A stretch of DNA of 44,755 nucleotides from the IMG/VR virus record IMGVR_UViG_3300020215_000077, positions 1 through 44,755 of that record. One strand, written 5' to 3'. A program made the position numbers and the translations under genes. The DNA is from a virus. Positions within the stretch are counted from its first letter, which is position 1. The number at the start of each line of letters is the position of its first letter. Positions 1 through 44,755 of this stretch are shown one piece after another. Below the pieces are notes generated by a model, which had not been told where the DNA came from, searched no databases, and saw nothing but the letters and a program-made list of their open reading frames with translations.

Positions 1-118
1 CACCGCCCTGGCCTTTGCCATCGACGGCACCAACACCGCCTGGAACCTGGGTTACCGGACCTTCTCGGTCGAGAACTTCTGGATCCCGAACAGCGCCACG
101 GCGGCGTCCGTCTGCGGG
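1..118. repeat. Terminal direct repeat, left copy (identical to 44638..44755); circular-assembly overlap or terminal redundancy
   Basis: Bases 1-118 (caccgccctggcctttgcc...gtccgtctgcggg) recur exactly at 44638-44755. The offset 44637 is divisible by 3, so the tail-gene frame is preserved across the junction. Confidence 0.95.
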
Positions 119-394
119 GCGATCTTCAGTGAAGTCTCGGCTCTCAAGAACGAAATCAACTTCTCAACCTCGCTCATCACCCACCTCAATCTCTTGGATC
201 GCGTCGAAATCACCTACGATGCTACGGACTTCTCAACCCGCAACGAATACTGGGATATCGGCGACTGGGACGAGATGAAGTGGGATGGTAGCCGGGGCGA
301 TGCCATCGTCTTGCAAGCTGAGGCGTTTAAGGTATTATCCATTAATATAAACTTGGATAATCTGGAGACGCGCTTTGTCTGCAGGCAGCTCTGA
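2..394 (+). CDS. Tail hub/Tal-like protein, C-terminal part (continuation of 43646..44755 across the circular junction; about 462 aa in total)
   Basis: Hand translation from nt 2 is open in the same frame as the ORF running off the window end, with stop TGA at 392-394. The gene follows the tape measure and Dit-like genes. Confidence 0.8.
   Translation, partial: TALAFAIDGTNTAWNLGYRTFSVENFWIPNSATAASVCGAIFSEVSALKNEINFSTSLITHLNLLDRVEITYDATDFSTRNEYWDIGDWDEMKWDGSRGDAIVLQAEAFKVLSININLDNLETRFVCRQL
311..338 (+). promoter_or_regulatory. Candidate sigma70-type promoter TTGCAA-N16-TATTAT inside the 3' end of the tail gene, upstream of the sugar operon
   Basis: TTGCAA at 311-316 and TATTAT at 333-338, 16-nt spacer. 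It lies in a local AT-rich patch (ggtattatccattaatataaac) that is unusual for this GC-rich genome, and the first sugar-operon gene starts at 375. Confidence 0.4.
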
Positions 395-1334
395 GGAGGC
401 CTACCGGGCCTACCGCGAGCGCTACCTCTCGGCGCCCAGGCTTTCTCTGAAAGCCCCGGTGGACGTGTCGCTGGAGCTTTCTAGCTTCTGCAACATGGCC
501 TGCAGCTACTGCTACCACGCCGACAAGAAGGCGCTGCCGTTCAAGCAGCAGTTCATGCTGCCCGAGACGGTGAAATCGATCCTCCGCCAGGCCGCAGACG
601 CCGGGGTTAACTCGGTGAAATTCAACTGGCGAGGGGAATCGACCATGAATCCCTTCTTCGCAGCTGCCACGGCCACCGCGCGGGGCCTGGCTTCCGGCTC
701 GACCTTCATCGACCGGCTTACCAACTCCAATTTCAAGTTCGATACCGCCAGGGATGACATCTTCGAAGGTCTTTGCAACCAGACGAAGGTGAAGGTCTCC
801 TACGACTCCTTCCGCCCCGAGGTCTTCGAGCGCCAGCGGCGTCTCGGGGACCACGCCCTCACGATGGCCAACATCGACCGCTTCTACAACTGGCCTGGGC
901 GCAAGACGGTCCTCGTCATCCAGGCGGTCAGGACCGCGCTCAACGCCGACGAGGACATCGAGGGCGAGGTCCGCCGCCGCTGGCCAGACGCCCTGGTCTC
1001 GATCCGGGACATGGTGGAAGGCCGGGTGGACCGCGATCTCACCGGGATCAGGCACAAGGCCCGCGACTACTCCGAGCGCCAGTCCTGCATCCAGGCCCAC
1101 GCCCGCCTCATCTTCGATTGGGACGGCGCGGCCGTCCCCTGCTGCCCGGACATCAAGCAGGAGCTTCGGCTCGGCAACATCCGCGAGAAGACCCTCATCG
1201 AGATCTGGGAGAGCCGGGAGGCCACGCGCCTTCGGGCCGACCTCCTCTCAGGCAAGGCGTTCGAGAACTCGCCGTGCAAGAACTGCTCGAGCTTCGAGAC
1301 CTTCAAGGGCTACCAGGCGTCATTCGATTCATGA
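375..1334 (+). CDS. Radical SAM enzyme with C-terminal SPASM/twitch-like Cys-rich domain
   Basis: CX3CX2C motif (SSFCNMACSYCY). The C-terminal cysteine cluster is CIQA...VPCCPD...SPCKNCSSF. TTG start is preceded by GGAGA with a 6-nt spacer. Confidence 0.85.
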   Translation: MSAGSSEEAYRAYRERYLSAPRLSLKAPVDVSLELSSFCNMACSYCYHADKKALPFKQQFMLPETVKSILRQAADAGVNSVKFNWRGESTMNPFFAAATATARGLASGSTFIDRLTNSNFKFDTARDDIFEGLCNQTKVKVSYDSFRPEVFERQRRLGDHALTMANIDRFYNWPGRKTVLVIQAVRTALNADEDIEGEVRRRWPDALVSIRDMVEGRVDRDLTGIRHKARDYSERQSCIQAHARLIFDWDGAAVPCCPDIKQELRLGNIREKTLIEIWESREATRLRADLLSGKAFENSPCKNCSSFETFKGYQASFDS

Positions 1335-2689
1335 CAGGTCGCGTGGGCATCGTGGTCTGCTCGCGCACGGACTCGGCAAGGCTTCCGCAGAAGCCTTTCC
1401 AGAAGGTCCGTGGCAAGTACCTATTGGCTCACCTGCTCGACCGCCTGATCGCCACGGGGCTCCCGGTCTACCTGGCGGTCCCTGAGCGCGAGGTCGGCCG
1501 CTACACAAGGCGGCTTGAGCCCTACCTCGCCCAGCGCCGGGTCATCATCTTCGGCGGCGACAAGAACGACCCGCTAAAGCGCACCCACGACGTGGCCCGC
1601 CACTACGACCTGGATCACGTGATCCGCGTCTGCCACGACAAGGTCTTCATCAACTACAAGCAGGTGGACCACTTCCTCCACCACTACTTCGAGCACCGCC
1701 TCGACTACCTCTACTCCACGAACTTCATCCCGGGCATGGGCTTCGAGATCTTTTCGCGCGAGGTCCTGACCAAGGCGCATGAGACCTTCAAGGGGGTCGA
1801 GCACCTCTCCTATGCGGTGGAGTCGGCGGCCGCCAGGGTCCAGAACCTGACCCACTTCCCCTACAACCGCTCCTGGCTCTCCCGGAAGAAACCCAACGCG
1901 GGCCTGCGCCTCCTCGTGGACTTCCCCGAGGACCTAGATCAGATCGCCCGCCTCATGACGACGCTGGGCTCGGATTGCGGGATCCTCGACATCGTGGCCT
2001 CGATCCCCGACGTCCGGCAGATGAACGCCCTGCCCGAGGTGACCGTCTACACCTGCAGCTTCGAGGACGTGGAGCACCTGGACCGCTGCGTCCAATCGGT
2101 CCTTGGTCAGAGCTACTCATCCTTCGAGTACCTCCTCATCGACGACGGGTCGGTCAAAACGCCTGTCCATAAATACATGGGCAAGTACGCCAAGGACCCA
2201 AGGGTCCACGTCGTGAGGAACCAGGCCAACCGCGGGCTGGCCAGCTCGAGCAACGTCGCCGCGGCAATGGCGCGGGGGCGCTACGTGATTCGCCTCGATG
2301 CCGACGACTTCTTCGTAGACGAGAAGGTCTTGGAGCGCATGGTCCGGCACATGGAGCTTTCCCAGGCCGACATCCTCTACCCCAACAACTACCGGGACGG
2401 GCGGATCCAGGAGGGCTGCGAGCAGCACCACGTCGGCGGCACGATGTTCAAGAAGCGGACGCTGGACTACCTGCGTTTCACCGACGGGCTTCGGCACTAC
2501 GAAGGCCTAGACCTCTACCACCGCGCGATGATGGCCAAGCGCGTCATCGACTACTTCCGGGAGCCCACCTTCTACTACCGCCAGCGGGCGGGAAGCCTAA
2601 GCCGCGATCCCTCGCCGGAGCGCCAGCTGGTGGCCGCCAGGCTCTCGGCCGGGATCGTGGGCGAGGATCTCTTGAAGGAGCCAGCGTGA
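1331..2689 (+). CDS. Fusion protein: SpsF/CMP-sugar cytidylyltransferase-like N-domain plus family-2 glycosyltransferase (GT-A) C-domain
   Basis: ATG 1331 overlaps the upstream stop (ATGA). The N-terminus GIVVCSRTDSARLPQKPF..GKYLL resembles CTP_transf_3/SpsF proteins. The C-terminus has VTVYTCSFEDVEHLDRCVQSVLGQSY..LLIDDGS and RLDADD (DXD). The 773 start in the ORF track is a shadow extension. Confidence 0.8.
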   Translation: MTGRVGIVVCSRTDSARLPQKPFQKVRGKYLLAHLLDRLIATGLPVYLAVPEREVGRYTRRLEPYLAQRRVIIFGGDKNDPLKRTHDVARHYDLDHVIRVCHDKVFINYKQVDHFLHHYFEHRLDYLYSTNFIPGMGFEIFSREVLTKAHETFKGVEHLSYAVESAAARVQNLTHFPYNRSWLSRKKPNAGLRLLVDFPEDLDQIARLMTTLGSDCGILDIVASIPDVRQMNALPEVTVYTCSFEDVEHLDRCVQSVLGQSYSSFEYLLIDDGSVKTPVHKYMGKYAKDPRVHVVRNQANRGLASSSNVAAAMARGRYVIRLDADDFFVDEKVLERMVRHMELSQADILYPNNYRDGRIQEGCEQHHVGGTMFKKRTLDYLRFTDGLRHYEGLDLYHRAMMAKRVIDYFREPTFYYRQRAGSLSRDPSPERQLVAARLSAGIVGEDLLKEPA

Positions 2690-3045
2690 AGAGTGAGGCG
2701 ATCGACATCCTGAAGCTCTATGCCGAGGGGTCGGCCAAGCAGTGGAACGCCTTCCTGGCCGAGGCCTTGAGACGGCGCGACGTCGCCGGACTCACCGACG
2801 TCCTTAGGCGCCTGGCCATGGGCATGGACAACTTGGTCCAGCAAAAGCTCAACACCGACAAGATCAACGTCCTCTTCCTCAGGCTCCAGCGCTCGGTCGA
2901 GAACACGATTCGCGACATCCACCGTCTCAAGAACCCCAACCCCCTCTTCGTCATCTCGGACAAGGCCCTCCACAAGGATCACATCGAGGACAAGCGAAGG
3001 AAGCAGCAGGAGCTCGAGCGCTTCCTCCACAAGGTGAGGTACTGA
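2686..3045 (+). CDS. Hypothetical protein within the sugar operon
   Basis: 119-aa ORF with a GTGA start/stop overlap with the upstream gene. No motif recognised. Confidence 0.6.
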   Translation: MKSEAIDILKLYAEGSAKQWNAFLAEALRRRDVAGLTDVLRRLAMGMDNLVQQKLNTDKINVLFLRLQRSVENTIRDIHRLKNPNPLFVISDKALHKDHIEDKRRKQQELERFLHKVRY

Positions 3046-3047
3046 CC

Positions 3048-3776
3048 ATGCAGCTGTGTGGCGTCATCGCCGAGTGCGGGAACCACGCCCTGGGCAGCGT
3101 CGAGTCCGCCAAGGAGCAGATCCGGGTGGCGCGCGAGTGCGGCGCCACCTACGCCAAGTTCCAGGCGATCGACACGGAGGCGTTCACCGGCGGGTCGATG
3201 ACGCCGGCTTTCTACGAGCTCTGCGATCTTGGCTACGCCCGCTACTTGGAGCTCGTGGCCTACGGTGACGAGCTCGGGATCCCCGTCTTCTTCTCGGTCT
3301 TCGGCCCGAAGTACGCGGCGCTCGCGAGGATCAAGGGCAAGCCCTACAAGATCGCCGGCAGCCAGTTCGAGAAGATGCCCCTGCCGGAGCTCGCGGCCTG
3401 GAACGAGCAGACCGAGCACCCTGTGGTCGTCTCCGTGCCGCATACCGAAGAGAGCGTGATCCGCGAGCGGCGCGAGGCGCTCTCCCACATGTCGGTCATG
3501 TACGTCGTCAACTACCTGCCCGACCAAGTCACCTTCTTCAGTCTCGAGCGCCTGAGGCGCATTCTTAATCAGCCCATCGGCTACTCCTGCCACGCAGCCG
3601 GGGTCGATCACGCCATCGAGGCGATCGCCGAGCACGGGGCGCCCTTGGTGGAGAAGCACTTCAACCTCTGGGGCGACCAGACCTACGACGGCCGCATCTA
3701 CCGCGACTCCCTGCATGCCGCGAGCCCCAAGGAGCTCGAGCGGCTCTGTTCCTTTTACCACGCTCATTCGAGGTGA
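3048..3776 (+). CDS. NeuB-family nonulosonic acid (sialic/pseudaminic/legionaminic-type) synthase-like TIM-barrel protein, no SAF domain
   Basis: Motifs occur in NeuB order: VIAECGNHALGSVESAKEQIRVARECGATYAKFQ, PYKIAGSQ, IGYSCHAAG, LVEKHF and SPKELERL. SD AGGTGAGG precedes the ATG. Confidence 0.8.
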   Translation: MQLCGVIAECGNHALGSVESAKEQIRVARECGATYAKFQAIDTEAFTGGSMTPAFYELCDLGYARYLELVAYGDELGIPVFFSVFGPKYAALARIKGKPYKIAGSQFEKMPLPELAAWNEQTEHPVVVSVPHTEESVIRERREALSHMSVMYVVNYLPDQVTFFSLERLRRILNQPIGYSCHAAGVDHAIEAIAEHGAPLVEKHFNLWGDQTYDGRIYRDSLHAASPKELERLCSFYHAHSR

Positions 3777-3780
3777 CCCC

Positions 3781-5088
3781 GTGATTTGCCCGATCTGCCG
3801 CAACACCGGCGCGGACTGGAAGAACGTTGACCAGTTCCGCCTCAAGCCCGAGGGGATGGCGCTCTGCGACATCTGCGGGTTCATCTCGTATCCGAAAAAG
3901 TACCGCTCCAAGAGCGAGATCGTCGCTTACTACAAGAAGGACTACCGGGCGCCGCCCAACGCCAGCAACGTCCACACGTCGATCCGTAAGGTCCAGTACC
4001 ACGCCCACTTCCTGGCGGACGTCATCAAGGAGTGGCGCGCCGCCGGCAGGAAAGCCGTCGTCACCGACGTCGGCTCGGCGTTCGGCTACTTCCTGAACTG
4101 GATCCGCGGCGAGCTCCCGGGCTCGGAGGTCTGCGGGGTCGAACTGACGACGAGCTATGTGCGCGCGGCCTGGAACCGCTACCAGATCAAAACCACCGAC
4201 GAATTCGACGATTCCCGCCAATACGACCTCGTGGCCTCCTACAAGAGCCTAGAGCACATCCTCGATCCCGACGTCGAGCTGCGGCGCTACATCAAGGCGC
4301 TGAAGCCCGACGGCTTCCTCTACCTCTCGGTGCCGCTCTGGTTCGAGCAGATGAAGAACTTCGGGATGAACGGCTTTGACCTCGAGTACTACTACTCGCC
4401 AAACCACATCAACACCTGGACCCGAAAGCACTTCGAGGGTCTCATCCGGGTCTCGGGCGGCGAGATCGTGAAGCAGAACGACTCCTACTACGAGGCCACC
4501 TACCTCGTGAAACGAAACGATGCGCTCGTCACCGACGACCGCTCGTCGCTCTTCGAGAACCCCGAAGAGATCATCGAGAAGATGACCCGCCTGCAGCAAG
4601 CCTCAGAGGCCTACCAGGCGGGCGACTTTCGGAAGGTCCTAGAGCTCTGGCCCAACTGCCCCTCGGCCTGGTCCACCCATTACGAGATGAACCGCAAGCA
4701 GCTCCACGACCTAGGCTTTGACTACATCTACAAGGAGATCTGCGTCGGCGCGATCGACGCCACCGGCGGCGACGCAGACGCCCACTGGCTCGCGGCCGAC
4801 ATCTGCGCCCGTTACGATCGATACGATGCGGCTATACAGCACCTGAACGAGGCCAACCGCCTGCGCCCCAACATGCCGCATGTTTTCGGGGCTCTGGTGA
4901 ACTACCTCGGCGCCCTCGGCAAATTGGCGAAGGACGAGAAGGCCAAGGTAAACTTTTTCATGCAGGCCCGTCAGGCCGCGCGGATCCTGGGCGAGATCGC
5001 TCCGGAGCACAAGACCGAGGCGCTCACGCTCGAGCTCTACTACGACTCCCACGTCCCGACCCCGTGGGAGCAGCAGGCAGCAGGGTAA
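3781..5088 (+). CDS. Zn-ribbon plus class I SAM-dependent methyltransferase with a TPR-like helical C-terminal region
   Basis: CPICRN...CDICGF zinc ribbon. Motif I-like VTDVGSAFGYF, with DLVASYKSLEHI and LKPDGFLYLSVP downstream. GTG 3781 follows SD GAGGTGA, and the ORF-track start 3715 overlaps the upstream gene. Confidence 0.8.
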   Translation: MICPICRNTGADWKNVDQFRLKPEGMALCDICGFISYPKKYRSKSEIVAYYKKDYRAPPNASNVHTSIRKVQYHAHFLADVIKEWRAAGRKAVVTDVGSAFGYFLNWIRGELPGSEVCGVELTTSYVRAAWNRYQIKTTDEFDDSRQYDLVASYKSLEHILDPDVELRRYIKALKPDGFLYLSVPLWFEQMKNFGMNGFDLEYYYSPNHINTWTRKHFEGLIRVSGGEIVKQNDSYYEATYLVKRNDALVTDDRSSLFENPEEIIEKMTRLQQASEAYQAGDFRKVLELWPNCPSAWSTHYEMNRKQLHDLGFDYIYKEICVGAIDATGGDADAHWLAADICARYDRYDAAIQHLNEANRLRPNMPHVFGALVNYLGALGKLAKDEKAKVNFFMQARQAARILGEIAPEHKTEALTLELYYDSHVPTPWEQQAAG

Positions 5089-5091
5089 GCC

Positions 5092-5982
5092 ATGGCGTTT
5101 CTGACCTCCGGCGCGTTCACCACCTTCACCGCGAACACCAAGGCGAAGTCGGCCGAGGTCAACGCCAACTTCGCCGCGCTCTATAACTTCCTGAACACGA
5201 CATCGAGCGAGATCCTGGTCGGCACCGTCTGGCAACGGATCGCCCAGACGGCGGCGAGCCACACGCTGACCGCCAACGACGGCATCCGCACGCTGCTGAT
5301 CGCCGCCAACACGACCACCGGCTACACGGTGACCCTGCCAACGGCCGCCGGCTGCACCCACCGAATGATCACGATAAAGCACGTCGGCACGACGGCAGGC
5401 CTGCTCACGATCGACGGCGCGGGCTCGGAGACGATCGACGGCGAGTCGGACGTCAACATCCGGACGCAGTACGACGCCTTGACGCTTCACTGCGACGGCA
5501 CGAAATGGCACTCGCTCCGCTCGCACAGCTTCCCTTACGGCGTGCGCGTTGACGATGGCTCGGACCAATCGACGCTGAACCGCTACCTCGATAGCGGCAC
5601 CTGGACCCCGGCCATCTCGTCGGCCGGCGGCGGCACCTACAACCACACGACCCAAATCGGCTACTACGCCCGCGTCGGCAAGATGACCTTCTTCTGGGGC
5701 CAGGTCGGGTGGGACTCGTCCACGAACGGCAGCGGCGCCATCCGCGTCACGGGCTTTCCCGTGGCCGCCGCTCAGCGCGCCAAGGTGGCCTTGAACACCA
5801 GCGTTGTGAGCCATTCGGGCGCCACGGACGGCTGGTTCAACGGCGAGATCGACACCGGCAACAGCTACATGACGATCGAGAAGTGCGCCTTGAGCCTTGC
5901 CTCGGCGTCGGTCTCCATCGGCGACAACAACAGTCCGACCGCTCGCACCATCGCCTTCTCAGGGGTCTACCTGACCGCCTGA
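5092..5982 (+). CDS. Tail fibre / receptor-binding protein
   Basis: The N-terminal motif KAKSAEVNANFAALYNFL is typical of phage tail-fibre N-termini. The C-terminal half is Gly/Ser/Thr-rich, and the gene lies in the tail module. Confidence 0.7.
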   Translation: MAFLTSGAFTTFTANTKAKSAEVNANFAALYNFLNTTSSEILVGTVWQRIAQTAASHTLTANDGIRTLLIAANTTTGYTVTLPTAAGCTHRMITIKHVGTTAGLLTIDGAGSETIDGESDVNIRTQYDALTLHCDGTKWHSLRSHSFPYGVRVDDGSDQSTLNRYLDSGTWTPAISSAGGGTYNHTTQIGYYARVGKMTFFWGQVGWDSSTNGSGAIRVTGFPVAAAQRAKVALNTSVVSHSGATDGWFNGEIDTGNSYMTIEKCALSLASASVSIGDNNSPTARTIAFSGVYLTA

Positions 5983-6032
5983 TCTCCTAGCCCAAGAACC
6001 TTCGTCGAAGTCCTTAGCTCCGGAGGCCCGCC

Positions 6033-7031
6033 ATGGACGGCAGGCAAACGCAGCGAGGCCTCGCCACGACTATGAGGGTCGTGGCGGGCCTCATCCTCGT
6101 CTCGGTCGTCGCGGCCTGTGGACGGGACCGCGCACCTGAGTCGTCGAACTACCAGTTCCTACCAGCTGCCGAGGACTTGGCAAGCTTAGGCGAGAAGCCT
6201 GCCGAAATCCTCAGGCGCTTCCGCTCTCGCTTCCTCGAGGGGGGCCAGGTCGTCTCCCGGCGCGGTGACGTGCCCGAGCACCTGGGCGACGCTCTCATCT
6301 GGTCGGGCGTAGCGCTCGCGGCCCTCTCTTGCGAAGAGGGCCAGGTCGTCGAGGACGCCCTGGCCGCCATGACCAATCGCTATGGCACCTTCGTACGCTT
6401 CTCGCCGCTTCCCGCCAAGTACATGGGCAACGAGGTCTCGCCCGACGGCGTGATCGGCGTCACTTACGGGCTGGCCTCGCGCCTTAGGCGATGTCCTGAG
6501 CGACGCGCAGCGATCACCGCCATCTGGCGGCAGCACCGCGAGTTCGTCGCTGCCCACGGCGGCCAGCTATACCCGGGCGCTCAGTACGGCACGCTCGTGG
6601 ACGGTCTCAACACGCCCGGCGAGCTCTTAGCTCATCAGCTGGACTTTCGCAGCAGCGTGCATTCCGACGGTCTCACGGCGCTCGACACGGTGGTCGTCGG
6701 CTGGGCCTTCTTCACCGTGCAGAAGCGGGTCAGCTGCTACCGAATTCATATTGGCCTGCTCGCGTGGCTCGCCGCAGACGTCCTAGGCGCGCCGCCATCG
6801 GAGTCAGCAAAGGCGCGCCTGTGCCGGGTTACGGACAAATCCGGACAAGCGCTCGCAGATTTTGTGTGTGCTCGGCTATCCGGTAAAATGTTTCTCGAAG
6901 CATACCAACTCAATCAGTGGGAGTACGCGGCGCAGCGCTGCACGGCGTGGGAGTCACCCGATGGCCAGGAAGGCCTCGAGACACCTGCTCTGGACTACCT
7001 GCTGATTCATCACCTGGCCAGGAGGGCCTAG
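6033..7031 (+). CDS. Putative lipoprotein, function unknown
   Basis: Signal-peptide-like MRVVAGLILVSVVAAC with a lipobox-like VAAC. GGAGG lies 7 nt upstream of ATG 6033. Confidence 0.65.
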   Translation: MDGRQTQRGLATTMRVVAGLILVSVVAACGRDRAPESSNYQFLPAAEDLASLGEKPAEILRRFRSRFLEGGQVVSRRGDVPEHLGDALIWSGVALAALSCEEGQVVEDALAAMTNRYGTFVRFSPLPAKYMGNEVSPDGVIGVTYGLASRLRRCPERRAAITAIWRQHREFVAAHGGQLYPGAQYGTLVDGLNTPGELLAHQLDFRSSVHSDGLTALDTVVVGWAFFTVQKRVSCYRIHIGLLAWLAADVLGAPPSESAKARLCRVTDKSGQALADFVCARLSGKMFLEAYQLNQWEYAAQRCTAWESPDGQEGLETPALDYLLIHHLARRA

Positions 7032-7034
7032 TCG

Positions 7035-7307
7035 ATGGCGGTCGTGATTTCCGTTCCGGTGGCCGAGAAGACGTATGCCGTCGCCCAGGCGGGCGTCGGC
7101 TTCGTCAAGGCTCTGAGGGACACCCTGGCCGACGGCTGGCAGACGGGTAAGGACGCGCCGGCGGTGATGGCGGCGGCGATGGAGCTCCTGCCCGCGCTTC
7201 GCGGCGCTGGTGGTGTGGCCGGCGAGCTCGTGGCCGAGCCCAAGGCGTTTGCCTCGGCGCTCGTGCTGACGGGTGTCGATGTCGTGGCGCTCTTCGTCCG
7301 GAAGTAA
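7035..7307 (+). CDS. Hypothetical protein (lysis region)
   Basis: 90-aa ORF with AGGAGGG 7 nt upstream of the ATG. Confidence 0.55.
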   Translation: MAVVISVPVAEKTYAVAQAGVGFVKALRDTLADGWQTGKDAPAVMAAAMELLPALRGAGGVAGELVAEPKAFASALVLTGVDVVALFVRK

Positions 7308-7341
7308 CGCCACCCAGCCCATCAGATCGGAGGGCACGACG

Positions 7342-7569
7342 ATGTCGTGGCTGTCTATCCTGCTGCTCGTGATCCGCTACCTCCCGGCGGCGATCTCCAT
7401 CATCCGGGAGATCATCCGGCTCATCGATGGTCTGCGTAAGAGCGATGCTGTCGGTGCCGCGGCCCTGCGCGCCAAGCTCGAAGAGGCGGTGGACGAGGCG
7501 GCGCGGACCGGCAGCGTTGGCCCGCTCAGGCGGCTGCTCGCCCAGGCGCGCGAAGGCAGGCGACTCTGA
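7342..7569 (+). CDS. Small membrane protein, holin candidate
   Basis: ATG 7342 follows GGAGGG. N-terminal hydrophobic segment SWLSILLLVIRYLPAAISII, then a charged tail. Confidence 0.55.
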   Translation: MSWLSILLLVIRYLPAAISIIREIIRLIDGLRKSDAVGAAALRAKLEEAVDEAARTGSVGPLRRLLAQAREGRRL

Positions 7570-7850
7570 TGCCGCCCGACGCTCTGGCCGAGACGGTAGG
7601 CGTGCTCGCCGCAGCCCTTGCTGCAGGCGCTGCCTACCTCGTTCGCAACTCGTTTGAGCGCCTTCTCAACAAGATGGACGACGTCGAGGCGGCCGTCCGC
7701 GACGCCACCTACCGGCTGACTGCGGTCGAGACCAAGGTCGAGCCGATGAGCGAGGCCTTGGAGGACGTGAAGCGCCACGGCGAAGAGCTAGCCGCACTCC
7801 GGGTGACGGTCAGATCTCTGTCTGCCAACGGTCACGATCACGAGGGGTAG
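7569..7850 (+). CDS. N-terminal TM plus coiled-coil protein (i-spanin-like or holin-associated)
   Basis: TGATG overlap with the upstream gene. TM-like VGVLAAALAAGAAYLV is followed by a heptad-like charged region. Confidence 0.5.
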   Translation: MPPDALAETVGVLAAALAAGAAYLVRNSFERLLNKMDDVEAAVRDATYRLTAVETKVEPMSEALEDVKRHGEELAALRVTVRSLSANGHDHEG

Positions 7851-7853
7851 GGG

Positions 7854-8402
7854 TCAGACCACATGCGTCCAGATCCGGCCATTCTTGATGTTTCTGACAA
7901 CCGTCCAATCGACGCCGAAACGAGCCGCGATGGCTTTGCAGCTCAGGCCCGAGGCGTAGAGGGTCCTGATCTCGCGAACCGCATTCTCGGTCAGCTTCGC
8001 TTGATGATTGCGCTCCCCGAGCATAGCGGTTCCGTGCACGCGCTTGTGGAGGATGTTTTCCCGCACCGTCACCCACGCCAGATTCTCAATGCGGTTGTCT
8101 GTGCGGCACCCGTTCAGGTGCGCCGCCTGCATTCCTGCGGGGCGCAGGCCGGCGAATGCCTCAAGAACGAGCGTGTGGATGTGCGTTGGCCGCTGTTGGC
8201 GCGGCGGTCTCGTAAGCGTGACCCGCGTGTAACCAGTGTTGTGCGCACTCGGCTTGAGAAGGCGGCCGCGCGACAACTTGATGCTGTGTAGGGAGCGTAC
8301 GCGGCCAAGGCACGAGACCTCGTACAGACCTTCGTATCCAACAACCGGCCGCCACACCTCTGCGGCGAAATAGTGGCTCAAGGGCGGATCGACTGAAGGC
8401 AC
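7854..8402 (-). CDS. HNH homing endonuclease (NUMOD4-like N-terminus, HNH_3 core, C-terminal HTH)
   Basis: Motifs WRPVVGYEGLYEVSCLGRVRS, HIHTLVLEAFAG...HLNGCRTDNRIENLAWVT..EN and a C-terminal HTH-like SGLSCKAIAARFGV. The start is placed at GTG 8402 (GGGAG upstream). The maximal ORF extends to 8510 and would overlap the endolysin start. Confidence 0.8.
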   Translation of the reverse strand: MPSVDPPLSHYFAAEVWRPVVGYEGLYEVSCLGRVRSLHSIKLSRGRLLKPSAHNTGYTRVTLTRPPRQQRPTHIHTLVLEAFAGLRPAGMQAAHLNGCRTDNRIENLAWVTVRENILHKRVHGTAMLGERNHQAKLTENAVREIRTLYASGLSCKAIAARFGVDWTVVRNIKNGRIWTHVV

Positions 8403-8460
8403 GGAACCAACTCCCTGCAAGCGTTTCGCGGCGGCGGAGTGTAGCACGAAGGAGGTCAGA

Positions 8461-9009
8461 ATGTCAGGCGGTTGGGTAGCCCGCTTGCCCTTCCCCCTGA
8501 TCCGCTCCATCGCCGAGGCCTACCACGTAGACCACCGGCTGGTGGCAGCGATCTGCCAGGTGGAGAGCTCGGGCAATCCGAAGGCGATTCGCAGAGAGCC
8601 CCACTGGCAGTACTGGCACAAGCCCGAGGAGTGGGCGCGAAAGTTCGTCGATCCCAAGGCGGCAGGACTCGTCGCGACGCGTCCCAAGGAGGAGCAGCTG
8701 GCGTGGGCCGCCGCCCAGCTCGAGGCGGAGAAGGAAAGGCAGCGTCACAGTTACGGCTTAATGCAGGTCATGGGAGCCGTTTGTCGCGAGTTGGGCTACG
8801 CGCACGCGACGATGGACCTGCTGTTCGAGCCCGCCATCGGCATCGCTTACGGCTGCAAGGTTCTCCAGAAGCTCTCCAAGTACACGAGCGTCGCCGACAA
8901 GGCCGCCGCCTACAACGCGGGCCTGCCGCGAAAAGACCCCAATACCGGTGAGTACAGAAACCAGAAGTACGTGGGCAAGGTGCTCGCCCTTCTGGCTGAT
9001 TTCAAGTGA
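8461..9009 (+). CDS. Endolysin, soluble lytic transglycosylase (SLT/GH23-like)
   Basis: Motifs QVESSGNPKA, GLMQVMG and AYNAG. Strong SD AGGAGG precedes the ATG. Confidence 0.85.
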   Translation: MSGGWVARLPFPLIRSIAEAYHVDHRLVAAICQVESSGNPKAIRREPHWQYWHKPEEWARKFVDPKAAGLVATRPKEEQLAWAAAQLEAEKERQRHSYGLMQVMGAVCRELGYAHATMDLLFEPAIGIAYGCKVLQKLSKYTSVADKAAAYNAGLPRKDPNTGEYRNQKYVGKVLALLADFK

Positions 9010-9026
9010 CAGCAGGGAGGCACAAA

Positions 9027-9995
9027 ATGGTTCGGATTTTTCTCTTGGGGGCGGCGTTCATGGCCGCCTCACCCGCTTTCGCCGCGGGCGCGGTCTTAGG
9101 CCGCCCCGCCCGCCACATCCACTTCGAGCAGCTGCCGCCCGAGGCTACCCTGATCGGCGGCGAGGAAGTCTCGCGCGAGCAGTTTCCTGGCGTCTTCTAC
9201 ACGAGCCAGGGAAGCTCACGCTGCACCGGCACCGCCGTTGCCTCGAAGGTCATCGCATCCGCCGCCCACTGCATGGCAAACGGCGGATCTCTCACCCTCA
9301 GCTACGCCGGCAAGACCTATCGTGGTACGTGCAAGCACCACCCGGACTACCGGAGGAACTCCACCGCCGACTGGGCGCTCTGCACGCTCACCGAGCCTCT
9401 TCCCGACCCGGTCGCCGAGTCTCTGAACCAGGCGGCCGAGCGGGTCAAGGTTGGCGCGCAGCTTAGGCTCATGGGCTACGGCTGCGTCCGCCAAGGCGGC
9501 GGCGGGGGCAACGACGGGAAACTTCGCACGGGCTTTGCGCCAGTGACGCGCCTGCCGCGTGACGCCCAGAAGGACTACGACATCATCACCAAGGGCTCGG
9601 TGGCGCTCTGCTTCGGCGACTCGGGCGGCCCGGCGTTCGTGGAAGAGAGCGGGCGCCGCTGGGTGACTTCGGTCAACAGCCGGGGCGACATCCGGACCAC
9701 GAGCTACCTGCCGTCCTGGTCGTCCTCGGCGGCGCAGGCCTTCCTCTCGACCTTCCCGGTCCCGGTCTGCGGCGTTCACGAGGGTGCCGAGGGCTGCCGC
9801 GGCCAGGCCACGCCCCCGCCGCTTCCGGCCGAGTGCCGGGATCTCGACGGGCACGTCAAGGTCTGGTCGGAGTGCTTGGCCAAGGAACCGAAGCCTGAGC
9901 GCGTCAAGTGCGACGACGCCGTTGACGCAATGCAGGCCTGTTACGAAGCGCGCTATGGCGAGGCGTTCGGCGTCATCCGCCGGCCGCAACGATAG
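9027..9995 (+). CDS. Secreted trypsin-like (S1 family) serine protease with a Cys-rich C-terminal extension
   Basis: Signal peptide MVRIFLLGAAFMAASPAFAAG. IGGEEV, SAAHC (His), DWALC (Asp) and GDSGGP (Ser) give a complete triad. SD GGGAGG precedes ATG 9027. Confidence 0.85.
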   Translation: MVRIFLLGAAFMAASPAFAAGAVLGRPARHIHFEQLPPEATLIGGEEVSREQFPGVFYTSQGSSRCTGTAVASKVIASAAHCMANGGSLTLSYAGKTYRGTCKHHPDYRRNSTADWALCTLTEPLPDPVAESLNQAAERVKVGAQLRLMGYGCVRQGGGGGNDGKLRTGFAPVTRLPRDAQKDYDIITKGSVALCFGDSGGPAFVEESGRRWVTSVNSRGDIRTTSYLPSWSSSAAQAFLSTFPVPVCGVHEGAEGCRGQATPPPLPAECRDLDGHVKVWSECLAKEPKPERVKCDDAVDAMQACYEARYGEAFGVIRRPQR

Positions 9996-10001
9996 TCACG
10001 A

Positions 10002-10023
10002 CACGCCCCAAGGACGGGGCGTG
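10002..10023 (+). terminator. Stem-loop after the protease gene (CACGCCCC-aaggac-GGGGCGTG)
   Basis: Perfect 8-bp stem with a 6-nt loop. The downstream T-tract is poor (aatgattcac). Confidence 0.35.
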
Positions 10024-10051
10024 AATGATTCACATTGGAAGGAGAACCGTG

Positions 10052-10756
10052 ATGGGCATGGTAACCGAGCTTGACCTACTGCCGCAGGTCGTCGTTGGCG
10101 GGGAGAAGATCCAAGTCCACAAGTGGACGCTCAACAACGAGCATCTGCATCAGTATCTGCACACGCTGGCCAACCTCCAGCTCGGGATGATCGAAGCCGA
10201 CAGCGGCAACGTCACGAGCTTCGTGACGCAACAGGACAGCGAGATGGTGCAGGCGGCTTGGAAGCAGAGCCAGTTCGAGTGGGCGACGGCGAAGAAGTGG
10301 CGCGGGCTCGAAGCGGCGGCCATGGAGAAGACCTACGCTGTGCTCGCCGTCACCTCGAATGAGGCCTTACGCGTCCAGAACGTTAAGGTGCGCCGGGTCG
10401 TCCAGGCGCTCGCTACCTTGATCCACAAGGTCGCTTACTGCGATTCCGCCAAGGCGCAGTATGGGATCAGCGACCGCGACGTCCGCACGATCGAGAGCCA
10501 GCAGGCCTACGTCCAGGAGATCATCCTGGCCTACCTCGGCGACGGCACGGCTCGCCAAGACGGCGGCGCCAACACCGGCATGGAAGTACCGCAGTACGCC
10601 CACGTCGGCACCGTGAAGCCACCGCTCAACCTGTGGCAGGCGGTGACCGCTGAGCCGAGCCCGGCCGCCCCGGACGTGCCGGCGCCGGACTTCCCCGACA
10701 CGCCCAGCACGGTGCCCGCACCGAACTCCCAAACGGTTCCCGGCCAGCAGCGCTAA
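10052..10756 (+). CDS. Hypothetical protein with a Pro/Ala-rich C-terminus
   Basis: ORF with GGAAGGAG upstream. GTG 10049 or ATG 10052 are both possible starts. Confidence 0.6.
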   Translation: MGMVTELDLLPQVVVGGEKIQVHKWTLNNEHLHQYLHTLANLQLGMIEADSGNVTSFVTQQDSEMVQAAWKQSQFEWATAKKWRGLEAAAMEKTYAVLAVTSNEALRVQNVKVRRVVQALATLIHKVAYCDSAKAQYGISDRDVRTIESQQAYVQEIILAYLGDGTARQDGGANTGMEVPQYAHVGTVKPPLNLWQAVTAEPSPAAPDVPAPDFPDTPSTVPAPNSQTVPGQQR

Positions 10757-10776
10757 CTAGCTCCCCTATTCGCGGA

Positions 10777-10806
10777 GGGCCGCCTCGGGAAGATCCGGGG
10801 CGGCCC
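10777..10806 (+). terminator. Stem-loop GGGCCGCC...GGCGGCCC downstream of 10052..10756
   Basis: 8-bp GC stem with a 14-nt loop, followed by gttctc (weak U-tract). Confidence 0.3.
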
Positions 10807-10826
10807 GTTCTCAGGAGGGGATCGCC

Positions 10827-11567
10827 ATGGCTCTCAGGACCTGGCTCGTCATCCCCGACCTTCACGTGCCGTTCCAGGACGCGCGGTTCATCCAGCTGGT
10901 CTCGAAGATCATCACCCTGTTGAAGCCGGACGGCGTCGTGCAGCTCGGAGACGCCATAGATTGGTGGCAGCTCTCGAAGTACGCGAAGGACCCCACGCGT
11001 ACGCGCGACGCCTTTGACGATCTGGCGGAGTATGCCGGGCTCCTGGACGAGTGGGAGGCGCTGCTCCCCGAGGGCTGCGAGTGGCGGCAGCTGCAGGGAA
11101 ACCACGAGCACCGGCTAGAGCGCTACGTCGCCGAGAAGGCGCCTGACCTTGCCAAGATGATCCGGTCCATGACCGAGATGCTGCGCTTTCCCGAGAGGAA
11201 CAAGCGCGGCGGGCTCTGGCGGTGGTTCGAGATGGGCAACTGGCGCGCCTGCAAGCTCGGCGACGTCGTCCTTCACCACGGCTTCTACTTCTCCGAGCAC
11301 ACCGCCCACCGGATCCTCCAGAAGTACAAATGCAAGATGGTCACCGGCCACACGCACCGCGTGCAGCTGGTGTCCGACGGCGACCTCTGGGCGGCGACCT
11401 TGGGCCACGGCTCCAAGGAGGACGAGACCTCGCACGCCCCGGTCAGGACCGGCTGGCAGCAGGCCTTGGGCGTCCTCTCGATCGATCCTCAAGGCCGCGG
11501 CCACCTCGAGGTGATCCTTGTGGACCGCGGCCAGTGCATCTTCAGGGGGCAGCATGTCCAGGCGTAG
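10827..11567 (+). CDS. Calcineurin-like metallophosphoesterase (lambda NinI-type phosphatase family)
   Basis: Ordered motifs IPDLHVP, LGDAID, GNHE and GHTH. Confidence 0.8.
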   Translation: MALRTWLVIPDLHVPFQDARFIQLVSKIITLLKPDGVVQLGDAIDWWQLSKYAKDPTRTRDAFDDLAEYAGLLDEWEALLPEGCEWRQLQGNHEHRLERYVAEKAPDLAKMIRSMTEMLRFPERNKRGGLWRWFEMGNWRACKLGDVVLHHGFYFSEHTAHRILQKYKCKMVTGHTHRVQLVSDGDLWAATLGHGSKEDETSHAPVRTGWQQALGVLSIDPQGRGHLEVILVDRGQCIFRGQHVQA

Positions 11568-11838
11568 GCCCACGAGCCTCACCGTCCTCGGCCAGCGGCT
11601 CGCTATCGAGTACGTCAAGGCGCCGCTCGACCTGGACGAGACGCAGGGCTTCTACGACCCTAGCCGGCGCCTGATCCGCGTCCTCGACGAGGAGGGCTGG
11701 GAGGCGACTCTCTTCCACGAGCTCGTCCACGCCGTCCTGTCGATCACCGGCCACACCGAGACGCTGGGCGAGAAGGCCGAGGAGGCCATCGTCCGAGCGC
11801 TCGAGCACGGCTTGGCGCCGCTCGTGAGGTTTCGGTGA
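11554..11838 (+). CDS. Small HExxH zinc-metallopeptidase-like protein
   Basis: FHELVHAV motif in a 94-aa ORF. ATG 11554 overlaps the upstream gene end. Confidence 0.55.
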   Translation: MSRRRPTSLTVLGQRLAIEYVKAPLDLDETQGFYDPSRRLIRVLDEEGWEATLFHELVHAVLSITGHTETLGEKAEEAIVRALEHGLAPLVRFR

Positions 11839-12176
11839 TGGCCCGCCGCCCCTACACCTACCGCGCCATCGTCACCCGGGTCATCGACGCTGACACCGTC
11901 TGCGCGCAGGTCGATCTGGGATTCGGCTTCTCATTCGAGCACAAGTTCCGGCTGGCCCGGATCAACGGGCCGGAACTGAACGACCCGCACCCGGAGCTTA
12001 GGAGGAAGGCGCTCGAGGGGAAGGCCTTTCTCGCCGAGCTCGTCGAGTTCGAAGAGGTCGTGATCGAGACCTACAAGCCCGACAAGTACGGCCGGTATCT
12101 GGCCGAGATCTGGCTAGACGGCCGCAACGTCAATACGGAGCTCGTCAAGCTCGGGCTCGCCACCGAGATGCACTGA
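11835..12176 (+). CDS. Staphylococcal-nuclease (SNase/thermonuclease)-like nuclease
   Basis: VTRVIDADTV...FRLARINGPE...DKYGRYLAEIW..GRNVNTELVKLGLA matches the SNase fold motif order. Confidence 0.75.
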   Translation: MMARRPYTYRAIVTRVIDADTVCAQVDLGFGFSFEHKFRLARINGPELNDPHPELRRKALEGKAFLAELVEFEEVVIETYKPDKYGRYLAEIWLDGRNVNTELVKLGLATEMH

Positions 12177-12341
12177 CCCGGGCCCGTTCCAGCGGCGCAC
12201 AAGGTGCCCGTGGGAGCGGTAGTTCTTGGTTTTGATGCAGCCGCGGTGGCACTCGATGAAGTACTCGTCCACCCGCTCCTGGCAGGCGATGACGTAGACC
12301 TTGCCGGAGCACATAGGGCACGGCCGAAGCTTGGTTCTCAT
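12114..12341 (-). CDS. lar: Lar-family restriction alleviation protein
   Basis: MRTKLRPCPMCSGK...IECHRGCIKT...RRWNG is a Lar-like zinc-ribbon pattern. The gene converges on and overlaps the SNase gene 3' end. Confidence 0.6.
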   Translation of the reverse strand: MRTKLRPCPMCSGKVYVIACQERVDEYFIECHRGCIKTKNYRSHGHLVRRWNGPGSVHLGGEPELDELRIDVAAV

Positions 12342-12510
12342 TCTTCGGTCTCTACCTCGCGCGAGGCCTTCCGGCAATCCGCGCAGACGCGATCATATCG
12401 ACGATCGTGCCAGAACCAGAGCCAGCACTGGCGACATTGAACCATCGTGCTCGCGTCCACTTGACCTCCCGCTCGACCTCGGGCAATTCTTCTTTTGCCC
12501 ACCAGCCGCG

Positions 12511-12556
12511 TGACAACGGCTCCGCGCTCCGAGAAGCGCCATAGGCCCCGTTGTCA
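12511..12556 (+). promoter_or_regulatory. 9-bp inverted repeat (TGACAACGG / CCGTTGTCA) whose right arm abuts the VRR-NUC start codon
   Basis: Arms at 12511-12519 and 12548-12556, with an internal GCGCT/AGCGC mini-stem. No SD is visible before ATG 12556. Confidence 0.3.
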
Positions 12557-12903
12557 TGCTCGCACCCTCCGAAAAAGAAATCCAAAACGCCATTCTGGAC
12601 TACCTCGCCACACGGGCTGACGTGATGGCGTGGCCCACCGCGTCCGTTGGGCTCTGGGATCCCACCAAGCGCACGTATCGCCGGCCGGGAAAGCACTTCC
12701 TCCGGGGCGTTGCGGACATCATCGGCATCGCCGCCGGCCAGTTCCTCGCGATCGAGGTGAAGACGCCGAAGGGACGCGTCTCGCCTGAGCAGGATGCCTT
12801 TCTCTCAGAGATCCGCCGGCGCGGCGGCATCGCCTTCGTCGCGCGCTCGGTAGACGACGTCATCGCCGAATTCACCAAACGCGTCTGGTTCAGAGGAGCC
12901 TAG
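12556..12903 (+). CDS. VRR-NUC domain nuclease (PD-(D/E)xK)
   Basis: EKEIQNAILDYL...GVADIIGI...LAIEVKTPKGRVSPEQDAF matches the VRR-NUC motif order. Confidence 0.75.
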   Translation: MLAPSEKEIQNAILDYLATRADVMAWPTASVGLWDPTKRTYRRPGKHFLRGVADIIGIAAGQFLAIEVKTPKGRVSPEQDAFLSEIRRRGGIAFVARSVDDVIAEFTKRVWFRGA

Positions 12904-12905
12904 CC

Positions 12906-13127
12906 ATGACCGACCAGCATGCGCACCACCGCTCGCCCAAGACCTGGGGCGTCATGACACCACTCAAGGAGGCGCGGCTCTCCCGAGGCCTTCGCCAGTG
13001 CGACGTCGCACGCCGCATCGGTGTCTCCGACACCAAGTGGAACGCCATCGAGTGCGGGCGGCGGCCGGTGCCGCCGGAGATCGTTCGGGCGGTGTCCGAC
13101 CTGCTCGGGATCGAGGTGCCGGCATGA
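12906..13127 (+). CDS. XRE-family HTH transcriptional regulator
   Basis: LKEARLSRGLRQCDVARRIGVSDTKWNAIECGRR is a typical HTH_3 segment. Confidence 0.7.
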   Translation: MTDQHAHHRSPKTWGVMTPLKEARLSRGLRQCDVARRIGVSDTKWNAIECGRRPVPPEIVRAVSDLLGIEVPA

Positions 13128-13426
13128 TGCACTTCGACGGTCCCGACTACGACGCCGTTCTCGACGAGGACCGCCTCACCGCCCAGCTCTCCCGCGTGAA
13201 GCGCCTGATGCTGGACGGCCGCTGGCGGACCCTGCGCGAGATCAGCAACAGCACCTTGGATCCGCCCGCCTCAGTGTCCGCACGGCTGCGCGATCTCAGG
13301 AAGTCGCGCTTCGGGGCGTATCTGGTCGAGCGCCGGCGCCGCGGTCCGGGGATCCGCGGGCTCTTCGAGTACCGGGTCGTGGCGCCCGCCGAGCTCCACC
13401 CGCCGCTCGAGGAGGCGTTCCAATGA
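13124..13426 (+). CDS. Winged-helix DNA-binding protein (putative)
   Basis: ATGA overlap with the upstream gene. WRTLREIS...VSARLRDLRK..G is wHTH-like. Confidence 0.55.
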   Translation: MMHFDGPDYDAVLDEDRLTAQLSRVKRLMLDGRWRTLREISNSTLDPPASVSARLRDLRKSRFGAYLVERRRRGPGIRGLFEYRVVAPAELHPPLEEAFQ

Positions 13427-13551
13427 CCCCCGAAATCCCCACCTGGGCCTGGCGCGCCGCGGCCATCATCTTCGCCCTCTCGACGGCGCTGCTGGGGCTG
13501 GCGCTGGTGGCGGTGGGGTGGCGGGAGGAACTAACGCATGACGACGGCTAA
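13423..13551 (+). CDS. Small membrane protein (42 aa)
   Basis: ATGA overlap with the upstream gene and a single TM, AAAIIFALSTALLGLALVAVG. Confidence 0.45.
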   Translation: MTPEIPTWAWRAAAIIFALSTALLGLALVAVGWREELTHDDG

Positions 13552-14069
13552 CGCCGCCAAGGCATTGTGATGTCTTTCTCGCTCAAATCCATCGCCGCCA
13601 TGATCTTGAAGATCGTGGTTTGGCGCGGAATCGACACCGAGCGGAAGAATCGGCTAAGCGACGGCTGGGGGATTCCCGTCGCCCGCGCCAGCTTCGCAAC
13701 GCCGCCCCACTTGTCCACGCGCACCCGCAGCGCGTCTTTGAACGCCTTAATTTCTGCGGCCATGTCGTCGATCTCGTTGTACCGCACCTTTGGCCGAACC
13801 GTGGGCCGGTCCTCGATGGCGCGATGGTCGCGGCTCTCGTCGATCTGCTCTTGCAGGTCGGCGATGATCTCCCCTCGCGCCTTCTTGGTCTTTGCTTCGG
13901 ACCAGAGAAACATGAGGTCTCGAACGCCTTCGTACTTGGCAGCGAGACCGAGCGCCGCGTGGATGAACGTGGAGTCCAGGCCGGCATCGGCCATAGCAGC
14001 GCCGATGCGGTACAGCGCCGAATCCTTTGAGCGGCGGGCGGCGGACATGTTGGCGGCGTTTGCGCTCAT
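13548..14069 (-). CDS. HigA-like antitoxin / regulator with a C-terminal XRE HTH
   Basis: C-terminal GGVAKLARATGIPQPSLSRFFRS..IPRQTTIFKIMAAMDL. The gene is translationally coupled to the upstream minus-strand gene. Confidence 0.6.
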   Translation of the reverse strand: MSANAANMSAARRSKDSALYRIGAAMADAGLDSTFIHAALGLAAKYEGVRDLMFLWSEAKTKKARGEIIADLQEQIDESRDHRAIEDRPTVRPKVRYNEIDDMAAEIKAFKDALRVRVDKWGGVAKLARATGIPQPSLSRFFRSVSIPRQTTIFKIMAAMDLSEKDITMPWRR

Positions 14070-14485
14070 AGAGTCCCCCTCAAGGTGAAACTGCCCTCGC
14101 GGATCTTTTGGACATGAATCTTCAGCTTCGCCATTTCTCGAGCTTCGGCGTCCTTATTCGTGTAGGCGCTGCACAGGAACACCTGCTCGTCGTAGATCAC
14201 GATGCAGAGGCGCAGCTGCTTCGTCTTGCCGCCGTTCAGATTGTGCCACTTCATCTTGTACGCGTACTGGATGATGCCGCCGCGGCCCGTCGCGACCGAC
14301 CACGACTTGTTGTTGTTGGGCGCCAGTTCCGGGTGCTGGGAGGGATAGCCATCGCGGAGCAGGAGCACGCGAGGGCGGATGACGGTCCTGTACTCCTCGT
14401 GAGTGAACGCCTGGTTTTTCCGCAGCTCGAAGAACGAGGCCAAGCCCCATTCAGTGATGATGATCGGCCATCGCTCTTTGGTCAC
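14066..14485 (-). CDS. RelE/HigB-superfamily-like toxin candidate (gp49-like C-terminal core with an N-terminal extension)
   Basis: KTKQLRLCIVIYDEQVFLCSAYTNKD resembles the RelE/gp49 core. GTG 14485 is preceded by GGAGG (maximal ORF extends to 14527). The gene sits upstream of an HTH partner, as in higBA. Confidence 0.45.
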   Translation of the reverse strand: MTKERWPIIITEWGLASFFELRKNQAFTHEEYRTVIRPRVLLLRDGYPSQHPELAPNNNKSWSVATGRGGIIQYAYKMKWHNLNGGKTKQLRLCIVIYDEQVFLCSAYTNKDAEAREMAKLKIHVQKIREGSFTLRGTL

Positions 14486-14626
14486 GGCGCCTCCCGTCTC
14501 AGTCAATATAACATATCGGCATAACATTCAATAACCTTGAGTAACTTTTCATAACATTGCATACCCTATGAAGAATCCGGATAGCCGAGCAATGGCCCTC
14601 GAAGCCTGGCGCGCGGGGCGGACGTC
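14486..14626. promoter_or_regulatory. AT-rich divergent control region with CATAACATT direct repeats
   Basis: CATAACATT at 14520-14528 and 14550-14558 (30 bp apart), plus ATAACAT at 14508-14514. By eye this is one of the lowest-GC stretches in the window. It lies between divergent gene starts at 14485 (-) and 14627 (+). Weak -35/-10-like hexamers occur on both strands (TTGAGT at 14537; TATATT on the minus strand). Confidence 0.5.
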
Positions 14627-14821
14627 GTGAAGCTGCATTTCCTCCTCAACGAACAGGACCTGAAGGCCGCGTGCGGGATGGTCGTCGGCGACAGCGAGCG
14701 AAAGCTTTGGACGACGGTTCCGCGCTACTTCTGGTCGGTCTCCGAGGTCGAGCGGTGCCGGCTGTGCCGTTGGGTCATTGGAGTACGTGCCATGAAGAAG
14801 ACGAAAGCGAGGCGCCCATGA
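14627..14821 (+). CDS. Hypothetical early protein
   Basis: 64-aa ORF with a GTG start after GGGGCGGA. First gene of the rightward early array. Confidence 0.5.
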   Translation: MKLHFLLNEQDLKAACGMVVGDSERKLWTTVPRYFWSVSEVERCRLCRWVIGVRAMKKTKARRP

Positions 14822-15045
14822 CCCCGCTGGATGCGGCGCGCAAGCTCGTGAAGGGCTGGCCCACGGCGCCTAGTATGCGCGGGACGGTGCCTGCGGGCGT
14901 GGCTGTGGACGTGGCCCGCGCGCTGCTCGACCTCGTGGAAGAGTGCGATTTCGCGCACGGTTGCACGCCAACCGGAGAGCGGTGCCGCATCTGCAAGGTG
15001 CTAGACCGCCTCCGCACCGAGAGGAGCCCCGATGAGCCCGCTTGA
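14818..15045 (+). CDS. Hypothetical early protein (Cys-containing)
   Basis: ATGA overlap with the upstream gene; 75 aa. Confidence 0.5.
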   Translation: MTPLDAARKLVKGWPTAPSMRGTVPAGVAVDVARALLDLVEECDFAHGCTPTGERCRICKVLDRLRTERSPDEPA

Positions 15046-15238
15046 ATCGGCGCGTGCGACAGTTGAGCGGGGACGCCGCGGGGTCCGGGTGGCTCGCGCG
15101 TTGCTGGAGCTAGCCCAGGCGGCGAAGGCGATCCGTCACCACGCCCCGACGTGCCCCGCGACGTTCGCGCGGCCATGTACCTGCGGGCTGTCGAAGCTGA
15201 GAGAGGCGTTGGGGAGGGCCGATGAGCAAGGCGAGTGA
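15032..15238 (+). CDS. Hypothetical early protein
   Basis: 68-aa ORF with GAGGAG upstream of the ATG. Confidence 0.5.
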   Translation: MSPLESARATVERGRRGVRVARALLELAQAAKAIRHHAPTCPATFARPCTCGLSKLREALGRADEQGE

Positions 15239-15428
15239 ATACGCGGCAAAGATGGACGCGCGGCATCGCAGAGCAGCGCGAGCGCCAACGTTCTCGTGCG
15301 GCGACTGGACGTGCGCCTATGTCAGCGGCTCGGGACAGCTTGAACTGCTAGCGGGTACGCTCACGCCCCCCGAAGCCCTCGCCCTCGCGGCCTGGATCGT
15401 GGAGACGTTTGGGGAGGGGACGAAGTGA
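15222..15428 (+). CDS. Hypothetical early protein
   Basis: 68-aa ORF with GGGGAGGG upstream of the ATG. Confidence 0.5.
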   Translation: MSKASEYAAKMDARHRRAARAPTFSCGDWTCAYVSGSGQLELLAGTLTPPEALALAAWIVETFGEGTK

Positions 15429-15640
15429 AATTGAGCGAGATGATCCTGACCCTTCAGGCGAAGCAACGCATCTACGGCGACCTGACGGTCTGGGTCGGCT
15501 GGCCCAGCGAGCCGTTGCCGGCGACCGCTTCGCGCATCAGCTTCGGTGAGTTTTCGGATGGCCCGGAGCAACCGCCGCACACGCTCGTCATTGGGCCTGA
15601 AGGGCTGTTCGGCGAAGGCGACGGCGGGGAGGGCTCGTGA
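15425..15640 (+). CDS. Hypothetical early protein (ends GEGDGGEGS)
   Basis: GTGA overlap with the upstream gene. The 3' end carries the 23-nt junction repeat. Confidence 0.5.
   Translation: MKLSEMILTLQAKQRIYGDLTVWVGWPSEPLPATASRISFGEFSDGPEQPPHTLVIGPEGLFGEGDGGEGS
15611..15633 (+). repeat. Junction repeat A, copy 1 (ggcgaaggcgacggcggggaggg)
   Basis: Identical 23-mer at 15835-15857. It contains the SD for the next gene. Confidence 0.9.
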
Positions 15641-15873
15641 CGGCGCATCACTGCAATTGCCGCGACTGTCAGGTGCTAATCCTAGATCGCGCGCGGCTAC
15701 TCGCAACGCTGCGGAGTATCCACGACAGCTTGACCACGGCTGCCGTGGTCCTAGACAGCGCTCGGTGGCAAGCCATTCAGTATGACGGCAAGGTGCCCTG
15801 GCCTTGGAGCGAGTGGTACGCGGCGCAGCTTCGTGGCGAAGGCGACGGCGGGGAGGGGGCTTCGCGTGAGTAG
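15637..15873 (+). CDS. Hypothetical early protein (CNCRDC motif; ends GEGDGGEG)
   Basis: GTGA overlap with the upstream gene. The whole gene is bracketed by the two 23-nt repeat copies. Confidence 0.5.
   Translation: MTAHHCNCRDCQVLILDRARLLATLRSIHDSLTTAAVVLDSARWQAIQYDGKVPWPWSEWYAAQLRGEGDGGEGASRE
15835..15857 (+). repeat. Junction repeat A, copy 2
   Basis: Perfect copy of 15611-15633. Confidence 0.9.
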
Positions 15874-16183
15874 GTGCGACTGTGGCGTTATCGGACCGCC
15901 TGAGGACCACGACAGCCATTGCTCGTGGCACCCGTCGAACGTGCTGCGCGATGAGATTGACGACCTGACGGCAGAGCGCGACCAACTCCAGGCCCGCGTA
16001 GACATCCTCGCGGCGGCGCTGCGGTCCATAGCCACCGGCGCCCTATTCATCGGCGACTCAGAAGCGACATCGGACGAGGGCTACCAGGAATGGGCGCGCT
16101 ACGTGTACCCACACCGCGAGGCGAAGGTGATCGAGAAGGCCCGCGCCGCGCTTGCCGAGGCCGGGTTGGGGGAGGGGGAGTGA
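15866..16183 (+). CDS. Hypothetical early protein
   Basis: GTG 15866 follows GGGGAGGGGG; 105 aa. Confidence 0.5.
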   Translation: MSRCDCGVIGPPEDHDSHCSWHPSNVLRDEIDDLTAERDQLQARVDILAAALRSIATGALFIGDSEATSDEGYQEWARYVYPHREAKVIEKARAALAEAGLGEGE

Positions 16184-16410
16184 ACGAGACGCAGCTACCG
16201 CAGTGGTCCTTTACAGCCTGGGCCGAAGAAGGCGGCGTTCAAGTGACTGTGCAGCCCGTCCACAACGGCTGCCGCGTGATGATCTGCACGCAAGCGGGCG
16301 ACATCTACGCGACCCTCGCACCGTTCCGCGCGATTCGCCTGGCCGAGACGCTGCGGGACGCGCTGTTGCCGAAGAAGGACGCCCCCGAGAAGGCCGAGGG
16401 GTCGGAATGA
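16180..16410 (+). CDS. Hypothetical early protein
   Basis: GTGA overlap with the upstream gene; 76 aa. Ends in EKAEGSE, which is encoded by junction repeat B. Confidence 0.5.
   Translation: MNETQLPQWSFTAWAEEGGVQVTVQPVHNGCRVMICTQAGDIYATLAPFRAIRLAETLRDALLPKKDAPEKAEGSE
16387..16405 (+). repeat. Junction repeat B, copy 1 (gagaaggccgaggggtcgg)
   Basis: Identical 19-mer at 16578-16596. Confidence 0.9.
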
Positions 16411-16607
16411 GGCGCTGCCGCATAACGGACCTGGTGACCAGCCACGACGTGCAGGTCTCCGATGACGTGGGCGTTGAACTCATTCCAACCGCGGGCTCGA
16501 CCATGCGGGTTCGCCTCAAGGGGCCGACCGAGCGGATCGAGTACACGGGCGTGACGTGGTTCAAGCTGTATGAGCCAGAGAAGGCCGAGGGGTCGGGCGA
16601 TGGCTAA
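16407..16607 (+). CDS. Hypothetical early protein
   Basis: ATGA overlap with the upstream gene; 66 aa. The gene is bracketed by the 19-nt repeat copies. Confidence 0.5.
   Translation: MRRCRITDLVTSHDVQVSDDVGVELIPTAGSTMRVRLKGPTERIEYTGVTWFKLYEPEKAEGSGDG
16578..16596 (+). repeat. Junction repeat B, copy 2
   Basis: Perfect copy of 16387-16405. Confidence 0.9.
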
Positions 16608-16642
16608 GGTAACGCGGCATTACCTTACGGGGGAGGCGGGCG

Positions 16643-17005
16643 ATGGCTAGCCTGGACGAGCTGAAGCGGCTGGAGGCGGCGGCGACGCCGGGGCCGTGGC
16701 GCGTGGATCAGTGCGGCGAGGTCTATACCGAGGCCGTCACCGAATGGGACGAAGGTGCTGGCTGCGACCTCTACAAGACGCTGCTGAACACCAGCTACTA
16801 CAGTGACGGGAACCCGAACGGCGCTCTGACGGCCGCGATGAGGAACGCCCTGCCCGCCTTGCTAGCCGTCGCCGAGGCGGCTCGCATCCCTGACGAGGAG
16901 CAGTTAGTCCCCGACGACGATGAGCGCGCGCCCGGTTGGGTCCTCGTGCCGCGGGAGCGCCTCAAGGCACTACGCGAAGCCCTCTCCGCCCTGGAGGCCC
17001 CGTGA
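16643..17005 (+). CDS. Ead/Ea22-like early protein
   Basis: The N-terminal LKRLEAAATPGPW motif is typical of Ead/Ea22-like phage proteins. Confidence 0.55.
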   Translation: MASLDELKRLEAAATPGPWRVDQCGEVYTEAVTEWDEGAGCDLYKTLLNTSYYSDGNPNGALTAAMRNALPALLAVAEAARIPDEEQLVPDDDERAPGWVLVPRERLKALREALSALEAP

Positions 17006-17244
17006 CGAGCAAGTCCGAGATCAAGCGCCTGGCGACCCTAGACCCCGGGAAGCTGGCGGAGAGGATGGCGAAGTTGGAGGCGGCGCTTCGGGTCGTCGAT
17101 GTCATCAGGCGCCAGGAGATGACGACGGACGGGCTGATGCTCCGGAACGACCTGATGCGCGAATACCAGCAGGCGATCGAAGCCCTCGACGCCCTCGGGG
17201 CGGGTGATGACTCGCTTCACCGACACGCACCGCAAGATGGTTGA
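17002..17244 (+). CDS. Hypothetical early protein
   Basis: GTGA overlap with the upstream gene; 80 aa. Confidence 0.5.
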   Translation: MTSKSEIKRLATLDPGKLAERMAKLEAALRVVDVIRRQEMTTDGLMLRNDLMREYQQAIEALDALGAGDDSLHRHAPQDG

Positions 17245-17401
17245 CGCCATTCTGGCCTACGCCCGCGAGCAGGGGCTTAAGCGCCTCGACCTCAAGTGGC
17301 GCGAGGACGCTGACGGCGACGGCTACATGAGCATGGAGACGAGCGAGAAGCCCGCGCGGTTGTCGAAGGCCGACAAGCCTAGGAGACGAGGCGATGAGTG
17401 A
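17204..17401 (+). CDS. Hypothetical early protein
   Basis: 65-aa ORF with a GTG/ATG start at 17204/17207. It overlaps its neighbours. Confidence 0.45.
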   Translation: MMTRFTDTHRKMVDAILAYAREQGLKRLDLKWREDADGDGYMSMETSEKPARLSKADKPRRRGDE

Positions 17402-18371
17402 CGCGCGGCCGGACCTGGACGGCCTGGAATGGCGGGCGATCAACTCCACGGCGCGAGCCGGGGCGCTCGACACGGGCGAATGCCTGACGATCATCGCCTA
17501 CGCCCGCCGCCTGGAGGCCGAGCTGGTCGCCCGCGATCCCCTCGCCATGTCGCAGAGGATCAACGAGCTGCTGGAGGACCGGCGCAGGCTGGAGGCCGAG
17601 CTTTCTAAGAACTCTCTATTGGAGAGTCGGCTAGAGAGCCTGGAGGCCGAGCGGGACGAGTTCTGCGACCATCTCGGCACCATCACGCGGAATCACAGGG
17701 CGGTGATCGAGCGAGCCGAAGCCGCCGAGCGCGAGCGGGACAAGTTCGACCAGTGGAATCGCGAGTCGCGCGCCCTGCTGCGGGAAGCCGAGCGCGAGCG
17801 GGACGAGGCGCGGGCCCAGGTCAAGAGCATCGCAAAGCAGTTAGCATGGTCGCGCGACGACGCGGGGGCTATTGAGTGCCAGCGAGACGAGGAGCGCGAG
17901 CTGCGGCGGCGGGCACTAATGCGGGCGCTGTTCTACCGTCGGGCGCTCCGCGAGGCCAAAGCCATGCGGACGGCAATCGGCTGGACGGTTGATCGTGCCA
18001 TTGACGAGCGCGAGAAGGCCGAAGCCGAGGCGGCGAGGCTGCGGGTCGCCCTGGAGCCCGCGTCACAGGTTATAAGCACGGTTATAAGCCGTGACGGGCG
18101 TGAGCCTTATGGACCGAATGCCGAAACGGGGATGAGTAAATTTGCTCAACGCGGTGAGCAAACGCTCACCTTCGGTATGGGGATCGTGGGAAATCCCACC
18201 GTCCCACCTGACGAGGAGCTTCGCCTCGGCCCCAACGTAGACCGTGAGGCGTTGGAGAAGGCGCCCAACGTGATCCCCGAGGGCTACTTCGAGCGGCATC
18301 CGCTAAAAGAGCTGCGCGACGGGAAGTGGGTTGAGGTGAAGAAGGACGAGGGCGGAGGGGCGGGGGGGTGA
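17394..18371 (+). CDS. Coiled-coil protein (ERERD repeats), function unknown
   Basis: 325-aa ORF with a long charged heptad-like central region. AGGAGA lies upstream of the ATG. Confidence 0.65.
   Translation: MSDARPDLDGLEWRAINSTARAGALDTGECLTIIAYARRLEAELVARDPLAMSQRINELLEDRRRLEAELSKNSLLESRLESLEAERDEFCDHLGTITRNHRAVIERAEAAERERDKFDQWNRESRALLREAERERDEARAQVKSIAKQLAWSRDDAGAIECQRDEERELRRRALMRALFYRRALREAKAMRTAIGWTVDRAIDEREKAEAEAARLRVALEPASQVISTVISRDGREPYGPNAETGMSKFAQRGEQTLTFGMGIVGNPTVPPDEELRLGPNVDREALEKAPNVIPEGYFERHPLKELRDGKWVEVKKDEGGGAGG
18348..18367 (+). repeat. Junction repeat C, copy 1 (gagggcggaggggcgggggg)
   Basis: Identical 20-mer at 18576-18595. Each copy is followed by a (G)TGA start/stop overlap. 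Confidence 0.9.
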
Positions 18372-18598
18372 GCGATAGTAGTTGGACGCAGTGCGACTCG
18401 TGCGGCGCGTCGATCTTGGAGCACAAGGCCAAGAAGGCGTGGTCGCGCGTTCACCTCGCAAGATTCCACGGCAAGGACACGGGGGGCTTTACCTCATTCG
18501 ACCTCTGCCCGAAGTGCCTCCCGGCGCCGATGACGAACAACGGGCTGATCGCCGCGCTCAAGCGGGCGCTGGGGCGAGGGCGGAGGGGCGGGGGGTGA
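18368..18598 (+). CDS. Zinc-ribbon protein
   Basis: CDSCG...CPKC pairs. The gene is bracketed by the 20-nt repeat copies. Confidence 0.55.
   Translation: MSDSSWTQCDSCGASILEHKAKKAWSRVHLARFHGKDTGGFTSFDLCPKCLPAPMTNNGLIAALKRALGRGRRGGG
18576..18595 (+). repeat. Junction repeat C, copy 2
   Basis: Perfect copy of 18348-18367. Confidence 0.9.
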
Positions 18599-18969
18599 AA
18601 GTCGCCTTCTTCGGCACCATCGAGCGTCGGCAATGGGGCTCGCCTGAGCCCCAGCCGCTGTTTCTCGGCACGCCGATCCCGATCCTGGCCAAGCTGCGGC
18701 AGCTGGCCGGCGAGAACGGCATGTACCTGCGCTGCTCGCTTGAGATCGAGGGTGAGCCGCCGCTCACCGCCGAGGGGATGGCAGATCTTGAGCACCTACT
18801 AGGCGCCGGCGGGCCAAAGGGGGATCTGAGCCGCGCTAGCGAACGGCTCGCCACCACCGAGCGCTTCAGAATCGGCGAGGTCGATTTCTTGAAAGCCCTC
18901 GAGGCGGCCCTAGGCAAGCGGGCCAAGCTGAGGGTCGAGTTTCGAGTGAGGCCGAGAGATGCGGGGTGA
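18595..18969 (+). CDS. Hypothetical early protein
   Basis: GTGA overlap with the upstream gene; 124 aa. Last gene of the rightward early array. Confidence 0.55.
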   Translation: MKVAFFGTIERRQWGSPEPQPLFLGTPIPILAKLRQLAGENGMYLRCSLEIEGEPPLTAEGMADLEHLLGAGGPKGDLSRASERLATTERFRIGEVDFLKALEAALGKRAKLRVEFRVRPRDAG

Positions 18970-18978
18970 TGGGGGGGG

Positions 18979-19011
18979 AGCTATATCGCTATACCGGATA
19001 GCGGTATAGCT
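18979..19011. terminator. Bidirectional stem-loop between convergent genes (AGCTATA-T-CGCTAT / ATAGCG-G-TATAGCT)
   Basis: About 14-bp stem with one T/G position and a 5-nt loop (accgg). It is AT-richer than its surroundings and lies between the ends of 18595..18969 (+) and 19010..19639 (-). Confidence 0.5.
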
Positions 19012-19639
19012 AGCCCAGCCAACCTGTGAGGAACGAGTCCCACGTCATCTTCAGGCGCTCGAGCAAGCCCGGATCGCCCTCACGAAGGTCGGTGCGCGCC
19101 TCATACCTCGTATCCACGTTCGCCGGAAAATCCTGGAGCGCCGCGCGACAGAGCGCGATCGCCGTCGGCTGCTTGATGCCTCGACGCTCCGCTGCGGTCG
19201 AGGCGAAGATCCGGTGGCGCGGCTTGTTCTCTTCCGGCCCGATCACGTACAGCCAGATCGAGTTCAGGTAGAAGTGCGACGACTCCTTGAACGTGCTGCA
19301 GGACGAATAGTACTGCGAGCTGCTGCAAACCGTCTTCCAGCCCAGGTCAACCACGTTCCGGTCGCCTTCCTTCCACGACACCTTGACCGCCTGACATTGC
19401 GCGCCGGAGGCCTTCTCCACAACGGGCAGGCCTTTCACCTTCGCCGCGTTCGTGCAGGCCTCGACGACCTTCTCGGCCATCTCGTCGTCATCTTCGGCGG
19501 TGTCGGCTACGAAGCAGATCGGCGACGCGGGTGTCACCTCGATGTCCTCCTTGCCGAAGGCTTTCACCGAGACATCAAGCTTCTCGCCGGTCGAGACGCA
19601 TCCCGCGCTTAACAACATCAATAGAATGAGTGCGCGCAT
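19010..19639 (-). CDS. Lipoprotein (moron; possible superinfection exclusion or lysogenic conversion factor)
   Basis: MRALILLMLLSAGC signal with lipobox LSAGC. GGGAGGG SD. Opposite strand to the flanking operons. Confidence 0.75.
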   Translation of the reverse strand: MRALILLMLLSAGCVSTGEKLDVSVKAFGKEDIEVTPASPICFVADTAEDDDEMAEKVVEACTNAAKVKGLPVVEKASGAQCQAVKVSWKEGDRNVVDLGWKTVCSSSQYYSSCSTFKESSHFYLNSIWLYVIGPEENKPRHRIFASTAAERRGIKQPTAIALCRAALQDFPANVDTRYEARTDLREGDPGLLERLKMTWDSFLTGWLG

Positions 19640-19745
19640 CTTTATCGCCCTCCCGCGACCCTTGTCGGCGCGATGCAGTTTTAGGTGAGTTAAAACTCAC
19701 TCTAACCACTGAGGAAAAGTCCCCAGACCCCGCCCAACCCCTCTC

Positions 19746-20348
19746 GTGTCGCTACCATACAAGTTTATGGTAGACGCCTGCTCAGCCCTCTGGAACAACT
19801 TCCTGCAAGCCTTGCGGGCCAAGCATTACAGGAGGTGGGCCGTGTTTGATTTCTCCAATCTCTCTGAGGATCTGTCTGGCTTCCGAGCGCTTATCGAGGC
19901 CGCAGACGCTACGCTGAGCGCGCCTTACGCGATCGAAACCAAGGTGGACCGGTACTACTCGGCCATCCGCGGACTTGAAGGGGCCTCCCTCGAGCTCCGG
20001 CGGCGGATGCGGGAAATGCAGGCTCTTCGGGACAGCCTCAAGCGCCGCGTCATCCGGATGCAGCGCGAACTCGTTGACGACATGCGCTGCCGCAGGCGTG
20101 TTTGGCTCGCCGGCGTGGAGACTGCCGCCGTCCTCCACCAACGCGCGCGTGTGCTGATCACCGAGCCGTTCGCCGACCCGACGCCGCACTTCCCGGCGCT
20201 CGGACGATACATCCGCGCGTCGTTTGCCTGGGACAAGCCGCGCCTGCTTGTTGGTGTCAACGACGGTGATCCTGTCGCTCGAGAGATCGCAGCCGTGGAG
20301 CCAGGGCACTTTGTCCAGTTCTCAACGCGCCGGATGCTTGCCGTCTAA
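19746..20348 (+). CDS. Hypothetical protein (moron region)
   Basis: 200-aa ORF with protein-like composition, whereas the antisense ORF 19782..20309 is Arg-rich junk. Its end overlaps the repressor gene end by 27 nt. Confidence 0.55.
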   Translation: MSLPYKFMVDACSALWNNFLQALRAKHYRRWAVFDFSNLSEDLSGFRALIEAADATLSAPYAIETKVDRYYSAIRGLEGASLELRRRMREMQALRDSLKRRVIRMQRELVDDMRCRRRVWLAGVETAAVLHQRARVLITEPFADPTPHFPALGRYIRASFAWDKPRLLVGVNDGDPVAREIAAVEPGHFVQFSTRRMLAV

Positions 20349-20672
20349 CAGGCGATCCAGCTTATCCTCGATGGCCTTTAGGCGGGACTCGATAGCATGC
20401 GGCGGCGGCGGAACCGACTTATCACGGACCAGCTTGTATCCAGGAGGAACGAGCAGCTCAATGGGCGTGACGCCGAGCACCTCCCCGATCTTCACGAGCG
20501 TCTCCCACTCCGGGAGGTGCTTCCCCGCTCCTTTTTCAAGGTCGCTGACCGGCGAATTCGAGGTCCAGCCCAGCTTCTTGGCGAAGTCGGCCTGCGACAT
20601 TTTCCGATTAGGGTCGTCTCGCCAGCTCTTGATTCGGGCCCCGAGCACGGCCCTCAGGTCAAAGAGCTCCAT
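20322..20672 (-). CDS. CI-like XRE-family repressor (HTH only, no S24 peptidase domain)
   Basis: MSQADFAKKLGWTSNSPVSDLEKG HTH_3-like segment; 116 aa. Divergent from the Cro-like gene. Confidence 0.75.
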   Translation of the reverse strand: MELFDLRAVLGARIKSWRDDPNRKMSQADFAKKLGWTSNSPVSDLEKGAGKHLPEWETLVKIGEVLGVTPIELLVPPGYKLVRDKSVPPPPHAIESRLKAIEDKLDRLLDGKHPAR

Positions 20673-20746
20673 GACTTATCGCCAATCGACATAAGTATCG
20701 CGAAACGACATTGACGGCTGCGCAGCCCCCTGATAGAGAAGGGGGC
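20673..20746. promoter_or_regulatory. Immunity switch intergenic region (divergent promoters/operators)
   Basis: Inverted repeat ACTTAT(20674-79)/ATAAGT(20691-96), CGACAT repeated twice, and a TTGACG -35-like hexamer at 20711. Confidence 0.5.
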
Positions 20747-21010
20747 ATGAGAACGCTAAACCGTCGATTGTTCATGCAGCGTCTTACGGAGCGGGGTGGG
20801 TCGAGGCCCTACGAGTGGCTGGCCGTTACGGCCAACGTCTCGGCGGCAACGGCTCGGGCTTTAGCGAAAGGGGTCCACAAGACCGTCCCCACCTTTCCGG
20901 TGATGGAACGGATTGCGAAGGCCCTCGATTGTCCGGTGCTGGAGCTGTGGCTCGACGCGCCTGCCGCTCAGGAGCGGCGGCCGACTAAGGCGACGTCCGC
21001 CGCCTTATAG
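20747..21010 (+). CDS. Cro-like HTH regulator
   Basis: ATG 20747 follows GAAGGGGG. HTH-like YEWLAVTANVSAATARALAKG. Divergent from the repressor gene. Confidence 0.65.
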   Translation: MRTLNRRLFMQRLTERGGSRPYEWLAVTANVSAATARALAKGVHKTVPTFPVMERIAKALDCPVLELWLDAPAAQERRPTKATSAAL

Positions 21011-21046
21011 AGAAACTGCCCAGCTTCTGAAACACCCATCTAGAAA

Positions 21047-21085
21047 GGGTCGCAATCCCGCGACCCTCGGGGACCCTTTGTCCCC
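21047..21085 (+). terminator. Two tandem GC hairpins after the Cro-like gene
   Basis: GGGTCGC-aatccc-GCGACCC (21047-21066) and GGGGAC-ccttt-GTCCCC (21069-21085). Confidence 0.4.
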
Positions 21086-21165
21086 AAGCTGTCCACAGGG
21101 AGAGGGCCTCCATCTGTTGTTGTCACGCGGCTGGTGGGGGCTCCTCTCCTACAGGAGAATGATCG

Positions 21166-21762
21166 ATGATCGCCGGCCCGGTCCCGCACACCGCCCTAGA
21201 CGACCTGCTCGCACGCTTCCGTGACGCGCCCGCTCTTCTCACCTTCGACGAGCTCATGATCATCGACGACGCCGTCAACGGCGCCGAGGTGGTCTTCTCG
21301 CCCGCGCAACGCCAACTGCTCGACGATCTCCTGGCCGCCAAGCATGACGGCTGGGCGCTCTACCTCGATGCCGTATGGACGGAGCGAGAGCGCATGAAGA
21401 AGTGGGAGGACCGCTTCGCCGAGCAGAAGAAGGCCGCCGAGCGCCGCTACGACCAGAAGGCGCAACGCTATGCCGAGATCCTCCGGGCGCGCGGCCGCGA
21501 CCGCGCCGAGGGCGAGATGAGCCGCTCATGGCTCAAGGTCGGCAGGCCGGTGGAGACGACGCGCGAACCGACGGACGAGGACGCTCTCTCGCTGGCGCCG
21601 TTCGTTCGCTCGAAGCTCATTCACGCCTGGGACAAGAAGGCGATCCTGGCTGCGATCGACGAGGCGAAGAAGGCCGGAAAGCCCGCCCCGTTTGACTTTG
21701 CCGTCGTCCGCGAAACCTACTCACCGCAGTTCGAGATCCTCACCAGAAGGGACAAGAAATGA
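21166..21762 (+). CDS. Hypothetical protein
   Basis: 198-aa ORF with AGGAGAA SD. First gene after the tandem hairpins. Confidence 0.6.
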   Translation: MIAGPVPHTALDDLLARFRDAPALLTFDELMIIDDAVNGAEVVFSPAQRQLLDDLLAAKHDGWALYLDAVWTERERMKKWEDRFAEQKKAAERRYDQKAQRYAEILRARGRDRAEGEMSRSWLKVGRPVETTREPTDEDALSLAPFVRSKLIHAWDKKAILAAIDEAKKAGKPAPFDFAVVRETYSPQFEILTRRDKK

Positions 21763-22601
21763 CCACCGCACTTCAGCGCCGAGAGGCCGGCGCCGTCGAG
21801 ACCTACGGGATGGAACAGGCGAAGGTCGATCTCATCAAACGCACGATCGCCAAGGGCGCCACGGACGACGAGCTGCAGCTGTTCCTCTATCACTGCGCCA
21901 AGACCGGCCTCGACCCGATGGCCAAGCAGATTTACTTCCGCAAGACGAGAAGCCGGGGCGAGGAGCAGCTGACGATCATCACCGGGATCGACGGCTACCG
22001 CCTCATCGCCGACCGAACGGGCAAGTACGCCGGCTCCGACGAACCCGAGTTCGACGACGAGACCAACCCCACGAAGGCTACGGTGACGGTCTACAAGCTG
22101 GTCGGCGGCGTGCGCTGCCCCTTCACCGCCTCGGCACGGTGGGCGCAGTACTACCCCGGCGACTCCCAGGGCTTCATGTGGCGCAAGATGCCGCATCACA
22201 TGCTGGCCAAGTGCGCCGAGGCGCTCGCGCTCCGCAAGGCATTCCCCGCCGAGCTCGGGGGCCTCTACACGAAAGAGGAGATGGACCAGGCGCGCGGCGA
22301 AAGCGTCGAGGACGGGCCGCAGGAGCCGATCCTGGTGAACGGGAACAGCGCTGCCGCGCCGGAGCCAGCGAAGAAGAAGCTCGGCCCCAACGACTACGAC
22401 GACGAGAACCTGGGGCGCCGGCGCATGCTCGAGGGCTGGCTGAAGACGAAGGGCATGCACGAGAAGCTCTGGGAGCCGATCCGCAAAGCCTGCCACGGCC
22501 AGCCGCTGGATCAAGCAAAGACGATCGCCACGCGGATCTACGACGAAGCGTGTGCGGCCGAGGCCGAGGCGCAGATCGCGCGCGACGCGTTCGCGGAGTG
22601 A
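21759..22601 (+). CDS. recT: RecT/Bet-family single-strand annealing recombinase
   Basis: ATDDELQLFLYHCAKTGLDPMAKQIYF...ITGIDGYRLIADRTGKYAG...HMLAKCAEALALRKAFP is the typical RecT core. Confidence 0.85.
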   Translation: MTTALQRREAGAVETYGMEQAKVDLIKRTIAKGATDDELQLFLYHCAKTGLDPMAKQIYFRKTRSRGEEQLTIITGIDGYRLIADRTGKYAGSDEPEFDDETNPTKATVTVYKLVGGVRCPFTASARWAQYYPGDSQGFMWRKMPHHMLAKCAEALALRKAFPAELGGLYTKEEMDQARGESVEDGPQEPILVNGNSAAAPEPAKKKLGPNDYDDENLGRRRMLEGWLKTKGMHEKLWEPIRKACHGQPLDQAKTIATRIYDEACAAEAEAQIARDAFAE

Positions 22602-22644
22602 GGGGGTGTTGGGTTGGGGTTACACGCCGACGGGAGGTGGCGAG

Positions 22645-23508
22645 GTGAGGATCAGGACGATCAAGCCGCAGTTTTGGACGTCTGGGGACATCAAGCGGCA
22701 GAGCGACAGCGTCGCCCTCTTCTTTATCGGCCTCTGGAACGCCGCCGACGACGAAGGGAAGCTCAAGTATGACCCTGTGGAAATCTCCGCGCGGCTAGGC
22801 GGTAGGTGGGACGCGGGTAAGGTGCGGCTCTTCGTCGGCAAGCTAGTGGCTGGCGGTCAGATCATCGTCAGCCAGGACTCGGGTTGGCTTCGGGTCGTCA
22901 ACTGGTCGCATCAGAAGATCAACAGGCCGCTTCGGCCTTCCGTGAAAGTGGAAGAAATCGAATGGCTTACGAAGCGTGATTCACTGAACGCTCACGACAA
23001 TTCGATGAGCGCTCACTGCAAGTATAGGAAGGGAAAGGAAGGGAAAAGGAAGGGAAGGGATTCCCTTACGGGGCAGACCCCCTTCGCTGAAGGGGGATCC
23101 GCTGGCGAGGAAAGCCCCCCGGCTGAGCTAGCCCCCAAGAAACCCCGCGCCCTCCCCTCGGCCGAGACGAAGACCGGCCGGACGTGGGCGGCCTACTCGC
23201 AGGCCTACCGGCTTCGCTACGGCGAGGAGCCGGCGCGCAACGCCAAGGGCTTCGGCATCTGCTCGCAGCTCGTGGACCGTCTGGGCGCCGAGGAGGCTCC
23301 CGAAGTCGCCGCCTTCTATGTCGGCCACAACGACAGCTTCTACGTCCGCTCCCTTCACCCGCTCTCACTCCTCCTGCGCGACGCCGAGAAGCTTCGGACC
23401 GAGTGGAAGGTCGGCCGCCAGATGACGCAGACGACCGCCCGCCGCGTCGAGCAGGCGCAGTCCAACGCCGACGCCATCCGCGATTACCTCGCCGACGAGG
23501 GGGCGTAG
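22645..23508 (+). CDS. Putative replication initiator / replisome organiser
   Basis: N-terminal IKPQFWTSGDI...ALFFIGLWNAADDEGKL motif. Position is between recT and downstream replication-region genes. GTG 22645 follows GGGAGGTGG. Confidence 0.5.
   Translation: MRIRTIKPQFWTSGDIKRQSDSVALFFIGLWNAADDEGKLKYDPVEISARLGGRWDAGKVRLFVGKLVAGGQIIVSQDSGWLRVVNWSHQKINRPLRPSVKVEEIEWLTKRDSLNAHDNSMSAHCKYRKGKEGKRKGRDSLTGQTPFAEGGSAGEESPPAELAPKKPRALPSAETKTGRTWAAYSQAYRLRYGEEPARNAKGFGICSQLVDRLGAEEAPEVAAFYVGHNDSFYVRSLHPLSLLLRDAEKLRTEWKVGRQMTQTTARRVEQAQSNADAIRDYLADEGA
23026..23060 (+). repeat. 35-nt uninterrupted polypurine tract with GGAAGGGAA iterations, inside the initiator-like gene
   Basis: aggaagggaaaggaagggaaaaggaagggaaggga, encoding KGKEGKRKGR. 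Confidence 0.9.
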
Positions 23509-23510
23509 CC

Positions 23511-24074
23511 GTGGACCCGAAGCTGCGCTTTCTCGAGATGCTCAACACGGTGGCCGCGCTAGCCAACGTCTCGCTCACAAAGACCCTGGTCGGAGTCTAC
23601 GTGGAGGAGCTCGAACCCGTCGGCCTCGAGCGCGCCACCGCCGCCCTCCGCCGCTACGCCACGAAGACGACCCCGCGCACCGGACTGCCGACCGTCGAGC
23701 AGATCAAGGCGGACCTGGGTGCCGCCGAGCCCTCGGACGAGTCCAAGGCGCGCGACGCCGTAAGCCGCATCATCCAGGCGATCTCGGTCCACGGTTACAA
23801 CTGGCCCGAGAGAGCCCAGGCCGCCGTCGGCACGCTCGGCTGGGAACTCGTGCGCCGCGCCGGGGGCTGGGAGGCGATCTGCCAGGAATACACCTACGCG
23901 AAGGAGCACGCAGTGCTCGCCGCCCAGTGGCGCGAACTCGCCAAATCGCTGCTTGAAAGAGCCCGCACCGGCCAGCTGGACACCGCGCCGTCGCTCTACC
24001 CGGCCGAGACGGCAGGGGTCGTCTCGAAGGCCCTCACCCTGGCTCTAAACGGCGGGAAGGGCCGTGAGCCATGA
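23511..24074 (+). CDS. Hypothetical protein (replication region)
   Basis: GTG 23511 lies just after the upstream stop; 187 aa. Confidence 0.55.
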   Translation: MDPKLRFLEMLNTVAALANVSLTKTLVGVYVEELEPVGLERATAALRRYATKTTPRTGLPTVEQIKADLGAAEPSDESKARDAVSRIIQAISVHGYNWPERAQAAVGTLGWELVRRAGGWEAICQEYTYAKEHAVLAAQWRELAKSLLERARTGQLDTAPSLYPAETAGVVSKALTLALNGGKGREP

Positions 24075-24303
24075 GCGTCGGTGGGCGCCTTGCTATCTCT
24101 GCCAGGGAACCGGGACGGTCCTGGCGCTCAAGCGCGACTACCTTCTCGGCTCGGCATTTGCGTTCGCCTGCTCGTGCGATGAGGGCCGGAAGTGGCCGGC
24201 ATATCCCTCGTGGCGGCAGGAGCTCAGAGAGCAGTTCGTGCCCCGCTGGGAGCATCTCATGGCCGAGCGCCGCATGAAGGAGGACCCGACGTGCGTACCC
24301 TGA
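24064..24303 (+). CDS. Small DnaJ-type zinc-finger (CxxCxGxG) protein
   Basis: CYLCQGTG motif plus additional Cys (ACSCDEG). Confidence 0.5.
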   Translation: MSHERRWAPCYLCQGTGTVLALKRDYLLGSAFAFACSCDEGRKWPAYPSWRQELREQFVPRWEHLMAERRMKEDPTCVP

Positions 24304-24440
24304 TCCGCTGGCTCCGCATCAAGCTTGCCGTCCGCCGCCGAAGGCGCCTCGAGGTCCGCATCAACCCGACCCGCAGGCTTCCCCTGATCCGGGCGAGCGA
24401 TCTCTACCGGGCGCAGCGAATCGAGGAGGGCGCGCCGTGA
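24291..24440 (+). CDS. Small basic protein (49 aa)
   Basis: GTG 24291 follows GAAGGAGGA. Arg-rich. Confidence 0.4.
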   Translation: MRTLIRWLRIKLAVRRRRRLEVRINPTRRLPLIRASDLYRAQRIEEGAP

Positions 24441-24766
24441 CCAGCAGCCTGAATAGCTTCGACCGCGAGTTGATCAACCTCGAGTCCGCGCTGTGGGACA
24501 AGGAAGCCGAGATCAGGCTGGCCGAGGACATCATCGGCCAGCTTACGGACATCCAGTCCCTCCTAAGCGAAGAGCAGCGACCGACCGTCGGCCCGCACGT
24601 CGCCAAGGCAATCGAGAGCGCCGAGAAGGACCTAGCCGAGATCGAGAAGCAGCTGGAGGAGGCGACCGACGAGTACAACGCGGCTCTCCGCCGGCGCGGC
24701 TTCCAGTCGGAGGACCAGTGGCACATGGAGCTGGAAAGGCGGTTGAGCGTCGTCGAGCTTGATTGA
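24437..24766 (+). CDS. Coiled-coil protein
   Basis: GTGA overlap with the upstream gene; 109 aa, acidic and helical. Confidence 0.55.
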   Translation: MTSSLNSFDRELINLESALWDKEAEIRLAEDIIGQLTDIQSLLSEEQRPTVGPHVAKAIESAEKDLAEIEKQLEEATDEYNAALRRRGFQSEDQWHMELERRLSVVELD

Positions 24767-24813
24767 ATCGCGGCGGCAGTGGCGCCGTTCGCGTAACACC
24801 AGAGGGAGATCCC

Positions 24814-25428
24814 ATGAAAACCGTCAACGTCAAGATTCGGGGCGTGAGCCCGCTGCTGCTCAACAAGTTCAAGGACCAGGACGAGATCCCGGCGAAGGTC
24901 ACGAAGGGCAAGAAGGACTACGGCACGCCGCGCGAGCAGGCCGAGAAGACCGCTTACGCCGACGAGGCGACCGGCCGGCTGTGGGTGCCGTGGTCGTGGA
25001 TCTCCGGATGCATTCGCTCAGTGGCGTCGGACTATAAGATCAACGGCTCCCGCAAGAGCGTAAAGTCGGTGTCGAGCGGCGCCGTGCGCCTCACCGACGA
25101 GCGCCTCTTCTTCGATGAGGCCTTCACGATTGCCGACATCGAGGTGGACTCGCGGCCGGCCGTTGTGCAGCGGGCCCGCATCATGCGCCACCGCGCACGG
25201 CTTGAGAACTGGACGCTGTCGTTCGCAGTCGAGGTGGAGGAGGACATCCTCCCGCTCGATCAAGTCCACGAGATCCTCAATGACGCAGGCAAGCGCGCTG
25301 GCCTCGGAGACTACCGCGTCGAGAAGGGTGGGCCGTTTGGCCGCTTCCAGGTCGTCGCGTGGAGCGTGATGAGCGAAGGCCAGGATGCGAAGGTCGAGAA
25401 GTTTGAGCCGAAGAGGAAGCGGGCTTGA
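24814..25428 (+). CDS. Hypothetical protein with Cas7/Csm3-like RAMP motif order (tentative)
   Basis: Ordered motifs resemble Csm3/Cmr4: an N-terminal beta strand VNVKIRGVSPLL, then RLWVPWSWISGCIRS (compare IPGSSxKGxxRS), VRLTDERLFF, RHRARLENWTLSFAVEV, and a Gly-rich C-terminal loop GLGDYRVEKGGPFGRFQV. SD GAGGGAG precedes ATG 24814. Confidence 0.35.
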   Translation: MKTVNVKIRGVSPLLLNKFKDQDEIPAKVTKGKKDYGTPREQAEKTAYADEATGRLWVPWSWISGCIRSVASDYKINGSRKSVKSVSSGAVRLTDERLFFDEAFTIADIEVDSRPAVVQRARIMRHRARLENWTLSFAVEVEEDILPLDQVHEILNDAGKRAGLGDYRVEKGGPFGRFQVVAWSVMSEGQDAKVEKFEPKRKRA

Positions 25429-26125
25429 TGGAGAGGTCCGGCAAGGTTGGGCTTGGCAGGGCATCGCTTGTCGCAGCGGGGCTTGGCAAAGCTCGGCTCG
25501 GTGCGGGCGGGACGGCGAGGCAAGGCAGGGTTTGGTTTCGTATCGTGTGGCTCTGCATGGCAAGACGCGGAAGGCTGGTCGTGGTCCGGCTCGGCACGTT
25601 CAGGCACGGCTTGAATTGGCCTGGCTAGGTTGGGCGCGGACGGATTGGCAAGGCATCGCAGGGCTGGGTCTGGCATGGTCCGGTCCGGCATGGCGAGGAG
25701 CGGATGGAGAGGGATGGCATGGTCAGGCTGGGCTGGGCTCGGTGAGGTTAGTCCTGTCGAGGCGAGGTCTGGGTGGTTCGGCAAAGGAAGGCATCGCGCG
25801 CCACGGTTAGGCAGTGCGTCGCGTGGCTCGGTTGAGTCGGGCTTGGCAAGCCATGGCTCGGTTCTGCGGAGTTCGGCAAGGCTCGGTTCGGATGGTTAGG
25901 CATGGCAGGGTTTCGCGCAGCGGCGCAGGGCGGGGCGCGGTAAGGAAGGCGCGGATGGAATCGGAAGGCCCTGCTTGGCGGGCTTGGGCTCGGCGCGGCA
26001 GGGCATGGCATTGCGTTGTACGGCACGCCTCGGCTGGGCACGGCGTGGAAGCCCCGGATCGGCACGGTACGGCCGGGTTTGGCAAGGCGCACTTTGGCGT
26101 GGCTCGGTAGGGCACGGACGGCGAG
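25429..26125 (+). repeat. ~700-bp non-coding, G-skewed, degenerate short-repeat tract (GGNNN pentamer phasing; TGGCA(N)GG / GGCTCGG words)
   Basis: About 29 GGCA occurrences by hand count. Runs such as ggctc ggctc ggtgc gggcg and ggtcc ggtcc ggcat ggcga ggagc ggatg. G outnumbers C about 2:1 in sampled lines. Overlapping ORFs appear in all six frames, none with a consistent coding frame. Confidence 0.85.
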
Positions 26126-26136
26126 GATCAACAAAC

Positions 26137-26400
26137 ATGACGACCGCAAGTGACAGCGCCTTCCCCTCTGGCGTCCTCATGTCGGAGTCCTGCCCCTACC
26201 AGCGGGGGCTTTCGCGGCGCGACTACTTCGCAGCTCTGGCGATGCAAGGTCTGGCCTCTGACGTCTCGGGTGCCATGGCCAAGCTCGCGGCCAGAAACGG
26301 CGTGCCGCTTACCAAGGTGATCGCGGGTGTGGCGCGAGAGCTGGCCGATGCGCTCGAGGCCGAGCTCAAGCTGCCCACCCAAAAAGGTGAGGGGTCATGA
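26137..26400 (+). CDS. Hypothetical protein (RRDYFAALAMQGL motif common in small phage proteins)
   Basis: ATG 26137 lies at the end of the repeat tract; 87 aa. Confidence 0.55.
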   Translation: MTTASDSAFPSGVLMSESCPYQRGLSRRDYFAALAMQGLASDVSGAMAKLAARNGVPLTKVIAGVARELADALEAELKLPTQKGEGS

Positions 26401-26609
26401 CGATCATCAACCCCGCGCTCACCGCGCCCGCCTGGGCTCGCTACCGCGGCGAGAAGGTGCGGGTGTTCTGGGCGACGAAGAGCGACGAGCACGTCACCTG
26501 CGAGTTCATGACGGGGCCGCACGTCGGCAAGTGGACGTCGGCGGTCAGGAAGGAGCTTGAGCCGTGGGTGGAGGAGTACGAGCCCGAGGACCTGGAGGAG
26601 GGGCGGTGA
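26397..26609 (+). CDS. Hypothetical protein
   Basis: ATGA overlap with the upstream gene; 70 aa. Confidence 0.55.
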   Translation: MTIINPALTAPAWARYRGEKVRVFWATKSDEHVTCEFMTGPHVGKWTSAVRKELEPWVEEYEPEDLEEGR

Positions 26610-26700
26610 GCGGCGTGGCACGGCTAGGCGAGGTCTCGCGAGGCACCGTCTGGTTTGGTTAGGCCTGGTCTGGTGTGGTTTGGACGGCACGGAGGGGCAG
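26610..26700 (+). repeat. Second, short G/T-rich tract of the same word family
   Basis: GGCACGG twice, GGTTTGG twice and GGTTAGGC (also present in the main tract at 25805 and 25893). Confidence 0.75.
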
Positions 26701-26796
26701 ATGGATTGGACGTCGTACGAAACGATCACCTTGTTCTACTTGGCGACCTTCTGCCTCGGCATGGCCACGGGCCTCTGGGCGGCACGTCGATTCTGA
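26701..26796 (+). CDS. Small membrane protein (31 aa)
   Basis: ATG follows GGAGGGG. Single TM, ITLFYLATFCLGMATGLWAA. Confidence 0.4.
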   Translation: MDWTSYETITLFYLATFCLGMATGLWAARRF

Positions 26797-26817
26797 CAAG
26801 CAATCGCGGAGGCTGGT

Positions 26818-27003
26818 ATGCGCAGCTGTAACGGCCAGGGTTTGGCGCTGGACACCCAGCGAGCGATCGACAGGTACGTTTCCGAGGTCGTGGAGGCCAT
26901 CGAATGGGCCATCCACAAGAAGTACATTGAGCAGACGATCCCTGGGTACTTCCCGTGGTTAGAAAAGCAGCAGAGGGAGACGCGCCGTGAGACGAGGCAC
27001 TAG
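26818..27003 (+). CDS. Hypothetical protein
   Basis: 61-aa ORF with GGAGG SD. Confidence 0.5.
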   Translation: MRSCNGQGLALDTQRAIDRYVSEVVEAIEWAIHKKYIEQTIPGYFPWLEKQQRETRRETRH

Positions 27004-27223
27004 CCGGACGCAGGCGGCCGTGGCAGAACAGGCGGGTTCTTTGACAACCAGCGAGCCCCGCTTGCGCTCGGTGAGGGAGGTGGCCGACCTTCTGCGCGTC
27101 TCGGCGAAGACCGTCTACGACTGGACGGCCGACAGGAAGCTCCCCTCCTATAAGCTGGGCAAGCGGGTCTTGATCGACATGGCGGACGTGGAGCGGCTAC
27201 TTGCGCGAGCCAGGACCTTCTAG
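26987..27223 (+). CDS. xis: Excisionase-family (MerR-like HTH_17) DNA-binding protein
   Basis: VREVADLLRVSAKTVYDWTADRKLPSYKLGKRVLI lies directly upstream of the integrase gene. The start is uncertain. Confidence 0.7.
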   Translation: MRRGTSRTQAAVAEQAGSLTTSEPRLRSVREVADLLRVSAKTVYDWTADRKLPSYKLGKRVLIDMADVERLLARARTF

Positions 27224-27231
27224 GAGGTCCC

Positions 27232-28365
27232 ATGCCTATCGAACGCGGAGCCCGCAAGGCCGGCAAGGCCTACCGGGCGGTCTTCAAGGTGCGTCGCACC
27301 CGCTTTCAGTCGCCCTGGTTTCGCTCTGAAGAGGAGGCCAAGGACTGGGAGGCGAGAAAGAGGACCGAGATCCAAGACGGCCAGGTGGTGACCGGCCGCA
27401 AGATCCTGGTCCAAGACTTCACCAAGCTCTGGCTCGAGAAACACGCCTACGCCCGCAAGACCTTCGGCGCTGCCGTGCGCGACGAGTCGGTGACCAGGAA
27501 GTACATCGACCCCCGCTTTGGCTCTCGCCAACTGCGAAGCCTCACCTTCCAGGACCTGGACTTCTTCTTTTCCGAGCTCGCCCGCTCCGGGACGGTGAAG
27601 CCCAAGACGGTGAACAACTGCATCGGCACCGTGAAGAAGATGCTCTCTGATGCCGTGCGCTGGGGGCACCTCTCCTCCTCGCCGGCCGCTGCCCTCAAGC
27701 GCTTTGAGGTGCCAGACGAGGAGGTCACCTACCTCTACCGAGACGAGGTGGCCAAGCTCCTGGCCTACGCGGCTGTCCATCGGCCGCACGAGCACGAGAT
27801 CATCCTCTTCGCCCTGAACACAGGCTGCCGCCTTGGTGAGTGCGTGGCGCTTTCCTGGGGCAAGGTGGACTTGGGACGGCGCACGGCGCTCATCTCGGCC
27901 ACCTGGGCGGACAAGGAAAGACGGGTGGTCGAGCGCACCAAGGGAAAGAGAATCCGTCAGGTGCCCCTCAACTCGGAGGCGCTCTCGCTCTTTCGCCGCA
28001 TGCATCTTCTGGGGCGAAAGGCCGAGGACCTGGTCTTCGCCCGGGTGTCCTACTCGGCGCTCACCAACCACGGCGGCTTTGCCCGGCTACTTCGGCGCTC
28101 GGGCCTCAAGGACGCCTTGGACCGCGGCGCCACCTTCCACTCGCTTCGCCACACATTCGCCTCTGAGTTCATGAGGGCCGGCGGCGGCTTGTGGGACCTG
28201 CAAAAGCTTCTGGGCCACGCGACGATCACCCAGACAGAGAAGTACGCGCACTTTGCCCCTGGCCACACGGCGGGGCTTACCGATCGCGTCGGCTTCGCGA
28301 CACCGCAGGGCGAGAGAGTGCCGGTCCCCACGGCGGTCCCCAAAACGGCGATTTCAGCTTCGTAA
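27232..28365 (+). CDS. int: Tyrosine integrase
   Basis: Catalytic boxes TGCRLGE (Arg), HSLRHTFAS (HxxR) and LLGHATITQTEKYAH (His/Tyr). AGGAGG SD. Confidence 0.9.
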   Translation: MPIERGARKAGKAYRAVFKVRRTRFQSPWFRSEEEAKDWEARKRTEIQDGQVVTGRKILVQDFTKLWLEKHAYARKTFGAAVRDESVTRKYIDPRFGSRQLRSLTFQDLDFFFSELARSGTVKPKTVNNCIGTVKKMLSDAVRWGHLSSSPAAALKRFEVPDEEVTYLYRDEVAKLLAYAAVHRPHEHEIILFALNTGCRLGECVALSWGKVDLGRRTALISATWADKERRVVERTKGKRIRQVPLNSEALSLFRRMHLLGRKAEDLVFARVSYSALTNHGGFARLLRRSGLKDALDRGATFHSLRHTFASEFMRAGGGLWDLQKLLGHATITQTEKYAHFAPGHTAGLTDRVGFATPQGERVPVPTAVPKTAISAS

Positions 28366-28563
28366 GAGGCGGAAATCTCGGGGGAAACAGGAGCGGGAGG
28401 GGAGGGAATCGAAAAATCGCCAGCGGCCTTAGCACGTTAGCAGCATCTGTCCGAAACCCTTACCAGTCCTCGCTCACGCAGAGTCTATCCACAGTCCGCC
28501 ATGTCGGCAAGGTCTGGTCCCTAGAGGCACGTCGGTCCCCAAACGGTCCCCAAAGTCCCCGAA
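28323..28563 (+). other. Candidate attP region with GGTCCCC(A) arm-type repeats
   Basis: GGTCCCCA at 28323-28330, GGTCCCCAAAA at 28335-28345, GGTCCCTA at 28516-28523, GGTCCCCAAA at 28534-28543 and 28545-28554, and GTCCCCGAA at 28555-28563. The region lies immediately 3' of int. Confidence 0.45.
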
Positions 28564-28573
28564 GGAGGAAGCC

Positions 28574-28666
28574 ATGCGCGTCGATCTGAACGGCTGGATC
28601 TGGGAGATGCGGGATGATGGTCAGTGGTGGCTCGTGGCGATGGCGCTCACGTGTCGGCCGCGGTAG
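28574..28666 (+). CDS. Possible small ORF (30 aa, Trp-rich)
   Basis: Strong SD GAAGGAGGAAGCC precedes ATG 28574. Translation: MRVDLNGWIWEMRDDGQWWLVAMALTCRPR. It is short and lies in the attP region. Confidence 0.3.
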   Translation: MRVDLNGWIWEMRDDGQWWLVAMALTCRPR

Positions 28667-28786
28667 GCTCTAGCGAGCATTGGACTTCCAGCGCATCTCA
28701 ACAACGTCTAGCCCGCGGGTCTTGGCCTCGCGGGGCTTGTCGTTTGGTATGCGCGAGGTATGCGGCCGATATACCGGAAGCGGCGC

Positions 28787-29017
28787 TCACCACCCGCTGG
28801 TGCGCGCCCGGGCGATCCTGGCGTTCACCTTCTTCGAGCTCCACCAGAGCCACGTCGCGCACGTGAGGACGAAGACGACCAGGCCGATCACTTCGCTCTG
28901 CCAGGTGTCCAGGCGGTAGAGCGCGGCTTCAATCTGGCCGACAACCGAGCCCACGAAGAAGCTGAAGAACAGCCAGCGCTCGACCGTGTCGGGCAGAGAC
29001 CTCGTGATCACCCGCAC
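28787..29017 (-). CDS. Small two-TM membrane protein
   Basis: Hydrophobic segments WLFFSFFVGSVVG and VIGLVVFVLTCATWLWW. The start overlaps the upstream RHH gene by 10 nt. Confidence 0.55.
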   Translation of the reverse strand: MRVITRSLPDTVERWLFFSFFVGSVVGQIEAALYRLDTWQSEVIGLVVFVLTCATWLWWSSKKVNARIARARTSGW

Positions 29018-29196
29018 TCCTCCAAGGTCTCAGGCGCGTACGAGATCGACGCCTTCCGGATCCACTGGCTGACGTTGCCGCCGGTGAAGCGCTCGGCGTT
29101 CTTCCGAACCGCCTCCTTCTCCGCCTCCGAGACCTTGATGATGAGCAGCTTGTCTTTCCTCGGCGGCTTGGAAGGCATGAGCGGGTAGTCGTTCAC
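29008..29196 (-). CDS. Ribbon-helix-helix (CopG/MobC-like) DNA-binding protein
   Basis: KLLIIKVSEAEKEAVRKNAERFTGGNVSQWIRKA fits a beta-alpha-alpha RHH pattern. Confidence 0.6.
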   Translation of the reverse strand: MNDYPLMPSKPPRKDKLLIIKVSEAEKEAVRKNAERFTGGNVSQWIRKASISYAPETLEECG

Positions 29197-29210
29197 GGTT
29201 CATCCCAAAG

Positions 29211-29238
29211 TTGCGTGGCGGGTTTGGCGGACTATATC
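29211..29238 (+). promoter_or_regulatory. Candidate promoter TTGCGT-N16-TATATC upstream of terS
   Basis: Hexamers at 29211-29216 and 29233-29238, in the divergent region between the RHH gene (-) and terS (+). Confidence 0.3.
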
Positions 29239-29288
29239 CTGAGCGTATAGACACCACACGCCAACCGTCAAAAACGCAGATTGGGTCC

Positions 29289-29777
29289 ATGGCAGGTAAG
29301 ACCGAGGTCGCTCAGCGAAAGGGCGGCAGGCCGACCAAATTCTCCGATCGCATGGTGGAACGCCTCCTCGAGATGGCCAAGGCTGGCGCGACCGACGCCG
29401 AGATGGCCAAGGCGATCTGCGTCTCCCGCCGCACGCTGCAGCTCTGGAAGGGGAAGCACCCCGAGTTCATGCGCGCCCTGCAGGAGGCGAAGGACGTCGC
29501 CGACGAGATGGTCGAGCTGTCGCTCTACCGGCGCGCCACCGGCTACAGCCACCCGGCCATCAAGATCTTCTGCTCGGGCGGCGAGATCTTGACCCAGAAG
29601 TACGTCGAGCATCACCCGCCGGACACGACCGCCTGCATCTTCTGGCTGAAGAACCGGCAGCCTGACAGGTGGCGGGACCAGAAGAACGTGGCCTTGGCCG
29701 TGAAGTCGCTCAACGAGCAGATCGTGGATGCTTTGAGCGAGGGCGACGAAGACGGTGCTGCAGAACTTCCGCAGTAG
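29289..29777 (+). CDS. terS: Terminase small subunit
   Basis: GRPTKFSD..., an HTH (GATDAEMAKAICVSRRTLQLWKGKHPEF) and IFWLKNRQPDRWRD, all typical of TerS. Confidence 0.8.
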   Translation: MAGKTEVAQRKGGRPTKFSDRMVERLLEMAKAGATDAEMAKAICVSRRTLQLWKGKHPEFMRALQEAKDVADEMVELSLYRRATGYSHPAIKIFCSGGEILTQKYVEHHPPDTTACIFWLKNRQPDRWRDQKNVALAVKSLNEQIVDALSEGDEDGAAELPQ

Positions 29778-31203
29778 CGCCTGGCGGCTCGCCAACCTCT
29801 ACAAGATCACCGACAAGAACTCTCGGCTCTCCTTCTACCAGCCCAACGCCGTTCAGCGGCGCCTGCACGCCAGCCACGCCAAGCGCAAGATCACGCTGAA
29901 GGCCCGCCAGTTCGGTATCACCACCGACGCGGTGCTTCGGCGCTTTGACTCCTGCATCTGGAGCCGCAACAAGACGGTCTGCATCCTGGCGCACAAGCAG
30001 GAGGCCCTGCCCAAGATCTTCGGGATCGTGAAGACCGCCTACAAGAACCTGCCCGAGAACCTTCGCCCCGAGATCGACAAGGGTGGCGGCTCCATGTACG
30101 AGTTCCGCTTCCCGAAGCTGAACTCGACCATCTACACGGCGCTCGAGGTCCGCGGCGGCACGATCCACGAACTCCACGTGTCGGAGGCCGCCTTCATCCC
30201 GAAGGAGCGGATCGACGCGACGCTACAAGCCGTCCCGCTGGGGGGCCTCGTTGAGTTCGAGACCACGCCCAACGGTCTGAATCACTTCTACGATCGCTGG
30301 ATGGACACGGAGGACGGCTACGAGCGGTTCTTCTTCCCGTGGTTTTTTCACGGGGAGTACAAGCTCGCCACTTCTCCCCTTCGTCTTACTGACGAGGAGG
30401 AGCGGCTTGTAGCTTCGGCCGCCTCTCGGTACGGGATCGCGCTCACCCATGAGCAGATCGCCTTCCGCCGCTTCAAGATCAAGGAGCTCGGGCCGCGCAC
30501 CTTCCAGCAGGAGTATCCGGAGGACGATCAGACGTGCTTTCTGGCCTCGGGCTCCAATCCGTTCGACACGGCTAGGCTCAAGGCCAAGAAGGACGCGGCA
30601 CCACGCCCGATCGAGGTCAAAGACCAGATTTGTATATACGAGCGCTTCGACAAGTCAAAGACCTACGTGATCGGCGCCGACGTGGCCGAAGGAGTGCGCT
30701 CGGACTACTCCGTGGCGACCTGCTTCTGTGTCGAGGACAAGCGCGAGGTGGCGTTCTTCCGTGGTCACCTCTCGCCCAGCGAGTTCGCCGACAAGATCCA
30801 CCAGATGGGAAAGCTCTACTCGAGAGCTAACCTCTGGCCGCAGGTGATGGTCGAGCGGAACAATCACGGGCACGCGACCATCCTGAAGCTGGTCGAGGTT
30901 CTGCGCTACCCGGGCCTCTGGGTCGCACCCGACGAGAAGATCGGCCACCACACGACGACGCTCACGCGGCCGCTGTTGATCGATACCTTCGTTGAGGCGG
31001 TGAATACCGATCTCTTCGAGATCCGCTCGCGCGACACTTTTGCCGAATGTCTCACCCTCGTCGATAATAACGGCAAGATCGAAGCGGAAGAGGGAAAGCA
31101 CGACGACGCGGTGTTCGCTACGGCTCTCGCGGTGAAGCTGGCGCTCGAGTACCTGCCCAAGGTCAACATCTACAAAAACATCGAGACGAAGGTGCTGGTG
31201 TAA
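29755..31203 (+). CDS. terL: Terminase large subunit
   Basis: 482 aa. Walker-A-like KARQFGIT, an ATPase N-half and a nuclease-like C-half (VIGADVAEG...ERNNHG...HDDAV). The gene follows terS. Confidence 0.8.
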   Translation: MLQNFRSSAWRLANLYKITDKNSRLSFYQPNAVQRRLHASHAKRKITLKARQFGITTDAVLRRFDSCIWSRNKTVCILAHKQEALPKIFGIVKTAYKNLPENLRPEIDKGGGSMYEFRFPKLNSTIYTALEVRGGTIHELHVSEAAFIPKERIDATLQAVPLGGLVEFETTPNGLNHFYDRWMDTEDGYERFFFPWFFHGEYKLATSPLRLTDEEERLVASAASRYGIALTHEQIAFRRFKIKELGPRTFQQEYPEDDQTCFLASGSNPFDTARLKAKKDAAPRPIEVKDQICIYERFDKSKTYVIGADVAEGVRSDYSVATCFCVEDKREVAFFRGHLSPSEFADKIHQMGKLYSRANLWPQVMVERNNHGHATILKLVEVLRYPGLWVAPDEKIGHHTTTLTRPLLIDTFVEAVNTDLFEIRSRDTFAECLTLVDNNGKIEAEEGKHDDAVFATALAVKLALEYLPKVNIYKNIETKVLV

Positions 31204-33446
31204 TGGCGGTAGCTCCCGTGAAGAAGGTGCCCGCTGAGGACGACGAGCCGCGGAAGCCTGGCAAGGCCTTGGCCTCGAAGTCCGAGAACCCCATAGTCAA
31301 CCTGATCGAGGGGAAGGACGAGAAGACCGTCGTCCTGACGGCCGTCGATCCGGACAGCCAATACAACCCCTGGAACCCGGACGAGCTCTACCAGAAGACC
31401 GGCGACTACTCGATCTACGAAGACATGATGAAGGACGATCAGGTCGCGGTCGCCATGGCCGTGAAGAAGGACCTGATCATCGGCTCGGGCTGGCACATCG
31501 CCTGCGAGGAAGAGGGCGACGAGGACATCAAGCAAGACCTCGAGGTGGCCCTCACCGAGGACATCGAGACGAGTCTCGACGACTGCCTCTCGGACATGCT
31601 GACCGCCTACGACATCGGCTTCTCGGTGACAGAGAAGCAGTTCAAGCACCGAGACGACGGCTCGCTGACGCTGAAGAACCTCAAGACCAGGAACCCTGTC
31701 TCCTGGCTCTTCCACCAGGACAAGCACGGCAACGTCGTCCGTTACGAGCAGCAGGGGGCGGACAAAGAGTTCGCCGACATCGACCCGAACTCGATCATCC
31801 ACTTCGTCAACGCCCCGAGGTACGGCAAGCCCTACGGGACCTCCGACCTCCGAAGCGCCTACCAGGCCTACTTCATCAAGCAGCAGATCGTCCGCTTCTA
31901 CGCCATCTACCTCGAGAAGGCGGCGAGCCCGACGCCGGTGGCGAAGTACGACCGGAACATCGCGCTCGATGCCGAGATCCAGACGCTCCACAACACGATC
32001 AAGAAGCTCCAGACGAGTTCCGCCCTCACGATCCCGAAGGACCTCGAGGTGGAGTTCCTTCAGGCGGTCGGCAATGGCGAGGCCTACGTGAAGGGGATCA
32101 ACCTCTTCAACATGTTCATCGGCCGCGCCCTCTTCGTGCCTGACCTTCTGGGCTTCCAGGGCGGAGAGACCACGGGCGGCGCCCAGGCCTTGGGCCGCGA
32201 GCAGATGGTCGTCTTCTTCAAGCACGTCATGCGCCGGCGCCGGTCACTTGAGAACCTGATCAACCACCACATCATCAAGCCGCTGGTCATCTGGAACTAC
32301 GGGCTTCTGGACAACTACCCCAAGTTCAAGCTGAACCCGATCGAGGAAGACCGCGCTGTCGAGAACGCCAAGCTCTGGCTGGAAGCCGTCAAGGGCAAAG
32401 CCTTCACGCCCACGCTGGCCGAGATCAACACCTTCCAGAGGATCTGCGAGTTCCCGGAGACCTCGGAGGAGGAGTGGGACGAGCAGCAGCAGGACGCCAT
32501 CGAGAAGGCCGCCCAGGAGGCGGCGATCCTAGCCGGTGAAGAGGACCCAGAGGCCAAGGCCGACGCCGAAGGCAAAGGCAAGAAGCCCGGAGAGGAGAAG
32601 CCCGAGGCCAAAGCCAAGGACTCTTTCAAGGCCTACGTCCTGCCGGCCGGCGACTACCACCGGAAGACCGACTTCAGGGCGATCGAGAAGCAGCTCGACT
32701 CCAACCTAGACCTTTTCATCGCCAAGGCGACCCCGCTGGTGAAGGAGATCTTCTCCAAGTTCGGAGATCGCGTTGCCAAGGTCAACACGGGCAAGGCCAA
32801 GCGCCTTGAGACGCTCGAGCACCTGACGCTGCCCAAGCCCGAGCTCAAGCGCTTCGAGAAGCTCCTGGACGACTCGTTTCGGGAGACCTTCGAGCGCTCT
32901 CGCGAGATGGCCCGTGGCGAGATCTTCAAGGAGAAGTTCGCCGTCCAGCCGGCGCCCGAGTTCCTGAAGACCTTGGAGGAGGAGGACTACAACTTCGTCA
33001 AGGACTGGGAGTACCAGACCACCAAGCGCGTCCGCACCGAGATCATCGCCGCCGTGAAGGACGGGCGCCCCATCTCGAGCGTGGTTGATGCCCTGGGCGC
33101 CGAGGTCCAGAAGGAGGCCTTCGCCGCGGTCGAGCGCTACGCCCGCACCAAGTTCACCGAGGTGATGAACAAGGGGCGGCTCGCCTACTTCAAGGAGACC
33201 GGGGTCGTGGGCGCCTACCAGTACTCGGCGATCTTGGACGACCGGACGTCTGACATCTGCCAGGGCCTCCACGGCAAGGTCTTCCGTGCCGGCACCGAGC
33301 CCGTCCCGCCCATGCATTTCAACTGCCGCTCCCTCCTCGTTCCCATCACCAACTTCGAGGAGTGGGAGGCGGACACGAAGGTGGGCGGCAAGGGGATCGA
33401 CGACTTCATCGACGAGCACAAGGGCAAGGGCTTTGCCAGAAACTGA
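31203..33446 (+). CDS. Portal protein (Mu gp29/DUF935-like) fused to a Mu F / SPP1 gp7-like minor head protein domain
   Basis: The N-terminal ~450 aa are portal-like (YEDMMKDDQVAVAM...). An acidic linker follows. The C-terminus has ILDDRTSDICQGLHGKVF...PPMHFNCRSLLVPI, the MuF/gp7 signature. Confidence 0.8.
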   Translation: MAVAPVKKVPAEDDEPRKPGKALASKSENPIVNLIEGKDEKTVVLTAVDPDSQYNPWNPDELYQKTGDYSIYEDMMKDDQVAVAMAVKKDLIIGSGWHIACEEEGDEDIKQDLEVALTEDIETSLDDCLSDMLTAYDIGFSVTEKQFKHRDDGSLTLKNLKTRNPVSWLFHQDKHGNVVRYEQQGADKEFADIDPNSIIHFVNAPRYGKPYGTSDLRSAYQAYFIKQQIVRFYAIYLEKAASPTPVAKYDRNIALDAEIQTLHNTIKKLQTSSALTIPKDLEVEFLQAVGNGEAYVKGINLFNMFIGRALFVPDLLGFQGGETTGGAQALGREQMVVFFKHVMRRRRSLENLINHHIIKPLVIWNYGLLDNYPKFKLNPIEEDRAVENAKLWLEAVKGKAFTPTLAEINTFQRICEFPETSEEEWDEQQQDAIEKAAQEAAILAGEEDPEAKADAEGKGKKPGEEKPEAKAKDSFKAYVLPAGDYHRKTDFRAIEKQLDSNLDLFIAKATPLVKEIFSKFGDRVAKVNTGKAKRLETLEHLTLPKPELKRFEKLLDDSFRETFERSREMARGEIFKEKFAVQPAPEFLKTLEEEDYNFVKDWEYQTTKRVRTEIIAAVKDGRPISSVVDALGAEVQKEAFAAVERYARTKFTEVMNKGRLAYFKETGVVGAYQYSAILDDRTSDICQGLHGKVFRAGTEPVPPMHFNCRSLLVPITNFEEWEADTKVGGKGIDDFIDEHKGKGFARN

Positions 33447-33462
33447 CGCCGACATCCACGTC

Positions 33463-33624
33463 ATGCCCGCCGACGAGGGGCACGAGGACTCCCGGTACTG
33501 CTGGTGCGCGCCACGCGAGATCTGGCAGCCAAGCTTCCAGCGACAGCTGTGGGTCCATCGAAGCTGGTTCGAGCGCATGCGGGGCGACGACGCCCCTGAA
33601 GGAGAAACGTATGCCTTTGTCTAG
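33463..33624 (+). CDS. Possible small protein (53 aa; HEDSRYCWCAP motif)
   Basis: ATG 33463 lies between the portal and protease genes. The ORF overlaps the next gene start by 14 nt. Confidence 0.35.
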   Translation: MPADEGHEDSRYCWCAPREIWQPSFQRQLWVHRSWFERMRGDDAPEGETYAFV

Positions 33625-34918
33625 CCAGCAGCACACGCCGCGTCTCATGGGTGAGGACGAGCACTCGATCAAGTACGGGTGCGAGCCCGACTCCTACGAG
33701 GCCGAAGGCCAGGAGACGCGCGAGGTCGATGGCGTCCTGGTCACCGTCGGCAAGAGAAAGGCCGACGGCAAGACCGGCGTCGTCTCGGCCTCCTTCAAGA
33801 AGCCCGACTACGATTCGGAGAAAGCCGCCGCCTGGATGGCACGCCAGGACTTCGCAATCGAGCCCGCCGAGCTCCACACGGTAAAAGGAGTCGAGATCTT
33901 CTCGACCGGGCTCTGGAACGGCAAGCAGATCAGCGACGCCGACCTCGACGCCATCGTGGACGCCTACGCAGCGACCAAGGACACCGTGGCGCCGCACCTA
34001 AAGCTGGGCCACGACGACGACCAGAAGCTCCTGCAGGCCGACGGCTTCCCGGCCGCGGGCTGGGTCGAGAACGTCCGCAAGGTCGGCTCAAAGCTCGTCG
34101 CCGACTTCGTGGATATACCGCGCAAGATCTACCAGCTGATTCAGAACCGCGCCTACCGGAAGGTCTCTTGCGAGATCTACAACAACATCGACATCGAGGG
34201 GCGGAAGTTCCCCAAGATGCTTGGTGCTGTTGCCCTTCTGGGCTCCGACCTGCCAGGCGTCCTCAACCTCTCCGACATCCTCTCGCTCTACTCCGGACAA
34301 CACGCTCACGCGTCAATCGAAAATTTTGCCAAGCGTGAAACGGCGGACGTAATCTCGATAGTAGAAGCTTCCACCACAACGGAGCATGAAGACATGGCGC
34401 AAGCCGACGTCGATACGTTCAAGGCGCGAGCCGAAGAGGCCGAGAAGGCCGCCGCGGCCGCGAAGGCCGAAGCCGCCGCGAAAGACGCCGAGATCGAGAA
34501 GTACAAGGCCCAAGCCGCCGCCGCCGAGAAGGCACGCGTCGAGGAGCGGGCCAAGGCCGAAGCCGCGAAGGTCGATGCCTTCGTCACCGGGCTGGTGGCC
34601 GAGAAGCTGTGTTCCAAGGCGATGGAGCCCGCTGTCCGGGCTCTCGCCGGCGAGGCGAAGGAGACCTACTCGGTCGGCGACAAGAGCCTGACCCGCACCG
34701 AGCTCGTGAAGCAGGTCCTGACGCTGGCCAAGGAGGCCGCGAAGGTCAACTTCTCGGAGACCACGAAGGACGAGGGCGCTGCTGCGGCCAAGGACCTCGG
34801 CGCCAAGATCGAGAAGTACGCGGCCGAGCACAAGGTCTCGTACTCGGCGGCCTACAAGGCGGTCACCCGCGGGGTTGACCTCCCGGCGGCCGCCATGCGC
34901 GAAGAAGACGCCGCCTAA
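33611..34918 (+). CDS. Mu gpI-like prohead protease fused to or nested with an Ala/Lys/Glu-rich scaffold region
   Basis: VEIFSTGLWNG, KLGHDDDQ and AAGWVENV (Mu-like prophage I protein motifs), followed by a coiled-coil AEEAEKAAAAAKAEAAAKDAEIEKYKAQ. Confidence 0.7.
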   Translation: MPLSSQQHTPRLMGEDEHSIKYGCEPDSYEAEGQETREVDGVLVTVGKRKADGKTGVVSASFKKPDYDSEKAAAWMARQDFAIEPAELHTVKGVEIFSTGLWNGKQISDADLDAIVDAYAATKDTVAPHLKLGHDDDQKLLQADGFPAAGWVENVRKVGSKLVADFVDIPRKIYQLIQNRAYRKVSCEIYNNIDIEGRKFPKMLGAVALLGSDLPGVLNLSDILSLYSGQHAHASIENFAKRETADVISIVEASTTTEHEDMAQADVDTFKARAEEAEKAAAAAKAEAAAKDAEIEKYKAQAAAAEKARVEERAKAEAAKVDAFVTGLVAEKLCSKAMEPAVRALAGEAKETYSVGDKSLTRTELVKQVLTLAKEAAKVNFSETTKDEGAAAAKDLGAKIEKYAAEHKVSYSAAYKAVTRGVDLPAAAMREEDAA

Positions 34919-34944
34919 CCACCACGACGTGAAGGGATAAGACG

Positions 34945-35337
34945 ATGTCTGGTGCCCTCGTTCTCAGCTACAAGGTGCTCACCACGCTCAGCGCCTACCG
35001 CGTCGTGGCTGCGGTCTCCGGCACGGCCAACACCGTGCAGTACCCGGAATCGACGCAGTACATGCCGCTTGGCGTGACGATCGACGACGTCAAGGACACG
35101 ACGGCGTCGATCCCGGTCCAGGTGAACGGCATCGCCCGGGTCTACTTCAACGACACCGTGACCGCGGGCAAGCTCGTGGCCTTCGACACCTCCGGCCGCG
35201 GCATCCCGTTCACGCCGGCCGCGACCAGCACGGGCCTGACGCTCCCCACGGGCGTCATCGGCACGCTGGTTGGCCCGACGGTCGCCGCCACCGGCACCGT
35301 CGCCGACGTTCACCTGCATCCGCAGCTGATGCGCTAA
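34945..35337 (+). CDS. Head decoration / DUF2190-like protein
   Basis: 130-aa Gly/Thr/Val-rich ORF immediately upstream of the major capsid gene. Confidence 0.55.
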   Translation: MSGALVLSYKVLTTLSAYRVVAAVSGTANTVQYPESTQYMPLGVTIDDVKDTTASIPVQVNGIARVYFNDTVTAGKLVAFDTSGRGIPFTPAATSTGLTLPTGVIGTLVGPTVAATGTVADVHLHPQLMR

Positions 35338-35360
35338 CACCTAGGGAAGGGTAACTAACC

Positions 35361-36266
35361 ATGCCTCTTCGTAGTCAACAGCACGTCGATCAGCTGCTTT
35401 CGAACGTCTCGGTCAAGTACCGGCCGAACGGTCTGATCGCGATGGAGGTCTTCCCGGAAGTCCCGGTCAAGAAGGACTCCGACCTCTTCCGGGTCTACAC
35501 CCGCAACTTCCGCATCCCGGAAACCAAGCGGGCCAACAAGGGCCTGGCGCGCGAGCACGCGTTCGAGGTCAGCACGGCTTCGTACTCGCTCGAGTACCAT
35601 GCTCTGAAAGACTACGTCTCGGACAACGACGCCGAGAACTACGACATCTCGGACCTGCGCTCGGACACCACCGAGGAGCTGACCGAGAAGATCCTGCTGC
35701 GCATGGAGAAGACGGTCGCCGACCTCTTCACCAAGACCAGCTGGTCGTTGAACGTCTCGCTGGCGGCCAACTCCACGTTTGCCGACAACACGACCACGAC
35801 CAACCCGATTCCCTACTTCGACACCGCCTGCACCACGATCCTCAACAACGGCGGCATGAAGCCGAACCTCGGCGTCCTGCCGCGCCCTACCTACACGGCG
35901 ATCAAGAACCACGTCTCGGTTCTGGACCGCACGAAGTACACCTCGAGCGATATGACCGTCGAGATGCTGCAGGGCCTCTTCGACCTGCCGAAGATCCTGG
36001 TCGCCAACGCCAGCTACGACAGCTCGGCGCCGGGCGTCACCGAGTCGATCGGTCAGATCTGGCCGGACAACTCTTGGGTCGGCTACCGGCCTGAGCGCCC
36101 CGGCCCGCTGCAGCCGTCGGCCGGCTACGTCTTCCGTCGCTCGACCCCGATGGTTAAGCGCTGGCGCGTGGACGAGCGCGAGAGCGAGGCGATCGAGGTC
36201 CAGATGAAGTACGCGGTGAAGGTCGTCGCCTCCCTCTCCGGCTACCTGATCGCCAACTCGCACTGA
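35361..36266 (+). CDS. Major capsid protein
   Basis: 301-aa ORF after the protease/scaffold and decoration genes, followed by a strong intrinsic terminator. Confidence 0.75.
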   Translation: MPLRSQQHVDQLLSNVSVKYRPNGLIAMEVFPEVPVKKDSDLFRVYTRNFRIPETKRANKGLAREHAFEVSTASYSLEYHALKDYVSDNDAENYDISDLRSDTTEELTEKILLRMEKTVADLFTKTSWSLNVSLAANSTFADNTTTTNPIPYFDTACTTILNNGGMKPNLGVLPRPTYTAIKNHVSVLDRTKYTSSDMTVEMLQGLFDLPKILVANASYDSSAPGVTESIGQIWPDNSWVGYRPERPGPLQPSAGYVFRRSTPMVKRWRVDERESEAIEVQMKYAVKVVASLSGYLIANSH

Positions 36267-36299
36267 AATTTTGCCAGCGCCGTATATATGGCGAGAATA

Positions 36300-36329
36300 G
36301 GGGGGAGAGATCCCCCCTATTTTTCTTTA
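36300..36329 (+). terminator. Rho-independent terminator after the capsid gene
   Basis: GGGGGGA-gaga-TCCCCCC stem-loop followed by tatttttcttt. Confidence 0.75.
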
Positions 36330-36341
36330 CAGGAGGTCCCC

Positions 36342-36572
36342 GTGGACCCTGAGCAGAGCCCCAACCCTGCCCGTGTCGCCGCCGCCAAGGCCTACCATGA
36401 GCGCCGCAAGCAGAAACAGGCCGCCGCCCAGGAAGAGACCGACTCGCGCTTTGTCCTCACCGACAAGGGCAAGGTCGTGAAGCTGACGCGCACCGCGCGC
36501 GGCGTCCACTCGGTCTACGTCGGGACCAAGAAGCAGGCGGACGCCCAGGGTCTGAAGTACACCCGGGAGTAA
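36342..36572 (+). CDS. Small basic protein
   Basis: GTG 36342 follows AGGAGG; 76 aa. Confidence 0.5.
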   Translation: MDPEQSPNPARVAAAKAYHERRKQKQAAAQEETDSRFVLTDKGKVVKLTRTARGVHSVYVGTKKQADAQGLKYTRE

Positions 36573-36578
36573 CCCGCG

Positions 36579-37058
36579 ATGGGGACCTACGCCACCACGA
36601 CCTCGTTTGGGACCTGGCTCGTCGGCACGACGCTGGACGCGGCGACGACCTCTCAGGTCGGCCAGTGCATCACTTGGGCCGAGAACGAGGTGAACAAGAT
36701 GCTGGCCAAGCGCTACGACGTGAGCGCTTGGGTGTCGGGCTCTGTCCCCCCGCACGTGCGTGGCATGACCGAGCAGCTGGCGACCGGCTTCTACTTCCGG
36801 ACCGGCGCGCGCGGTGGCAAGGAGGCCTTCCAGAGGGCCGACGCCTTCATCAAGCCCGTGATGGAGAACCTGAAGGAGCTGGCCGAGGGGAGGCTTGAGC
36901 TCGTGGACACCGCGGGCTCTCTCATCCTCCCGCGCGGCTCCGCTCCCGGCGTCCTCTCCTCCACCGACGGCTACACCTCGACCTTTGCCGAGGACGACCC
37001 GCTGCTCTGGCGGGTGGACCCCGACAAGCTGGACGACATCGCAAGCGACCGGGACTGA
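36579..37058 (+). CDS. Head-tail connector/adaptor (DUF1320/Mu gp36-like)
   Basis: 159 aa. The call rests on position after the capsid gene and a general gp36-like pattern. Confidence 0.5.
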   Translation: MGTYATTTSFGTWLVGTTLDAATTSQVGQCITWAENEVNKMLAKRYDVSAWVSGSVPPHVRGMTEQLATGFYFRTGARGGKEAFQRADAFIKPVMENLKELAEGRLELVDTAGSLILPRGSAPGVLSSTDGYTSTFAEDDPLLWRVDPDKLDDIASDRD

Positions 37059-37062
37059 CTCG

Positions 37063-37536
37063 ATGGCCGACCAGGCCGACATCGTCATCGACGACAAGGA
37101 GGTCCGCGACTACCTCGCGGGTCTCACGAAGCGCTGGGACCAGATCGAAAAGCGCGACAAGGCGGTGGTCGGGATCATCTCGGCGATCGTCTTCCGGGAC
37201 GTCATCCAGCACTTCCAGAGGGAAGAAGGGCCGGATGGTCGCTGGCGGGCCTGGAGCCCGAGCTACGCCAAGTTCATGGCAACGATCGGTAAGTCGGGAA
37301 ACCAGATCCTCCAGGACTCTGGGCGGCTCAGAAACAGTTTCCAGCCCACCAACGCGCGCGCCACGCGCGAAGGCATACTCTGGTTCAACAACGCCAAGAC
37401 CGCCTCGGGCTTCCCCTACGCGGCGGCCCACAACGACGGCGGGGGGCGGCTGCCGCAACGCCGCTTCATGTGGCTCTCGGACGGAGCGGTGGGCGACATC
37501 GCCGAGCAGGTGCTCAACTTCCTGGGGAAGGAATGA
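37063..37536 (+). CDS. Virion morphogenesis protein (Mu gpG-like)
   Basis: ILQDSGRLRNSF...PYAAAHNDGG...PQRRF is typical of the phage virion morphogenesis family. Confidence 0.65.
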   Translation: MADQADIVIDDKEVRDYLAGLTKRWDQIEKRDKAVVGIISAIVFRDVIQHFQREEGPDGRWRAWSPSYAKFMATIGKSGNQILQDSGRLRNSFQPTNARATREGILWFNNAKTASGFPYAAAHNDGGGRLPQRRFMWLSDGAVGDIAEQVLNFLGKE

Positions 37537-37649
37537 TGGACTACCTCGTGGCCGCCATCGTCGTCGCCTTTCTCGCCTTGGCCCACAAGGTGCGCGGGCT
37601 CTCGCGCGGGCGCGTCCGCCTTCGGGTCGTCAAAGGGGGGAAGAAATGA
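37533..37649 (+). CDS. Small membrane protein (38 aa)
   Basis: ATGATG start overlaps the upstream stop, and the stop overlaps the next ATG (ATGA). Single TM, YLVAAIVVAFLALA. Confidence 0.4.
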   Translation: MMDYLVAAIVVAFLALAHKVRGLSRGRVRLRVVKGGKK

Positions 37650-38140
37650 CCGTCAACCTCTCCAACATCAAGACCCAGCTGAAGGCGGTCTTAGACACCG
37701 CCAACACCACCACCGCCGCCTTCGACCTCTCGACCGGGCTCTCGACCCGCGTCCAGAAGGTGCTGAAGGTCCACCCGGGTCTCATCCCCCAGCAGGCCTC
37801 CTTCTACCCGTGGGTCACGACCTTCGTGGACAAGAAGGAGGTCGAGCACGCGACCATCGCCAAGGACCAGATCACCGCCAAGCGCATGGGCACGGTGACC
37901 ATGAAGGTCGTGGGCGGGGTCTGGGAGCCGACCGTCTCTGACGTCACCGCGGACGCCGCCGACGAGGCCATCGAGAAGCTGATGGAGAACGTCGAGGAGG
38001 TCGTCCGCCGGAGCTTCAAGCTAAACAACGCCGTCCAATGGACCAAGACCGAGGACGTCTCCTACTACGCCTGGCCGGTGAAGGAGGACACGCACCTTAG
38101 GTTCGGGGTCCTAACACTCACCGCGAAGGTCGATTACTAG
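37646..38140 (+). CDS. Neck / tail-terminator-like protein
   Basis: 164-aa ORF between the morphogenesis genes and the tube gene. No motif recognised. Confidence 0.5.
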   Translation: MTVNLSNIKTQLKAVLDTANTTTAAFDLSTGLSTRVQKVLKVHPGLIPQQASFYPWVTTFVDKKEVEHATIAKDQITAKRMGTVTMKVVGGVWEPTVSDVTADAADEAIEKLMENVEEVVRRSFKLNNAVQWTKTEDVSYYAWPVKEDTHLRFGVLTLTAKVDY

Positions 38141-39154
38141 ATGCAGCAAGCCCAAGAGGCAGATGCCCGTCGCCACGAGCTAGACGTCCGCCGCCAGTCC
38201 CAAGCCGCCTACGCCCAGTGGGCCAAGATCTGGCGCGAGCACGCCAAGGAGCATGCCCGCCACGAGATGAAGGACATGCTGGCCCTCCAGAACGTGGGGA
38301 TCGGCAAGGCATGTCTGGTCATCGCCAACGGCCACAGCTTCGAGAAGAACCTGGAGACGATCCGCAAGTACCAGGGGAACGTCGATATCCTGGCCGTGGA
38401 CAAGTGCGTGAGGCATTGCCTCGAGAACGGGATCACGCCGACCTACGCCTTGGTCTGCGACGCGAACGTCTCCTACGAGACCTACATGCAGCCGGTGGAG
38501 CACCTGCTCCAGGACACGATCCTCTTGGCCAACGTCTGCGCCAACCCCAAGTGGGCGGCCAGCGGCAACTGGAAGGACCGCTACTTCTTCGTCAACAAGG
38601 ACGTCTTGAAGTCCGAGGCCGAGTTCATGGCGCTCTCGGGCTGCAAGAACGTCATCCCGGCCGGCACCAACGTCAGTAACTGCGCCATCGTCGTCCTGAC
38701 CCAGTGCGACGAGGCCGGCAAGCGCAACTTCTTCGGCTACGACAAGCTGCTCATGATCGGCTTCGATTACGCGTGGGGCGACGACTCCTACTACGCGTTT
38801 GACCGCGAGGGCGGCGGCAAGCGGCACTACATGAAGACGGTCTACGCCTTCAACCTGCGCTCGGAGCTTGTATATACCTCGTCCAACCTGCTGTTCTCCG
38901 CCAAGTGGATCGAGCGCTACATCACTGTCTTCAAAGTGCCGGCCGTCCAGTGCTCCACGGATTCCATCCTGCGCGGCTGGAAGCTTGGAAACCTCGAAGA
39001 GCAGCTGCAATATCGCTACAAGCCCGAAGATGCGAAGCGTGTAATCGACCTGTTAGAATATCGACGTAACCTCCAAGCCCAGATCGACGGGATCAACCGG
39101 CAGATCATGGACGTCGGCCGGGATCACTTCAAACAGCTTATGAGGACAAGCTAA
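38141..39154 (+). CDS. DUF115/MptE-like (Maf, motility-accessory-factor type) putative nonulosonate glycosyltransferase
   Basis: GKACLVIANGHSFEKNLETIRKYQGNVDILAVDKCVRHCLENGITPTYALVCDAN matches the DUF115 core pattern (G..IvGnGPSL...i.avd.a...L...gI.PD..v..D). The gene lies directly upstream of the tail tube gene. Confidence 0.6.
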   Translation: MQQAQEADARRHELDVRRQSQAAYAQWAKIWREHAKEHARHEMKDMLALQNVGIGKACLVIANGHSFEKNLETIRKYQGNVDILAVDKCVRHCLENGITPTYALVCDANVSYETYMQPVEHLLQDTILLANVCANPKWAASGNWKDRYFFVNKDVLKSEAEFMALSGCKNVIPAGTNVSNCAIVVLTQCDEAGKRNFFGYDKLLMIGFDYAWGDDSYYAFDREGGGKRHYMKTVYAFNLRSELVYTSSNLLFSAKWIERYITVFKVPAVQCSTDSILRGWKLGNLEEQLQYRYKPEDAKRVIDLLEYRRNLQAQIDGINRQIMDVGRDHFKQLMRTS

Positions 39155-40200
39155 TGGCGGTCGGCGACAGCTCGCTCTTCGCAGGCGAAAGCTACCTGGG
39201 GCTTGGTCGCGAGACCACCTACGGCACCTACGCGACCGCCGGCGCCGGGCTCGACTTCATCTCGGCTGCGATCAAGACGACGAAAGACGCCAAGATCCTG
39301 GAGCAGGTCGAGCGCAAGCGGACCATGTCCAAGCAGATGTCCTTGGGCAAGACGGTCGAGGGCGAGGTCGAGGCGTACTTTACGCCCGACGTCACCGCCA
39401 TGGGCTATCTCCTGCAGAACGCGTTTGGCGGCACGGTCACCTCGGCCACCGCCACCGGCGAGACGGCGGGTGGGTCGGCGTTCACGCACACCTTCTCCGA
39501 AGGGTCGATGGACCAGACCTACAAGTCGCTCTCGGCCAACATGAGGAAGGGCCCGAGCTCGGGCGGCAAGGTCTGGCGGTATCTTGGCGGCCGGGTCAAC
39601 TCGCTTTCGCTCCAGGCCGAGCTCGACGAGCCGCTCAAGATCAACGCGGCGTTGATCTTCAAGGACTCGACCCAGCAGTCTGACGACATCGAAACCCTGA
39701 TGACGGCCACCGCCTGGGAGCCCTTGTCCTTCGTCAACGGTCGCTTCTCGGTGGAGACGAGCTTCGCGGCGCTCACCACGACCTCCTTCTGGCACGTTCA
39801 GTCGGTCAGCTTTTCGCTGAACAACAACCTGAAGAACGACACCAACGCCCGCCGCATCGGCTCCGACGTCCTCTCGGTCCTGCCGGTCGGGGTCCAGAGC
39901 TACGAGCTCTCCTGCCAGATCCGCTTCGATACCACGACGGCGTATGACGCCATGATCGCGGCGACGAAGCTGGCGGCGGAGTTCGAGTTCCAGGGGACGA
40001 CTCTCACGACCTCGTCCATCAAGCGCGGTCTCAAGGTCCAGTTCCAGAAGGTCTACGTGAAGGACGCCGGCGACCCCGAGGTCTCGGGCCCGGACGGGAT
40101 CCTCATGGCCAACGTCGTCTTCAACGTCCTGCGTGACGAGTCGGCCTCGGGCTACGCTGTCCGGGCACTCCTCACCAACTCGGTGGCGAACTACAGCTGA
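39154..40200 (+). CDS. Major tail tube protein
   Basis: 348-aa Ser/Thr-rich ORF immediately upstream of the G/G-T chaperone and the tape measure gene. Confidence 0.7.
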   Translation: MAVGDSSLFAGESYLGLGRETTYGTYATAGAGLDFISAAIKTTKDAKILEQVERKRTMSKQMSLGKTVEGEVEAYFTPDVTAMGYLLQNAFGGTVTSATATGETAGGSAFTHTFSEGSMDQTYKSLSANMRKGPSSGGKVWRYLGGRVNSLSLQAELDEPLKINAALIFKDSTQQSDDIETLMTATAWEPLSFVNGRFSVETSFAALTTTSFWHVQSVSFSLNNNLKNDTNARRIGSDVLSVLPVGVQSYELSCQIRFDTTTAYDAMIAATKLAAEFEFQGTTLTTSSIKRGLKVQFQKVYVKDAGDPEVSGPDGILMANVVFNVLRDESASGYAVRALLTNSVANYS

Positions 40201-40583
40201 TGCTCTTCGCCTTCCTCCGCCGCGGGGGCGATCTCGCGGGCCACCTGCGCCGGACAAAGAAGGTCCGGGCGGGTGGTTTCGACTTCGAGATCCGCAAGGT
40301 CAACGTCCAGGACCACCTGGCGGGCCTCAACGTCATCCTGGCCCTTCACGAGCTCTACAAGCGCGAGAAGCCTTCGTCTCCCGAGAAGCAGATCGAGGAC
40401 GACGCCAAGATCCGAAAGTTCATGCGCGACTTCCTCTATGCCGGGGTCGCCTCGCCCAAGCTCTCGATGAAGGACCCGCCCGACGAGGGGACGATCTCGG
40501 TGGACGAGCTCTGCCGGGACGTCCAGATCGCCCAAGCGCTCTGCATCGAGATTCTGAACTTCTCGTACGGAAAAAAAAACTAG
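40200..40583 (+). CDS. Tail assembly chaperone (gpG-like)
   Basis: Lies between the tube and tape measure genes and ends in the slippery run GGAAAAAAAAAC TAG. Confidence 0.8.
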   Translation: MLFAFLRRGGDLAGHLRRTKKVRAGGFDFEIRKVNVQDHLAGLNVILALHELYKREKPSSPEKQIEDDAKIRKFMRDFLYAGVASPKLSMKDPPDEGTISVDELCRDVQIAQALCIEILNFSYGKKN

Positions 40584-40762
40584 AGCGCTTCCGGTACGCG
40601 AAGGCCCGCGCCCTCGAGCTCGACTTCCTGGCGCGCCGCTACTGCCAGCTGCCCTCTGACCTCGCGAAACTCTCGCTCCCCGACTTCGGGATGAACCTTT
40701 TCATCGCCTCCGTGGCCGCTGAGGAGGAGGCGAAGAGGGCGGCAAAGCAGCATGGCAAATAA
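40200..40762 (+). CDS. Tail assembly chaperone G-T fusion made by a -1 programmed frameshift
   Basis: The -1 frame is open from the A-run to TAA at 40760-40762 (...VRKKKLERFRYAKARALE...), which overlaps the tape measure start. Confidence 0.75.
40571..40579 (+). promoter_or_regulatory. Slippery sequence A_AAA_AAA(A) for a -1 ribosomal frameshift
   Basis: Nine consecutive A residues at 40571-40579, just before the zero-frame stop TAG at 40581. Confidence 0.75.
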
Positions 40763-42860
40763 AGAGGCGACACTTCTTCTTCGGATCAAGGAAGCCGGCG
40801 CCGAGGCCCTGGGCAAGGTCAAGCTTGGCTTCGAGGCGGTGGCCACCGCTGCGGCCGTCGTCGGCACCGCACTCGTCGCCTTCGGTGTCGCCGCGGTCAA
40901 GGCCTTCGGCGAGTCCGAGGAGGCCGGCAAGCGCCTCACCCAGGCCATCAAGAACCAGGGTCTGGACGTCGATGGGCTGACCAAGAGCTACACCGCCCTG
41001 GCTGAGCAGCTGCAACGGCAGACCGTCTTCGAAGACGACGCCATCAAGTCCGCCATTGCCATCGGCCAGGCGATGGCCGGCAACATCGCCCTTACCGAGG
41101 ACCTGATTCGGGCCACGGTGGACTATGCCGCGGCTACCGGCACCGACCTCCACTCCGCCTTCGAGAGGGTGGGCAAAGCGATTGGTGGCAATGCCACGGC
41201 GCTTTCTCGAGAGCTGGGGATCGCCCTCGATGAATCCGCGAGCAAGTCGGAGAAACTGGCGCAGGTTACAGACGCCCTGACGGCAAAGTTCGACGGCTTT
41301 GCCCAGAGTCAGGCCGAGGGGCTTGGCGCCGTAAAGCAGATGTCCAATGAGGTCGGCGACCTCATGGAGATGGTCGGCGAGCTCCTGGCGCCCGCCGTCG
41401 TCGCCTCCACGCGGCAGATCAACACGGCGCTTCGGGCGTTGAAGGACATCTTCTCGGAGCTGCCAGCCCACGTCTCTGGCCTGCTACGGACGGTGACCGA
41501 CTACTGGAAGGCGTTCGCCCAGGACGGCGTTACGATCTTCGGGGGCCTGAAGGACGTCATCGCTGGCACGTTCACCTTTGACATGGAGCAGCTCCGCAAG
41601 GGCCTAGAGACCCTGAACCAGGAGACCAAGGTCTCCGCCTACGACTTCAAGCAGAGCTTCATCGACGGCTTCAACGAGCGCTCCAAGGCGTTCGAGGAAA
41701 CGATCGACAAGCAGCTCAAGGCCGAGGAGGGGGCCAACACCAAGGCGGTCGATGCCGCCAAGCGGGTGGCCGACCGGAAGAAGGCTGCCGCAGAGAAGGC
41801 GAAGGACGAGGAGATCTCGAAGATCGCCGCCAAGCAGGCCGCCGCCGACGCGAAAGCTGCTGCGGCCGCCGATGCGCTCGCCGACCAGATGGCCGCGGAG
41901 AACGTCCGGGCGAAGGAAGAGGAACTAGTCGAGATCGAGGAGGCGCAGGCGGCCGCCAACGAGCGTATGCGCCAGGCGCAACTCGACGAGATGAAGGAGC
42001 TCGGGAACTATGCCTCGTCCTTCATCTCGGGCGGTTTCCAGGACATCGCCAAGACTGCCGTCACGTCTCTTACCGAGTCCTTCCTCCCTGGCTTTGGCCA
42101 AGCCGCCGGCCAGCTCTTCTCGCTGCTGGCCCAGGACTCCGAGAAGTTCGGCGAGAGCCTGAACCAGATTTTCTCGGTCAAGTTCCTGAGCAACATCGCC
42201 CAGAACATCTCGATCTTCGCCGAGCGCCTGCCCGAGCTCATCGACTCGCTGGCCAAGGAGCTGCCGGCGATCGTGCAGAAGCTGATCGCGGCGCTGATCG
42301 AAGCCAGCCCGCAGATCATGATCGCCTTCATGAAGGCCCTGAACGACCCCGAGTTCTACGTCGCCATGGTCAAGGCGATCGCCGGCGGTGTCACCGAAGG
42401 TGTCGTCGGCGGCTTCAAAGGGTCTGTCCACGGCGCCGTCGAGGCCTTGAAGGACATCTGGAACAGCATCAAGGACCTATTCAAGATCAAGGTCGAGCTC
42501 CCCAACGTTGGCGGCGGCGGCGGCGGCGGCAAGAAGTGGTACGAGTTCAACAAGGGCGGCCTGGTGCCCGGCATCCAGAAGTTCGCCGCCGGCGGCACCG
42601 TGGACACGGTGCCGGCAATGCTGACCCCCGGCGAGTTCGTCATGAACGCCGAGGCCACCCGGCGCAACTTCAACACGCTGAAGAACATGAACGCCGGCGG
42701 CTCGGGCGGCGGCGGTGGGGGCAGCGTCACAATCAACGTCTACGGCGGTCTCCTTGGAGACGCCGCATCGGCCCGCCAGCTTGCGAAGGCCATCGACTCT
42801 GAGCTCCTGAAGCTGCGTCAGGCGAATCAGTCGGTGTCTTTCGATAGCTCTGCCTTCTGA
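40752..42860 (+). CDS. Tape measure protein
   Basis: 702 aa, Ala-rich and helical, with Gly runs near the C-terminus (GGGGGGKKW; GGSGGGGGGS). The gene follows G/G-T. Confidence 0.85.
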   Translation: MANKEATLLLRIKEAGAEALGKVKLGFEAVATAAAVVGTALVAFGVAAVKAFGESEEAGKRLTQAIKNQGLDVDGLTKSYTALAEQLQRQTVFEDDAIKSAIAIGQAMAGNIALTEDLIRATVDYAAATGTDLHSAFERVGKAIGGNATALSRELGIALDESASKSEKLAQVTDALTAKFDGFAQSQAEGLGAVKQMSNEVGDLMEMVGELLAPAVVASTRQINTALRALKDIFSELPAHVSGLLRTVTDYWKAFAQDGVTIFGGLKDVIAGTFTFDMEQLRKGLETLNQETKVSAYDFKQSFIDGFNERSKAFEETIDKQLKAEEGANTKAVDAAKRVADRKKAAAEKAKDEEISKIAAKQAAADAKAAAAADALADQMAAENVRAKEEELVEIEEAQAAANERMRQAQLDEMKELGNYASSFISGGFQDIAKTAVTSLTESFLPGFGQAAGQLFSLLAQDSEKFGESLNQIFSVKFLSNIAQNISIFAERLPELIDSLAKELPAIVQKLIAALIEASPQIMIAFMKALNDPEFYVAMVKAIAGGVTEGVVGGFKGSVHGAVEALKDIWNSIKDLFKIKVELPNVGGGGGGGKKWYEFNKGGLVPGIQKFAAGGTVDTVPAMLTPGEFVMNAEATRRNFNTLKNMNAGGSGGGGGGSVTINVYGGLLGDAASARQLAKAIDSELLKLRQANQSVSFDSSAF

Positions 42861-42869
42861 GGGACTACG

Positions 42870-43649
42870 ATGGAGATCCTGCGAAAGAACTACGCTGAGA
42901 CCACCACCCAGTTCGTGGTGAACTCCAACACGGCGACCGTGGCCAACGTCCTAAACCCGGACGTGCGCTTTCAGTACGCGTCGGACAACTTCACCGACGA
43001 CAACACCACGGTTTCGATGCGGATCAACTTCGATCAGACCCAGACGATCGACCGCATCGCCTTGGTGGGCCATAACCTGAAGTCGTTCACCGTCTACTAC
43101 AACGGGACGACGGCAAGCACGTTCGCCCTGACCTCGACGGCCAACACCTCAGCGTCCAACTACTCGACCAACTCCGACACGTCCCACTACTTCGCCTTTT
43201 CGCCCGTGGCCTGCACCTCGGTCTCGATCGACATGAAGGCCACGATCACGCCGAACCAGAACAAGACCCTTGGGTATCTGGTCATCTCCGATAAGCGCAC
43301 GGACTTCGGCGGTCGGGTCCCGTCTGCCCAGAACTACAAGCCAGTTCTCGACACCCAGGCGGTGGTCCACCGGCTCTCTGACGGCGGGACGCGCATCCAG
43401 ACGCTCGAGGACAAGTGGGCGGTGCAGCTCTCGCTCGACTTCGTCACCGAGACGGTCCGGTCCGAGCTCCGGTCCATCTTCGATGACCATGAGGAAGTCA
43501 TCTTTTGCCCCTTCGGGACCACCACCGGCTGGGATGCGGTCGTATTCCCGTGTGTCTGGGAGGGGGGCTTTAACTTCTACCAGCACTCGGACAACGCCGC
43601 TGACGCCGGCTTCTCGGGGTCCTTGGTCCTAAGGGAGACCCCGCAGTGA
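42870..43649 (+). CDS. Distal tail protein (Dit)-like, with an N-terminal beta-sandwich domain that may bind carbohydrate
   Basis: Lies directly after the tape measure gene. IDRIALVGHNLKSFTVYYNG resembles discoidin/galactose-binding-like strands. Confidence 0.5.
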   Translation: MEILRKNYAETTTQFVVNSNTATVANVLNPDVRFQYASDNFTDDNTTVSMRINFDQTQTIDRIALVGHNLKSFTVYYNGTTASTFALTSTANTSASNYSTNSDTSHYFAFSPVACTSVSIDMKATITPNQNKTLGYLVISDKRTDFGGRVPSAQNYKPVLDTQAVVHRLSDGGTRIQTLEDKWAVQLSLDFVTETVRSELRSIFDDHEEVIFCPFGTTTGWDAVVFPCVWEGGFNFYQHSDNAADAGFSGSLVLRETPQ

Positions 43650-44755
43650 CGGCGACCCTATGGGATGCCAATAACTGGGACAACGAGCTCACCTGGGACG
43701 ATGGCACGGCCACGATCCTGGAGATGATCAAGCGGCCCCACGTCCGCGTCTTCCGCCGCGCCTACATTAAGCGCCGGCTCCTGGCCACCGGGCTCTTCGA
43801 GACCGACTGGTACGAGATCACCCGAGACGTCAAACGCTGGGGGTCGATCAACAGCAACATCGACGTCGAGCGGGTGGGAAAGCTCGACTTCAATGGCCTG
43901 CAGCTCGTTGTCTCTAACATCGACGGTAGCTACAACCCGGACGACAACGAGGACTCGCTGTGGTCGGGATACGCCAACCAGCAACGATCCCTGGTCAAGA
44001 TCGAGTGCGGCTTCTACAACCAGTACCGGAGCGTGGACGGGGTCTGGCGGACCGACGAGGTGCCCGAGGATCCCACCGTCTTCGTGGGTATCATCTCGGG
44101 CAACATCGACGTCTCGGACGCCAACGAGGTCACGCTCGAGATCCAGCCGGTCACCCAGGTCTTCCGCGACTTCCCAGCGCATCTCGTCACCGGCTTCACG
44201 AGCACGGGGATCACGGCCAGCCAGTACATCCAGCTCCTCAGGGACCTGACCTCGGGTGCTGGCACCTACGTCTTCCGGCCGTTCTTTGGCAACGACTCGG
44301 CCTACTTCGAGCTCACCTCGACGAGCCAGGTCTATGCTGGCCTGAATACCAGTACCGCAGCCGACTTCTACCAGATGACCGTCTGGGACGTGGTGGAGCG
44401 TCTGGCGCAGGCCGAGAACTTCGTGGCCTACATCACACCCACCGGGAAGTTCCGGTGGGTGCCGAAGACCGTCTCCGCCTCGACGCAGTATAAGTTCTTC
44501 GGCTTGGGGTTCAGCCCGGATCGTGAGTACGGACACACGCTGAAGCGGATCTACCGTTACGGGAAGAAGCTCACGAGCTTCTACTCGCGCGTCGCCGTGA
44601 AGTACGACAAGGCCGACACCAGCACGTCGTTCGTTAGCACCGCCCTGGCCTTTGCCATCGACGGCACCAACACCGCCTGGAACCTGGGTTACCGGACCTT
44701 CTCGGTCGAGAACTTCTGGATCCCGAACAGCGCCACGGCGGCGTCCGTCTGCGGG
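43646..44755 (+). CDS. Tail hub/Tal-like protein, N-terminal part (continues at 2..394 across the junction)
   Basis: GTG 43646 overlaps the upstream stop (GTGA). Hand translation (VTATLWDANNWDNELTWDDG...) is open to the window end. The ORF is absent from the track because it has no stop inside the window. Confidence 0.8.
   Translation, partial: MTATLWDANNWDNELTWDDGTATILEMIKRPHVRVFRRAYIKRRLLATGLFETDWYEITRDVKRWGSINSNIDVERVGKLDFNGLQLVVSNIDGSYNPDDNEDSLWSGYANQQRSLVKIECGFYNQYRSVDGVWRTDEVPEDPTVFVGIISGNIDVSDANEVTLEIQPVTQVFRDFPAHLVTGFTSTGITASQYIQLLRDLTSGAGTYVFRPFFGNDSAYFELTSTSQVYAGLNTSTAADFYQMTVWDVVERLAQAENFVAYITPTGKFRWVPKTVSASTQYKFFGLGFSPDREYGHTLKRIYRYGKKLTSFYSRVAVKYDKADTSTSFVSTALAFAIDGTNTAWNLGYRTFSVENFWIPNSATAASVCG
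44638..44755. repeat. Terminal direct repeat, right copy (identical to 1..118)
   Basis: Exact 118-nt match to the window start. Confidence 0.95.

Follow-up and report, generated by a model that had tools for sequence, protein, structure and literature searches.

Gene organization of the locus

We analyzed a viral DNA stretch of 44,755 nt at its full length (the window). Its ends share an exact 118-nt overlap (44638–44755 identical to 1–118), so the genome represents a 44,637-bp circle, and an integrase gene at 27232–28365 indicates that the phage is temperate. Five closely packed genes on the same strand at 375–5088, bounded by a putative tail hub gene and a fiber gene, form the cassette studied here (Table 1). 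Pfam confirmed the five open reading frames and the families assigned to them by a first-pass annotation.

Table 1 Features of the locus and of the associated tail genes
Feature	Coordinates	Strand	Basis
Radical SAM (rSAM) enzyme, 319 aa, C-terminal twitch/SPASM Fe–S domain	375..1334	+	Pfam
Bifunctional cytidylyltransferase–GT2 (CT/GT2) protein, 452 aa	1331..2689	+	Pfam, NCBIfam, PDB 6OEW and 6P61
Helical protein, 119 aa	2686..3045	+	no family match
NeuB-family PEP-condensing synthase, 242 aa, TIM barrel only	3048..3776	+	Pfam NeuB, 60 bits
SAM-dependent methyltransferase, 435 aa, N-terminal CxxC...CxxC zinc ribbon, helical C-terminal domain	3781..5088	+	Pfam Methyltransf_23/12/11
Tail fiber or baseplate-like protein, 296 aa	5092..5982	+	PHROG 20556 (baseplate protein), E 1e-8
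Mini-Maf, 337 aa, Maf/MptE-like (PF01973), putative CMP-ulosonic-acid:protein glycosyltransferase	38141..39154	+	Pfam, fold
Tail tube protein, 348 aa, proposed acceptor	39154..40200	+	Pfam Phage_tube_2, 99.8 bits; PHROG 290
Putative tail hub (Tal-like), N-terminal part	43646..44755	+	position only; GTGA overlap with preceding 259-aa gene; conserved in relatives
Putative tail hub, C-terminal part	1..394	+	stop 392–394; 20-nt overlap with rSAM start

The putative hub gene spans the circular junction (43646 to 394). Its place in the order leading to the cassette (tape-measure-like gene, 259-aa gene, 461-aa gene) fits the earlier tail hub label, but neither the 259-aa nor the 461-aa gene had a match in PHROGs or Pfam. 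An AT-rich stretch inside the hub gene (311–338) is kept as coding sequence in relatives. At the other boundary, the fiber/baseplate-like protein has a conserved N-terminal NTKAKSAEVN and a variable C-terminus (29–45% identity among relatives).

The tight coupling noted on first inspection was borne out: the cassette begins with the 20-nt hub/rSAM overlap, continues with ATGA and GTGA overlaps at 1331 and 2686, and otherwise has gaps of 2, 4 and 3 nt, so that a separate promoter or terminator would not fit. The late structural operon, within which the cassette lies, runs in the same direction. GC3 of the coding sequences of these five genes and a Maf-like gene described below is 0.88–0.91, the same as for structural genes, and none of the six encoded proteins contains a membrane segment.

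Cassette proteins

The rSAM enzyme carries the CX3CX2C motif (C39/C43/C46) and scored 50.3 bits for SPASM (cut-off 21.5) and 28.8 bits for Radical_SAM, slightly below the cut-off of 29.5. The family call of the first annotation thus held, but the C-terminal Fe–S domain, with five Cys only (238, 256, 257, 301 and 304), looks more like a ‘twitch’ with a single auxiliary cluster than a complete SPASM domain, which has seven Cys. Top PDB sequence matches were BtrN (E = 5e-8) and then anSME (E = 2e-4); the nearest solved relatives also include SkfB, and NCBIfam matches are mainly peptide or protein maturases. The core is in addition weakly viperin-like in PADLOC (pVip, 25.8 bits) and NCBIfam. Identity to the counterparts in three relatives (L001, L004 and L007) is 76–78%.

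The next protein is a fusion, as previously noted, of a CMP-sugar cytidylyltransferase domain (CTP_transf_3, 53.2 bits, ~aa 8–208) and a GT2 domain (Glycos_transf_2, 86.6 bits, ~aa 240–368) with DDGS and DADD. Its SRTDS.RLP.KPF, DDGS and LDADD motifs are invariant among relatives, and the fusion is retained in all compared loci except two, the P0092 contig and L034 (GT2 only). For the 119-aa protein, searches of Pfam, PHROGs, NCBIfam and PADLOC gave no match, in keeping with its earlier lack of assignment; none of its 17 homologues, all on metagenomic contigs of ≤44.8 kb, has a recorded Pfam domain. Its AlphaFold2 (AF2) model (pLDDT 85.5) consists of five helices, with no Foldseek match in the PDB (best E = 3).

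The profile of the NeuB-like family matched PseI 8H2C (2.7e-16), 6NCS and Neisseria meningitidis NeuB 1XUU (1e-12). Its IAExG, KxQ, YKIxG, GYSxH and EKHF motifs align in the PDB profile comparison to E25, K53/Q55, K129, H215 and E234/H236 of the N. meningitidis enzyme, which we take to be metal and PEP motifs. All 12 close homologues examined are similarly short (235–249 aa). The family is ~28% identical to canonical NeuBs, and the protein scored 63 bits against the NeuB equivalog cut-off of 399.65 and 47.8 bits against that of PseI, 340.25. Also missing is the SAF domain, the source of an active-site Arg in the N. meningitidis enzyme. Because of these low scores and the missing domain, its predicted activity and substrate are uncertain. 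Across relatives, the slot between the small gene and the methyltransferase gene is occupied by a NeuB-like gene in ~14 genomes and by DAHP_synth_1 in ~10 (Pfam E 1e-21 to 1e-48; type I-beta DAHP-synthase-like), and the two locus types interleave on the rSAM tree. From PEP, both enzyme families make acids of the 3-deoxy-2-ulosonic type, precisely the kind of substrate that CTP_transf_3 enzymes activate. The DAHP-synthase-like enzyme in the NeuB slot therefore suggests that the conserved chemistry is PEP-dependent 3-deoxy-2-ulosonic acid synthesis with CMP activation, not necessarily of a nine-carbon sugar. The NeuB-family assignment stands, whereas the nine-carbon pseudaminic or legionaminic product proposed with it is not established.

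For the methyltransferase (Methyltransf_23, 49.9 bits), GTG 3781 is the most likely start, given a GAGG Shine–Dalgarno sequence upstream and homologues of 433–436 aa; both disfavor ATG 3715. The zinc-ribbon Cys residues and motif I, D(V/I)GSAFG, are invariant in relatives, and the enzyme occurs in nearly all cassette variants. The TPR-like character once given to its C-terminal tail fared less well than the enzyme assignment, with TPR_16 and TPR_14 below threshold (E ~0.003–0.005).

A Maf-like gene adjoining the tail tube gene

The Maf-like gene flagged at 38141 proved to be a member of PF01973 (57.5 bits, cut-off 34.6) with a confidently modeled Maf fold (AF2 pLDDT 94.4). The best Foldseek match was the Maf flagellin glycosyltransferase 5MU5 (E = 1.5e-11, TMq 0.57, 296 columns), followed by the MptE HPPK (E = 1e-5) and GT29 sialyltransferases (~1e-2); PF01973 itself includes such pterin pyrophosphokinases, the second-best structural match. 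The protein, which we term mini-Maf, is about half as long as characterized Mafs and has 687 homologues. Its stop codon overlaps the start of the tube gene, and it lies directly upstream of that gene in every genome with the region visible. Among distant relatives, the tail region was inspected for this adjacency in one genome only (L035), where the cassette is 16 kb away, upstream of terminase, and the Maf-like gene still adjoins the tube gene. This adjacency suggests the tube as the acceptor. The tube protein is 21% Ser+Thr, with Ser/Thr-rich loops at ~aa 94–108, 207–211, 260–262 and 281–288 and Ser/Thr columns conserved across 15 relatives. Characterized Mafs accept CMP-Neu5Ac and CMP-Kdo besides their native nonulosonate donor (PMC11339370; bioRxiv 10.1101/2020.06.03.131540).

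Conservation of the gene set

The gene set is conserved across a large group of uncultured phages with GC contents of 26–64% and had no match among GenBank phages. The Maf-like gene and the cassette occurred together in all 14 evaluable genomes, and the genes for the rSAM enzyme, CT/GT2, PEP-condensing enzyme and methyltransferase travel as a single block in >20, some variants gaining an NDP-sugar SDR epimerase/dehydratase. The position between hub and fiber genes is not a fixed feature: distant relatives carry the cassette upstream of terminase and portal genes, outside the tail module. In one relative, L014, an Acb2/Tad1-like reading frame follows CT/GT2.

Proposed function and alternatives

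The gene content supports a repertoire of the flagellin-island type for ulosonic-acid glycosylation, including a true Maf-fold protein; this much of the initially proposed nonulosonic-type glycosylation operon is retained, but not the nine-carbon identity of the sugar. From computed gene content, order, folds, catalytic motifs, conservation and co-occurrence, we infer the enzymatic steps, the sugar and the acceptor as follows. Our preferred reading, which we hold with about even confidence, is that a ulosonic acid made by the phage, and possibly methylated, is attached in the cytoplasm to a virion protein, for which the tail tube is the probable candidate. The system would be expressed along with the late structural genes. 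As family membership predicts, the NeuB-like enzyme, or the DAHP-synthase-like enzyme in sister phages, would join PEP to an aldose from the host, and the CTP_transf_3 domain would turn the resulting 3-deoxy-2-ulosonic acid into a CMP-sugar. Mini-Maf would then move the sugar onto Ser/Thr residues in a virion protein, the tail tube being the likeliest, either while the tail assembles or earlier. A second, ordinary NDP-sugar is probably attached by the fused GT2 domain. The zinc-ribbon methyltransferase probably acts on the glycan, with protein as a possible alternative substrate, and the BtrN/anSME-like rSAM enzyme probably modifies the sugar by oxidation or in some other way, a protein side chain being a possible alternative target. 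A scan of 20 other large reading frames bore out the earlier observation that upstream sugar-nucleotide enzymes are absent, and the window contains no genes for the aldose substrate or a phosphatase. Host sugar metabolism would thus be needed under any reading, as had been anticipated.

The first-pass annotation had left two roles side by side, decoration of the phage tail and remodeling of host surface glycans. The former is favored because the Maf-like gene adjoins the tube gene even where the cassette lies elsewhere and because the six proteins have no membrane segment. Host-glycan remodeling is the main rival, although we consider it rather unlikely. Here the CMP-ulosonic acid would enter lipopolysaccharide, capsule or flagellin through host machinery, either through lysogenic conversion or in the course of an infection, with a serotype change, a superinfection block or progeny escape from cell debris as possible consequences. 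The temperate lifestyle makes conversion conceivable, the dependence on host precursors fits this role equally, and there are precedents in Acinetobacter baumannii prophages carrying EpaA (a CTP_transf_3–reductase fusion) and EpaB (PMC12053666) and in large cyanophages whose KdsA/KdsB are read as cell-wall-modifying (PMC12801897). However, the cassette encodes no flippase, polymerase or membrane-anchored glycosyltransferase, overlaps late structural genes so that a promoter of its own would not fit, and is identical in composition to core genes. It behaves as a core module of the whole lineage, in hosts of 26–64% GC, rather than a sporadic moron, and where it has moved, the Maf-like gene has stayed locked to the tube gene.

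Direct maturation of tail proteins by the rSAM enzyme, the methyltransferase and possibly GT2 (side-chain oxidation, crosslinking or methylation), with a non-glycan main product and the sugar-acid genes secondary or separate, appears improbable. The best rSAM match, BtrN, works on an aminocyclitol, and the co-travel of the four enzymes in >20 genomes, together with the SDR additions, points to sugar chemistry. In favor of maturation are the protein-modifying anSME and SkfB and the maturases among the rSAM relatives, the helical, weakly TPR-like methyltransferase tail, which could bind protein, and one genome, L010, that retains rSAM and CT/GT2 without a PEP-condensing enzyme. The Maf-like gene and the small reading frame are also present in L010, but NeuB, DAHPS and the methyltransferase are all missing there, which weakens the ulosonic-acid reading.

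A non-virion product, such as a glycosylated or hypermodified DNA base, a modified nucleotide, a small-molecule anti-defense factor or a plain metabolic aid (for example, aromatic amino-acid supply), is very improbable: phage glycosyltransferases often hypermodify DNA (PMC12619734), and the viperin-like rSAM core, the location outside the tail module in distant relatives and the Acb2/Tad1-like neighbor in L014 would fit, but the scanned reading frames include no base-hydroxymethylase or kinase genes, no significant defense or anti-defense match was obtained, an aromatic-pathway DAHP synthase alone would not occupy a slot held elsewhere by NeuB, and the Maf fold and constant tube-gene adjacency are left unexplained.

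Comparison with known systems

Virion glycosylation as preferred here resembles Maf-dependent flagellin O-glycosylation (Campylobacter, Aeromonas, Clostridium botulinum and Magnetospirillum; PDB 5MU5), which shares the PF01973 catalytic fold and a NeuB-type synthase and CTP_transf_3 activating enzyme in the same genome. Those systems glycosylate a helical-polymer subunit in the cytoplasm, in soluble form and before assembly, as we propose for the phage. In contrast, the phage gene adjoins a tube rather than a flagellin gene and encodes 337 instead of ~630 aa, without the N- and C-terminal domains of Maf. The phage also lacks the UDP-sugar precursor enzymes PseB/C/H/G or LegB/C/H/G, adds the rSAM enzyme, GT2 fusion and zinc-ribbon methyltransferase, and has a SAF-less synthase interchangeable with a DAHP-synthase-like enzyme.

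Bacterial NulO clusters of the SpsE/SpsF type also resemble the cassette; in Bacillus subtilis, the sps legionaminic acid pathway serves the spore crust. Three phage domains have their best PDB sequence matches in the 290-aa SAF-less NeuB 6NCS, cytidylyltransferase 6OEW and GT2 6P61, entries that presumably derive from a Leptospira NulO locus. Identities are low, with the NeuB family at the ~28% given above, and bacterial clusters have the full precursor pathway (as in L006), unlike the phage window.

Mycobacteriophage virion glycosylation was reportedly described in a source study by Freeman et al. (Cell Host Microbe, 2023). According to two later papers that cite it, mycobacteriophages encode their own glycosyltransferases and an O-methyltransferase, which act on capsid and tail tube proteins (PMC11600133, PMC12619734). 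The pairing of glycosyltransferase and methyltransferase, with the tube subunit among the targets there, parallels our locus, but the citing papers describe tandem glycosyltransferases with an O-methyltransferase, the hosts are Actinobacteria, and that system is experimentally proven, whereas ours is predicted. The two papers make no mention of a sugar-acid synthase, CMP-activating enzyme, Maf-type transferase or rSAM enzyme.

Large cyanomyovirus KdsA/KdsB likewise pair a PEP-condensing ulosonate synthase with a CMP-activating enzyme; no Maf-type transferase or tail-gene placement is reported with them, and in these jumbo T4-like phages they lie among many LPS-type genes read as host-surface modification (PMC12801897). 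EpaA/EpaB of A. baumannii prophages share with our phage a temperate-phage CTP_transf_3 fusion acting on a nonulosonic acid but include no synthase, Maf or tie to tail genes; this two-gene unit, sporadic in 17 different prophages, edits a host-made sugar destined for the capsule (PMC12053666).

Organization and conservation of the cassette

The first-pass annotation had described five translationally coupled genes in the tail module, encoding a radical SAM enzyme (rSAM), a fusion of a CTP_transf_3 cytidylyltransferase (CT) and a GT2 domain, a 119-aa protein, a NeuB-like synthase and a Zn-ribbon methyltransferase. Pfam confirmed each gene with its assignment, and the coupling proved as tight as described, with overlaps or 2–4-nt gaps at all junctions (the rSAM gene overlaps the hub gene by 20 nt, ATGA and GTGA overlaps follow, and the other gaps measure 2, 4 and 3 nt). 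The methyltransferase gene was also real, but its start was moved to GTG 3781 because a GAGG Shine–Dalgarno sequence lies upstream and the resulting length of 435 aa agrees with the 433–436 aa of homologues; the TPR-like tail ascribed to it gave only a sub-threshold Pfam match. The GC3 of the cassette genes (0.88–0.91) equals that of the structural genes, which identifies them as old residents rather than a recent moron. A sigma-70-like site just upstream of the rSAM start was not accepted as a sign that the cassette is expressed independently: the site count was at chance level (two found versus 1.3 expected), and the AT-rich stretch is kept in relatives as hub C-terminal coding sequence.

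Features of the window and of related phage loci (L numbers), with protein identities between the window and three close relatives
Feature	Position (nt)	Strand	Evidence	Identity
Exact terminal repeat	1-118 and 44638-44755		118 nt
Sigma-70-like site	311-338
rSAM	375-1334	+	SPASM Pfam 50.3 bits; Radical_SAM 0.7 bits under cut-off	76–78%
CT/GT2 fusion	1331-2689	+	CTP_transf_3 aa 8–208; Glycos_transf_2 aa 240–368	69–72%
119-aa small ORF	2686-3045	+	No match in any library searched
NeuB-like synthase	3048-3776	+	Pfam NeuB (PF03102) 60 bits versus 22.1 cut-off	41–56%
Zn-ribbon methyltransferase	3781-5088	+	Pfam Methyltransf_23/12/11	59–65%
Fibre/baseplate-like gene			PHROG 20556	29–45%
332-aa ORF	6033-7031
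Three small ORFs	7035-7850
HNH/NUMOD4 homing-endonuclease-like gene	7854-8510	-
SLT lytic transglycosylase	8461-9009
Trypsin-like serine protease	9006-9995		Pfam E 5e-16
Long overlapping ORFs	36895-37536 / 37235-38140
Maf-like gene	38141-39154		PF01973 57.5 bits versus 34.6 cut-off	67–70%
Tail tube	39154-40200		Phage_tube_2 99.8 bits	76–85%
Overlapping ORF	40137-40583
L007, HAD_PNKP-type phosphatase	1-201
L014, HAD_PNKP-type phosphatase	9536-9976
L014, 87-aa ORF	20477-20740		Acb2/Tad1 hairpin (PF24729)
L009, LysR-type HTH ORF	2635-3027
L009, HNH insertion	6957-7487
L027, HNH insertion	4394-4918		From sequence only
L010, PNP_UDP_1 phosphorylase and phosphoribosyltransferase genes	13148-14334	-
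L010, serine protease homologue	14378-15121
L008, serine protease homologue	6076-7059
L013, Mom-like gene	1-670		PF25680

End-to-end comparison revealed an exact terminal overlap, and the record therefore represents a circular 44,637-bp genome (64% G+C) in which the putative hub gene runs across the junction. A search of the window for tRNA genes returned none. The encoded integrase, RecT and HTH repressor-like protein identify the phage as temperate. Its late operon, on one strand, begins with the large terminase, a portal fused to a Mu-F-like domain, a protease and the major head protein, continues with a tail completion protein, a PF01973 gene, the tail tube, a chaperone-like ORF and a tape-measure-like gene, and ends with genes for 259-aa and 461-aa proteins, the cassette and the fibre/baseplate-like gene. 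The 259-aa and 461-aa products are, by position only, the putative Dit and hub; profile searches did not confirm either identity.

At the DNA level, megablast with 8 kb of the window found nothing alike in 50,697 GenBank phage records. tblastn against GenBank phages with the NeuB-like, Maf-like and rSAM proteins found either nothing or one 24% match in a 484-kb uncultured phage, so that these searches provided no cultured relative to anchor function. The portal is only ~27% identical to Bacillus phage portals. Two matches alone were obtained from 185,579 species-representative genomes, both of them phage-like contigs in metagenome-assembled genomes from Cellvibrionaceae and Pseudobdellovibrionaceae bins, and binning of phage contigs is unreliable as host evidence. 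For the group, the origins of the metagenome-assembled genomes with L009 and L010 hint at aquatic, Gram-negative hosts. A viral-contig scan with the single NeuB-like protein also gave no match, but the rSAM alignment as query did find relatives. For the rSAM, 470 representatives at E ≤ 1e-10 were detected among 1.84 billion cluster representatives. The Maf-like protein had 687 homologues, the best 120 of which shared 50% identity or more across the aligned stretch, were in nearly all cases 316–337 aa long and lay on contigs of up to ~50 kb.

We compared ~30 related loci, mapped by phmmer. The block of rSAM, CT/GT2, small ORF, condensing enzyme and methyltransferase recurs in genomes with 26%–64% G+C, and the system is conserved in a large uncultured phage group. 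In closer relatives the cassette lies 3' of the hub, sometimes separated from it by one or two additional fibre-like genes (L013, L017), whereas a more distant group (L023/L035, L025, L027, L028, L030, L033) carries it upstream of the terminase and portal genes. The placement between hub and fibre genes, initially regarded as telling, is therefore incidental. Some distant cassettes include an extra NDP-sugar SDR epimerase/dehydratase. Other genes also occur within or beside the cassette: a LysR-type HTH ORF is inserted between rSAM and CT/GT2 in the Cellvibrionaceae-binned relative (L009), and in L014 an ORF of PF24729, a family of anti-CBASS/Thoeris sponges, directly follows CT/GT2 and overlaps the small ORF.

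Predicted activities of the cassette proteins

The rSAM contains a CX3CX2C motif that is invariant in relatives. Its C-terminal Fe–S domain has five Cys only and matched BtrN best (E = 5e-8), followed by anSME. SPASM domains possess seven Cys that bind two auxiliary clusters, and BtrN is a one-cluster twitch enzyme; the five Cys and the likeness to BtrN suggest that the phage protein, too, is a twitch enzyme with a single auxiliary cluster, of the kind seen in radical SAM dehydrogenases, rather than a full SPASM maturase.

In the fusion protein, the CT domain (Pfam, 53.2 bits versus 22.6 cut-off; PDB 6OEW, E = 8e-10) retains the N-terminal Arg/Ser/Lys nucleotide-binding signature, SRTDS.RLP.KPF, which is invariant in four relatives, and it scored far below the cut-offs of the NCBIfam KdsB models. 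The GT2 domain (Pfam, 86.6 bits versus 23.3 cut-off; PDB 6P61, E = 2e-16) carries DDGS and LDADD motifs (DxD, GT-A fold), likewise invariant in relatives, and has no TM segment. PHROG matches to GtrB-like proteins were weak (E = 8e-6) and confined to the GT2 core. Gtr-type modules consist of the membrane-embedded flippase GtrA, the bactoprenol glycosyltransferase GtrB and GtrC, and they lie close to the attachment site as a unit of their own. Unlike these serotype-conversion modules, the cassette lies within the late operon and is devoid of TM segments; none was predicted in the cassette proteins or the Maf-like protein, and flippase, polymerase and lipid-carrier transferase genes are absent.

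The family profile of the NeuB-like protein matched the PseI, NeuB and SpsE structures (E = 1e-12 to 3e-16). Residues E9, K37/Q39, K101, H182 and E202/H204 do not vary among 12 family members and are aligned with E25, K53/Q55, K129, H215 and E234/H236 of N. meningitidis NeuB (1XUU), which we take to be its metal- and PEP-binding residues. An invariant Gln occupies the position aligned to NeuB E134, and in the window's protein Cys replaces the Asp of the SDH motif. NeuB enzymes possess a C-terminal SAF (antifreeze-like) domain that completes the neighbouring active site. This domain (PF08666) is missing from the 242-aa phage protein, which ends 4 nt before the next gene, and all 12 of its 12 close homologues (235–249 aa) likewise contain PF03102 only. 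Furthermore, scores against the NCBIfam equivalogs fell below the cut-offs for NeuB (TIGR03569, 63.1 versus 399.65 bits) and PseI (TIGR03586, 47.8 versus 340.25 bits). A SAF-less bacterial NeuB of 290 aa has been solved (6NCS) and was the best single-sequence PDB match. The 119-aa protein was ruled out as a separate SAF-like subunit, since its AlphaFold2 model (pLDDT 85.5) is all-helical; Foldseek with this model found nothing (best E = 3). A role as RiPP precursor seemed unlikely for a protein without Cys that shows conservation over most of its sequence.

Exchange of the condensing enzyme

In L017, L018, L019, L024, L023/L035, L025, L027, L028, L029 and L030, the gene between small ORF and methyltransferase encodes a DAHP_synth_1 protein and no NeuB. 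These DAHP synthase (DAHPS)-like proteins comprise 240–304 aa, apart from a 198-aa fragment in L030. Eight were matched by Pfam (E = 1e-21 to 5e-48; 77–164 bits versus 25.5 cut-off), and phmmer with the L017 protein (nt 12587-13426) as query placed those of L028 and L030. For five of them, the nearest NCBIfam model was type I-beta (TIGR01361), at 193–247 bits just under the 267.75 cut-off, while KDO8P synthase models gave 52–77 bits only. NeuB-type and DAHPS-type cassettes were interleaved on an rSAM tree (neighbour-joining, no bootstrap), indicating more than one enzyme swap.

NeuB, DAHP synthase and KDO8P synthase all convert PEP and an aldose or aldose phosphate into a 3-deoxy-2-ulosonic acid, and members of the CTP_transf_3 family (KdsB, NeuA, PseF, SpsF) activate such acids as CMP-sugars. 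From this common product and the acids that the CTP_transf_3 family activates, the conserved cassette function is best stated as the predicted synthesis and CMP activation of a 3-deoxy-2-ulosonic acid with 7, 8 or 9 carbons. The original designation as a nonulosonic acid operon was, therefore, too narrow for cassettes with DAHPS-like enzymes in the NeuB slot, and we widened it to ulosonic. The finding that the window lacks the upstream UDP-sugar pathway stood: a scan of 20 other large ORFs turned up no dehydratase, aminotransferase, acetyltransferase or epimerase.

One low-GC relative, L010, lacks condensing enzyme and methyltransferase, although the Maf-like gene is present together with rSAM, CT/GT2 and small ORF. 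A host-made ulosonic acid such as Kdo may thus suffice in some hosts, or the contig may be rearranged. Just past this truncated cassette lie phosphorylase and phosphoribosyltransferase genes. A HAD phosphatase was considered as partner of the DAHPS-type cassettes and discarded, as it occurred only in L007 and L014 and was uncorrelated with cassette type. There, a small HAD_PNKP-type gene, absent from the window, immediately precedes the Maf-like gene; its product could dephosphorylate a phosphorylated ulosonate.

A Maf-like protein encoded next to the tail tube

Characterized Maf proteins have three domains in ~600 aa, with an N-terminal Rossmann-like domain, a C-terminal helical bundle and a central PF01973 domain that resembles the sialyltransferase Cst-II (PMC11339370). 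The phage protein, with 337 aa, was modeled with AlphaFold2 at a pLDDT of 94.4 (59-sequence alignment) as a central alpha/beta domain with one long helix on either side. In a Foldseek search of the PDB, Magnetospirillum Maf (5MU5) ranked first (E = 1.5e-11, TMq 0.57, 296 aligned columns), followed by the archaeal MptE HPPK 8SD5 (E = 1e-5), SteA and GT29 sialyltransferases (E = 2e-3 to 2e-2). The NCBIfam model for PseD flagellin modification matched only weakly (22.9 bits versus 670 cut-off). On the basis of the model, the phage protein amounts in essence to the Maf central domain, a ‘mini-Maf’. Proteins of the same family occur in uncultured Caudovirales in BFVD (best 50% identity, TMq 0.83), where they carry automatic names only, for example, ‘MptE-like’.

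In all genomes examined, the Maf-like gene lies immediately upstream of the Phage_tube_2 gene, and flagellar genes are absent. This holds even for L035 (33% G+C, rSAM 31% identical), where the cassette is upstream of terminase and portal and the Maf-like gene still precedes and overlaps the tube gene. The Maf–tube adjacency is thus the fixed point of the system and the hub–fibre position is not. All 14 genomes with both regions visible contain the Maf-like gene as well as the cassette. Together, adjacency and co-occurrence are the best evidence that the tube is the target of the mini-Maf and that the mini-Maf uses the cassette product. The tube protein consists of 21% Ser and Thr, and its Ser/Thr-rich loops, such as TVTSATATGETAGG, LTTTS, FDTTT and GTTLTTSS, kept across 15 relatives, are candidate glycosylation sites; loops proposed as candidates lie at aa 94–108, 207–211, 260–262 and 281–288. 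In addition to their native donors, characterized Mafs can use CMP-Kdo and CMP-Neu5Ac (PMC11339370; bioRxiv 10.1101/2020.06.03.131540), so that a swap of the sugar-acid synthase should be tolerable for the transferase.

Several ORFs near the tube gene overlap. Two long ones lie upstream of the Maf-like gene, the second of 301 aa, only ~176 aa of which are conserved in L010, and the chaperone-like ORF overlaps the end of the tube gene by 64 nt. They may reflect miscalled starts or programmed frameshifts typical of tail chaperone genes.

Proposed function and alternatives

In the mechanism that we propose from family membership for all six steps, the NeuB-like enzyme would condense PEP with a host aldose, the CT domain would activate the product with CTP and the mini-Maf would move the activated sugar onto Ser/Thr of the tube protein. 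The fused GT2 domain would add a second sugar, a step that the SDR of some distant cassettes could feed, the Zn-ribbon methyltransferase would methylate and the BtrN/anSME-like rSAM would perform an oxidation or other radical step. Six soluble proteins fit this scheme naturally, since Maf-dependent flagellin glycosylation is a cytoplasmic event that precedes export and the cytoplasm is also where phage tails are assembled. We give this virion-glycosylation mechanism about an even chance of being correct.

Remodeling of host glycans, the other role initially considered, is a real possibility: EpaA (a CTP_transf_3–reductase fusion) and EpaB of A. baumannii prophages re-epimerize capsule pseudaminic acid (PMC12053666), and cyanomyoviruses carry KdsA and KdsB (PMC12801897). 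Decoration of the phage's own tail is nevertheless favoured, as the cassette has no membrane components, overlaps late genes and shows core-gene character across very different hosts, and as the Maf-like gene is linked to the tube gene. The rSAM and methyltransferase may also be protein-maturation enzymes, an arrangement that could coexist with tail glycosylation. DNA hypermodification, a defence or anti-defence product and plain metabolic help have little support; for defence or anti-defence, PADLOC returned only a weak, generic similarity of the rSAM to pVip.

Functionally, the predicted system resembles an island for Maf-type flagellin glycosylation that has been grafted onto a phage tail. 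It differs from Maf flagellin systems in that two of the three Maf domains and a flagellar context are missing, and its NeuB-like enzyme has neither the SAF domain nor scores at the equivalog level. It also parallels virion glycosylation in mycobacteriophages, where ordinary glycosyltransferases and an O-methyltransferase act on capsid and tail tube and dampen antibody recognition; neither of two papers on that system mentions sugar-acid synthesis (PMC11600133; PMC12619734). Strictly, the phage system belongs to neither group. In the reachable literature, an incomplete coverage, no phage Maf and no phage ulosonic-acid protein-glycosylation system was described, and phage-encoded virion glycosylation was limited to mycobacteriophages.

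A more detailed picture is tentative and, taken as a whole, somewhat doubtful. In an uncultured lineage of siphophages with Mu-like heads and hosts of 26–64% GC, the tail tube would be coated via the mini-Maf with a phage-made, acidic, sialic-acid-like sugar, a CMP-activated, methylated 3-deoxy-2-ulosonic acid, whose carbon skeleton would be swapped among lineages through exchange of NeuB-like and DAHPS-like enzymes and to which the BtrN-like rSAM would add a modification new to ulosonic-acid chemistry. If true, bacterial viruses would have their first ulosonic-acid glycoprotein, and virion glycosylation a second, independent origin, with a flagellin Maf system miniaturized and retargeted to another helical polymer. 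A self-made sialic-acid-like tail coat would represent new chemistry for phage surfaces, which might shield the phage from recognition by host or predator and affect its charge, its mucus/EPS interactions and tail stability. The interchange of NeuB-like and DAHPS-like enzymes would constitute a natural experiment on Maf-type donor promiscuity with direct use for glyco-engineering, and the twitch-type rSAM and Zn-ribbon methyltransferase may encode new sugar-tailoring reactions. Mini-Maf and tube form a compact, soluble two-protein pair testable in E. coli without phage culture.

Other genes of the phage group

Directly 3' of the fibre gene, the 332-aa ORF encodes a signal-peptide-like N terminus and a VAAC lipobox-like motif; it had no match in Pfam, NCBIfam, PHROGs or PADLOC and could be a lipoprotein for superinfection exclusion or lysis. 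The HNH/NUMOD4 gene, the sole minus-strand gene in its stretch, is flanked by the SLT gene and by three small ORFs with hydrophobic TM-like stretches, possibly holin-like. Similar HNH insertions occur inside the cassettes of L009 and L027. The serine protease gene overlaps the end of the SLT gene and has homologues in L008 and L010. Lastly, L013 carries a Mom-like DNA-modification gene upstream of its terminase genes, as fits a phage group with a Mu-like head module.

Follow-up and report, generated by a model that had tools for sequence, protein, structure and literature searches.

VIPR (Viral Interference Programmable Repeat) was described in 2026 as a mode of RNA-guided DNA recognition that is older and simpler than CRISPR (10.64898/2026.04.26.720920, 10.64898/2026.04.26.720927). 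Vipr protomers polymerize on a guide transcript, the vrRNA, at one protomer per pentamer (10.64898/2026.04.26.720927). The type II system of Escherichia phage SUSP1 consists of Vipr, vap1 and four vrRNAs (PDB 36pp); its GGY bases are held by H17, R138, D177, W178 and R179, and alanine mutants of R138 and D177 abolish silencing (10.64898/2026.04.26.720920, 10.64898/2026.04.26.720927). Published natural targets are read with a one-nucleotide skip, match at 80% or more of the NN positions, often place the skipped base on a wobble position and include no self-targets, and binding on either strand inside a gene represses that gene (10.64898/2026.04.26.720920, 10.64898/2026.04.26.720927). Type II vrRNAs (SUSP1 / P. 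fulva clade) each carry a conserved tail of ~40 nt at the 3′ end, which is a pseudoknot in the SUSP1 clade; VIPR loci stand apart from CRISPR arrays and cas genes, usually reside on a virus or provirus and typically include a vap accessory gene from one of six vap families, and some VIPR types are predicted to destroy their targets (10.64898/2026.04.26.720920, 10.64898/2026.04.26.720927). The legend of fig. S18 also describes 'staggered arrays', in which consecutive guides overlap by one nucleotide and the end of one guide marks the start of the next (10.64898/2026.04.26.720920).

Here we describe a locus that is very probably a VIPR system of a temperate tailed phage, composed of a vipr gene and an array of about ten guides. 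It adds a member to the VIPR family, one with a staggered array and without tails or a vap gene, and is not a new kind of system.

A vipr locus in the genome of a temperate phage

The window, that is, the whole stretch of 44,755 nucleotides that we analyzed (IMG/VR record IMGVR_UViG_3300020215_000077), is the complete genome, of ~44.6 kb, of a temperate tailed phage, and its ends overlap by 118 bp. Its genes include those for a terminase, portal, protease, tail tube, RecT, excisionase and integrase, and the vipr locus adjoins the phage's own excisionase and integrase genes. The phage is uncultivated and high in G+C. Its portal protein is at most 27% identical to that of any isolated phage, its terminase relatives all come from metagenome contigs, and the one match of its genes to a cellular genome is to an uncultured Bacteriovoracaceae MAG (64% identity). 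The sole pointers to a host, a G+C content near that of Achromobacter and the best target match of one guide (see below), hint at Achromobacter.

The initial annotation had singled out a solitary RAMP protein in this genome, and its isolation was borne out: the 44.7-kb window holds no CRISPR-like direct repeats, and no other cas gene was found among the window ORFs scanned against Pfam or PHROGs. The features around the gene are as follows.

24437..24766, + strand: ORF of 109 aa upstream of vipr, with no significant family match
24814..25428, + strand: vipr, 204 aa, a minimal RAMP (ATG at 24814, TGA at 25426-25428)
25429..26121, + strand: main vrRNA array, nine YNNGG blocks with 4-nt junctions and a -1 phase shift at each, without tails
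26137..26609, + strand: two small ORFs between the guide tracts, of 87 aa (phrog_2201, function unassigned) and 70 aa
26614..26687, + strand: separate single guide block (g10)

Neither the upstream ORF nor the two small ORFs between the guide tracts are conserved beside vipr in relatives, and we do not assign these ORFs to the system. A scan of 24000..27300 found no usable promoters or terminators.

The protein combines a Cas7-like fold with Vipr ancestry

An AlphaFold2 model of the 204-aa protein (pLDDT 81.9, pTM 0.77) has a single RRM core with a thumb at approximately residues 112-130 and a G-loop at residues 163-176, without a second domain. In a Foldseek search of the PDB with this model, all of the top 50 matches were Csm3, Cmr4 or type VII Cas7 (E=3.6e-6 to 2e-4, probability 1.00, TM 0.43-0.54). 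This recovers the RAMP-like Cas7/Csm3 fold that had been proposed by eye from five sequence motifs. All five are present in the translated ORF in the claimed order and map to elements of the model: VNVKIRGVSPLL (residues 4-15) to strand 1 of the RRM core, RLWVPWSWISGCIRS (55-69) to a strand and helix 1, VRLTDERLFF (91-100) to the central strand pair, RHRARLENWTLSFAVEV (125-141) to the thumb hairpin and the next strand, and GLGDYRVEKGGPFGRFQV (163-180) to the glycine-rich loop.

Family assignment points elsewhere. Profiles of Cas families in Pfam, NCBIfam and PADLOC gave zero matches to the ORF, even at E<=10, and membership of the Cas7 family was ruled out. The only sequence match in the PDB is 36pp, the 'SUSP1 Vipr protein' (E=7e-7 with a single sequence, 4.2e-11 with a profile), with residues 1-182 aligned to 1-188 in the profile alignment. 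The comparison by hhalign with SUSP1 Vipr gave 97.5% (E=8.6e-12), and both proteins match phrog_4652 (E=1.9e-19 for the phage ORF and 1.4e-96 for SUSP1 Vipr). By tblastn, identity to SUSP1 and other Felixounavirus-type phages is 26% across residues 1-190. The Vipr family to which these matches lead has 4,538 cluster representatives at E<=1e-3. By sequence homology, then, the protein belongs to a separate Vipr lineage and not to the Csm3, Cmr4 or Cas7 families, so that the fold part of the earlier Cas7/Csm3-like assignment stands and the family part falls.

The residues that hold the GGY bases are retained. SUSP1 H17, R138, D177, W178 and R179 align to N17, R127, D166, Y167 and R168, all of which are invariant or nearly so across 40 homologs. 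R127 and D166, the equivalents of SUSP1 R138 and D177, are invariant, and the replacements of H by N and of W by Y/F at GGY-holding positions are conservative. The G-loop GLGDYR...GGPFGRF is likewise invariant in the 40 homologs. SUSP1 K33, a backbone contact in the helical bundle, lies within a 9-residue segment that is missing here and thus has no aligned equivalent.

These data bear on a reading in which the protein is a stray or degenerate CRISPR Cas7 (Csm3/Cmr4) that acts with, poisons or decoys a host class 1 effector as an anti-CRISPR, the tract downstream being unrelated. The best solved-structure matches in the Foldseek library are indeed Csm3, Cmr4 and type VII Cas7, and anti-CRISPR proteins are known from phages. 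The lack of any Cas7/RAMP profile match, sequence homology to Vipr alone, the retained GGY-binding residues, the Vipr-type pentamer array that follows the gene both here and in relatives, and a guide with a codon-phased DNA target all stand against it, and we consider it highly improbable. The suggestion that the protein poisons or decoys host CRISPR complexes finds no support here: the gene is immediately followed by that for its RNA partner, and the DNA target of one guide lies in a rival prophage.

A pentameric guide array directly follows vipr

The initial annotation had placed a repetitive tract straight after the stop codon, and that tract is an array of YNNGG pentamers. It begins directly (~three bases) after the vipr stop, with the first perfect unit at 25437. 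Runs of at least four perfect units number 11 in the main tract, against a mean of 0.026 and a maximum of 1 in 500 dinucleotide-preserving shuffles. The whole window holds 13 runs of 4-8 perfect units, all on the + strand and none on the minus strand, and outside the main tract runs of at least four units occur only in 26614..26683. Our array-finding script recovered the known SUSP1 vrRNA positions.

There are 120 in-phase pentamers, 87 of them perfect YNNGG and 33 deviating. Position 1 is a pyrimidine in 98% of the units, and positions 4 and 5 are G in 82% and 92%. The NN positions (2 and 3) have near-maximal entropies of 1.92 and 1.96 bits, and the Y, G and G positions have 0.5-1.0 bits. The full tract tiles as 5-nt units and 4-nt junctions with zero single-base skips needed. 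Blocks comprise 10-23 units and end with a GGAYG-type unit, the last G of which also opens the GGYNN unit that follows; each junction therefore shifts the phase by -1. Block boundaries were taken from these phase shifts by a Viterbi parse, and not from RNA ends, and define the following guides.

25437..25511, + strand: g1, 15 units; no target found
25516..25570, + strand: g2, 11 units
25575..25639, + strand: g3, 13 units
25644..25703, + strand: g4, 12 units
25708..25772, + strand: g5, 13 units, NN = GA AT AT CA TG TG TC GA TA CT GA GA CT
25777..25891, + strand: g6, a single-phase stretch of 23 units that may comprise two guides; no target found
25896..25954, + strand: g7, 10 units followed by an AAGG junction and a single further unit
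25959..26048, + strand: g8, 18 units
26053..26117, + strand: g9, 13 units, with ACGG at 26118-26121 as the closing junction
26614..26687, + strand: g10, 14 units at 26614..26683, all YNNGG or YNNCG, closed by a GGACGG junction as is g9

At 23 units, g6 is longer than the 9-16 repeats reported for type II. No conserved 3′ tail, spacer or pseudoknot was found between blocks, the only repeat families are those of the pentamer skeleton itself, and the tract shows no excess folding relative to shuffled sequence (z=-0.29). Searches of 24000..27500 for Rfam families and hammerhead ribozymes returned matches at noise level only, so the tract is not a ribozyme-interspersed array. The abutting blocks fit the published 'staggered array' as its figure legend describes it, and in such tail-less arrays the conserved GGAYG junction may be a signal for filament register reset or for cleavage.

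Related loci keep vipr and the array architecture

The array lies directly downstream of vipr in six related loci (L001, L002, L003, L005, L006 and L012). In L001, L002, L003 and L005 each junction is, as here, a 4-nt AYGN that moves the phase by -1; by eye, the GGAYGC motif is present in the L012 array. The vipr genes of relatives are 71-76% identical in DNA and their arrays fail to align, which reveals turnover of the guides beside a retained gene. Apart from vipr, no gene within 6 kb is common to any two of twelve loci, and none of the twelve has a conserved nuclease or helicase gene beside vipr. No vap gene is recognizable beside vipr, and a vap1 homolog is absent from the window; this does not exclude membership of the VIPR family, because the published description has vap 'typically' present. 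A search for guides of one locus that would target another of these loci gave matches no better than chance.

One guide matches a conserved integrase motif

We searched for targets with exact seeds of 16-20 specified bases under the one-nucleotide-skip rule. The g5 seed occurs at 48 IMG/VR loci, 39 of which match at least 21 of the 26 NN positions. The best match, at 25/26, is to the 3′-terminal part of the integrase gene in an Achromobacter prophage (CGAGATAATGCAGTGGTGGTCGGACTACCTGGACGATCA), and another integrase site matches at 24/26; shuffled guides reached at most 20/26. By a rough estimate, scaled from the 6 matches of two other 16-base seeds (g8 and g3), a 25/26 site is expected in IMG/VR ~5e-4 times per random guide. 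The best-matching prophage is integrated beside a tRNA-Val gene, and the site lies ~75 bp before the integrase stop, with the tRNA-Val of the prophage border ~215 bp away. The 39 loci, with a match of at least 80% of NN, span 43 to 67% G+C. The g5 sites comprise 25 distinct variants whose in-frame translation is MQWWSDYL[D/E], and the base that is skipped is the wobble base of the codon. From these alignments, the predicted target of g5 is the sequence that encodes E-I-M-Q-W-W-S-D-Y-L-D-D, a conserved motif near the C terminus of P4/CP4-57-type integrases.

In the exact-seed searches, g5 was the one guide of about ten with an identifiable target. The g2 seed matched 27 AT-rich viral contigs (25-49% G+C, several of ~400 kb), which we judged to be chance because only 4 free positions remained. 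The g3 and g8 seeds each had 6 IMG/VR matches whose extension was at chance, as was that of the 2 IMG/VR matches of g10, which had 0 matches in metagenome contigs. There was no exact target for g4 in IMG/VR or metagenome contigs or for g9 in IMG/VR, and against the flanks of the Achromobacter prophage none of the other guides scored above the shuffled null. The phage genome holds no self-targets: the best matches, at 60-75%, equal the shuffled null, in a scan in which one guide was read one base out of register.

Could the G-rich tract be something other than guides, such as a G-quadruplex-prone regulatory element, an origin with iterons or low-complexity coding sequence, with the integrase match a coincidence? 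GG every five bases could give weak two-tetrad quadruplexes, mechanical ORFs cross the tract, nine of its ten blocks are without a target and more than a quarter of its units (33/120) are imperfect. A period of five with phase resets is, however, incompatible with coding, and the strand-specific signature combines a nearly fixed first-position pyrimidine with near-maximal NN entropy. The tract is also syntenic with vipr in unrelated phage backgrounds in which nothing else is conserved, and the 25/26 match stands against the small number of such sites roughly expected by chance and, across 25 variants, falls on a single conserved motif in register with its codons. We therefore give this reading very little weight and take the tract to be a guide array.

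A model for guide-directed interference

If the locus works like the published family, its guides would be transcribed and processed, assemble into filaments with Vipr, bind DNA and silence their targets. In this model, vipr would be co-transcribed with the array just after its stop codon, and Vipr protomers would bind one per pentamer, with each GGY held and each NN exposed. The filament would then read double-stranded DNA through NN pairing, with every third target base skipped, and its binding would block transcription of the target. The earlier proposal that the protein could assemble on a phage RNA, for which the interval 25429..26125 had been named, agrees by analogy with the published Vipr filaments on vrRNA (10.64898/2026.04.26.720927). 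The likely role of the system is to interfere with rival integrative elements that share its host.

The g5 sites suggest a further, rather doubtful possibility, that this guide is tuned to the peptide motif MQWWSDYLD and not to one rival, giving broad interference with integration or excision at the level of a protein motif. Because the skip lands on the wobble base, one guide could recognize the integrase genes of numerous unrelated prophages, satellites and islands that integrate at tRNA genes.

A genuine VIPR system might also act in a manner other than that of type II, through recruitment of a host or phage nuclease, on RNA, by regulating the phage's own lysogeny switch, or by blocking excision and integration at the nearby att site instead of silencing transcription. 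The locus has no vap gene and no tails, and published types vary in accessory genes, some being predicted to destroy targets. Moreover, for promoter-proximal silencing the g5 site is oddly placed, at the very 3′ end of the integrase near tRNA-Val, and the locus adjoins the excisionase and integrase genes of its own phage. Against these points, no nuclease or helicase is conserved beside vipr in the twelve loci, the phage genome is without a self-target, and the published system represses from either strand within a gene (10.64898/2026.04.26.720920, 10.64898/2026.04.26.720927). We regard such a mode of action as unlikely and favor type II-like binding and repression.

The locus offers a natural example of a single-protein VIPR system that lacks an accessory gene and carries about ten abutting guides. 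For a Vipr that shares only 26% identity with the one studied so far, it provides a concrete predicted set of protein, guide and target. The locus also supports the view that, with a wobble-skipping code, a single guide can reach an entire gene family across rivals.

Comparison with known systems

The closest described relative is the SUSP1 type II system. Vipr is homologous over its full length, with the thumb arginine and the D-aromatic-R of the G-loop kept; both systems are phage-borne, have same-strand YNNGG guides with hypervariable NN and lack self-targets, and in both a target lies in a rival mobile element and is read with the one-nucleotide skip on the wobble position. They differ in protein sequence (26% identity, with the 9-residue helical-bundle segment that holds K33 missing here) and in guide number (about ten versus four). 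Neither of the type II features, a 3′ tail of ~40 nt and a vap1 between vipr and the array, was found at the locus: the array directly follows vipr, whereas SUSP1 has vap1 in between, and its blocks are separated by 4-nt junctions, whereas SUSP1 has pseudoknot tails of ~40 nt and repeat tracts 68-73 nt apart. In its one-nucleotide guide overlap and regular -1 shift the array resembles the published 'staggered arrays', a likeness drawn from their description in the figure legend.

With class 1 Cas7 proteins (Csm3, Cmr4 and type VII) the protein shares a RAMP fold built on an RRM, including the thumb and the glycine-rich loop (Foldseek E~4e-6, TM~0.5) and, by analogy, would share the placement of one protomer per fixed RNA step and the flipping out of bases by the thumb. 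Unlike them, it has no profile match, CRISPR array, Cas5, Cas6, Cas10 or Cas11 partner, or second domain. In VIPR each step along the RNA spans 5 nt, of which three bases are sequestered, compared with 6 nt and one flipped base in class 1 Cas7, and guide information is non-contiguous only in VIPR.

CRISPR arrays carried by phages and satellites serve conflicts between mobile elements, as in Vibrio phage ICP1 against PLE. The present locus is comparable in that a phage carries programmable guides that would act against a rival mobile element of the same host. ICP1-type systems are complete CRISPR-Cas systems with spacer acquisition and cleavage, whereas here a single 204-aa protein is encoded without adaptation genes, and the outcome expected by homology would be binding and repression of the target instead of its cleavage.

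A RAMP-fold protein of the Vipr family

The locus comprises a protein gene and two tracts of pentameric repeats:

24814..25428 (+), vipr, 204-aa open reading frame (ATG at 24814, TGA at 25426-25428)
25437..26117 (+), main array, guide blocks g1 to g9
26614..26687 (+), separate guide block g10, 14 units, all YNNGG or YNNCG, closed by GGACGG and lying after two small ORFs

The vipr product had been called Cas7/Csm3-like by eye from five RAMP-like motifs, all of which we located in the proposed order (residues 4-15, 55-69, 91-100, 125-141 and 163-180). We modeled it with AlphaFold2 from an alignment of 40 homologues, A1 (pLDDT 81.9, pTM 0.77). In a Foldseek search, every one of the best 50 solved structures was a Csm3, Cmr4 or type VII Cas7 subunit (E from 3.6e-6, probability 1.00, TM 0.43-0.54); no Vipr entry was among the matches in this library, which runs to 2026-04-08. 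The top match among predicted viral structures was an uncharacterised viral protein (TM 0.62), and another top match was a siphovirus 'Cas system-associated RAMP superfamily protein'.

Searches of Pfam, NCBIfam and PADLOC yielded zero matches even at E<=10. In PHROGs, the product matches phrog_4652 (function unknown; E=1.9e-19), as does the Vipr protein of Escherichia phage SUSP1 (1.4e-96). Its sole meaningful match among all PDB sequences is 36pp, 'SUSP1 Vipr protein' (E=7e-7 for the single sequence), which was still the sole match, at full length, for the A1 profile (E=4.2e-11). Comparison with the SUSP1 gene product by hhalign gave 97.5% probability, and tblastn detected a vipr homologue at ~26% identity in SUSP1, SUSP2 and many related Escherichia, Shigella, Salmonella and Citrobacter phages. 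Together, the Foldseek, PDB-sequence, hhalign and PHROG evidence argues for a RAMP fold, as initially guessed, and for membership in the Vipr rather than the Cas7 family. We found no support for the suggestion that the protein is an anti-CRISPR decoy.

VIPR (Viral Interference Programmable Repeat) systems, described in two preprints, are mostly phage-borne and consist of a ~20 kDa Vipr protein, vrRNAs and usually an accessory vap gene (10.64898/2026.04.26.720920, 10.64898/2026.04.26.720927). A vrRNA contains 9-16 YNNGG repeats with hypervariable NN and conserved GGY; repeats and Vipr protomers associate 1:1, with GGY sequestered by the thumb and G-loop, and the exposed NN pairs with double-stranded DNA, skipping every third target base, such that binding represses transcription (10.64898/2026.04.26.720920, 10.64898/2026.04.26.720927).

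A staggered array of YNNGG guide blocks

On its plus strand, the window has 13 runs of at least four perfect YNNGG units, confined to 25437..26117 and 26614..26683; the minus strand has none. The period-5 G signal across the window likewise reaches its strongest values only in these tracts. The 697-nt tract behind the gene, previously noted as repetitive, is strongly non-random: it has 11 such runs, whereas 500 dinucleotide-preserving shuffles averaged 0.026 and never exceeded 1. CRISPR-like direct repeats are absent across the window, in agreement with the earlier claim that it holds no CRISPR array. The array has 120 in-phase units, 87 of them perfect YNNGG. Position 1 is a pyrimidine in 98%, positions 2 and 3 have entropies of 1.92 and 1.96 bits, and positions 4 and 5 are G in 82% and 92%. 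Many imperfect units are YNNCG or YNNNG, variants also reported for VIPR (10.64898/2026.04.26.720920 / 10.64898/2026.04.26.720927).

A dynamic-programming parse tiled 25437..26117 fully with 5-nt units and 4-nt junctions, with zero single-base skips, into successive blocks of 15, 11, 13, 12, 13, 23, 10 (+1), 18 and 13 units. The junctions are ACGG (three, between blocks), ATGG (three), AAGG (two), GTGG and AAGC, and one more ACGG at 26118-26121 closes the main array; the phase shift at every main-array junction is -1. Read in GGYNN register, the terminal GGAYG-type unit of a block lends its last G as the first G of the next (GGAYGG at 25510, 25638, 25702, 25712, 25890, 25953, 26116 and 26682). 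Published array styles include 'staggered arrays', described in a legend as guides overlapping by one nucleotide, as well as hammerhead-ribozyme-interspersed arrays and single guides (10.64898/2026.04.26.720920, 10.64898/2026.04.26.720927); compared with that legend description alone, the shared-G junctions fit the staggered style. At the array we detected no Rfam families or hammerheads, no conserved tails and no excess folding of the tract (z=-0.29 versus shuffled sequence).

The stretch 26137..26609 (+), which separates the main array from g10, contains two small ORFs, one of 87 aa that matches phrog_2201 and one of 70 aa; the related locus L002 similarly has three array segments with gaps of 400-580 nt. 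The GC skew maximum of the window (+0.23, at 25001..26000) is fully explained by the G-rich plus strand of the array.

The RAMP fold, Vipr family assignment and adjoining YNNGG array support the initial proposal of a solitary phage RAMP protein that may assemble on RNA of the neighbouring tract. By homology to published VIPR, the array would be transcribed and processed into guides, Vipr would assemble as a filament on the vrRNA, and targets would be silenced.

Conservation of GGY-binding residues

In SUSP1 Vipr, G1 is contacted by H17 and D177, G2 by R138 and W178, and Y3 by R179 (10.64898/2026.04.26.720920, 10.64898/2026.04.26.720927); R138A and D177A each abolish silencing (10.64898/2026.04.26.720920 / 10.64898/2026.04.26.720927). 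We read the corresponding residues from the hhalign alignment and their conservation from the 40 sequences of A1, across which all five are invariant or nearly so. The helical-bundle residue K33 of SUSP1 sits in a 9-residue segment that is absent from the window's clade in this alignment, so its counterpart is uncertain.

Table. SUSP1 Vipr residues and their counterparts in the window
SUSP1 H17: N17
SUSP1 R138: R127
SUSP1 D177: D166
SUSP1 W178: Y167 (F in most clade members)
SUSP1 R179: R168

Relatives and cassette organization

The Vipr family is very large: a word-index search gave 312 of 500 scored candidates at E<=0.001, mostly on phage-sized metagenome contigs, and an exhaustive profile search returned 4,538 cluster representatives at E<=1e-3 (1,251 at E<=1e-10), nearly all of 175-230 aa. 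We drew related loci from viral, genome and metagenome collections and scanned them with the script used on the window's array. As a positive control, the script recovered the upstream guide and three downstream guides of SUSP1, the latter 68-73 nt apart, that is, with tails between them.

In the related loci, the array lies directly 3' of vipr on the same strand. L001, L002, L003 and L005 have 4-nt AYGN junctions with -1 phase shifts, as in the window, and L012 has a GGAYGC motif, seen by eye. The GG-AYGN junction is conserved in these five loci across unrelated phage backgrounds, always with a -1 shift (ACGA, ACGG and ACGC in L002; ATGC in L003 and L005), suggesting that it acts as a functional boundary or as a signal for processing. 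In L005, blocks 624-668 and 732-786 share the run TAAGG-T[AC]CGG-TAATG-TGCGG-TGAGG with one substitution, suggesting guide duplication within that array.

Between the window and three relatives, vipr is 71-76% identical in DNA over ~500 nt, and the arrays fail to align. Apart from vipr itself, no two of twelve loci have any gene in common within 6 kb, and the window has no homologue of SUSP1 vap1; on these grounds, vipr and its array behave in this clade as a self-contained cassette without a recognisable vap gene.

Phage context

The ends of the window overlap exactly by 118 bp (1-118 and 44638-44755); the contig is therefore a complete phage genome of ~44.6 kb, circular or terminally redundant. 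Genes for terminase, portal, protease, tail tube, tape measure and baseplate form a structural module that spans the window ends, a replication/recombination module encodes RecT, a Gam-like protein and a replication initiator, and excisionase and integrase genes lie just downstream of the VIPR locus. We found no close cultured relative. Elsewhere, a 638-aa ORF at 773..2689 (+) fuses a CTP_transf_3 cytidylyltransferase domain to a family 2 glycosyltransferase and may be a surface-glycan modification gene, and ORFs for a trypsin-like serine protease (9006..9995, +) and a calcineurin-like metallophosphoesterase (10827..11567, +) are located in the stretch separating the tail region from the early region. 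Two genes upstream of vipr, a 79-aa Cys-rich ORF (24064..24303, +; CYLC...CSC) without a family match possibly encodes a zinc finger.

A codon-phased predicted target of g5

In nature, VIPR systems target competing satellites and prophages, usually with the skipped base at the wobble position of a codon, and the preprints found no self-targets (10.64898/2026.04.26.720920, 10.64898/2026.04.26.720927). We applied the published target rule, replacing GGY by one wildcard. Within the phage genome, no guide matched better than shuffled guides (60-75% NN match; one guide was compared one base out of register), and exact-seed scans of six guides against IMG/VR and metagenome contigs gave nothing or chance-like matches only.

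The 8-unit seed of g5 (25718..25757) matched 48 IMG/VR loci, whereas two other 16-base seeds matched 6 each, and the full 13-unit guide matched at least 21 of 26 NN positions in 39 of the 48. The site occurs in 25 distinct sequence variants, all reading MQWWSDYL[D/E] in frame, with NN at codon positions 1-2 and the skipped base at position 3. It precedes the stop codon by 18-31 codons (61 in one variant) in open frames that mostly span ~290-540 codons, in a tyrosine integrase gene (Arm-DNA-bind_3, Phage_int_M and Phage_integrase domains); the few matches outside this gene score 17-21 and contain in-frame stop codons. The best match, 25/26, is EIMQWWSDYLDD, in an integrase annotated by NCBI as Achromobacter sp. 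and present in two assemblies (GCA_046535435.1 and GCA_001637105.1); an integrase annotated as Achromobacter denitrificans, on metagenome contigs, matches at 24/26. By comparison, 200 unit-shuffled g5 guides reached at most 20/26 over the 140 kb with these integrase matches, and by our rough estimate, scaled from the match counts of other 16-base seeds, a random guide would have ~5e-4 sites at 25/26 or better in IMG/VR.

A tRNA-Val lies ~140 bp from the target integrase, which is located at the edge of a prophage that has RecT, RdgC, RusA and lysis genes. The g5 site is absent from the window's own integrase, an enzyme of a different kind. These data give g5 a concrete predicted target in integrase genes of rival tRNA-integrating elements. 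The similar G+C of the window (64%) and target locus L057 (0.64) is a weak hint to the host. L057 and L075 are separate g5-seed sites on one 49-kb provirus contig (IMGVR_UViG_2744054808_000004), which therefore seems to encode two integrases from the predicted target family.

In AT-rich viral contigs (33-36% G+C; L016, L025, L033, L034, L037, L040 and L041), four of them ~410 kb long, a conserved gene matched guide g2 at 21/22 NN positions. Because 18 positions are seed-forced and the G+C is very different, we treat this match, without proof, as chance.

Comparison with published VIPR systems

Seven VIPR types have been described (10.64898/2026.04.26.720920, 10.64898/2026.04.26.720927), and this locus is a further example of that system, which was published in 2026, rather than a system of a new kind. 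Particular to it are a staggered array of roughly ten guides with a conserved GGAYG junction and neither tails nor vap, a Vipr just 26% identical to the studied protein and, as predicted from sequence, a target read in codon phase in the integrases of competing tRNA-integrating elements.

Follow-up and report, generated by a model that had tools for sequence, protein, structure and literature searches.

A new kind of RNA-guided DNA recognition, VIPR (Viral Interference Programmable Repeat), was reported in two 2026 preprints (bioRxiv 10.64898/2026.04.26.720920 and 10.64898/2026.04.26.720927) and has been proposed as an ancestor of the CRISPR RAMP effectors. Its protein, Vipr, is a minimal RAMP that comprises an RRM core, a G-loop, and a thumb. 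The published arrays consist of tandem YNNGG/GGYNN pentamers, at least four units in a row, that flank the vipr gene on its strand, and the individual vrRNAs comprise 9 to 16 repeats and less than 100 nt. Expression of the vrRNAs, a Vipr-vrRNA complex with one protomer per repeat, reading of double-stranded DNA by the NN dinucleotides under a 1-nt skip rule, and transcriptional silencing are all reported there, and in the protein of Escherichia phage SUSP1 the residues H17, R138, D177, W178, and R179 read G1, G2, and Y3, with K33 assigned to the skipped base. Targets usually lie within coding sequence of other mobile elements, the base passed over being the wobble base; self-targeting is reported to be absent, and some vrRNAs are directed against other VIPR systems (10.64898/2026.04.26.720920, 10.64898/2026.04.26.720927). 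According to the same preprints, several features depend on type: the conserved 3' tail, some 40 nt long and containing a pseudoknot, belongs to type II and is not universal, a vap accessory gene beside vipr is typical and type dependent, and hammerhead ribozymes are interspersed among the vrRNAs in types I and V. The legend of Fig. S18 in the first preprint (10.64898/2026.04.26.720920) further describes "staggered" vrRNA arrays in some VIPR types.

Here we consider a virus sequence of 44,755 nt (IMG/VR record IMGVR_UViG_3300020215_000077; this whole stretch is called the window), in which a 708-nt repeat tract is very probably the vrRNA guide array of a phage VIPR system, with the gene upstream of it as the partner Vipr. 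The phage is temperate, with 64% GC and its own integrase; it shows no DNA similarity to isolated phages, and the same phage is present in SRR7003766.

Composition and layout of the repeat tract

The first-pass annotation had described the tract as non-coding, rich in GGCA, and phased every 5 nt, and all elements of that description hold at 25429-26136. The base counts are G 310, C 165, T 130, and A 103, in agreement with the estimated 2:1 excess of G over C, and the GC skew of +0.31 is the maximum within the window. GGCA occurs exactly 29 times, as had been counted by hand, compared with 4.6 +/- 2.0 in mononucleotide shuffles and 10.7 +/- 2.6 (maximum 19, n = 1,000) in dinucleotide shuffles, and TGCC is absent. 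No second 708-nt stretch on either strand of the window comes close to this GGCA count, and the earlier remark that nothing comparable occurs apart from a mini-tract at 26610 is borne out. The phase is equally marked, with GG starts separated by 5 nt in 69 of 113 intervals and by 10 or 15 nt in another 16, and with nearly all GGC-GGC distances being multiples of 5. There are 57 in-phase GGY..GGY pairs at distance 5, as opposed to 5.6 +/- 2.3 (maximum 14) in 1,000 dinucleotide shuffles; in such composition controls, both the word enrichment and the phase lie far beyond chance.

Segmentation by dynamic programming divides the tract into 141 pentamers, 11 tetramers, and 2 hexamers. The pentamer consensus is G, G, Y (91%), followed by two nearly free positions (G-G-Y-N-N), and conservation amounts to 75 to 95% at positions 1 to 3 and is nearly random at positions 4 and 5. 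About 110 pentamers are initiated by GG and roughly one quarter of the pentamers lack it, with the 5-nt register being maintained even across the non-GG units. The Fourier peak at period 5 is modest over the whole tract (z of about 3) because tetramer slips reset the phase about every 60 nt.

In a GC3 frame plot, values stay flat at 0.6 to 0.75 in all three frames over 25450-26150, and the genes flanking the tract reach 0.8 to 0.98 in one frame. As codon-position GC bias is lacking, the tract is non-coding, and a coding region is rejected. Its folding energy is no better than that of shuffled sequences (z = -0.29), Rfam gave no match to a known RNA family at gathering thresholds over the whole window, and no hammerhead ribozymes, a trait of VIPR types I and V, were detected between the vrRNAs (Rfam E <= 1, 24700-27000).

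Table 1. Features of the vipr locus and its predicted guides in window coordinates, with unit counts obtained by parsing at GGAN tetramers (sequence parsing only)
Feature	Position	Strand	Description
vipr gene	24814..25428	+	204-aa minimal RAMP protein, SUSP1 Vipr homologue
Main vrRNA array (predicted)	25430..26129	+	~140 GGYNN pentamers, ~10 modules, putative GGAN tetramer punctuation
Module v1	25430..25513	+	16 pentamers + GGAC
Module v2	25514..25572	+	11 pentamers + GGAA
Module v3	25573..25641	+	13 pentamers + GGAC
Module v4	25642..25705	+	12 pentamers + GGAT
Module v5	25706..25774	+	13 pentamers + GGGT
Module v6	25775..25893	+	23 pentamers + GGAT
Module v7	25894..25956	+	10 pentamers + GGAA, then 1-unit remnant + GGAT
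Module v9	25957..26050	+	18 pentamers + GGAA
Module v10	26051..26129	+	13 pentamers + GGAC, then two terminal units GGCGA GGATC
Solitary vrRNA v12 (predicted; the mini-tract)	26612..26685	+	14 pentamers + GGAC
Delimiting tetramers (predicted)	25510, 25569, 25638, 25702, 25771, 25890, 25944, 26047, 26116, 26682	+	
Integrase site in L042, predicted v5 target			CGAGATAATGCAGTGGTGGTCGGACTACCTGGACGA

The array begins 2 nt past the stop codon of vipr (25426-25428) and stops 7 nt short of an ATG at 26137, and the solitary vrRNA begins 2 nt past the stop of the ORF at 26397-26609 (Table 1). The tract appears to hold about 10 guides of 10 to 16 repeats (two are longer) and one solitary guide downstream, delimited by GGA[C/T/A] tetramers that are spaced 5k-1 nt along the array. 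Eight of the 10 modules fall within the published 9 to 16 repeats and the 18- and 23-unit modules exceed it; v6, the longest, may combine two guides whose delimiter has decayed. The modules abut directly, and no block of about 40 nt recurs that could be a conserved 3' tail with a pseudoknot. In the SUSP1 locus (L040), used as the comparison, the 3' tails are plainly visible. The lack of such tails is compatible with membership in VIPR, since staggered arrays without tails are described in the preprint for other types.

The Vipr homologue and its pairing with the array

The protein encoded upstream is a Vipr homologue with a predicted Cas7/Csm3-like RAMP fold. The start codon of its gene is the ATG at 24814, with GAGGGAG in front of it as the ribosome-binding site, and more than 400 homologues begin with MKT. 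The family profile A1 matches PDB 36pp_D, "SUSP1 Vipr protein," with an E value of 4.5e-11, and BLASTP aligns the protein to phiSUSP1 ALH47069.1 at 27% identity (E 3e-15), with phiSUSP1 also matched by tblastn. The SUSP1 residues R138, D177, W178, and R179 align to R127, D166, Y167, and R168, and of these the R, D, and R positions are invariant in 40 homologues, with the aromatic position being Y or F. SUSP1 H17 and K33 have no clear counterpart and fall in gapped, low-confidence parts of the pairwise alignment. The G-loop motif GLGDYR...GGPFGRF is invariant across the Vipr family. An AF2 model of the homologue has a pLDDT of 82.6, and its top Foldseek matches are Csm3 (type III-A) and Cas7 (type VII) of CRISPR systems, at a TM score of about 0.5.

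When the protein is placed into the context of its relatives, the link with the tract becomes apparent. A single-protein pattern scan of IMG/VR found no close relatives, and the Vipr relatives in that collection were obtained by an alignment-based scan. A GGY/NN array on the same strand lies within 600 nt in 31 of 36 Vipr-homologue loci, in otherwise unrelated phage contexts and beside Vipr proteins that are only 30 to 76% identical. Among the 11 loci of this clade, 518 of 552 GG pentamers have Y as their third base, and GGA[C/T/A] accounts for 41 of 54 tetramers, spaced 44 to 69 nt (5k-1), i.e., 9 to 14 repeats. None of the six ORFs neighbouring vipr in the window recurs at the Vipr loci of other phages, and the ORF at 26137-26400, considered as a vap gene, has neither similarity to SUSP1 vap1 nor a Pfam match. 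Judged by sequence comparison, conservation is confined to the pair of vipr and the array. The guide NN strings are not part of this conservation, none being common to the window and other Vipr loci.

Given a Vipr homologue together with a conserved adjoining GGY/NN array, the locus is therefore assigned to VIPR. That the tract would be the RNA partner of Vipr follows from the conserved linkage and the published VIPR mechanism. The first-pass annotation had come near to this in suggesting a structured or sponge RNA to which the neighbouring RAMP-like protein binds: the RAMP stands, as a Vipr homologue, and so does an RNA partner, on the strength of the linkage, whereas the wording "structured or sponge" does not, as the tract shows no excess folding and v5 behaves like a guide, matching one specific site in DNA.

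Guide v5, the integrase site, and the remaining guides

The guide v5 (25706-25770) has the NN string GA AT AT CA TG TG TC GA TA CT GA GA CT. Read under the published rule that skips 1 nt between NN pairs, its pattern gives 4 exact matches in IMG/VR and 60 in species genomes, and all 64 (10 to 11 units) fall at one site in P4-type tyrosine integrase genes, namely the codons of [ED][IM]MQWWSDYL[DE] at the 3' end. The matched integrases contain the domains Arm-DNA-bind_3, Phage_int_M, and Phage_integrase, and the genomes with exact matches come from Enterobacterales, Alcaligenaceae, Alphaproteobacteria, and others. The bases skipped by v5 vary and are third codon (wobble) positions. Over its full length, 22 to 25 of the 26 NN bases match (85 to 96%), with 25 of 26 in GC-rich records. 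The predicted target of v5 thus appears to be a conserved integrase site in rival integrative elements, and a wide reach across divergent integrases may follow because only codon positions 1 and 2 of EIMQWWSDYLD would be read. Because the site is so conserved, the match cannot single out the natural target element or host.

The match is not shared by other guides. Exact matches in IMG/VR number 4 for v5 and 0, 1, 0, 0, and 0 for five other guides; the other guides of the window have no match at the 64 integrase loci, and neither do the guides of 33 other Vipr loci in the same integrases.

The collection scans used exact patterns of 10 to 11 units with no mismatch allowed. Under these patterns, v1 (10 units), v3, and v9 have no match in viral contigs, v4 has none in viral or metagenome contigs, and the solitary v12 (11 units) has none in genome contigs. 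For v10, a single viral match lies in an AT-rich tape-measure gene (L039), with none in metagenome contigs; it was judged to be chance, with 0 of 6 flanking units matching, a misfit in GC content, and no metagenome support. That six guides lack a convincing target is a weak negative because exact scans tolerate no mismatch. Among 38 Vipr loci, other vipr genes included, no guide target was found. Self-targeting, defined as an NN match of at least 80%, was likewise not observed in the window for the nine modules of the main array (the solitary v12 was left out), whose best matches of 0.57 to 0.75 lie within the range of shuffled guides.

Proposed mechanism and relation to known systems

When these observations are read in light of the published systems, the following mode of action can be hypothesized. 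The + strand would be transcribed, most likely jointly with vipr in an early operon, and Vipr protomers would polymerise on the RNA, one per pentamer, each sequestering a G-G-Y and leaving the two free bases of its repeat facing outward. The concatenated NN bases could then pair with double-stranded DNA, passing over one target base in three (xNN xNN ...), and the resulting gapped R-loop would block transcription. The GGA[C/T/A] units would place a purine at the pyrimidine pocket of Vipr and shift the register by -1, so that such a tetramer ends one Vipr filament and starts the next; guide length may in this way be set by the RNA sequence itself, with no handle, ribozyme, or dedicated nuclease. 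With v5 as the guide, the system could silence the integrases of competing prophages, satellites, or islands. The two more specific proposals, that GGA[C/T/A] acts as register-breaking punctuation and that v5 is a broad-spectrum "peptide-motif" guide against P4-type integrases, are put forward tentatively, at somewhat less than an even chance.

Other readings of the tract were weighed against this one. A decoy or sponge RNA that titrates a host or rival RNA-binding protein, such as the Vipr of a rival phage or a host RAMP complex, would fit the many degenerate units, the six of seven scanned guides without a target in public collections, and the precedent of published vrRNAs aimed at other VIPR systems. 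We regard it as very unlikely: the locus has its own Vipr with intact GG-reading residues, the NN bases are hypervariable and shared by no two loci, which fits guides rather than decoys, and the v5 match is highly specific and codon-aware. As for an RNA anti-CRISPR decoy, proposed in the first-pass annotation, no CRISPR-repeat-like units are present in the tract.

One could also imagine a replication origin or a recombination hot spot prone to R-loops or G-quadruplexes, in which GG every 5 nt on the non-template strand forms two-tetrad quadruplexes or stabilises R-loops that prime replication or promote recombination. The strong GC skew speaks for this, as does the presence of about 110 GG runs, all on one strand, and of no TGCC, and the tract lies downstream of a replication module with Gam-like, RecT, and O-like initiator genes. 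However, quadruplexes do not require selection on G-G-Y with free NN in a 5-nt register, and such tracts follow vipr homologues, always on the vipr strand, in phages with different replication modules. The O-like initiator gene has iteron-like repeats of its own (23026-23060), and one unit of the tract matches external DNA specifically under the VIPR code. The origin or hot spot, which had also been among the roles first suggested, thereby leaves both the GGY and free NN pattern and the vipr linkage unexplained, and we see scarcely any likelihood in it.

Least probable of all, with next to no chance, is a functionless pentanucleotide microsatellite decaying after replication slippage, or translation of a region that is merely poor in stops: open ORFs in all six frames and a short period typical of slippage speak for these, but neutral decay would affect the five positions equally, nearly identical tandem copies are not detected by TRF within the main tract, the tract is conserved beside vipr across its divergent proteins, and codon-position GC bias is absent.

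A few further candidates were set aside. Sigma-54 promoters have a -24/-12 spacing from GG to GC; a promoter array was considered on account of TGGCA, in which the GG-to-GC spacing of pure pentamers is off by one, and it was dropped upon the Vipr link. A primase-site cluster and RecT or TRAP-like filament sites were analogies only and are superseded by the Vipr match. The array of sites for a DNA-binding protein, also raised in the first-pass annotation, is not favoured, as periodic protein binding is expected on the RNA and not on the DNA.

The VIPR reading extends the natural examples beyond the characterised enterobacterial and Pseudomonas type II systems. New here are the tail-less array with its apparent GGA[C/T/A] punctuation, about 10 guides, and a solitary one, as well as a vipr gene without a conserved accessory (vap) gene and a guide that matches integrase codons under the skip rule. 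The GGAN tetramers would provide a clear sequence rule for guide boundaries, and VIPR loci can be recognised in raw sequence from the GGYNN phase alone. The v5 match suggests that VIPR can be turned on the machinery by which competitors integrate, and wobble-base skipping shows how a single guide may gain wide reach; if true, a phage would have a general means of keeping rival prophages, satellites, and islands from integrating or excising.

The trp RNA-binding attenuation protein (TRAP) resembles the Vipr array in anatomy and has an unrelated fold, so that it serves as an analogy only. TRAP is an oligomer that reads (G/U)AG triplets separated by 2- to 3-nt spacers in single-stranded RNA, with 11 repeats on a closed ring, spacers that carry no information, and no DNA targeting.

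The Cas7/Csm3 backbone of Class 1 CRISPR-Cas shares the RAMP fold, polymerisation on a guide RNA, and bases that are periodically flipped out of the guide-target duplex. The period would be 5 nt with three bases sequestered here, as opposed to 6 nt with one flipped base there, and the predicted target, double-stranded DNA, would be read with gaps. TRF gives no sign of a CRISPR repeat-spacer array, with no direct repeat unit longer than 18 nt in the window; cas1 and cas2 are absent among the ORFs annotated near the locus, and no large subunit or nuclease is evident at the locus.

Among VIPR systems, the -1 shift at each GGAN, a putative guide boundary, fits the description of staggered arrays as far as the legend of Fig. 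S18 gives it. With the type II systems of Escherichia phage SUSP1 and a Pseudomonas fulva prophage, the locus shares a phage-encoded minimal RAMP of about 200 aa with the G-G-Y contacts R, D, aromatic, and R, same-strand GGY/NN pentamer arrays adjoining the gene with hypervariable NN, a guide whose match falls within a gene of another mobile element and skips its wobble bases, and the absence of self-targeting. In SUSP1, too, one vrRNA is set apart by protein-coding genes, comparable to the solitary vrRNA at 26612. The locus differs in that the protein is only 27% identical to SUSP1 Vipr, the guides abut with only GGAN tetramers between them in place of a ~40-nt 3' tail or pseudoknot, and there is no vap1 homologue or conserved neighbouring gene. 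It holds about 11 guides compared with 4 in type II, resides in a GC-rich (64%) temperate phage with its own integrase, and has as its predicted target an integrase motif rather than a satellite phage or a lysis-lysogeny regulator.

A phased, untranslated tract and its neighbor vipr

Read directly from the sequence, the tract extends from the stop codon at 25426-25428 to the ATG at 26137. It contains G 310, C 165, T 130, and A 103, and its GC skew of +0.31 is the maximum of the 44.8-kb window, in agreement with the excess of G over C described in the first-pass annotation. The hand count of about 29 GGCA words given there proved exact, compared with 4.6 +/- 2.0 in mononucleotide shuffles and 10.7 +/- 2.6 (maximum, 19 in 1000) in dinucleotide-preserving shuffles; the reverse word, TGCC, does not occur in the tract. 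The 5-nt phase is likewise borne out: of the 113 intervals between one GG start and the next, 69 measure 5 nt, GGC-GGC distances are nearly all multiples of 5, and 57 in-phase GGY..GGY pairs lie at distance 5, against 5.6 +/- 2.3 (maximum, 14 in 1000) after shuffling. Both word enrichment and phase thus exceed the maximum of 1000 shuffles, the control that the annotation had proposed. When the tract is divided into units by dynamic programming, 141 are pentamers, 11 tetramers, and 2 hexamers. GG opens about 110 of the units; a pyrimidine stands at position 3 in 91% of these, positions 4-5 are near random, and the register is maintained across non-GG units as well. The GC3 frame plot is level over 25450-26150, with a strong third-position signal in both flanking genes; the tract is therefore translated in no frame, as the lack of a consistent reading frame had suggested. 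No Rfam family, hammerhead included, was found in the tract region even at E <= 1.

Homologues of the upstream protein, Vipr, number more than 400 in metagenomes (186-215 aa), many from phage-sized contigs. In all three contexts examined, a noncoding GGNNN-phased tract of 200-370 nt lies directly 3' of the gene on the same strand, amid neighbor genes wholly unlike one another. With 32 further loci from an alignment-based scan of IMG/VR, a same-strand GGY-phased array was found within 600 nt of the vipr homologue in 31 of 36 loci, giving the tract the conservation in relatives that had been proposed as a check; no other ORF neighboring vipr in the window recurs in those loci. Protein and array therefore make up a conserved module of two parts.

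The family profile matched one solved structure, PDB 36pp ("SUSP1 Vipr protein"; E 4.5e-11), and both tblastn and BLASTP matched the window protein to phiSUSP1 ALH47069.1 (27% identity, E 3e-15). The structures nearest to its AF2 model (pLDDT 82.6) are Csm3/Cas7 of type III-A and type VII CRISPR complexes. The SUSP1 residues that read G1, G2, and Y3 (R138, D177, W178, and R179) correspond to R127, D166, Y167, and R168, and across 40 homologues both R residues and D are unchanged; SUSP1 H17 and K33 have no confident placement in the window protein. From this homology, the conserved array linkage, and the conserved reading residues, it follows that the tract is very probably a vrRNA array and the locus a VIPR system, a membership backed by those defining features that sequence alone can test. 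Of the earlier proposal of a structured or sponge RNA to which the neighboring RAMP-like protein binds, the RAMP-bound RNA stands through Vipr homology; unusual structure is not predicted (folding z = -0.29), and the sponge finds no support. Readings of the tract as a decoy, a replication origin, or an array of DNA-binding sites are unsupported.

Array placement varies among relatives. In several related phages (L001/L007, L033, and L036), two to four distinct vrRNA arrays alternate with small ORFs 3' of vipr, one of which encodes a DUF4120 protein; those of L001/L007 lie at 6680-6960, 7385-7480, and 8025-8270. In L014 and L026, arrays occur only upstream of vipr. Position relative to vipr is fluid and strand constant.

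Genome context and transcription

The genome in the window is that of a temperate phage (see the table). Neither a sigma-70-like promoter nor a plus-strand intrinsic terminator was detected in 23400-27400, and it is therefore plausible that the tract is cotranscribed with vipr.

Features of the window around the vrRNA array
Feature	Coordinates or position	Strand	Remarks
Gam-like gene, RecT, O-like replication initiator	21166-23508	+	
Small ORFs	between replication genes and vipr	+	
vipr	24814-25428, ending at tract	+	matches phrog_4652 (unknown function); no Pfam match
Main array	25430-26129	+	modules v1-v10
Two small ORFs	3' of tract, then mini-tract	+	
Solitary mini-tract (v12)	26612-26685		14 units + GGAC
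HTH excisionase-like gene, tyrosine integrase		+	
Terminase, Mu-like portal		+	

Located 3' of the main array and 5' of the solitary vrRNA, the ORF at 26137-26400 (87 aa) has a match to phrog_2201 (E 1e-8; unknown function) and carries an RDYFAA…AMQGL motif, which is frequent among small phage proteins; its conservation alongside vipr was not found in other Vipr loci. Within the O-like initiator ORF (22552-23508), purine-rich tandem repeats of AGGAAGGGAAA (about 3 copies, 23026-23060) were picked up by the GG-phase scan, yet are not GGY/NN-like. Short inverted repeats follow to about 23110: GGGATTCCC, then GGGGCAGACCCCC and GAAGGGGGATCC. Because the origin within lambda gene O, with its iterons, has a similar layout, the region is a candidate origin. 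A 10-nt unit, GCATAACATT, is repeated 4.5 times at 14519-14563, in an AT-richer gap that separates leftward genes (13548-14527, one of them encoding an HTH_3 domain) from a rightward gene at 14627; this may be the operator region of the lysis-lysogeny switch. A metagenomic Logan contig (SRR7003766; 41,770 bp) encodes an identical Vipr protein among the same neighbor genes, and its 709-nt tract was likewise left uncalled by its gene caller; the 44,755-bp window may, by comparison, include terminal redundancy or flanking sequence.

Probable guide boundaries and targets

Vipr is described as a minimal RAMP protein and the vrRNA as 9-16 YNNGG repeats, in which GGY is conserved and the alternating NN hypervariable; each repeat is occupied by a single protomer that sequesters the GGY, and a pocket excludes purines at position 3 (bioRxiv 10.64898/2026.04.26.720920, 10.64898/2026.04.26.720927). 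Base pairing between the NN dinucleotides and double-stranded DNA skips every third base, and the resulting gapped R-loop triplex silences transcription of natural targets in rival phages, satellites, and prophages (bioRxiv 10.64898/2026.04.26.720920, 10.64898/2026.04.26.720927).

Phase slips in the window array are almost all 4-nt GGA[C/T/A] units. In 11 loci from the same Vipr clade, GGAC, GGAT, or GGAA accounts for 41 of 54 tetramers, only 25 of 552 GG pentamers have A at position 3, and tetramers are spaced 44, 49, 54, 59, 64, or 69 nt apart (5k-1 nt), giving 9-14 repeats per module, in agreement with the published vrRNA size. The tetramer parse divides the window array into modules of 16, 11, 13, 12, 13, 23, 10, (1), 18, and 13 units. 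Such a unit would act as punctuation by placing a purine where the pocket excludes it and would move the register by -1, in keeping with the "staggered" arrays mentioned in the preprint, which are offset by 1 nt. We consider it reasonably likely that GGAN tetramers are guide boundaries. In phiSUSP1 (KT454805.2), two of four vrRNA repeat tracts (2330-2400 and 3885-3960) close with GGAT immediately 5' of the tail (…GGGT GGAT GGTAGTAGCC and …GGAA GGAT GGCAGTAGCC), and since these are type II tracts, a GGA-purine unit may be a general end-of-guide signal, not confined to tail-less arrays.

Target patterns were derived as published, by replacing GGY with n and keeping NN. Collections were searched for exact matches to gapped patterns 10 units long (20 specified bases), or 11 units for v12. 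The guide v5 (25706-25770) has four exact matches in IMG/VR and, as an 11-unit pattern, at least 60 in species genomes. All 64 matches listed fall on one site, the [ED][IM]MQWWSDYL[DE] codons about 12 residues before the C-terminus of P4-type tyrosine integrases (Arm-DNA-bind_3 + Phage_int_M + Phage_integrase). The skipped bases are third codon positions, variable among matches wherever the code permits, and the noncanonical units 10-11 (gtcCT, gtcGA) match as well. Full-length NN agreement is 22-25/26, best in GC-rich records (25/26 in L042; 24/26 in L043 and an Achromobacter contig). The integrase encoded in the window, a member of another family, is unmatched by v5. This behavior is as reported for natural VIPR targets (bioRxiv 10.64898/2026.04.26.720920, 10.64898/2026.04.26.720927), and the most likely targets of v5 are P4-type integrase genes carried by rival integrative elements; silencing these genes would block integration or excision of the rivals. 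Neither the other window guides nor those from 33 other Vipr loci match these integrases.

Several matched integrase genes (L062, L076, L093, L084, L091, and L096) are pseudogenes, disrupted by in-frame stops within the motif or by frameshifts 5' of it; decaying islands therefore retain the conserved site too.

For nine main-array modules, no self-target in the window rose above shuffled controls and no match was found in other Vipr loci. Exact IMG/VR matches numbered 0 for v4, v3, v9, and v1 and 1 for v10; v4 and v10 had 0 in the metagenome collection, and v12 had 0 in species genomes. The single v10 match, within a tape-measure gene that is AT-rich, had 0/6 flanking bases in agreement and was treated as chance.

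Relation to published VIPR systems

The VIPR class has been known since April 2026, and this locus is a further example, informative as such for a class already described. What it adds is modest: GGAN punctuation, the lack of a conserved accessory gene, and an integrase-motif guide. It shares with VIPR the Vipr protein, GGY/NN arrays, a skip-rule target, the absence of self-targeting, and a phage context. In contrast, the conserved tail of about 40 nt that follows each repeat tract in type II SUSP1, plain in the phiSUSP1 genome, is missing from the window array, and both the tail/pseudoknot and vap1 of type II are absent from the locus. Because the preprint describes staggered tail-less arrays with 1-nt offsets and type-specific vaps (bioRxiv 10.64898/2026.04.26.720920), these absences point to a VIPR subtype different from type II, with membership of the class intact.

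What the first reader, a model, noticed from the sequence alone, without database searches (positions are those of the whole stretch)
38141..39154. Maf/DUF115-like transferase gene immediately upstream of the major tail tube gene
The 337-aa ORF carries a DUF115/MptE-like core (GKACLVIANGHSFEKNL...VDILAVDKCVRHCLENGITPTYALVCDAN). In bacteria, Maf proteins of this family are the proposed enzymes that put CMP-activated pseudaminic or legionaminic acid onto flagellin Ser/Thr. Here the gene interrupts an otherwise canonical order (neck, then tube, then G/G-T, then tape measure). The next gene, the tube protein at 39154..40200, is Ser/Thr-rich and polymerises into a helical filament, which is formally analogous to flagellin. 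This is the missing transferase for the sugar operon at 375..5088. The split location next to its likely substrate is notable.
Basis: partly seen in the sequence, partly recalled or inferred. Interest (0 to 1): 0.85.

Follow-up and report, generated by a model that had tools for sequence, protein, structure and literature searches.

The report
Minimal Maf glycosyltransferase in phage tail
A half-sized relative of the bacterial enzyme that sugar-coats flagella sits just before the tail-tube gene in a large group of uncultured phages that mostly also make an activated sugar acid, so they probably glycosylate their own tails, a modification not yet described.

Summary
ORF 38141-39154 encodes a 337-aa protein that passes Pfam PF01973. 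Its confident AlphaFold model is closest to the only solved Maf flagellin glycosyltransferase (5MU5). It keeps every residue that is invariant in the bacterial Maf catalytic core.

It is a stripped-down Maf. The N-terminal Rossmann-like domain and the C-terminal flagellin-binding domain are missing.

The gene lies directly upstream of the tail-tube gene in 77 of 77 related loci. The same holds in two distant lineages, one with a different head module. A cultured phage with a distantly related tube lacks it.

The interpretation needs correcting. The window is a circularly permuted genome, so the sugar genes lie only 5.9 kb downstream in the same late gene block. The sugar is not specifically pseudaminic or legionaminic acid, because the synthase slot alternates between NeuB-like and DAHP-synthase-like enzymes and the cytidylyltransferase resembles KdsB. 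One Maf-carrying lineage has no sugar genes at all.

Best reading (about 0.45): a cytoplasmic O-glycosyltransferase that puts a CMP-activated 3-deoxy-ulosonic acid on a virion protein, most likely the tube. The acceptor is inferred and not shown. I found no cultured-phage homologue and no paper on it.

The parts
38141..39154 (+). Minimal Maf-type (PF01973) glycosyltransferase, 337 aa: N-terminal helix 2-38, alpha/beta catalytic core about 45-290, C-terminal helix 295-336
   Evidence: Pfam 57.5 bits. AF2 pLDDT 93.8. Foldseek 5MU5 E 4.8e-11. hhalign to bacterial Mafs E 8.4e-30. G64, S66, D87, D107, V178, G207, D209 and N249 are invariant from phage lineages to bacterial Mafs.
39154..40200 (+). 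Major tail tube protein (348 aa), the proposed acceptor. Its start codon overlaps the Maf stop (TAATG). A conserved Ser/Thr loop, GGTVTSATATGET, lies at residues about 92-104.
   Evidence: PF18906 Phage_tube_2, 99.8 bits, and phrog_290. Junction sequence. Motif conservation. Maf is directly upstream in 77 of 77 loci.
37646..38140 (+). p164, a neck or tail-completion-region protein immediately upstream. Its stop TAG abuts the Maf ATG.
   Evidence: Gene calls in L001. Zero-nt gap. No Pfam hit.
37063..37536 (+). Phage_tail_S (virion morphogenesis / tail completion) protein
   Evidence: PF05069, 35.7 bits.
40200..40583 (+). Tail assembly chaperone G (127 aa), ending in the slippery run GAAAAAAAAAC (40570-40580). 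The -1 frame stays open to 40762 (G-T product).
   Evidence: Sequence. ORFs 40200..40583 and 40133..40762.
40752..42860 (+). Tape measure protein (702 aa)
   Evidence: PHROG tape-measure hits.
42870..43649 (+). p259, a conserved distal tail protein (21.6% Ser+Thr)
   Evidence: Synteny in all relatives. Composition.
43646..44755 (+). p461, a conserved tail-tip protein. It runs over the window end and continues at 119-394 (bases 1-118 repeat the window's last 118 bases).
   Evidence: L001 gene 15506-16891. 118-nt terminal overlap and mapping.
375..1334 (+). Radical SAM/SPASM enzyme. Its auxiliary-cluster domain is nearest BtrN, a sugar-type dehydrogenase.
   Evidence: PF13186 50.3 bits and PF04055. 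PDB BtrN E 4.8e-8.
1331..2689 (+). Fusion of a CMP-ulosonate cytidylyltransferase (CTP_transf_3, KdsB/NeuA-like) with a GT2 glycosyltransferase (452 aa)
   Evidence: PF02348 51.3 bits and PF00535 85.5 bits. PDB 6OEW, KdsB, chondroitin synthase, 6P61. Gene call.
2686..3045 (+). p119, a conserved all-helical protein of unknown role
   Evidence: Conserved position. AF2 single-sequence model with 5 helices, pLDDT 69.7. No structural neighbour.
3048..3776 (+). Short NeuB-like ulosonic acid synthase (242 aa, no SAF domain). The slot is variable and holds a DAHP-synthase-like enzyme in many relatives.
   Evidence: PF03102 60 bits. PDB 6NCS E 1.2e-7. Slot variation.
3781..5088 (+). SAM-dependent methyltransferase with weak C-terminal TPR repeat hits (435 aa)
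   Evidence: PF13489 49.9 bits; TPR hits are below threshold. Gene call.

Best explanation
The gene encodes a minimal Maf-type glycosyltransferase: the catalytic core of the bacterial flagellin nonulosonic-acid transferases without their flanking domains. It is made late in infection, from the same tightly packed transcript as the tail genes.

Proposed mechanism. In the cytoplasm it takes a CMP-activated 3-deoxy-2-ulosonic acid and transfers it to Ser/Thr hydroxyls of a virion structural protein. The most likely acceptor is the major tail tube subunit encoded immediately downstream, modified before it polymerises. This parallels Maf modifying flagellin before export. In this clade the phage supplies the donor itself: a PEP-dependent synthase (NeuB-like here, DAHP-synthase-like in many relatives) and a KdsB/NeuA-like cytidylyltransferase. 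The rSAM enzyme and the methyltransferase probably tailor the sugar, and the fused GT2 domain probably adds a further sugar. Lineages without these genes would use host CMP-sugars such as CMP-Kdo.

Shown: family membership, fold, retained catalytic-core residues, gene order and its conservation, and the nature of the partner enzymes.

Inferred: catalytic activity, donor identity, and above all the acceptor.
For: Family and fold:
- PF01973 at 57.5 bits.
- Profile hit to 5MU5.
- Foldseek top hit 5MU5 at E 4.8e-11, ahead of MptE at 1.5e-5.
- hhalign probability 99.8% to bacterial Mafs, which themselves hit the NCBIfam PseD model.

Likely still an enzyme:
- Eight core residues are invariant across three phage lineages and bacterial Mafs, including D107, which aligns with the only invariant Asp of the bacterial set.
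- Median identity across the clade is 51.6%, comparable with the tube (54.2%) and capsid protein (57.2%), and higher than p164, p259 or p461.

Linkage to the tube:
- Maf is directly upstream in 77 of 77 loci, covering 61 distinct tube sequences.
- The arrangement recurs in L116, L144 and the HK97-head lineage L117.
- The Maf stop and tube start overlap.
- Marinitoga phage MPV1, with a distantly related tube, has the canonical order without Maf.

Linkage to the donor pathway:
- All 34 viral loci found through CTP-GT2 belong to this clade.
- The gene block is contiguous.

Integral late genes, not morons:
- GC3 and codon usage match the structural genes, gaps are 0 to -4 nt, and there are no separate promoter or terminator signals.

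Published precedents:
- Mafs transfer CMP-Neu5Ac and CMP-Kdo as well as Pse/Leg (bioRxiv 10.1101/2020.06.03.131540; PMC11339370).
- Mycobacteriophage capsid and tail tube subunits are glycosylated (Freeman et al. 2023, as summarised in PMC12619734).
Against: - There is no direct evidence of glycosylation or of the acceptor.
- The Maf-tube adjacency may simply be inherited. The distant lineages share a homologous tail module (p259 and p461 at 21-23% identity), so they are not fully independent observations.
- The conserved Ser/Thr loop of the tube is only partly kept in L144 and is absent in L117.
- Ser/Thr richness is shared with p259 and the capsid protein.
- The protein lacks every acceptor-binding element known in Mafs, and no GlfM-like adaptor was found.
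- The bacterial GGS motif reads GTN in the phage family.
- The whole-protein PseD model scores only 22.9 bits against a cut-off of 670.
- One lineage has Maf but no donor genes.
Confidence: 0.45

Rival explanations
1. It is an active Maf-type transferase, but the acceptor is a different virion protein, or several of them (capsid protein, p259, p461, fibres). The position beside the tube gene is historical and says nothing about function.
For: p259 (21.6% Ser+Thr) and the capsid protein (17.3%) are as Ser/Thr-rich as the tube. In mycobacteriophages both the capsid and the tube are glycosylated (PMC12619734, citing Freeman 2023). Adjacency in a syntenic module is expected from vertical descent alone.
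Against: The gene stays next to the tube across lineages that have exchanged head modules, and it is translationally coupled to the tube. Nothing points to a specific alternative acceptor.
Confidence: 0.17
2. It is a lysogenic-conversion kit. The temperate phage uses Maf and the sugar genes to alter the host's flagellin or surface polysaccharide, for example to block superinfection.
For: The phage is temperate, with an integrase at 27232-28365. Flagellin is the only proven Maf substrate (PMC11339370; bioRxiv 10.1101/2023.12.03.569772). Prophage enzymes that modify nonulosonic acids of the host capsule are documented in Acinetobacter (PMC12053666, PMC6586298).
Against: The genes are embedded in the late structural block with 0 to -4 nt gaps and no promoter or terminator of their own. 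Their composition matches the structural genes, whereas p332 does look foreign. They are clade-wide core genes across hosts of 32-64% GC, not variable morons. The flagellin-binding domains are missing.
Confidence: 0.1
3. The transferase acts on a glycan or lipid and not on a protein. It would work as a Kdo/sialyl-transferase-like enzyme that, with GT2, builds an oligosaccharide or modifies a host envelope glycan during infection.
For: The fold is shared with sialyltransferases (GT29 hits). A bacterial Maf relative gives a weak hit to the WaaZ Kdo transferase model. A GT2 domain is present in the module.
Against: The closest relatives by sequence and structure are protein-modifying Mafs. There is no membrane segment or lipid-carrier enzyme in the module. 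The gene's conserved place is in the tail morphogenesis block.
Confidence: 0.1
4. It is an exapted, non-catalytic Maf fold that serves as a tail assembly factor or a structural neck-tube component.
For: It sits where tail terminator or tube-associated proteins are normally encoded. It is conserved as strongly as structural proteins. One lineage keeps it without any donor pathway. Long terminal helices could mediate protein-protein contacts.
Against: All residues invariant in the bacterial catalytic core are retained over very long divergence, including in the donor-less lineage. That pattern is not expected for a purely structural relic. Host CMP-Kdo could supply the donor.
Confidence: 0.1
5. 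It is an MptE-like pyrophosphokinase or another small-molecule enzyme of the PF01973 superfamily.
For: The Pfam family is named after MptE. Foldseek hits M. jannaschii HPPK at E 1.5e-5.
Against: The Maf match is six orders of magnitude better and covers 291 columns. Homology to Mafs extends beyond the shared domain, to profile position 290. There are no pterin or folate genes nearby.
Confidence: 0.03

Closest known systems
Bacterial Maf (motility-associated factor) flagellin nonulosonic-acid O-glycosyltransferases: M. magneticum Maf (PDB 5MU5), Shewanella Maf-1/Maf-2, C. botulinum CbMaf
   Same: Homologous PF01973/MAF_flag10 catalytic core by sequence profile and fold, with the invariant core residues shared. 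Encoded near genes that make and CMP-activate a 2-keto-3-deoxy sugar acid. Cytoplasmic. The putative acceptor is a subunit of a helical extracellular filament.
   Different: About half the size: there is no N-terminal Rossmann-like domain and no C-terminal helical or TPR flagellin-binding domain, and no GlfM-like partner was found. It is encoded in a phage tail module with no flagellar genes. The GGS motif reads GTN. The full-length PseD model is not met. The acceptor, if the tube, is a beta-rich protein unrelated to flagellin.
Mycobacteriophage virion glycosylation (Freeman et al. 2023, as summarised in PMC12619734)
   Same: Phage-encoded enzymes glycosylate virion proteins, including the tail tube subunit.
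   Different: From my own knowledge, those systems use conventional nucleotide-diphospho-sugar glycosyltransferases and hexose-type glycans at protein C-termini. Here the enzyme is Maf-type, the donor a CMP-activated ulosonic acid, and the phage carries its own synthase and cytidylyltransferase. The primary paper could not be read here.
Prophage-encoded modification of host capsular nonulosonic acids in Acinetobacter baumannii (PMC12053666, PMC6586298)
   Same: Temperate phages carry enzymes of nonulosonic-acid chemistry.
   Different: Those are accessory conversion genes acting on the host polysaccharide. Here the genes are clade-wide core genes inside the late structural block and include a protein-type transferase.
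MptE, the archaeal 6-hydroxymethylpterin diphosphokinase (PDB 8SD5/8SBU)
   Same: Same Pfam family and the same basic Rossmann-like fold.
   Different: A much weaker structural match than to Maf. There is no pterin-pathway context. Homology to Mafs extends beyond the shared domain.
Uncultured-phage 'MptE-like' proteins in UniProt/BFVD (A0A6J5PG89, A0A0F7L3H2)
   Same: True relatives: 50% and 24% identity, TM-scores 0.81 and 0.70.
   Different: They are automatic annotations only. No function, context or substrate has been described.

Membership tests
Maf flagellin nonulosonic-acid glycosyltransferases | Central MAF_flag10 / PF01973 domain above Pfam's gathering score | tested here: met
   57.5 bits against a cut-off of 34.6, residues 37-214.
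Maf flagellin nonulosonic-acid glycosyltransferases | Fold of the Maf central domain (Cst-II-like GT-A variant) | tested here: met
   AF2 model pLDDT 93.8. Foldseek top hit 5MU5 at E 4.8e-11, TM 0.57 on the query, 291 columns. GT29 sialyltransferases appear lower in the list.
Maf flagellin nonulosonic-acid glycosyltransferases | Conserved catalytic-core residues shared with bacterial Mafs | tested here: met
   G64, S66, D87, D107, V178, G207, D209 and N249 are invariant across phage lineages and bacterial Mafs. hhalign E 8.4e-30.
Maf flagellin nonulosonic-acid glycosyltransferases | The experimentally essential aspartate (Shewanella Maf-1 D247 / Maf-2 D261) | tested here: inconclusive
   The only invariant Asp of 18 bacterial Mafs (D289 of P0215) aligns with D107.
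Maf flagellin nonulosonic-acid glycosyltransferases | N-terminal degenerate Rossmann-like domain (about 200 aa) | tested here: not met
   The phage protein starts at the equivalent of Maf residue about 225. Only one helix (2-38) precedes the core.
Maf flagellin nonulosonic-acid glycosyltransferases | Acceptor-binding element: C-terminal helical bundle or TPR domain, or a cis-encoded GlfM four-helix adaptor | tested here: not met
   Only one C-terminal helix (295-336), which is absent in the roughly 300-aa distant forms. Small ORFs downstream of Maf in distant lineages are not helical-bundle-like. p119 is helical but has no significant structural match.
Maf flagellin nonulosonic-acid glycosyltransferases | Genomic association with flagellin or flagellar genes | tested here: not met
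   The neighbours are neck, tube, chaperone and tape-measure genes. There are no flagellar genes in the window or in any relative.
Maf flagellin nonulosonic-acid glycosyltransferases | Association with ulosonic-acid synthase and CMP-activating enzyme genes | tested here: met
   NeuB-like and CTP_transf_3 genes lie 5.9 kb downstream and are conserved through the clade. This is not met in the L117 lineage.
Maf flagellin nonulosonic-acid glycosyltransferases | Full-length match to NCBIfam PseD (NF050051) | tested here: not met
   22.9 bits against a cut-off of 670; only the core region aligns.
Maf flagellin nonulosonic-acid glycosyltransferases | Transfers a CMP-activated ulosonic acid onto Ser/Thr of a protein | not testable with these tools
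   Requires co-expression with mass spectrometry, or an in vitro assay.
MptE-type 6-hydroxymethylpterin diphosphokinase | Closest structural and sequence neighbour is MptE, in a pterin/folate pathway context | tested here: not met
   MptE at E 1.5e-5 against Maf at 4.8e-11. No folate or pterin genes nearby.
Lysogenic-conversion glycan-modification morons | Own regulatory signals, atypical composition, patchy distribution among related phages | tested here: not met
   Gaps of 0 to -4 nt and no promoter or terminator. GC3 and CAI match the structural genes. Present in all relatives examined.

The most novel reading that the evidence does not exclude
A widespread, wholly uncultured group of temperate siphoviruses (hosts spanning 32-64% GC) coats its tail tube with a sialic-acid-like or Kdo-like sugar acid. 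The phage makes and CMP-activates the sugar itself and attaches it with a minimal, flagellin-independent Maf. The sugar identity is diversified by swapping the synthase between NeuB-type and DAHP-synthase-type enzymes. This would be the first natural non-flagellin substrate of a Maf enzyme and the first virion shown to carry an O-linked ulosonic acid.
Probability: 0.35. Interest if true: 0.85.

Novelty: new variant of a known kind. Interest (0 to 1): 0.72.

Why it matters
Maf enzymes are known only as flagellin modifiers, and how they choose their acceptor is still unresolved. A natural Maf reduced to its catalytic core, paired with a non-flagellin filament protein, would show what the core alone can recognise. 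It would also be a compact tool for attaching sialic-acid-like sugars to proteins.

For phage biology, it would extend virion glycosylation beyond mycobacteriophages to a new chemistry: acidic ulosonic sugars, the class that governs immune recognition and mucus or surface interactions. The swapped synthase suggests selection for glycan diversity on the virion.

The idea is cheap to test. E. coli already makes CMP-Kdo, which Mafs can use.

Tried and rejected
1. Cultured-phage relatives. Megablast of the tail region found nothing, and tblastn of Maf, the tube and a distant Maf against 50,697 GenBank phages found nothing either. The one exception was a 28%-identity tube match in Marinitoga phages. 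PHROGs has no family for Maf.

2. GlfM-like adaptor. The small ORFs after Maf in distant lineages are not helical-bundle-like and are unrelated to p119. p119 is helical, but Foldseek gives nothing better than E 0.95. Dropped.

3. The HAD gene upstream of Maf in L014 and L018 as a sugar-phosphate phosphatase. It matches the T4 polynucleotide kinase 3'-phosphatase domain at E 1e-19. Not counted as support.

4. The tube Ser/Thr loop as a Maf-linked sequon. It is invariant in the window's clade, partly kept in L144, absent in L117, and Asp/Pro/Gly-rich in the Maf-less MPV1 tube. With one control this is only suggestive.

5. Co-occurrence as a statistical test. Maf and the sugar genes are both core to the clade, so co-occurrence is phylogenetically non-independent. 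Three of four apparent exceptions had the genes further downstream. L026's contig is incomplete and remains unresolved.

7. Host assignment from MAG titles is inconsistent (Pseudobdellovibrionaceae, Nannocystis, Nitrosotalea, Pricia) and was not trusted.

8. The Freeman et al. 2023 paper is not held.

9. Eight literature searches found no report of a phage Maf/DUF115 or of ulosonic-acid virion glycosylation.
Full report
**1. The observation**

- It matches Pfam PF01973 (MptE-like / MAF_flag10) at 57.5 bits, against a gathering score of 34.6, over residues 37-214.
- NCBIfam gives only a weak core-region hit to the flagellin modification protein PseD: 22.9 bits against a cut-off of 670.
- The next gene, 39154..40200, is a tail tube protein (PF18906, 99.8 bits; phrog_290).
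- The Maf stop codon overlaps the tube start codon (TAATG), and the upstream gene's TAG abuts the Maf ATG.
- The chaperone gene after the tube ends in a GAAAAAAAAAC slippery run, with the -1 frame open up to the tape-measure gene. The 'neck, tube, G/G-T, tape measure' description is therefore correct.

**2. Is it really Maf-like?**

Yes, by three independent routes.
- A profile of 52 family members hits the only solved Maf (5MU5) in the PDB sequence set at E 3.4e-5.
- A profile-profile comparison with 18 bacterial proteins of about 610-730 aa gives probability 99.8% and E 8.4e-30 over 232 columns. Phage residues 45-290 align with Maf residues 225-461. The nine of these proteins I scanned all hit the PseD model.
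- An AlphaFold model of high confidence (pLDDT 93.8, pTM 0.90) has 5MU5 as its best Foldseek match (E 4.8e-11, 291 columns). It is followed at a distance by archaeal MptE (1.5e-5), SteA and GT29 sialyltransferases.

Eight residues are invariant from the window protein, through two increasingly distant phage lineages, to bacterial Mafs: G64, S66, D87, D107, V178, G207, D209 and N249. D107 aligns with the only invariant aspartate of the bacterial set. An essential aspartate is documented for Shewanella Maf-1 and Maf-2 (bioRxiv 10.1101/2023.12.03.569772). I could not map it directly.

**3. How it differs from bacterial Mafs**

Published Mafs have three parts (PMC11339370; bioRxiv 10.1101/2023.12.03.569772):
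- an N-terminal Rossmann-like domain;
- the central catalytic domain;
- a C-terminal helical or TPR domain that binds flagellin, sometimes replaced by the 89-residue adaptor GlfM.

The phage protein is essentially the central domain alone, flanked by one long N-terminal helix (2-38) and one long C-terminal helix (295-336). More distant phage forms of about 300 aa lack even the C-terminal helix. I found no GlfM-like partner.

**4. Where it lives**

The window is a circularly permuted phage genome.
- Its last 118 nt repeat its first 118 nt exactly, and gene p461 spans the junction.
- Another assembly of the same phage shows the true order: Maf, tube, G/GT, TMP, p259, p461, rSAM/SPASM, CTP_transf_3-GT2, p119, NeuB-like, MTase-TPR.
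- The sugar genes therefore start 5,858 nt after Maf, in the same co-oriented block.
- All of these genes share the GC3 and codon usage of the structural genes. They are separated by 0 to -4 nt and have no promoter- or terminator-like signals of their own. By contrast p332 looks foreign.
- The phage has a Mu-like portal and protease and an integrase.

**5. How general it is**

- The large protein database holds 687 relatives. The best 120 are all 276-337 aa, all unnamed, and many are on 38-50 kb contigs.
- An exhaustive profile search finds 58 representative clusters of the short phage type at E <= 1e-30. Bacterial full-length Mafs appear at about 1e-11 to 1e-13.
- No GenBank phage has a detectable homologue of Maf or of this tube, and PHROGs has no family for Maf.
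- UniProt's viral set holds uncultured-phage relatives that are auto-named 'MptE-like'.
- Among fetched loci, 77 of 77 with enough upstream sequence carry Maf directly before the tube gene. These cover 61 distinct tube sequences.
- Maf is conserved as well as the main structural proteins: median identity 51.6%, against 54.2% for the tube and 57.2% for the capsid protein.
- The clade spans 32-64% GC, which implies many different hosts.

**6. Beyond the clade**

- A more distant Mu-like lineage (L116) and two further lineages (L144 and L117) also place a short Maf just upstream of a Phage_tube_2 tube, with one or two small ORFs between them.
- L117 has an HK97-type portal, protease and capsid instead of Mu-like ones. 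The Maf-tube pairing has therefore survived exchange of the head module.
- The L117 tail module is distantly homologous (p259 and p461 at 21-23% identity), so this is not a fully independent origin.
- Marinitoga phage MPV1, a cultured phage with a distantly related tube, has the canonical order without Maf. Maf is therefore an accessory insertion and not part of the basic module.

**7. The donor pathway**

Two-way survey:
- All 34 viral loci found through the CTP_transf_3-GT2 fusion belong to this clade.
- Three of four loci that at first seemed to lack sugar genes carry them further downstream.

Nearest solved structures of the partner enzymes:

| Partner | Nearest structures |
|---|---|
| Cytidylyltransferase half | 6OEW and the KdsB CMP-Kdo synthetases |
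| GT2 half | chondroitin synthase and 6P61 |
| rSAM auxiliary domain | BtrN, a sugar-type dehydrogenase |
| NeuB-like protein | a short sialic-acid synthase, 6NCS |

The synthase slot is variable:
- 19 loci carry a NeuB-like gene only.
- 24 carry a type I-beta DAHP-synthase-like gene. It scores 143-177 bits to PF00793 and 222-276 bits to DAHP synthase models, against only 36-102 bits to KdsA models.
- Three of those 24 (L091, L097, L098) also carry a NeuB-like gene.

The constant theme is a PEP-dependent synthase of a 3-deoxy-2-ulosonic acid followed by CMP activation. It is not pseudaminic or legionaminic acid specifically, and no PseB/C/H/G-type genes were seen.

Mafs are known to accept CMP-Neu5Ac and CMP-Kdo as well as their native donors (bioRxiv 10.1101/2020.06.03.131540; PMC11339370).

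The entire 36.8-kb genome of the L117 lineage has no synthase, cytidylyltransferase, GT2 or rSAM gene. Its Maf still keeps the core residues. If that enzyme is active, it must use a host CMP-sugar.

**8. Most likely mechanism**

Maf is made late with the tail proteins. In the cytoplasm it transfers a CMP-activated ulosonic acid to Ser/Thr of a virion protein, most plausibly the tube subunit encoded next to it, before polymerisation.

Arguments for the tube as acceptor:
- the conserved and translationally coupled adjacency;
- loss of all flagellin-binding parts;
- the analogy with flagellin as a filament subunit;
- the precedent of glycosylated tube subunits in mycobacteriophages (PMC12619734, citing Freeman et al. 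2023).

These arguments are indirect.
- The clade-invariant loop GGT[VI]TSATATGET is a candidate site. It is only partly kept in L144, is absent in L117, and is replaced by an Asp/Pro/Gly-rich loop in the Maf-less MPV1 tube.
- Ser/Thr richness is not distinctive.

My estimates:

| Claim | Probability |
|---|---|
| Family and fold membership | about 0.95 |
| An active CMP-ulosonate transferase | about 0.7 |
| The full model, with a virion protein (most likely the tube) as acceptor | about 0.45 |

**9. Rivals**

- Another virion protein is the acceptor.
- Lysogenic conversion of host flagellin or a host glycan. There is precedent in PMC12053666 and PMC6586298. It is disfavoured by the operon structure, the composition and the core-gene status.
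- A glycan or lipid acceptor.
- A non-catalytic assembly role, disfavoured by the conserved catalytic residues.
- An MptE-like kinase, disfavoured by the much better Maf match and by the context.

**10. Novelty and verdict**

Eight literature searches found nothing on phage Maf/DUF115 or on ulosonic-acid glycosylation of virions.

I rate this a new variant of a known kind. It is a known enzyme family in a new architecture (core only), a new genomic setting (phage tail module) and a probably new substrate class, with a phage-encoded and diversifying donor pathway.

The decisive test is simple co-expression with mass spectrometry.

Noticed in passing
window 1-118 and 44638-44755: The window's last 118 nt are identical to its first 118 nt, so the contig is a circularly permuted or terminally redundant genome of 44,637 bp. 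Gene p461 spans the junction.
   Followed up: yes
window 3048-3776; L085:11938-12762, L111:11670-12482 and others: The ulosonate-synthase slot between p119 and the methyltransferase varies within the clade: NeuB-like only (19 loci), or type I-beta DAHP-synthase-like (24 loci, three of which, L091, L097 and L098, also carry a NeuB-like gene). The flanking genes stay fixed, which suggests diversification of the sugar.
   Followed up: yes
L014:17805-19151: The rSAM/SPASM gene of this relative carries an insertion of about 125 aa inside the CxxxCxxC cluster motif, with a weak Hint-module hit (E 0.004). It looks like a mini-intein in a phage radical SAM enzyme.
   Followed up: partly
L018:9546-10001; L014:9536-9976: The closest relatives have an extra gene directly upstream of Maf. 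It encodes a stand-alone HAD phosphatase like the 3'-phosphatase domain of T4 polynucleotide kinase (E 1e-19). Its role is unknown and is probably unrelated to sugar metabolism.
   Followed up: partly
L014:20477-20740: An 87-aa gene with a precomputed Pfam Acb2_Tad1_hairpin hit (an anti-defence nucleotide-sponge family) sits right after the CTP-GT2 gene in this relative.
   Followed up: no
window 40570-40583 and 40133-40762: There is a canonical tail-chaperone -1 frameshift site: nine consecutive A residues immediately before the G stop codon, with the -1 frame open to the tape-measure start.
   Followed up: yes
window 6033-7031: p332 has clearly deviant GC3 (0.775, against about 0.88-0.92) and codon adaptation (0.51, against 0.66-0.79). 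It looks like a recently acquired or fast-evolving gene, possibly a receptor-binding protein or a moron.
   Followed up: no
window 36300-36318: A strong GC-rich hairpin followed by a T-run lies just after the major capsid gene. It is the only convincing terminator-like site in the late region and may be an attenuator that sets the capsid-to-tail expression ratio.
   Followed up: no
L116:6345-6587; L143:1107-1349; L144:1346-1678; L117:8932-9370: In the more distant lineages one or two small ORFs (69-110 aa) lie between Maf and the tube gene. They have no detectable similarity to known families or to p119, and their function is unknown.
   Followed up: partly
window 39427-39465 (tube residues 92-104): The Ser/Thr-rich loop GGTVTSATATGET is nearly invariant across 54 clade members, even though overall tube identity is only about 50%.
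   Followed up: partly
window 3781-5088: The methyltransferase of the sugar module carries weak C-terminal TPR-repeat hits. TPR domains are the flagellin-binding element in Maf-1 and FlmG, so this protein could contribute to acceptor recognition or could methylate a protein.
   Followed up: no
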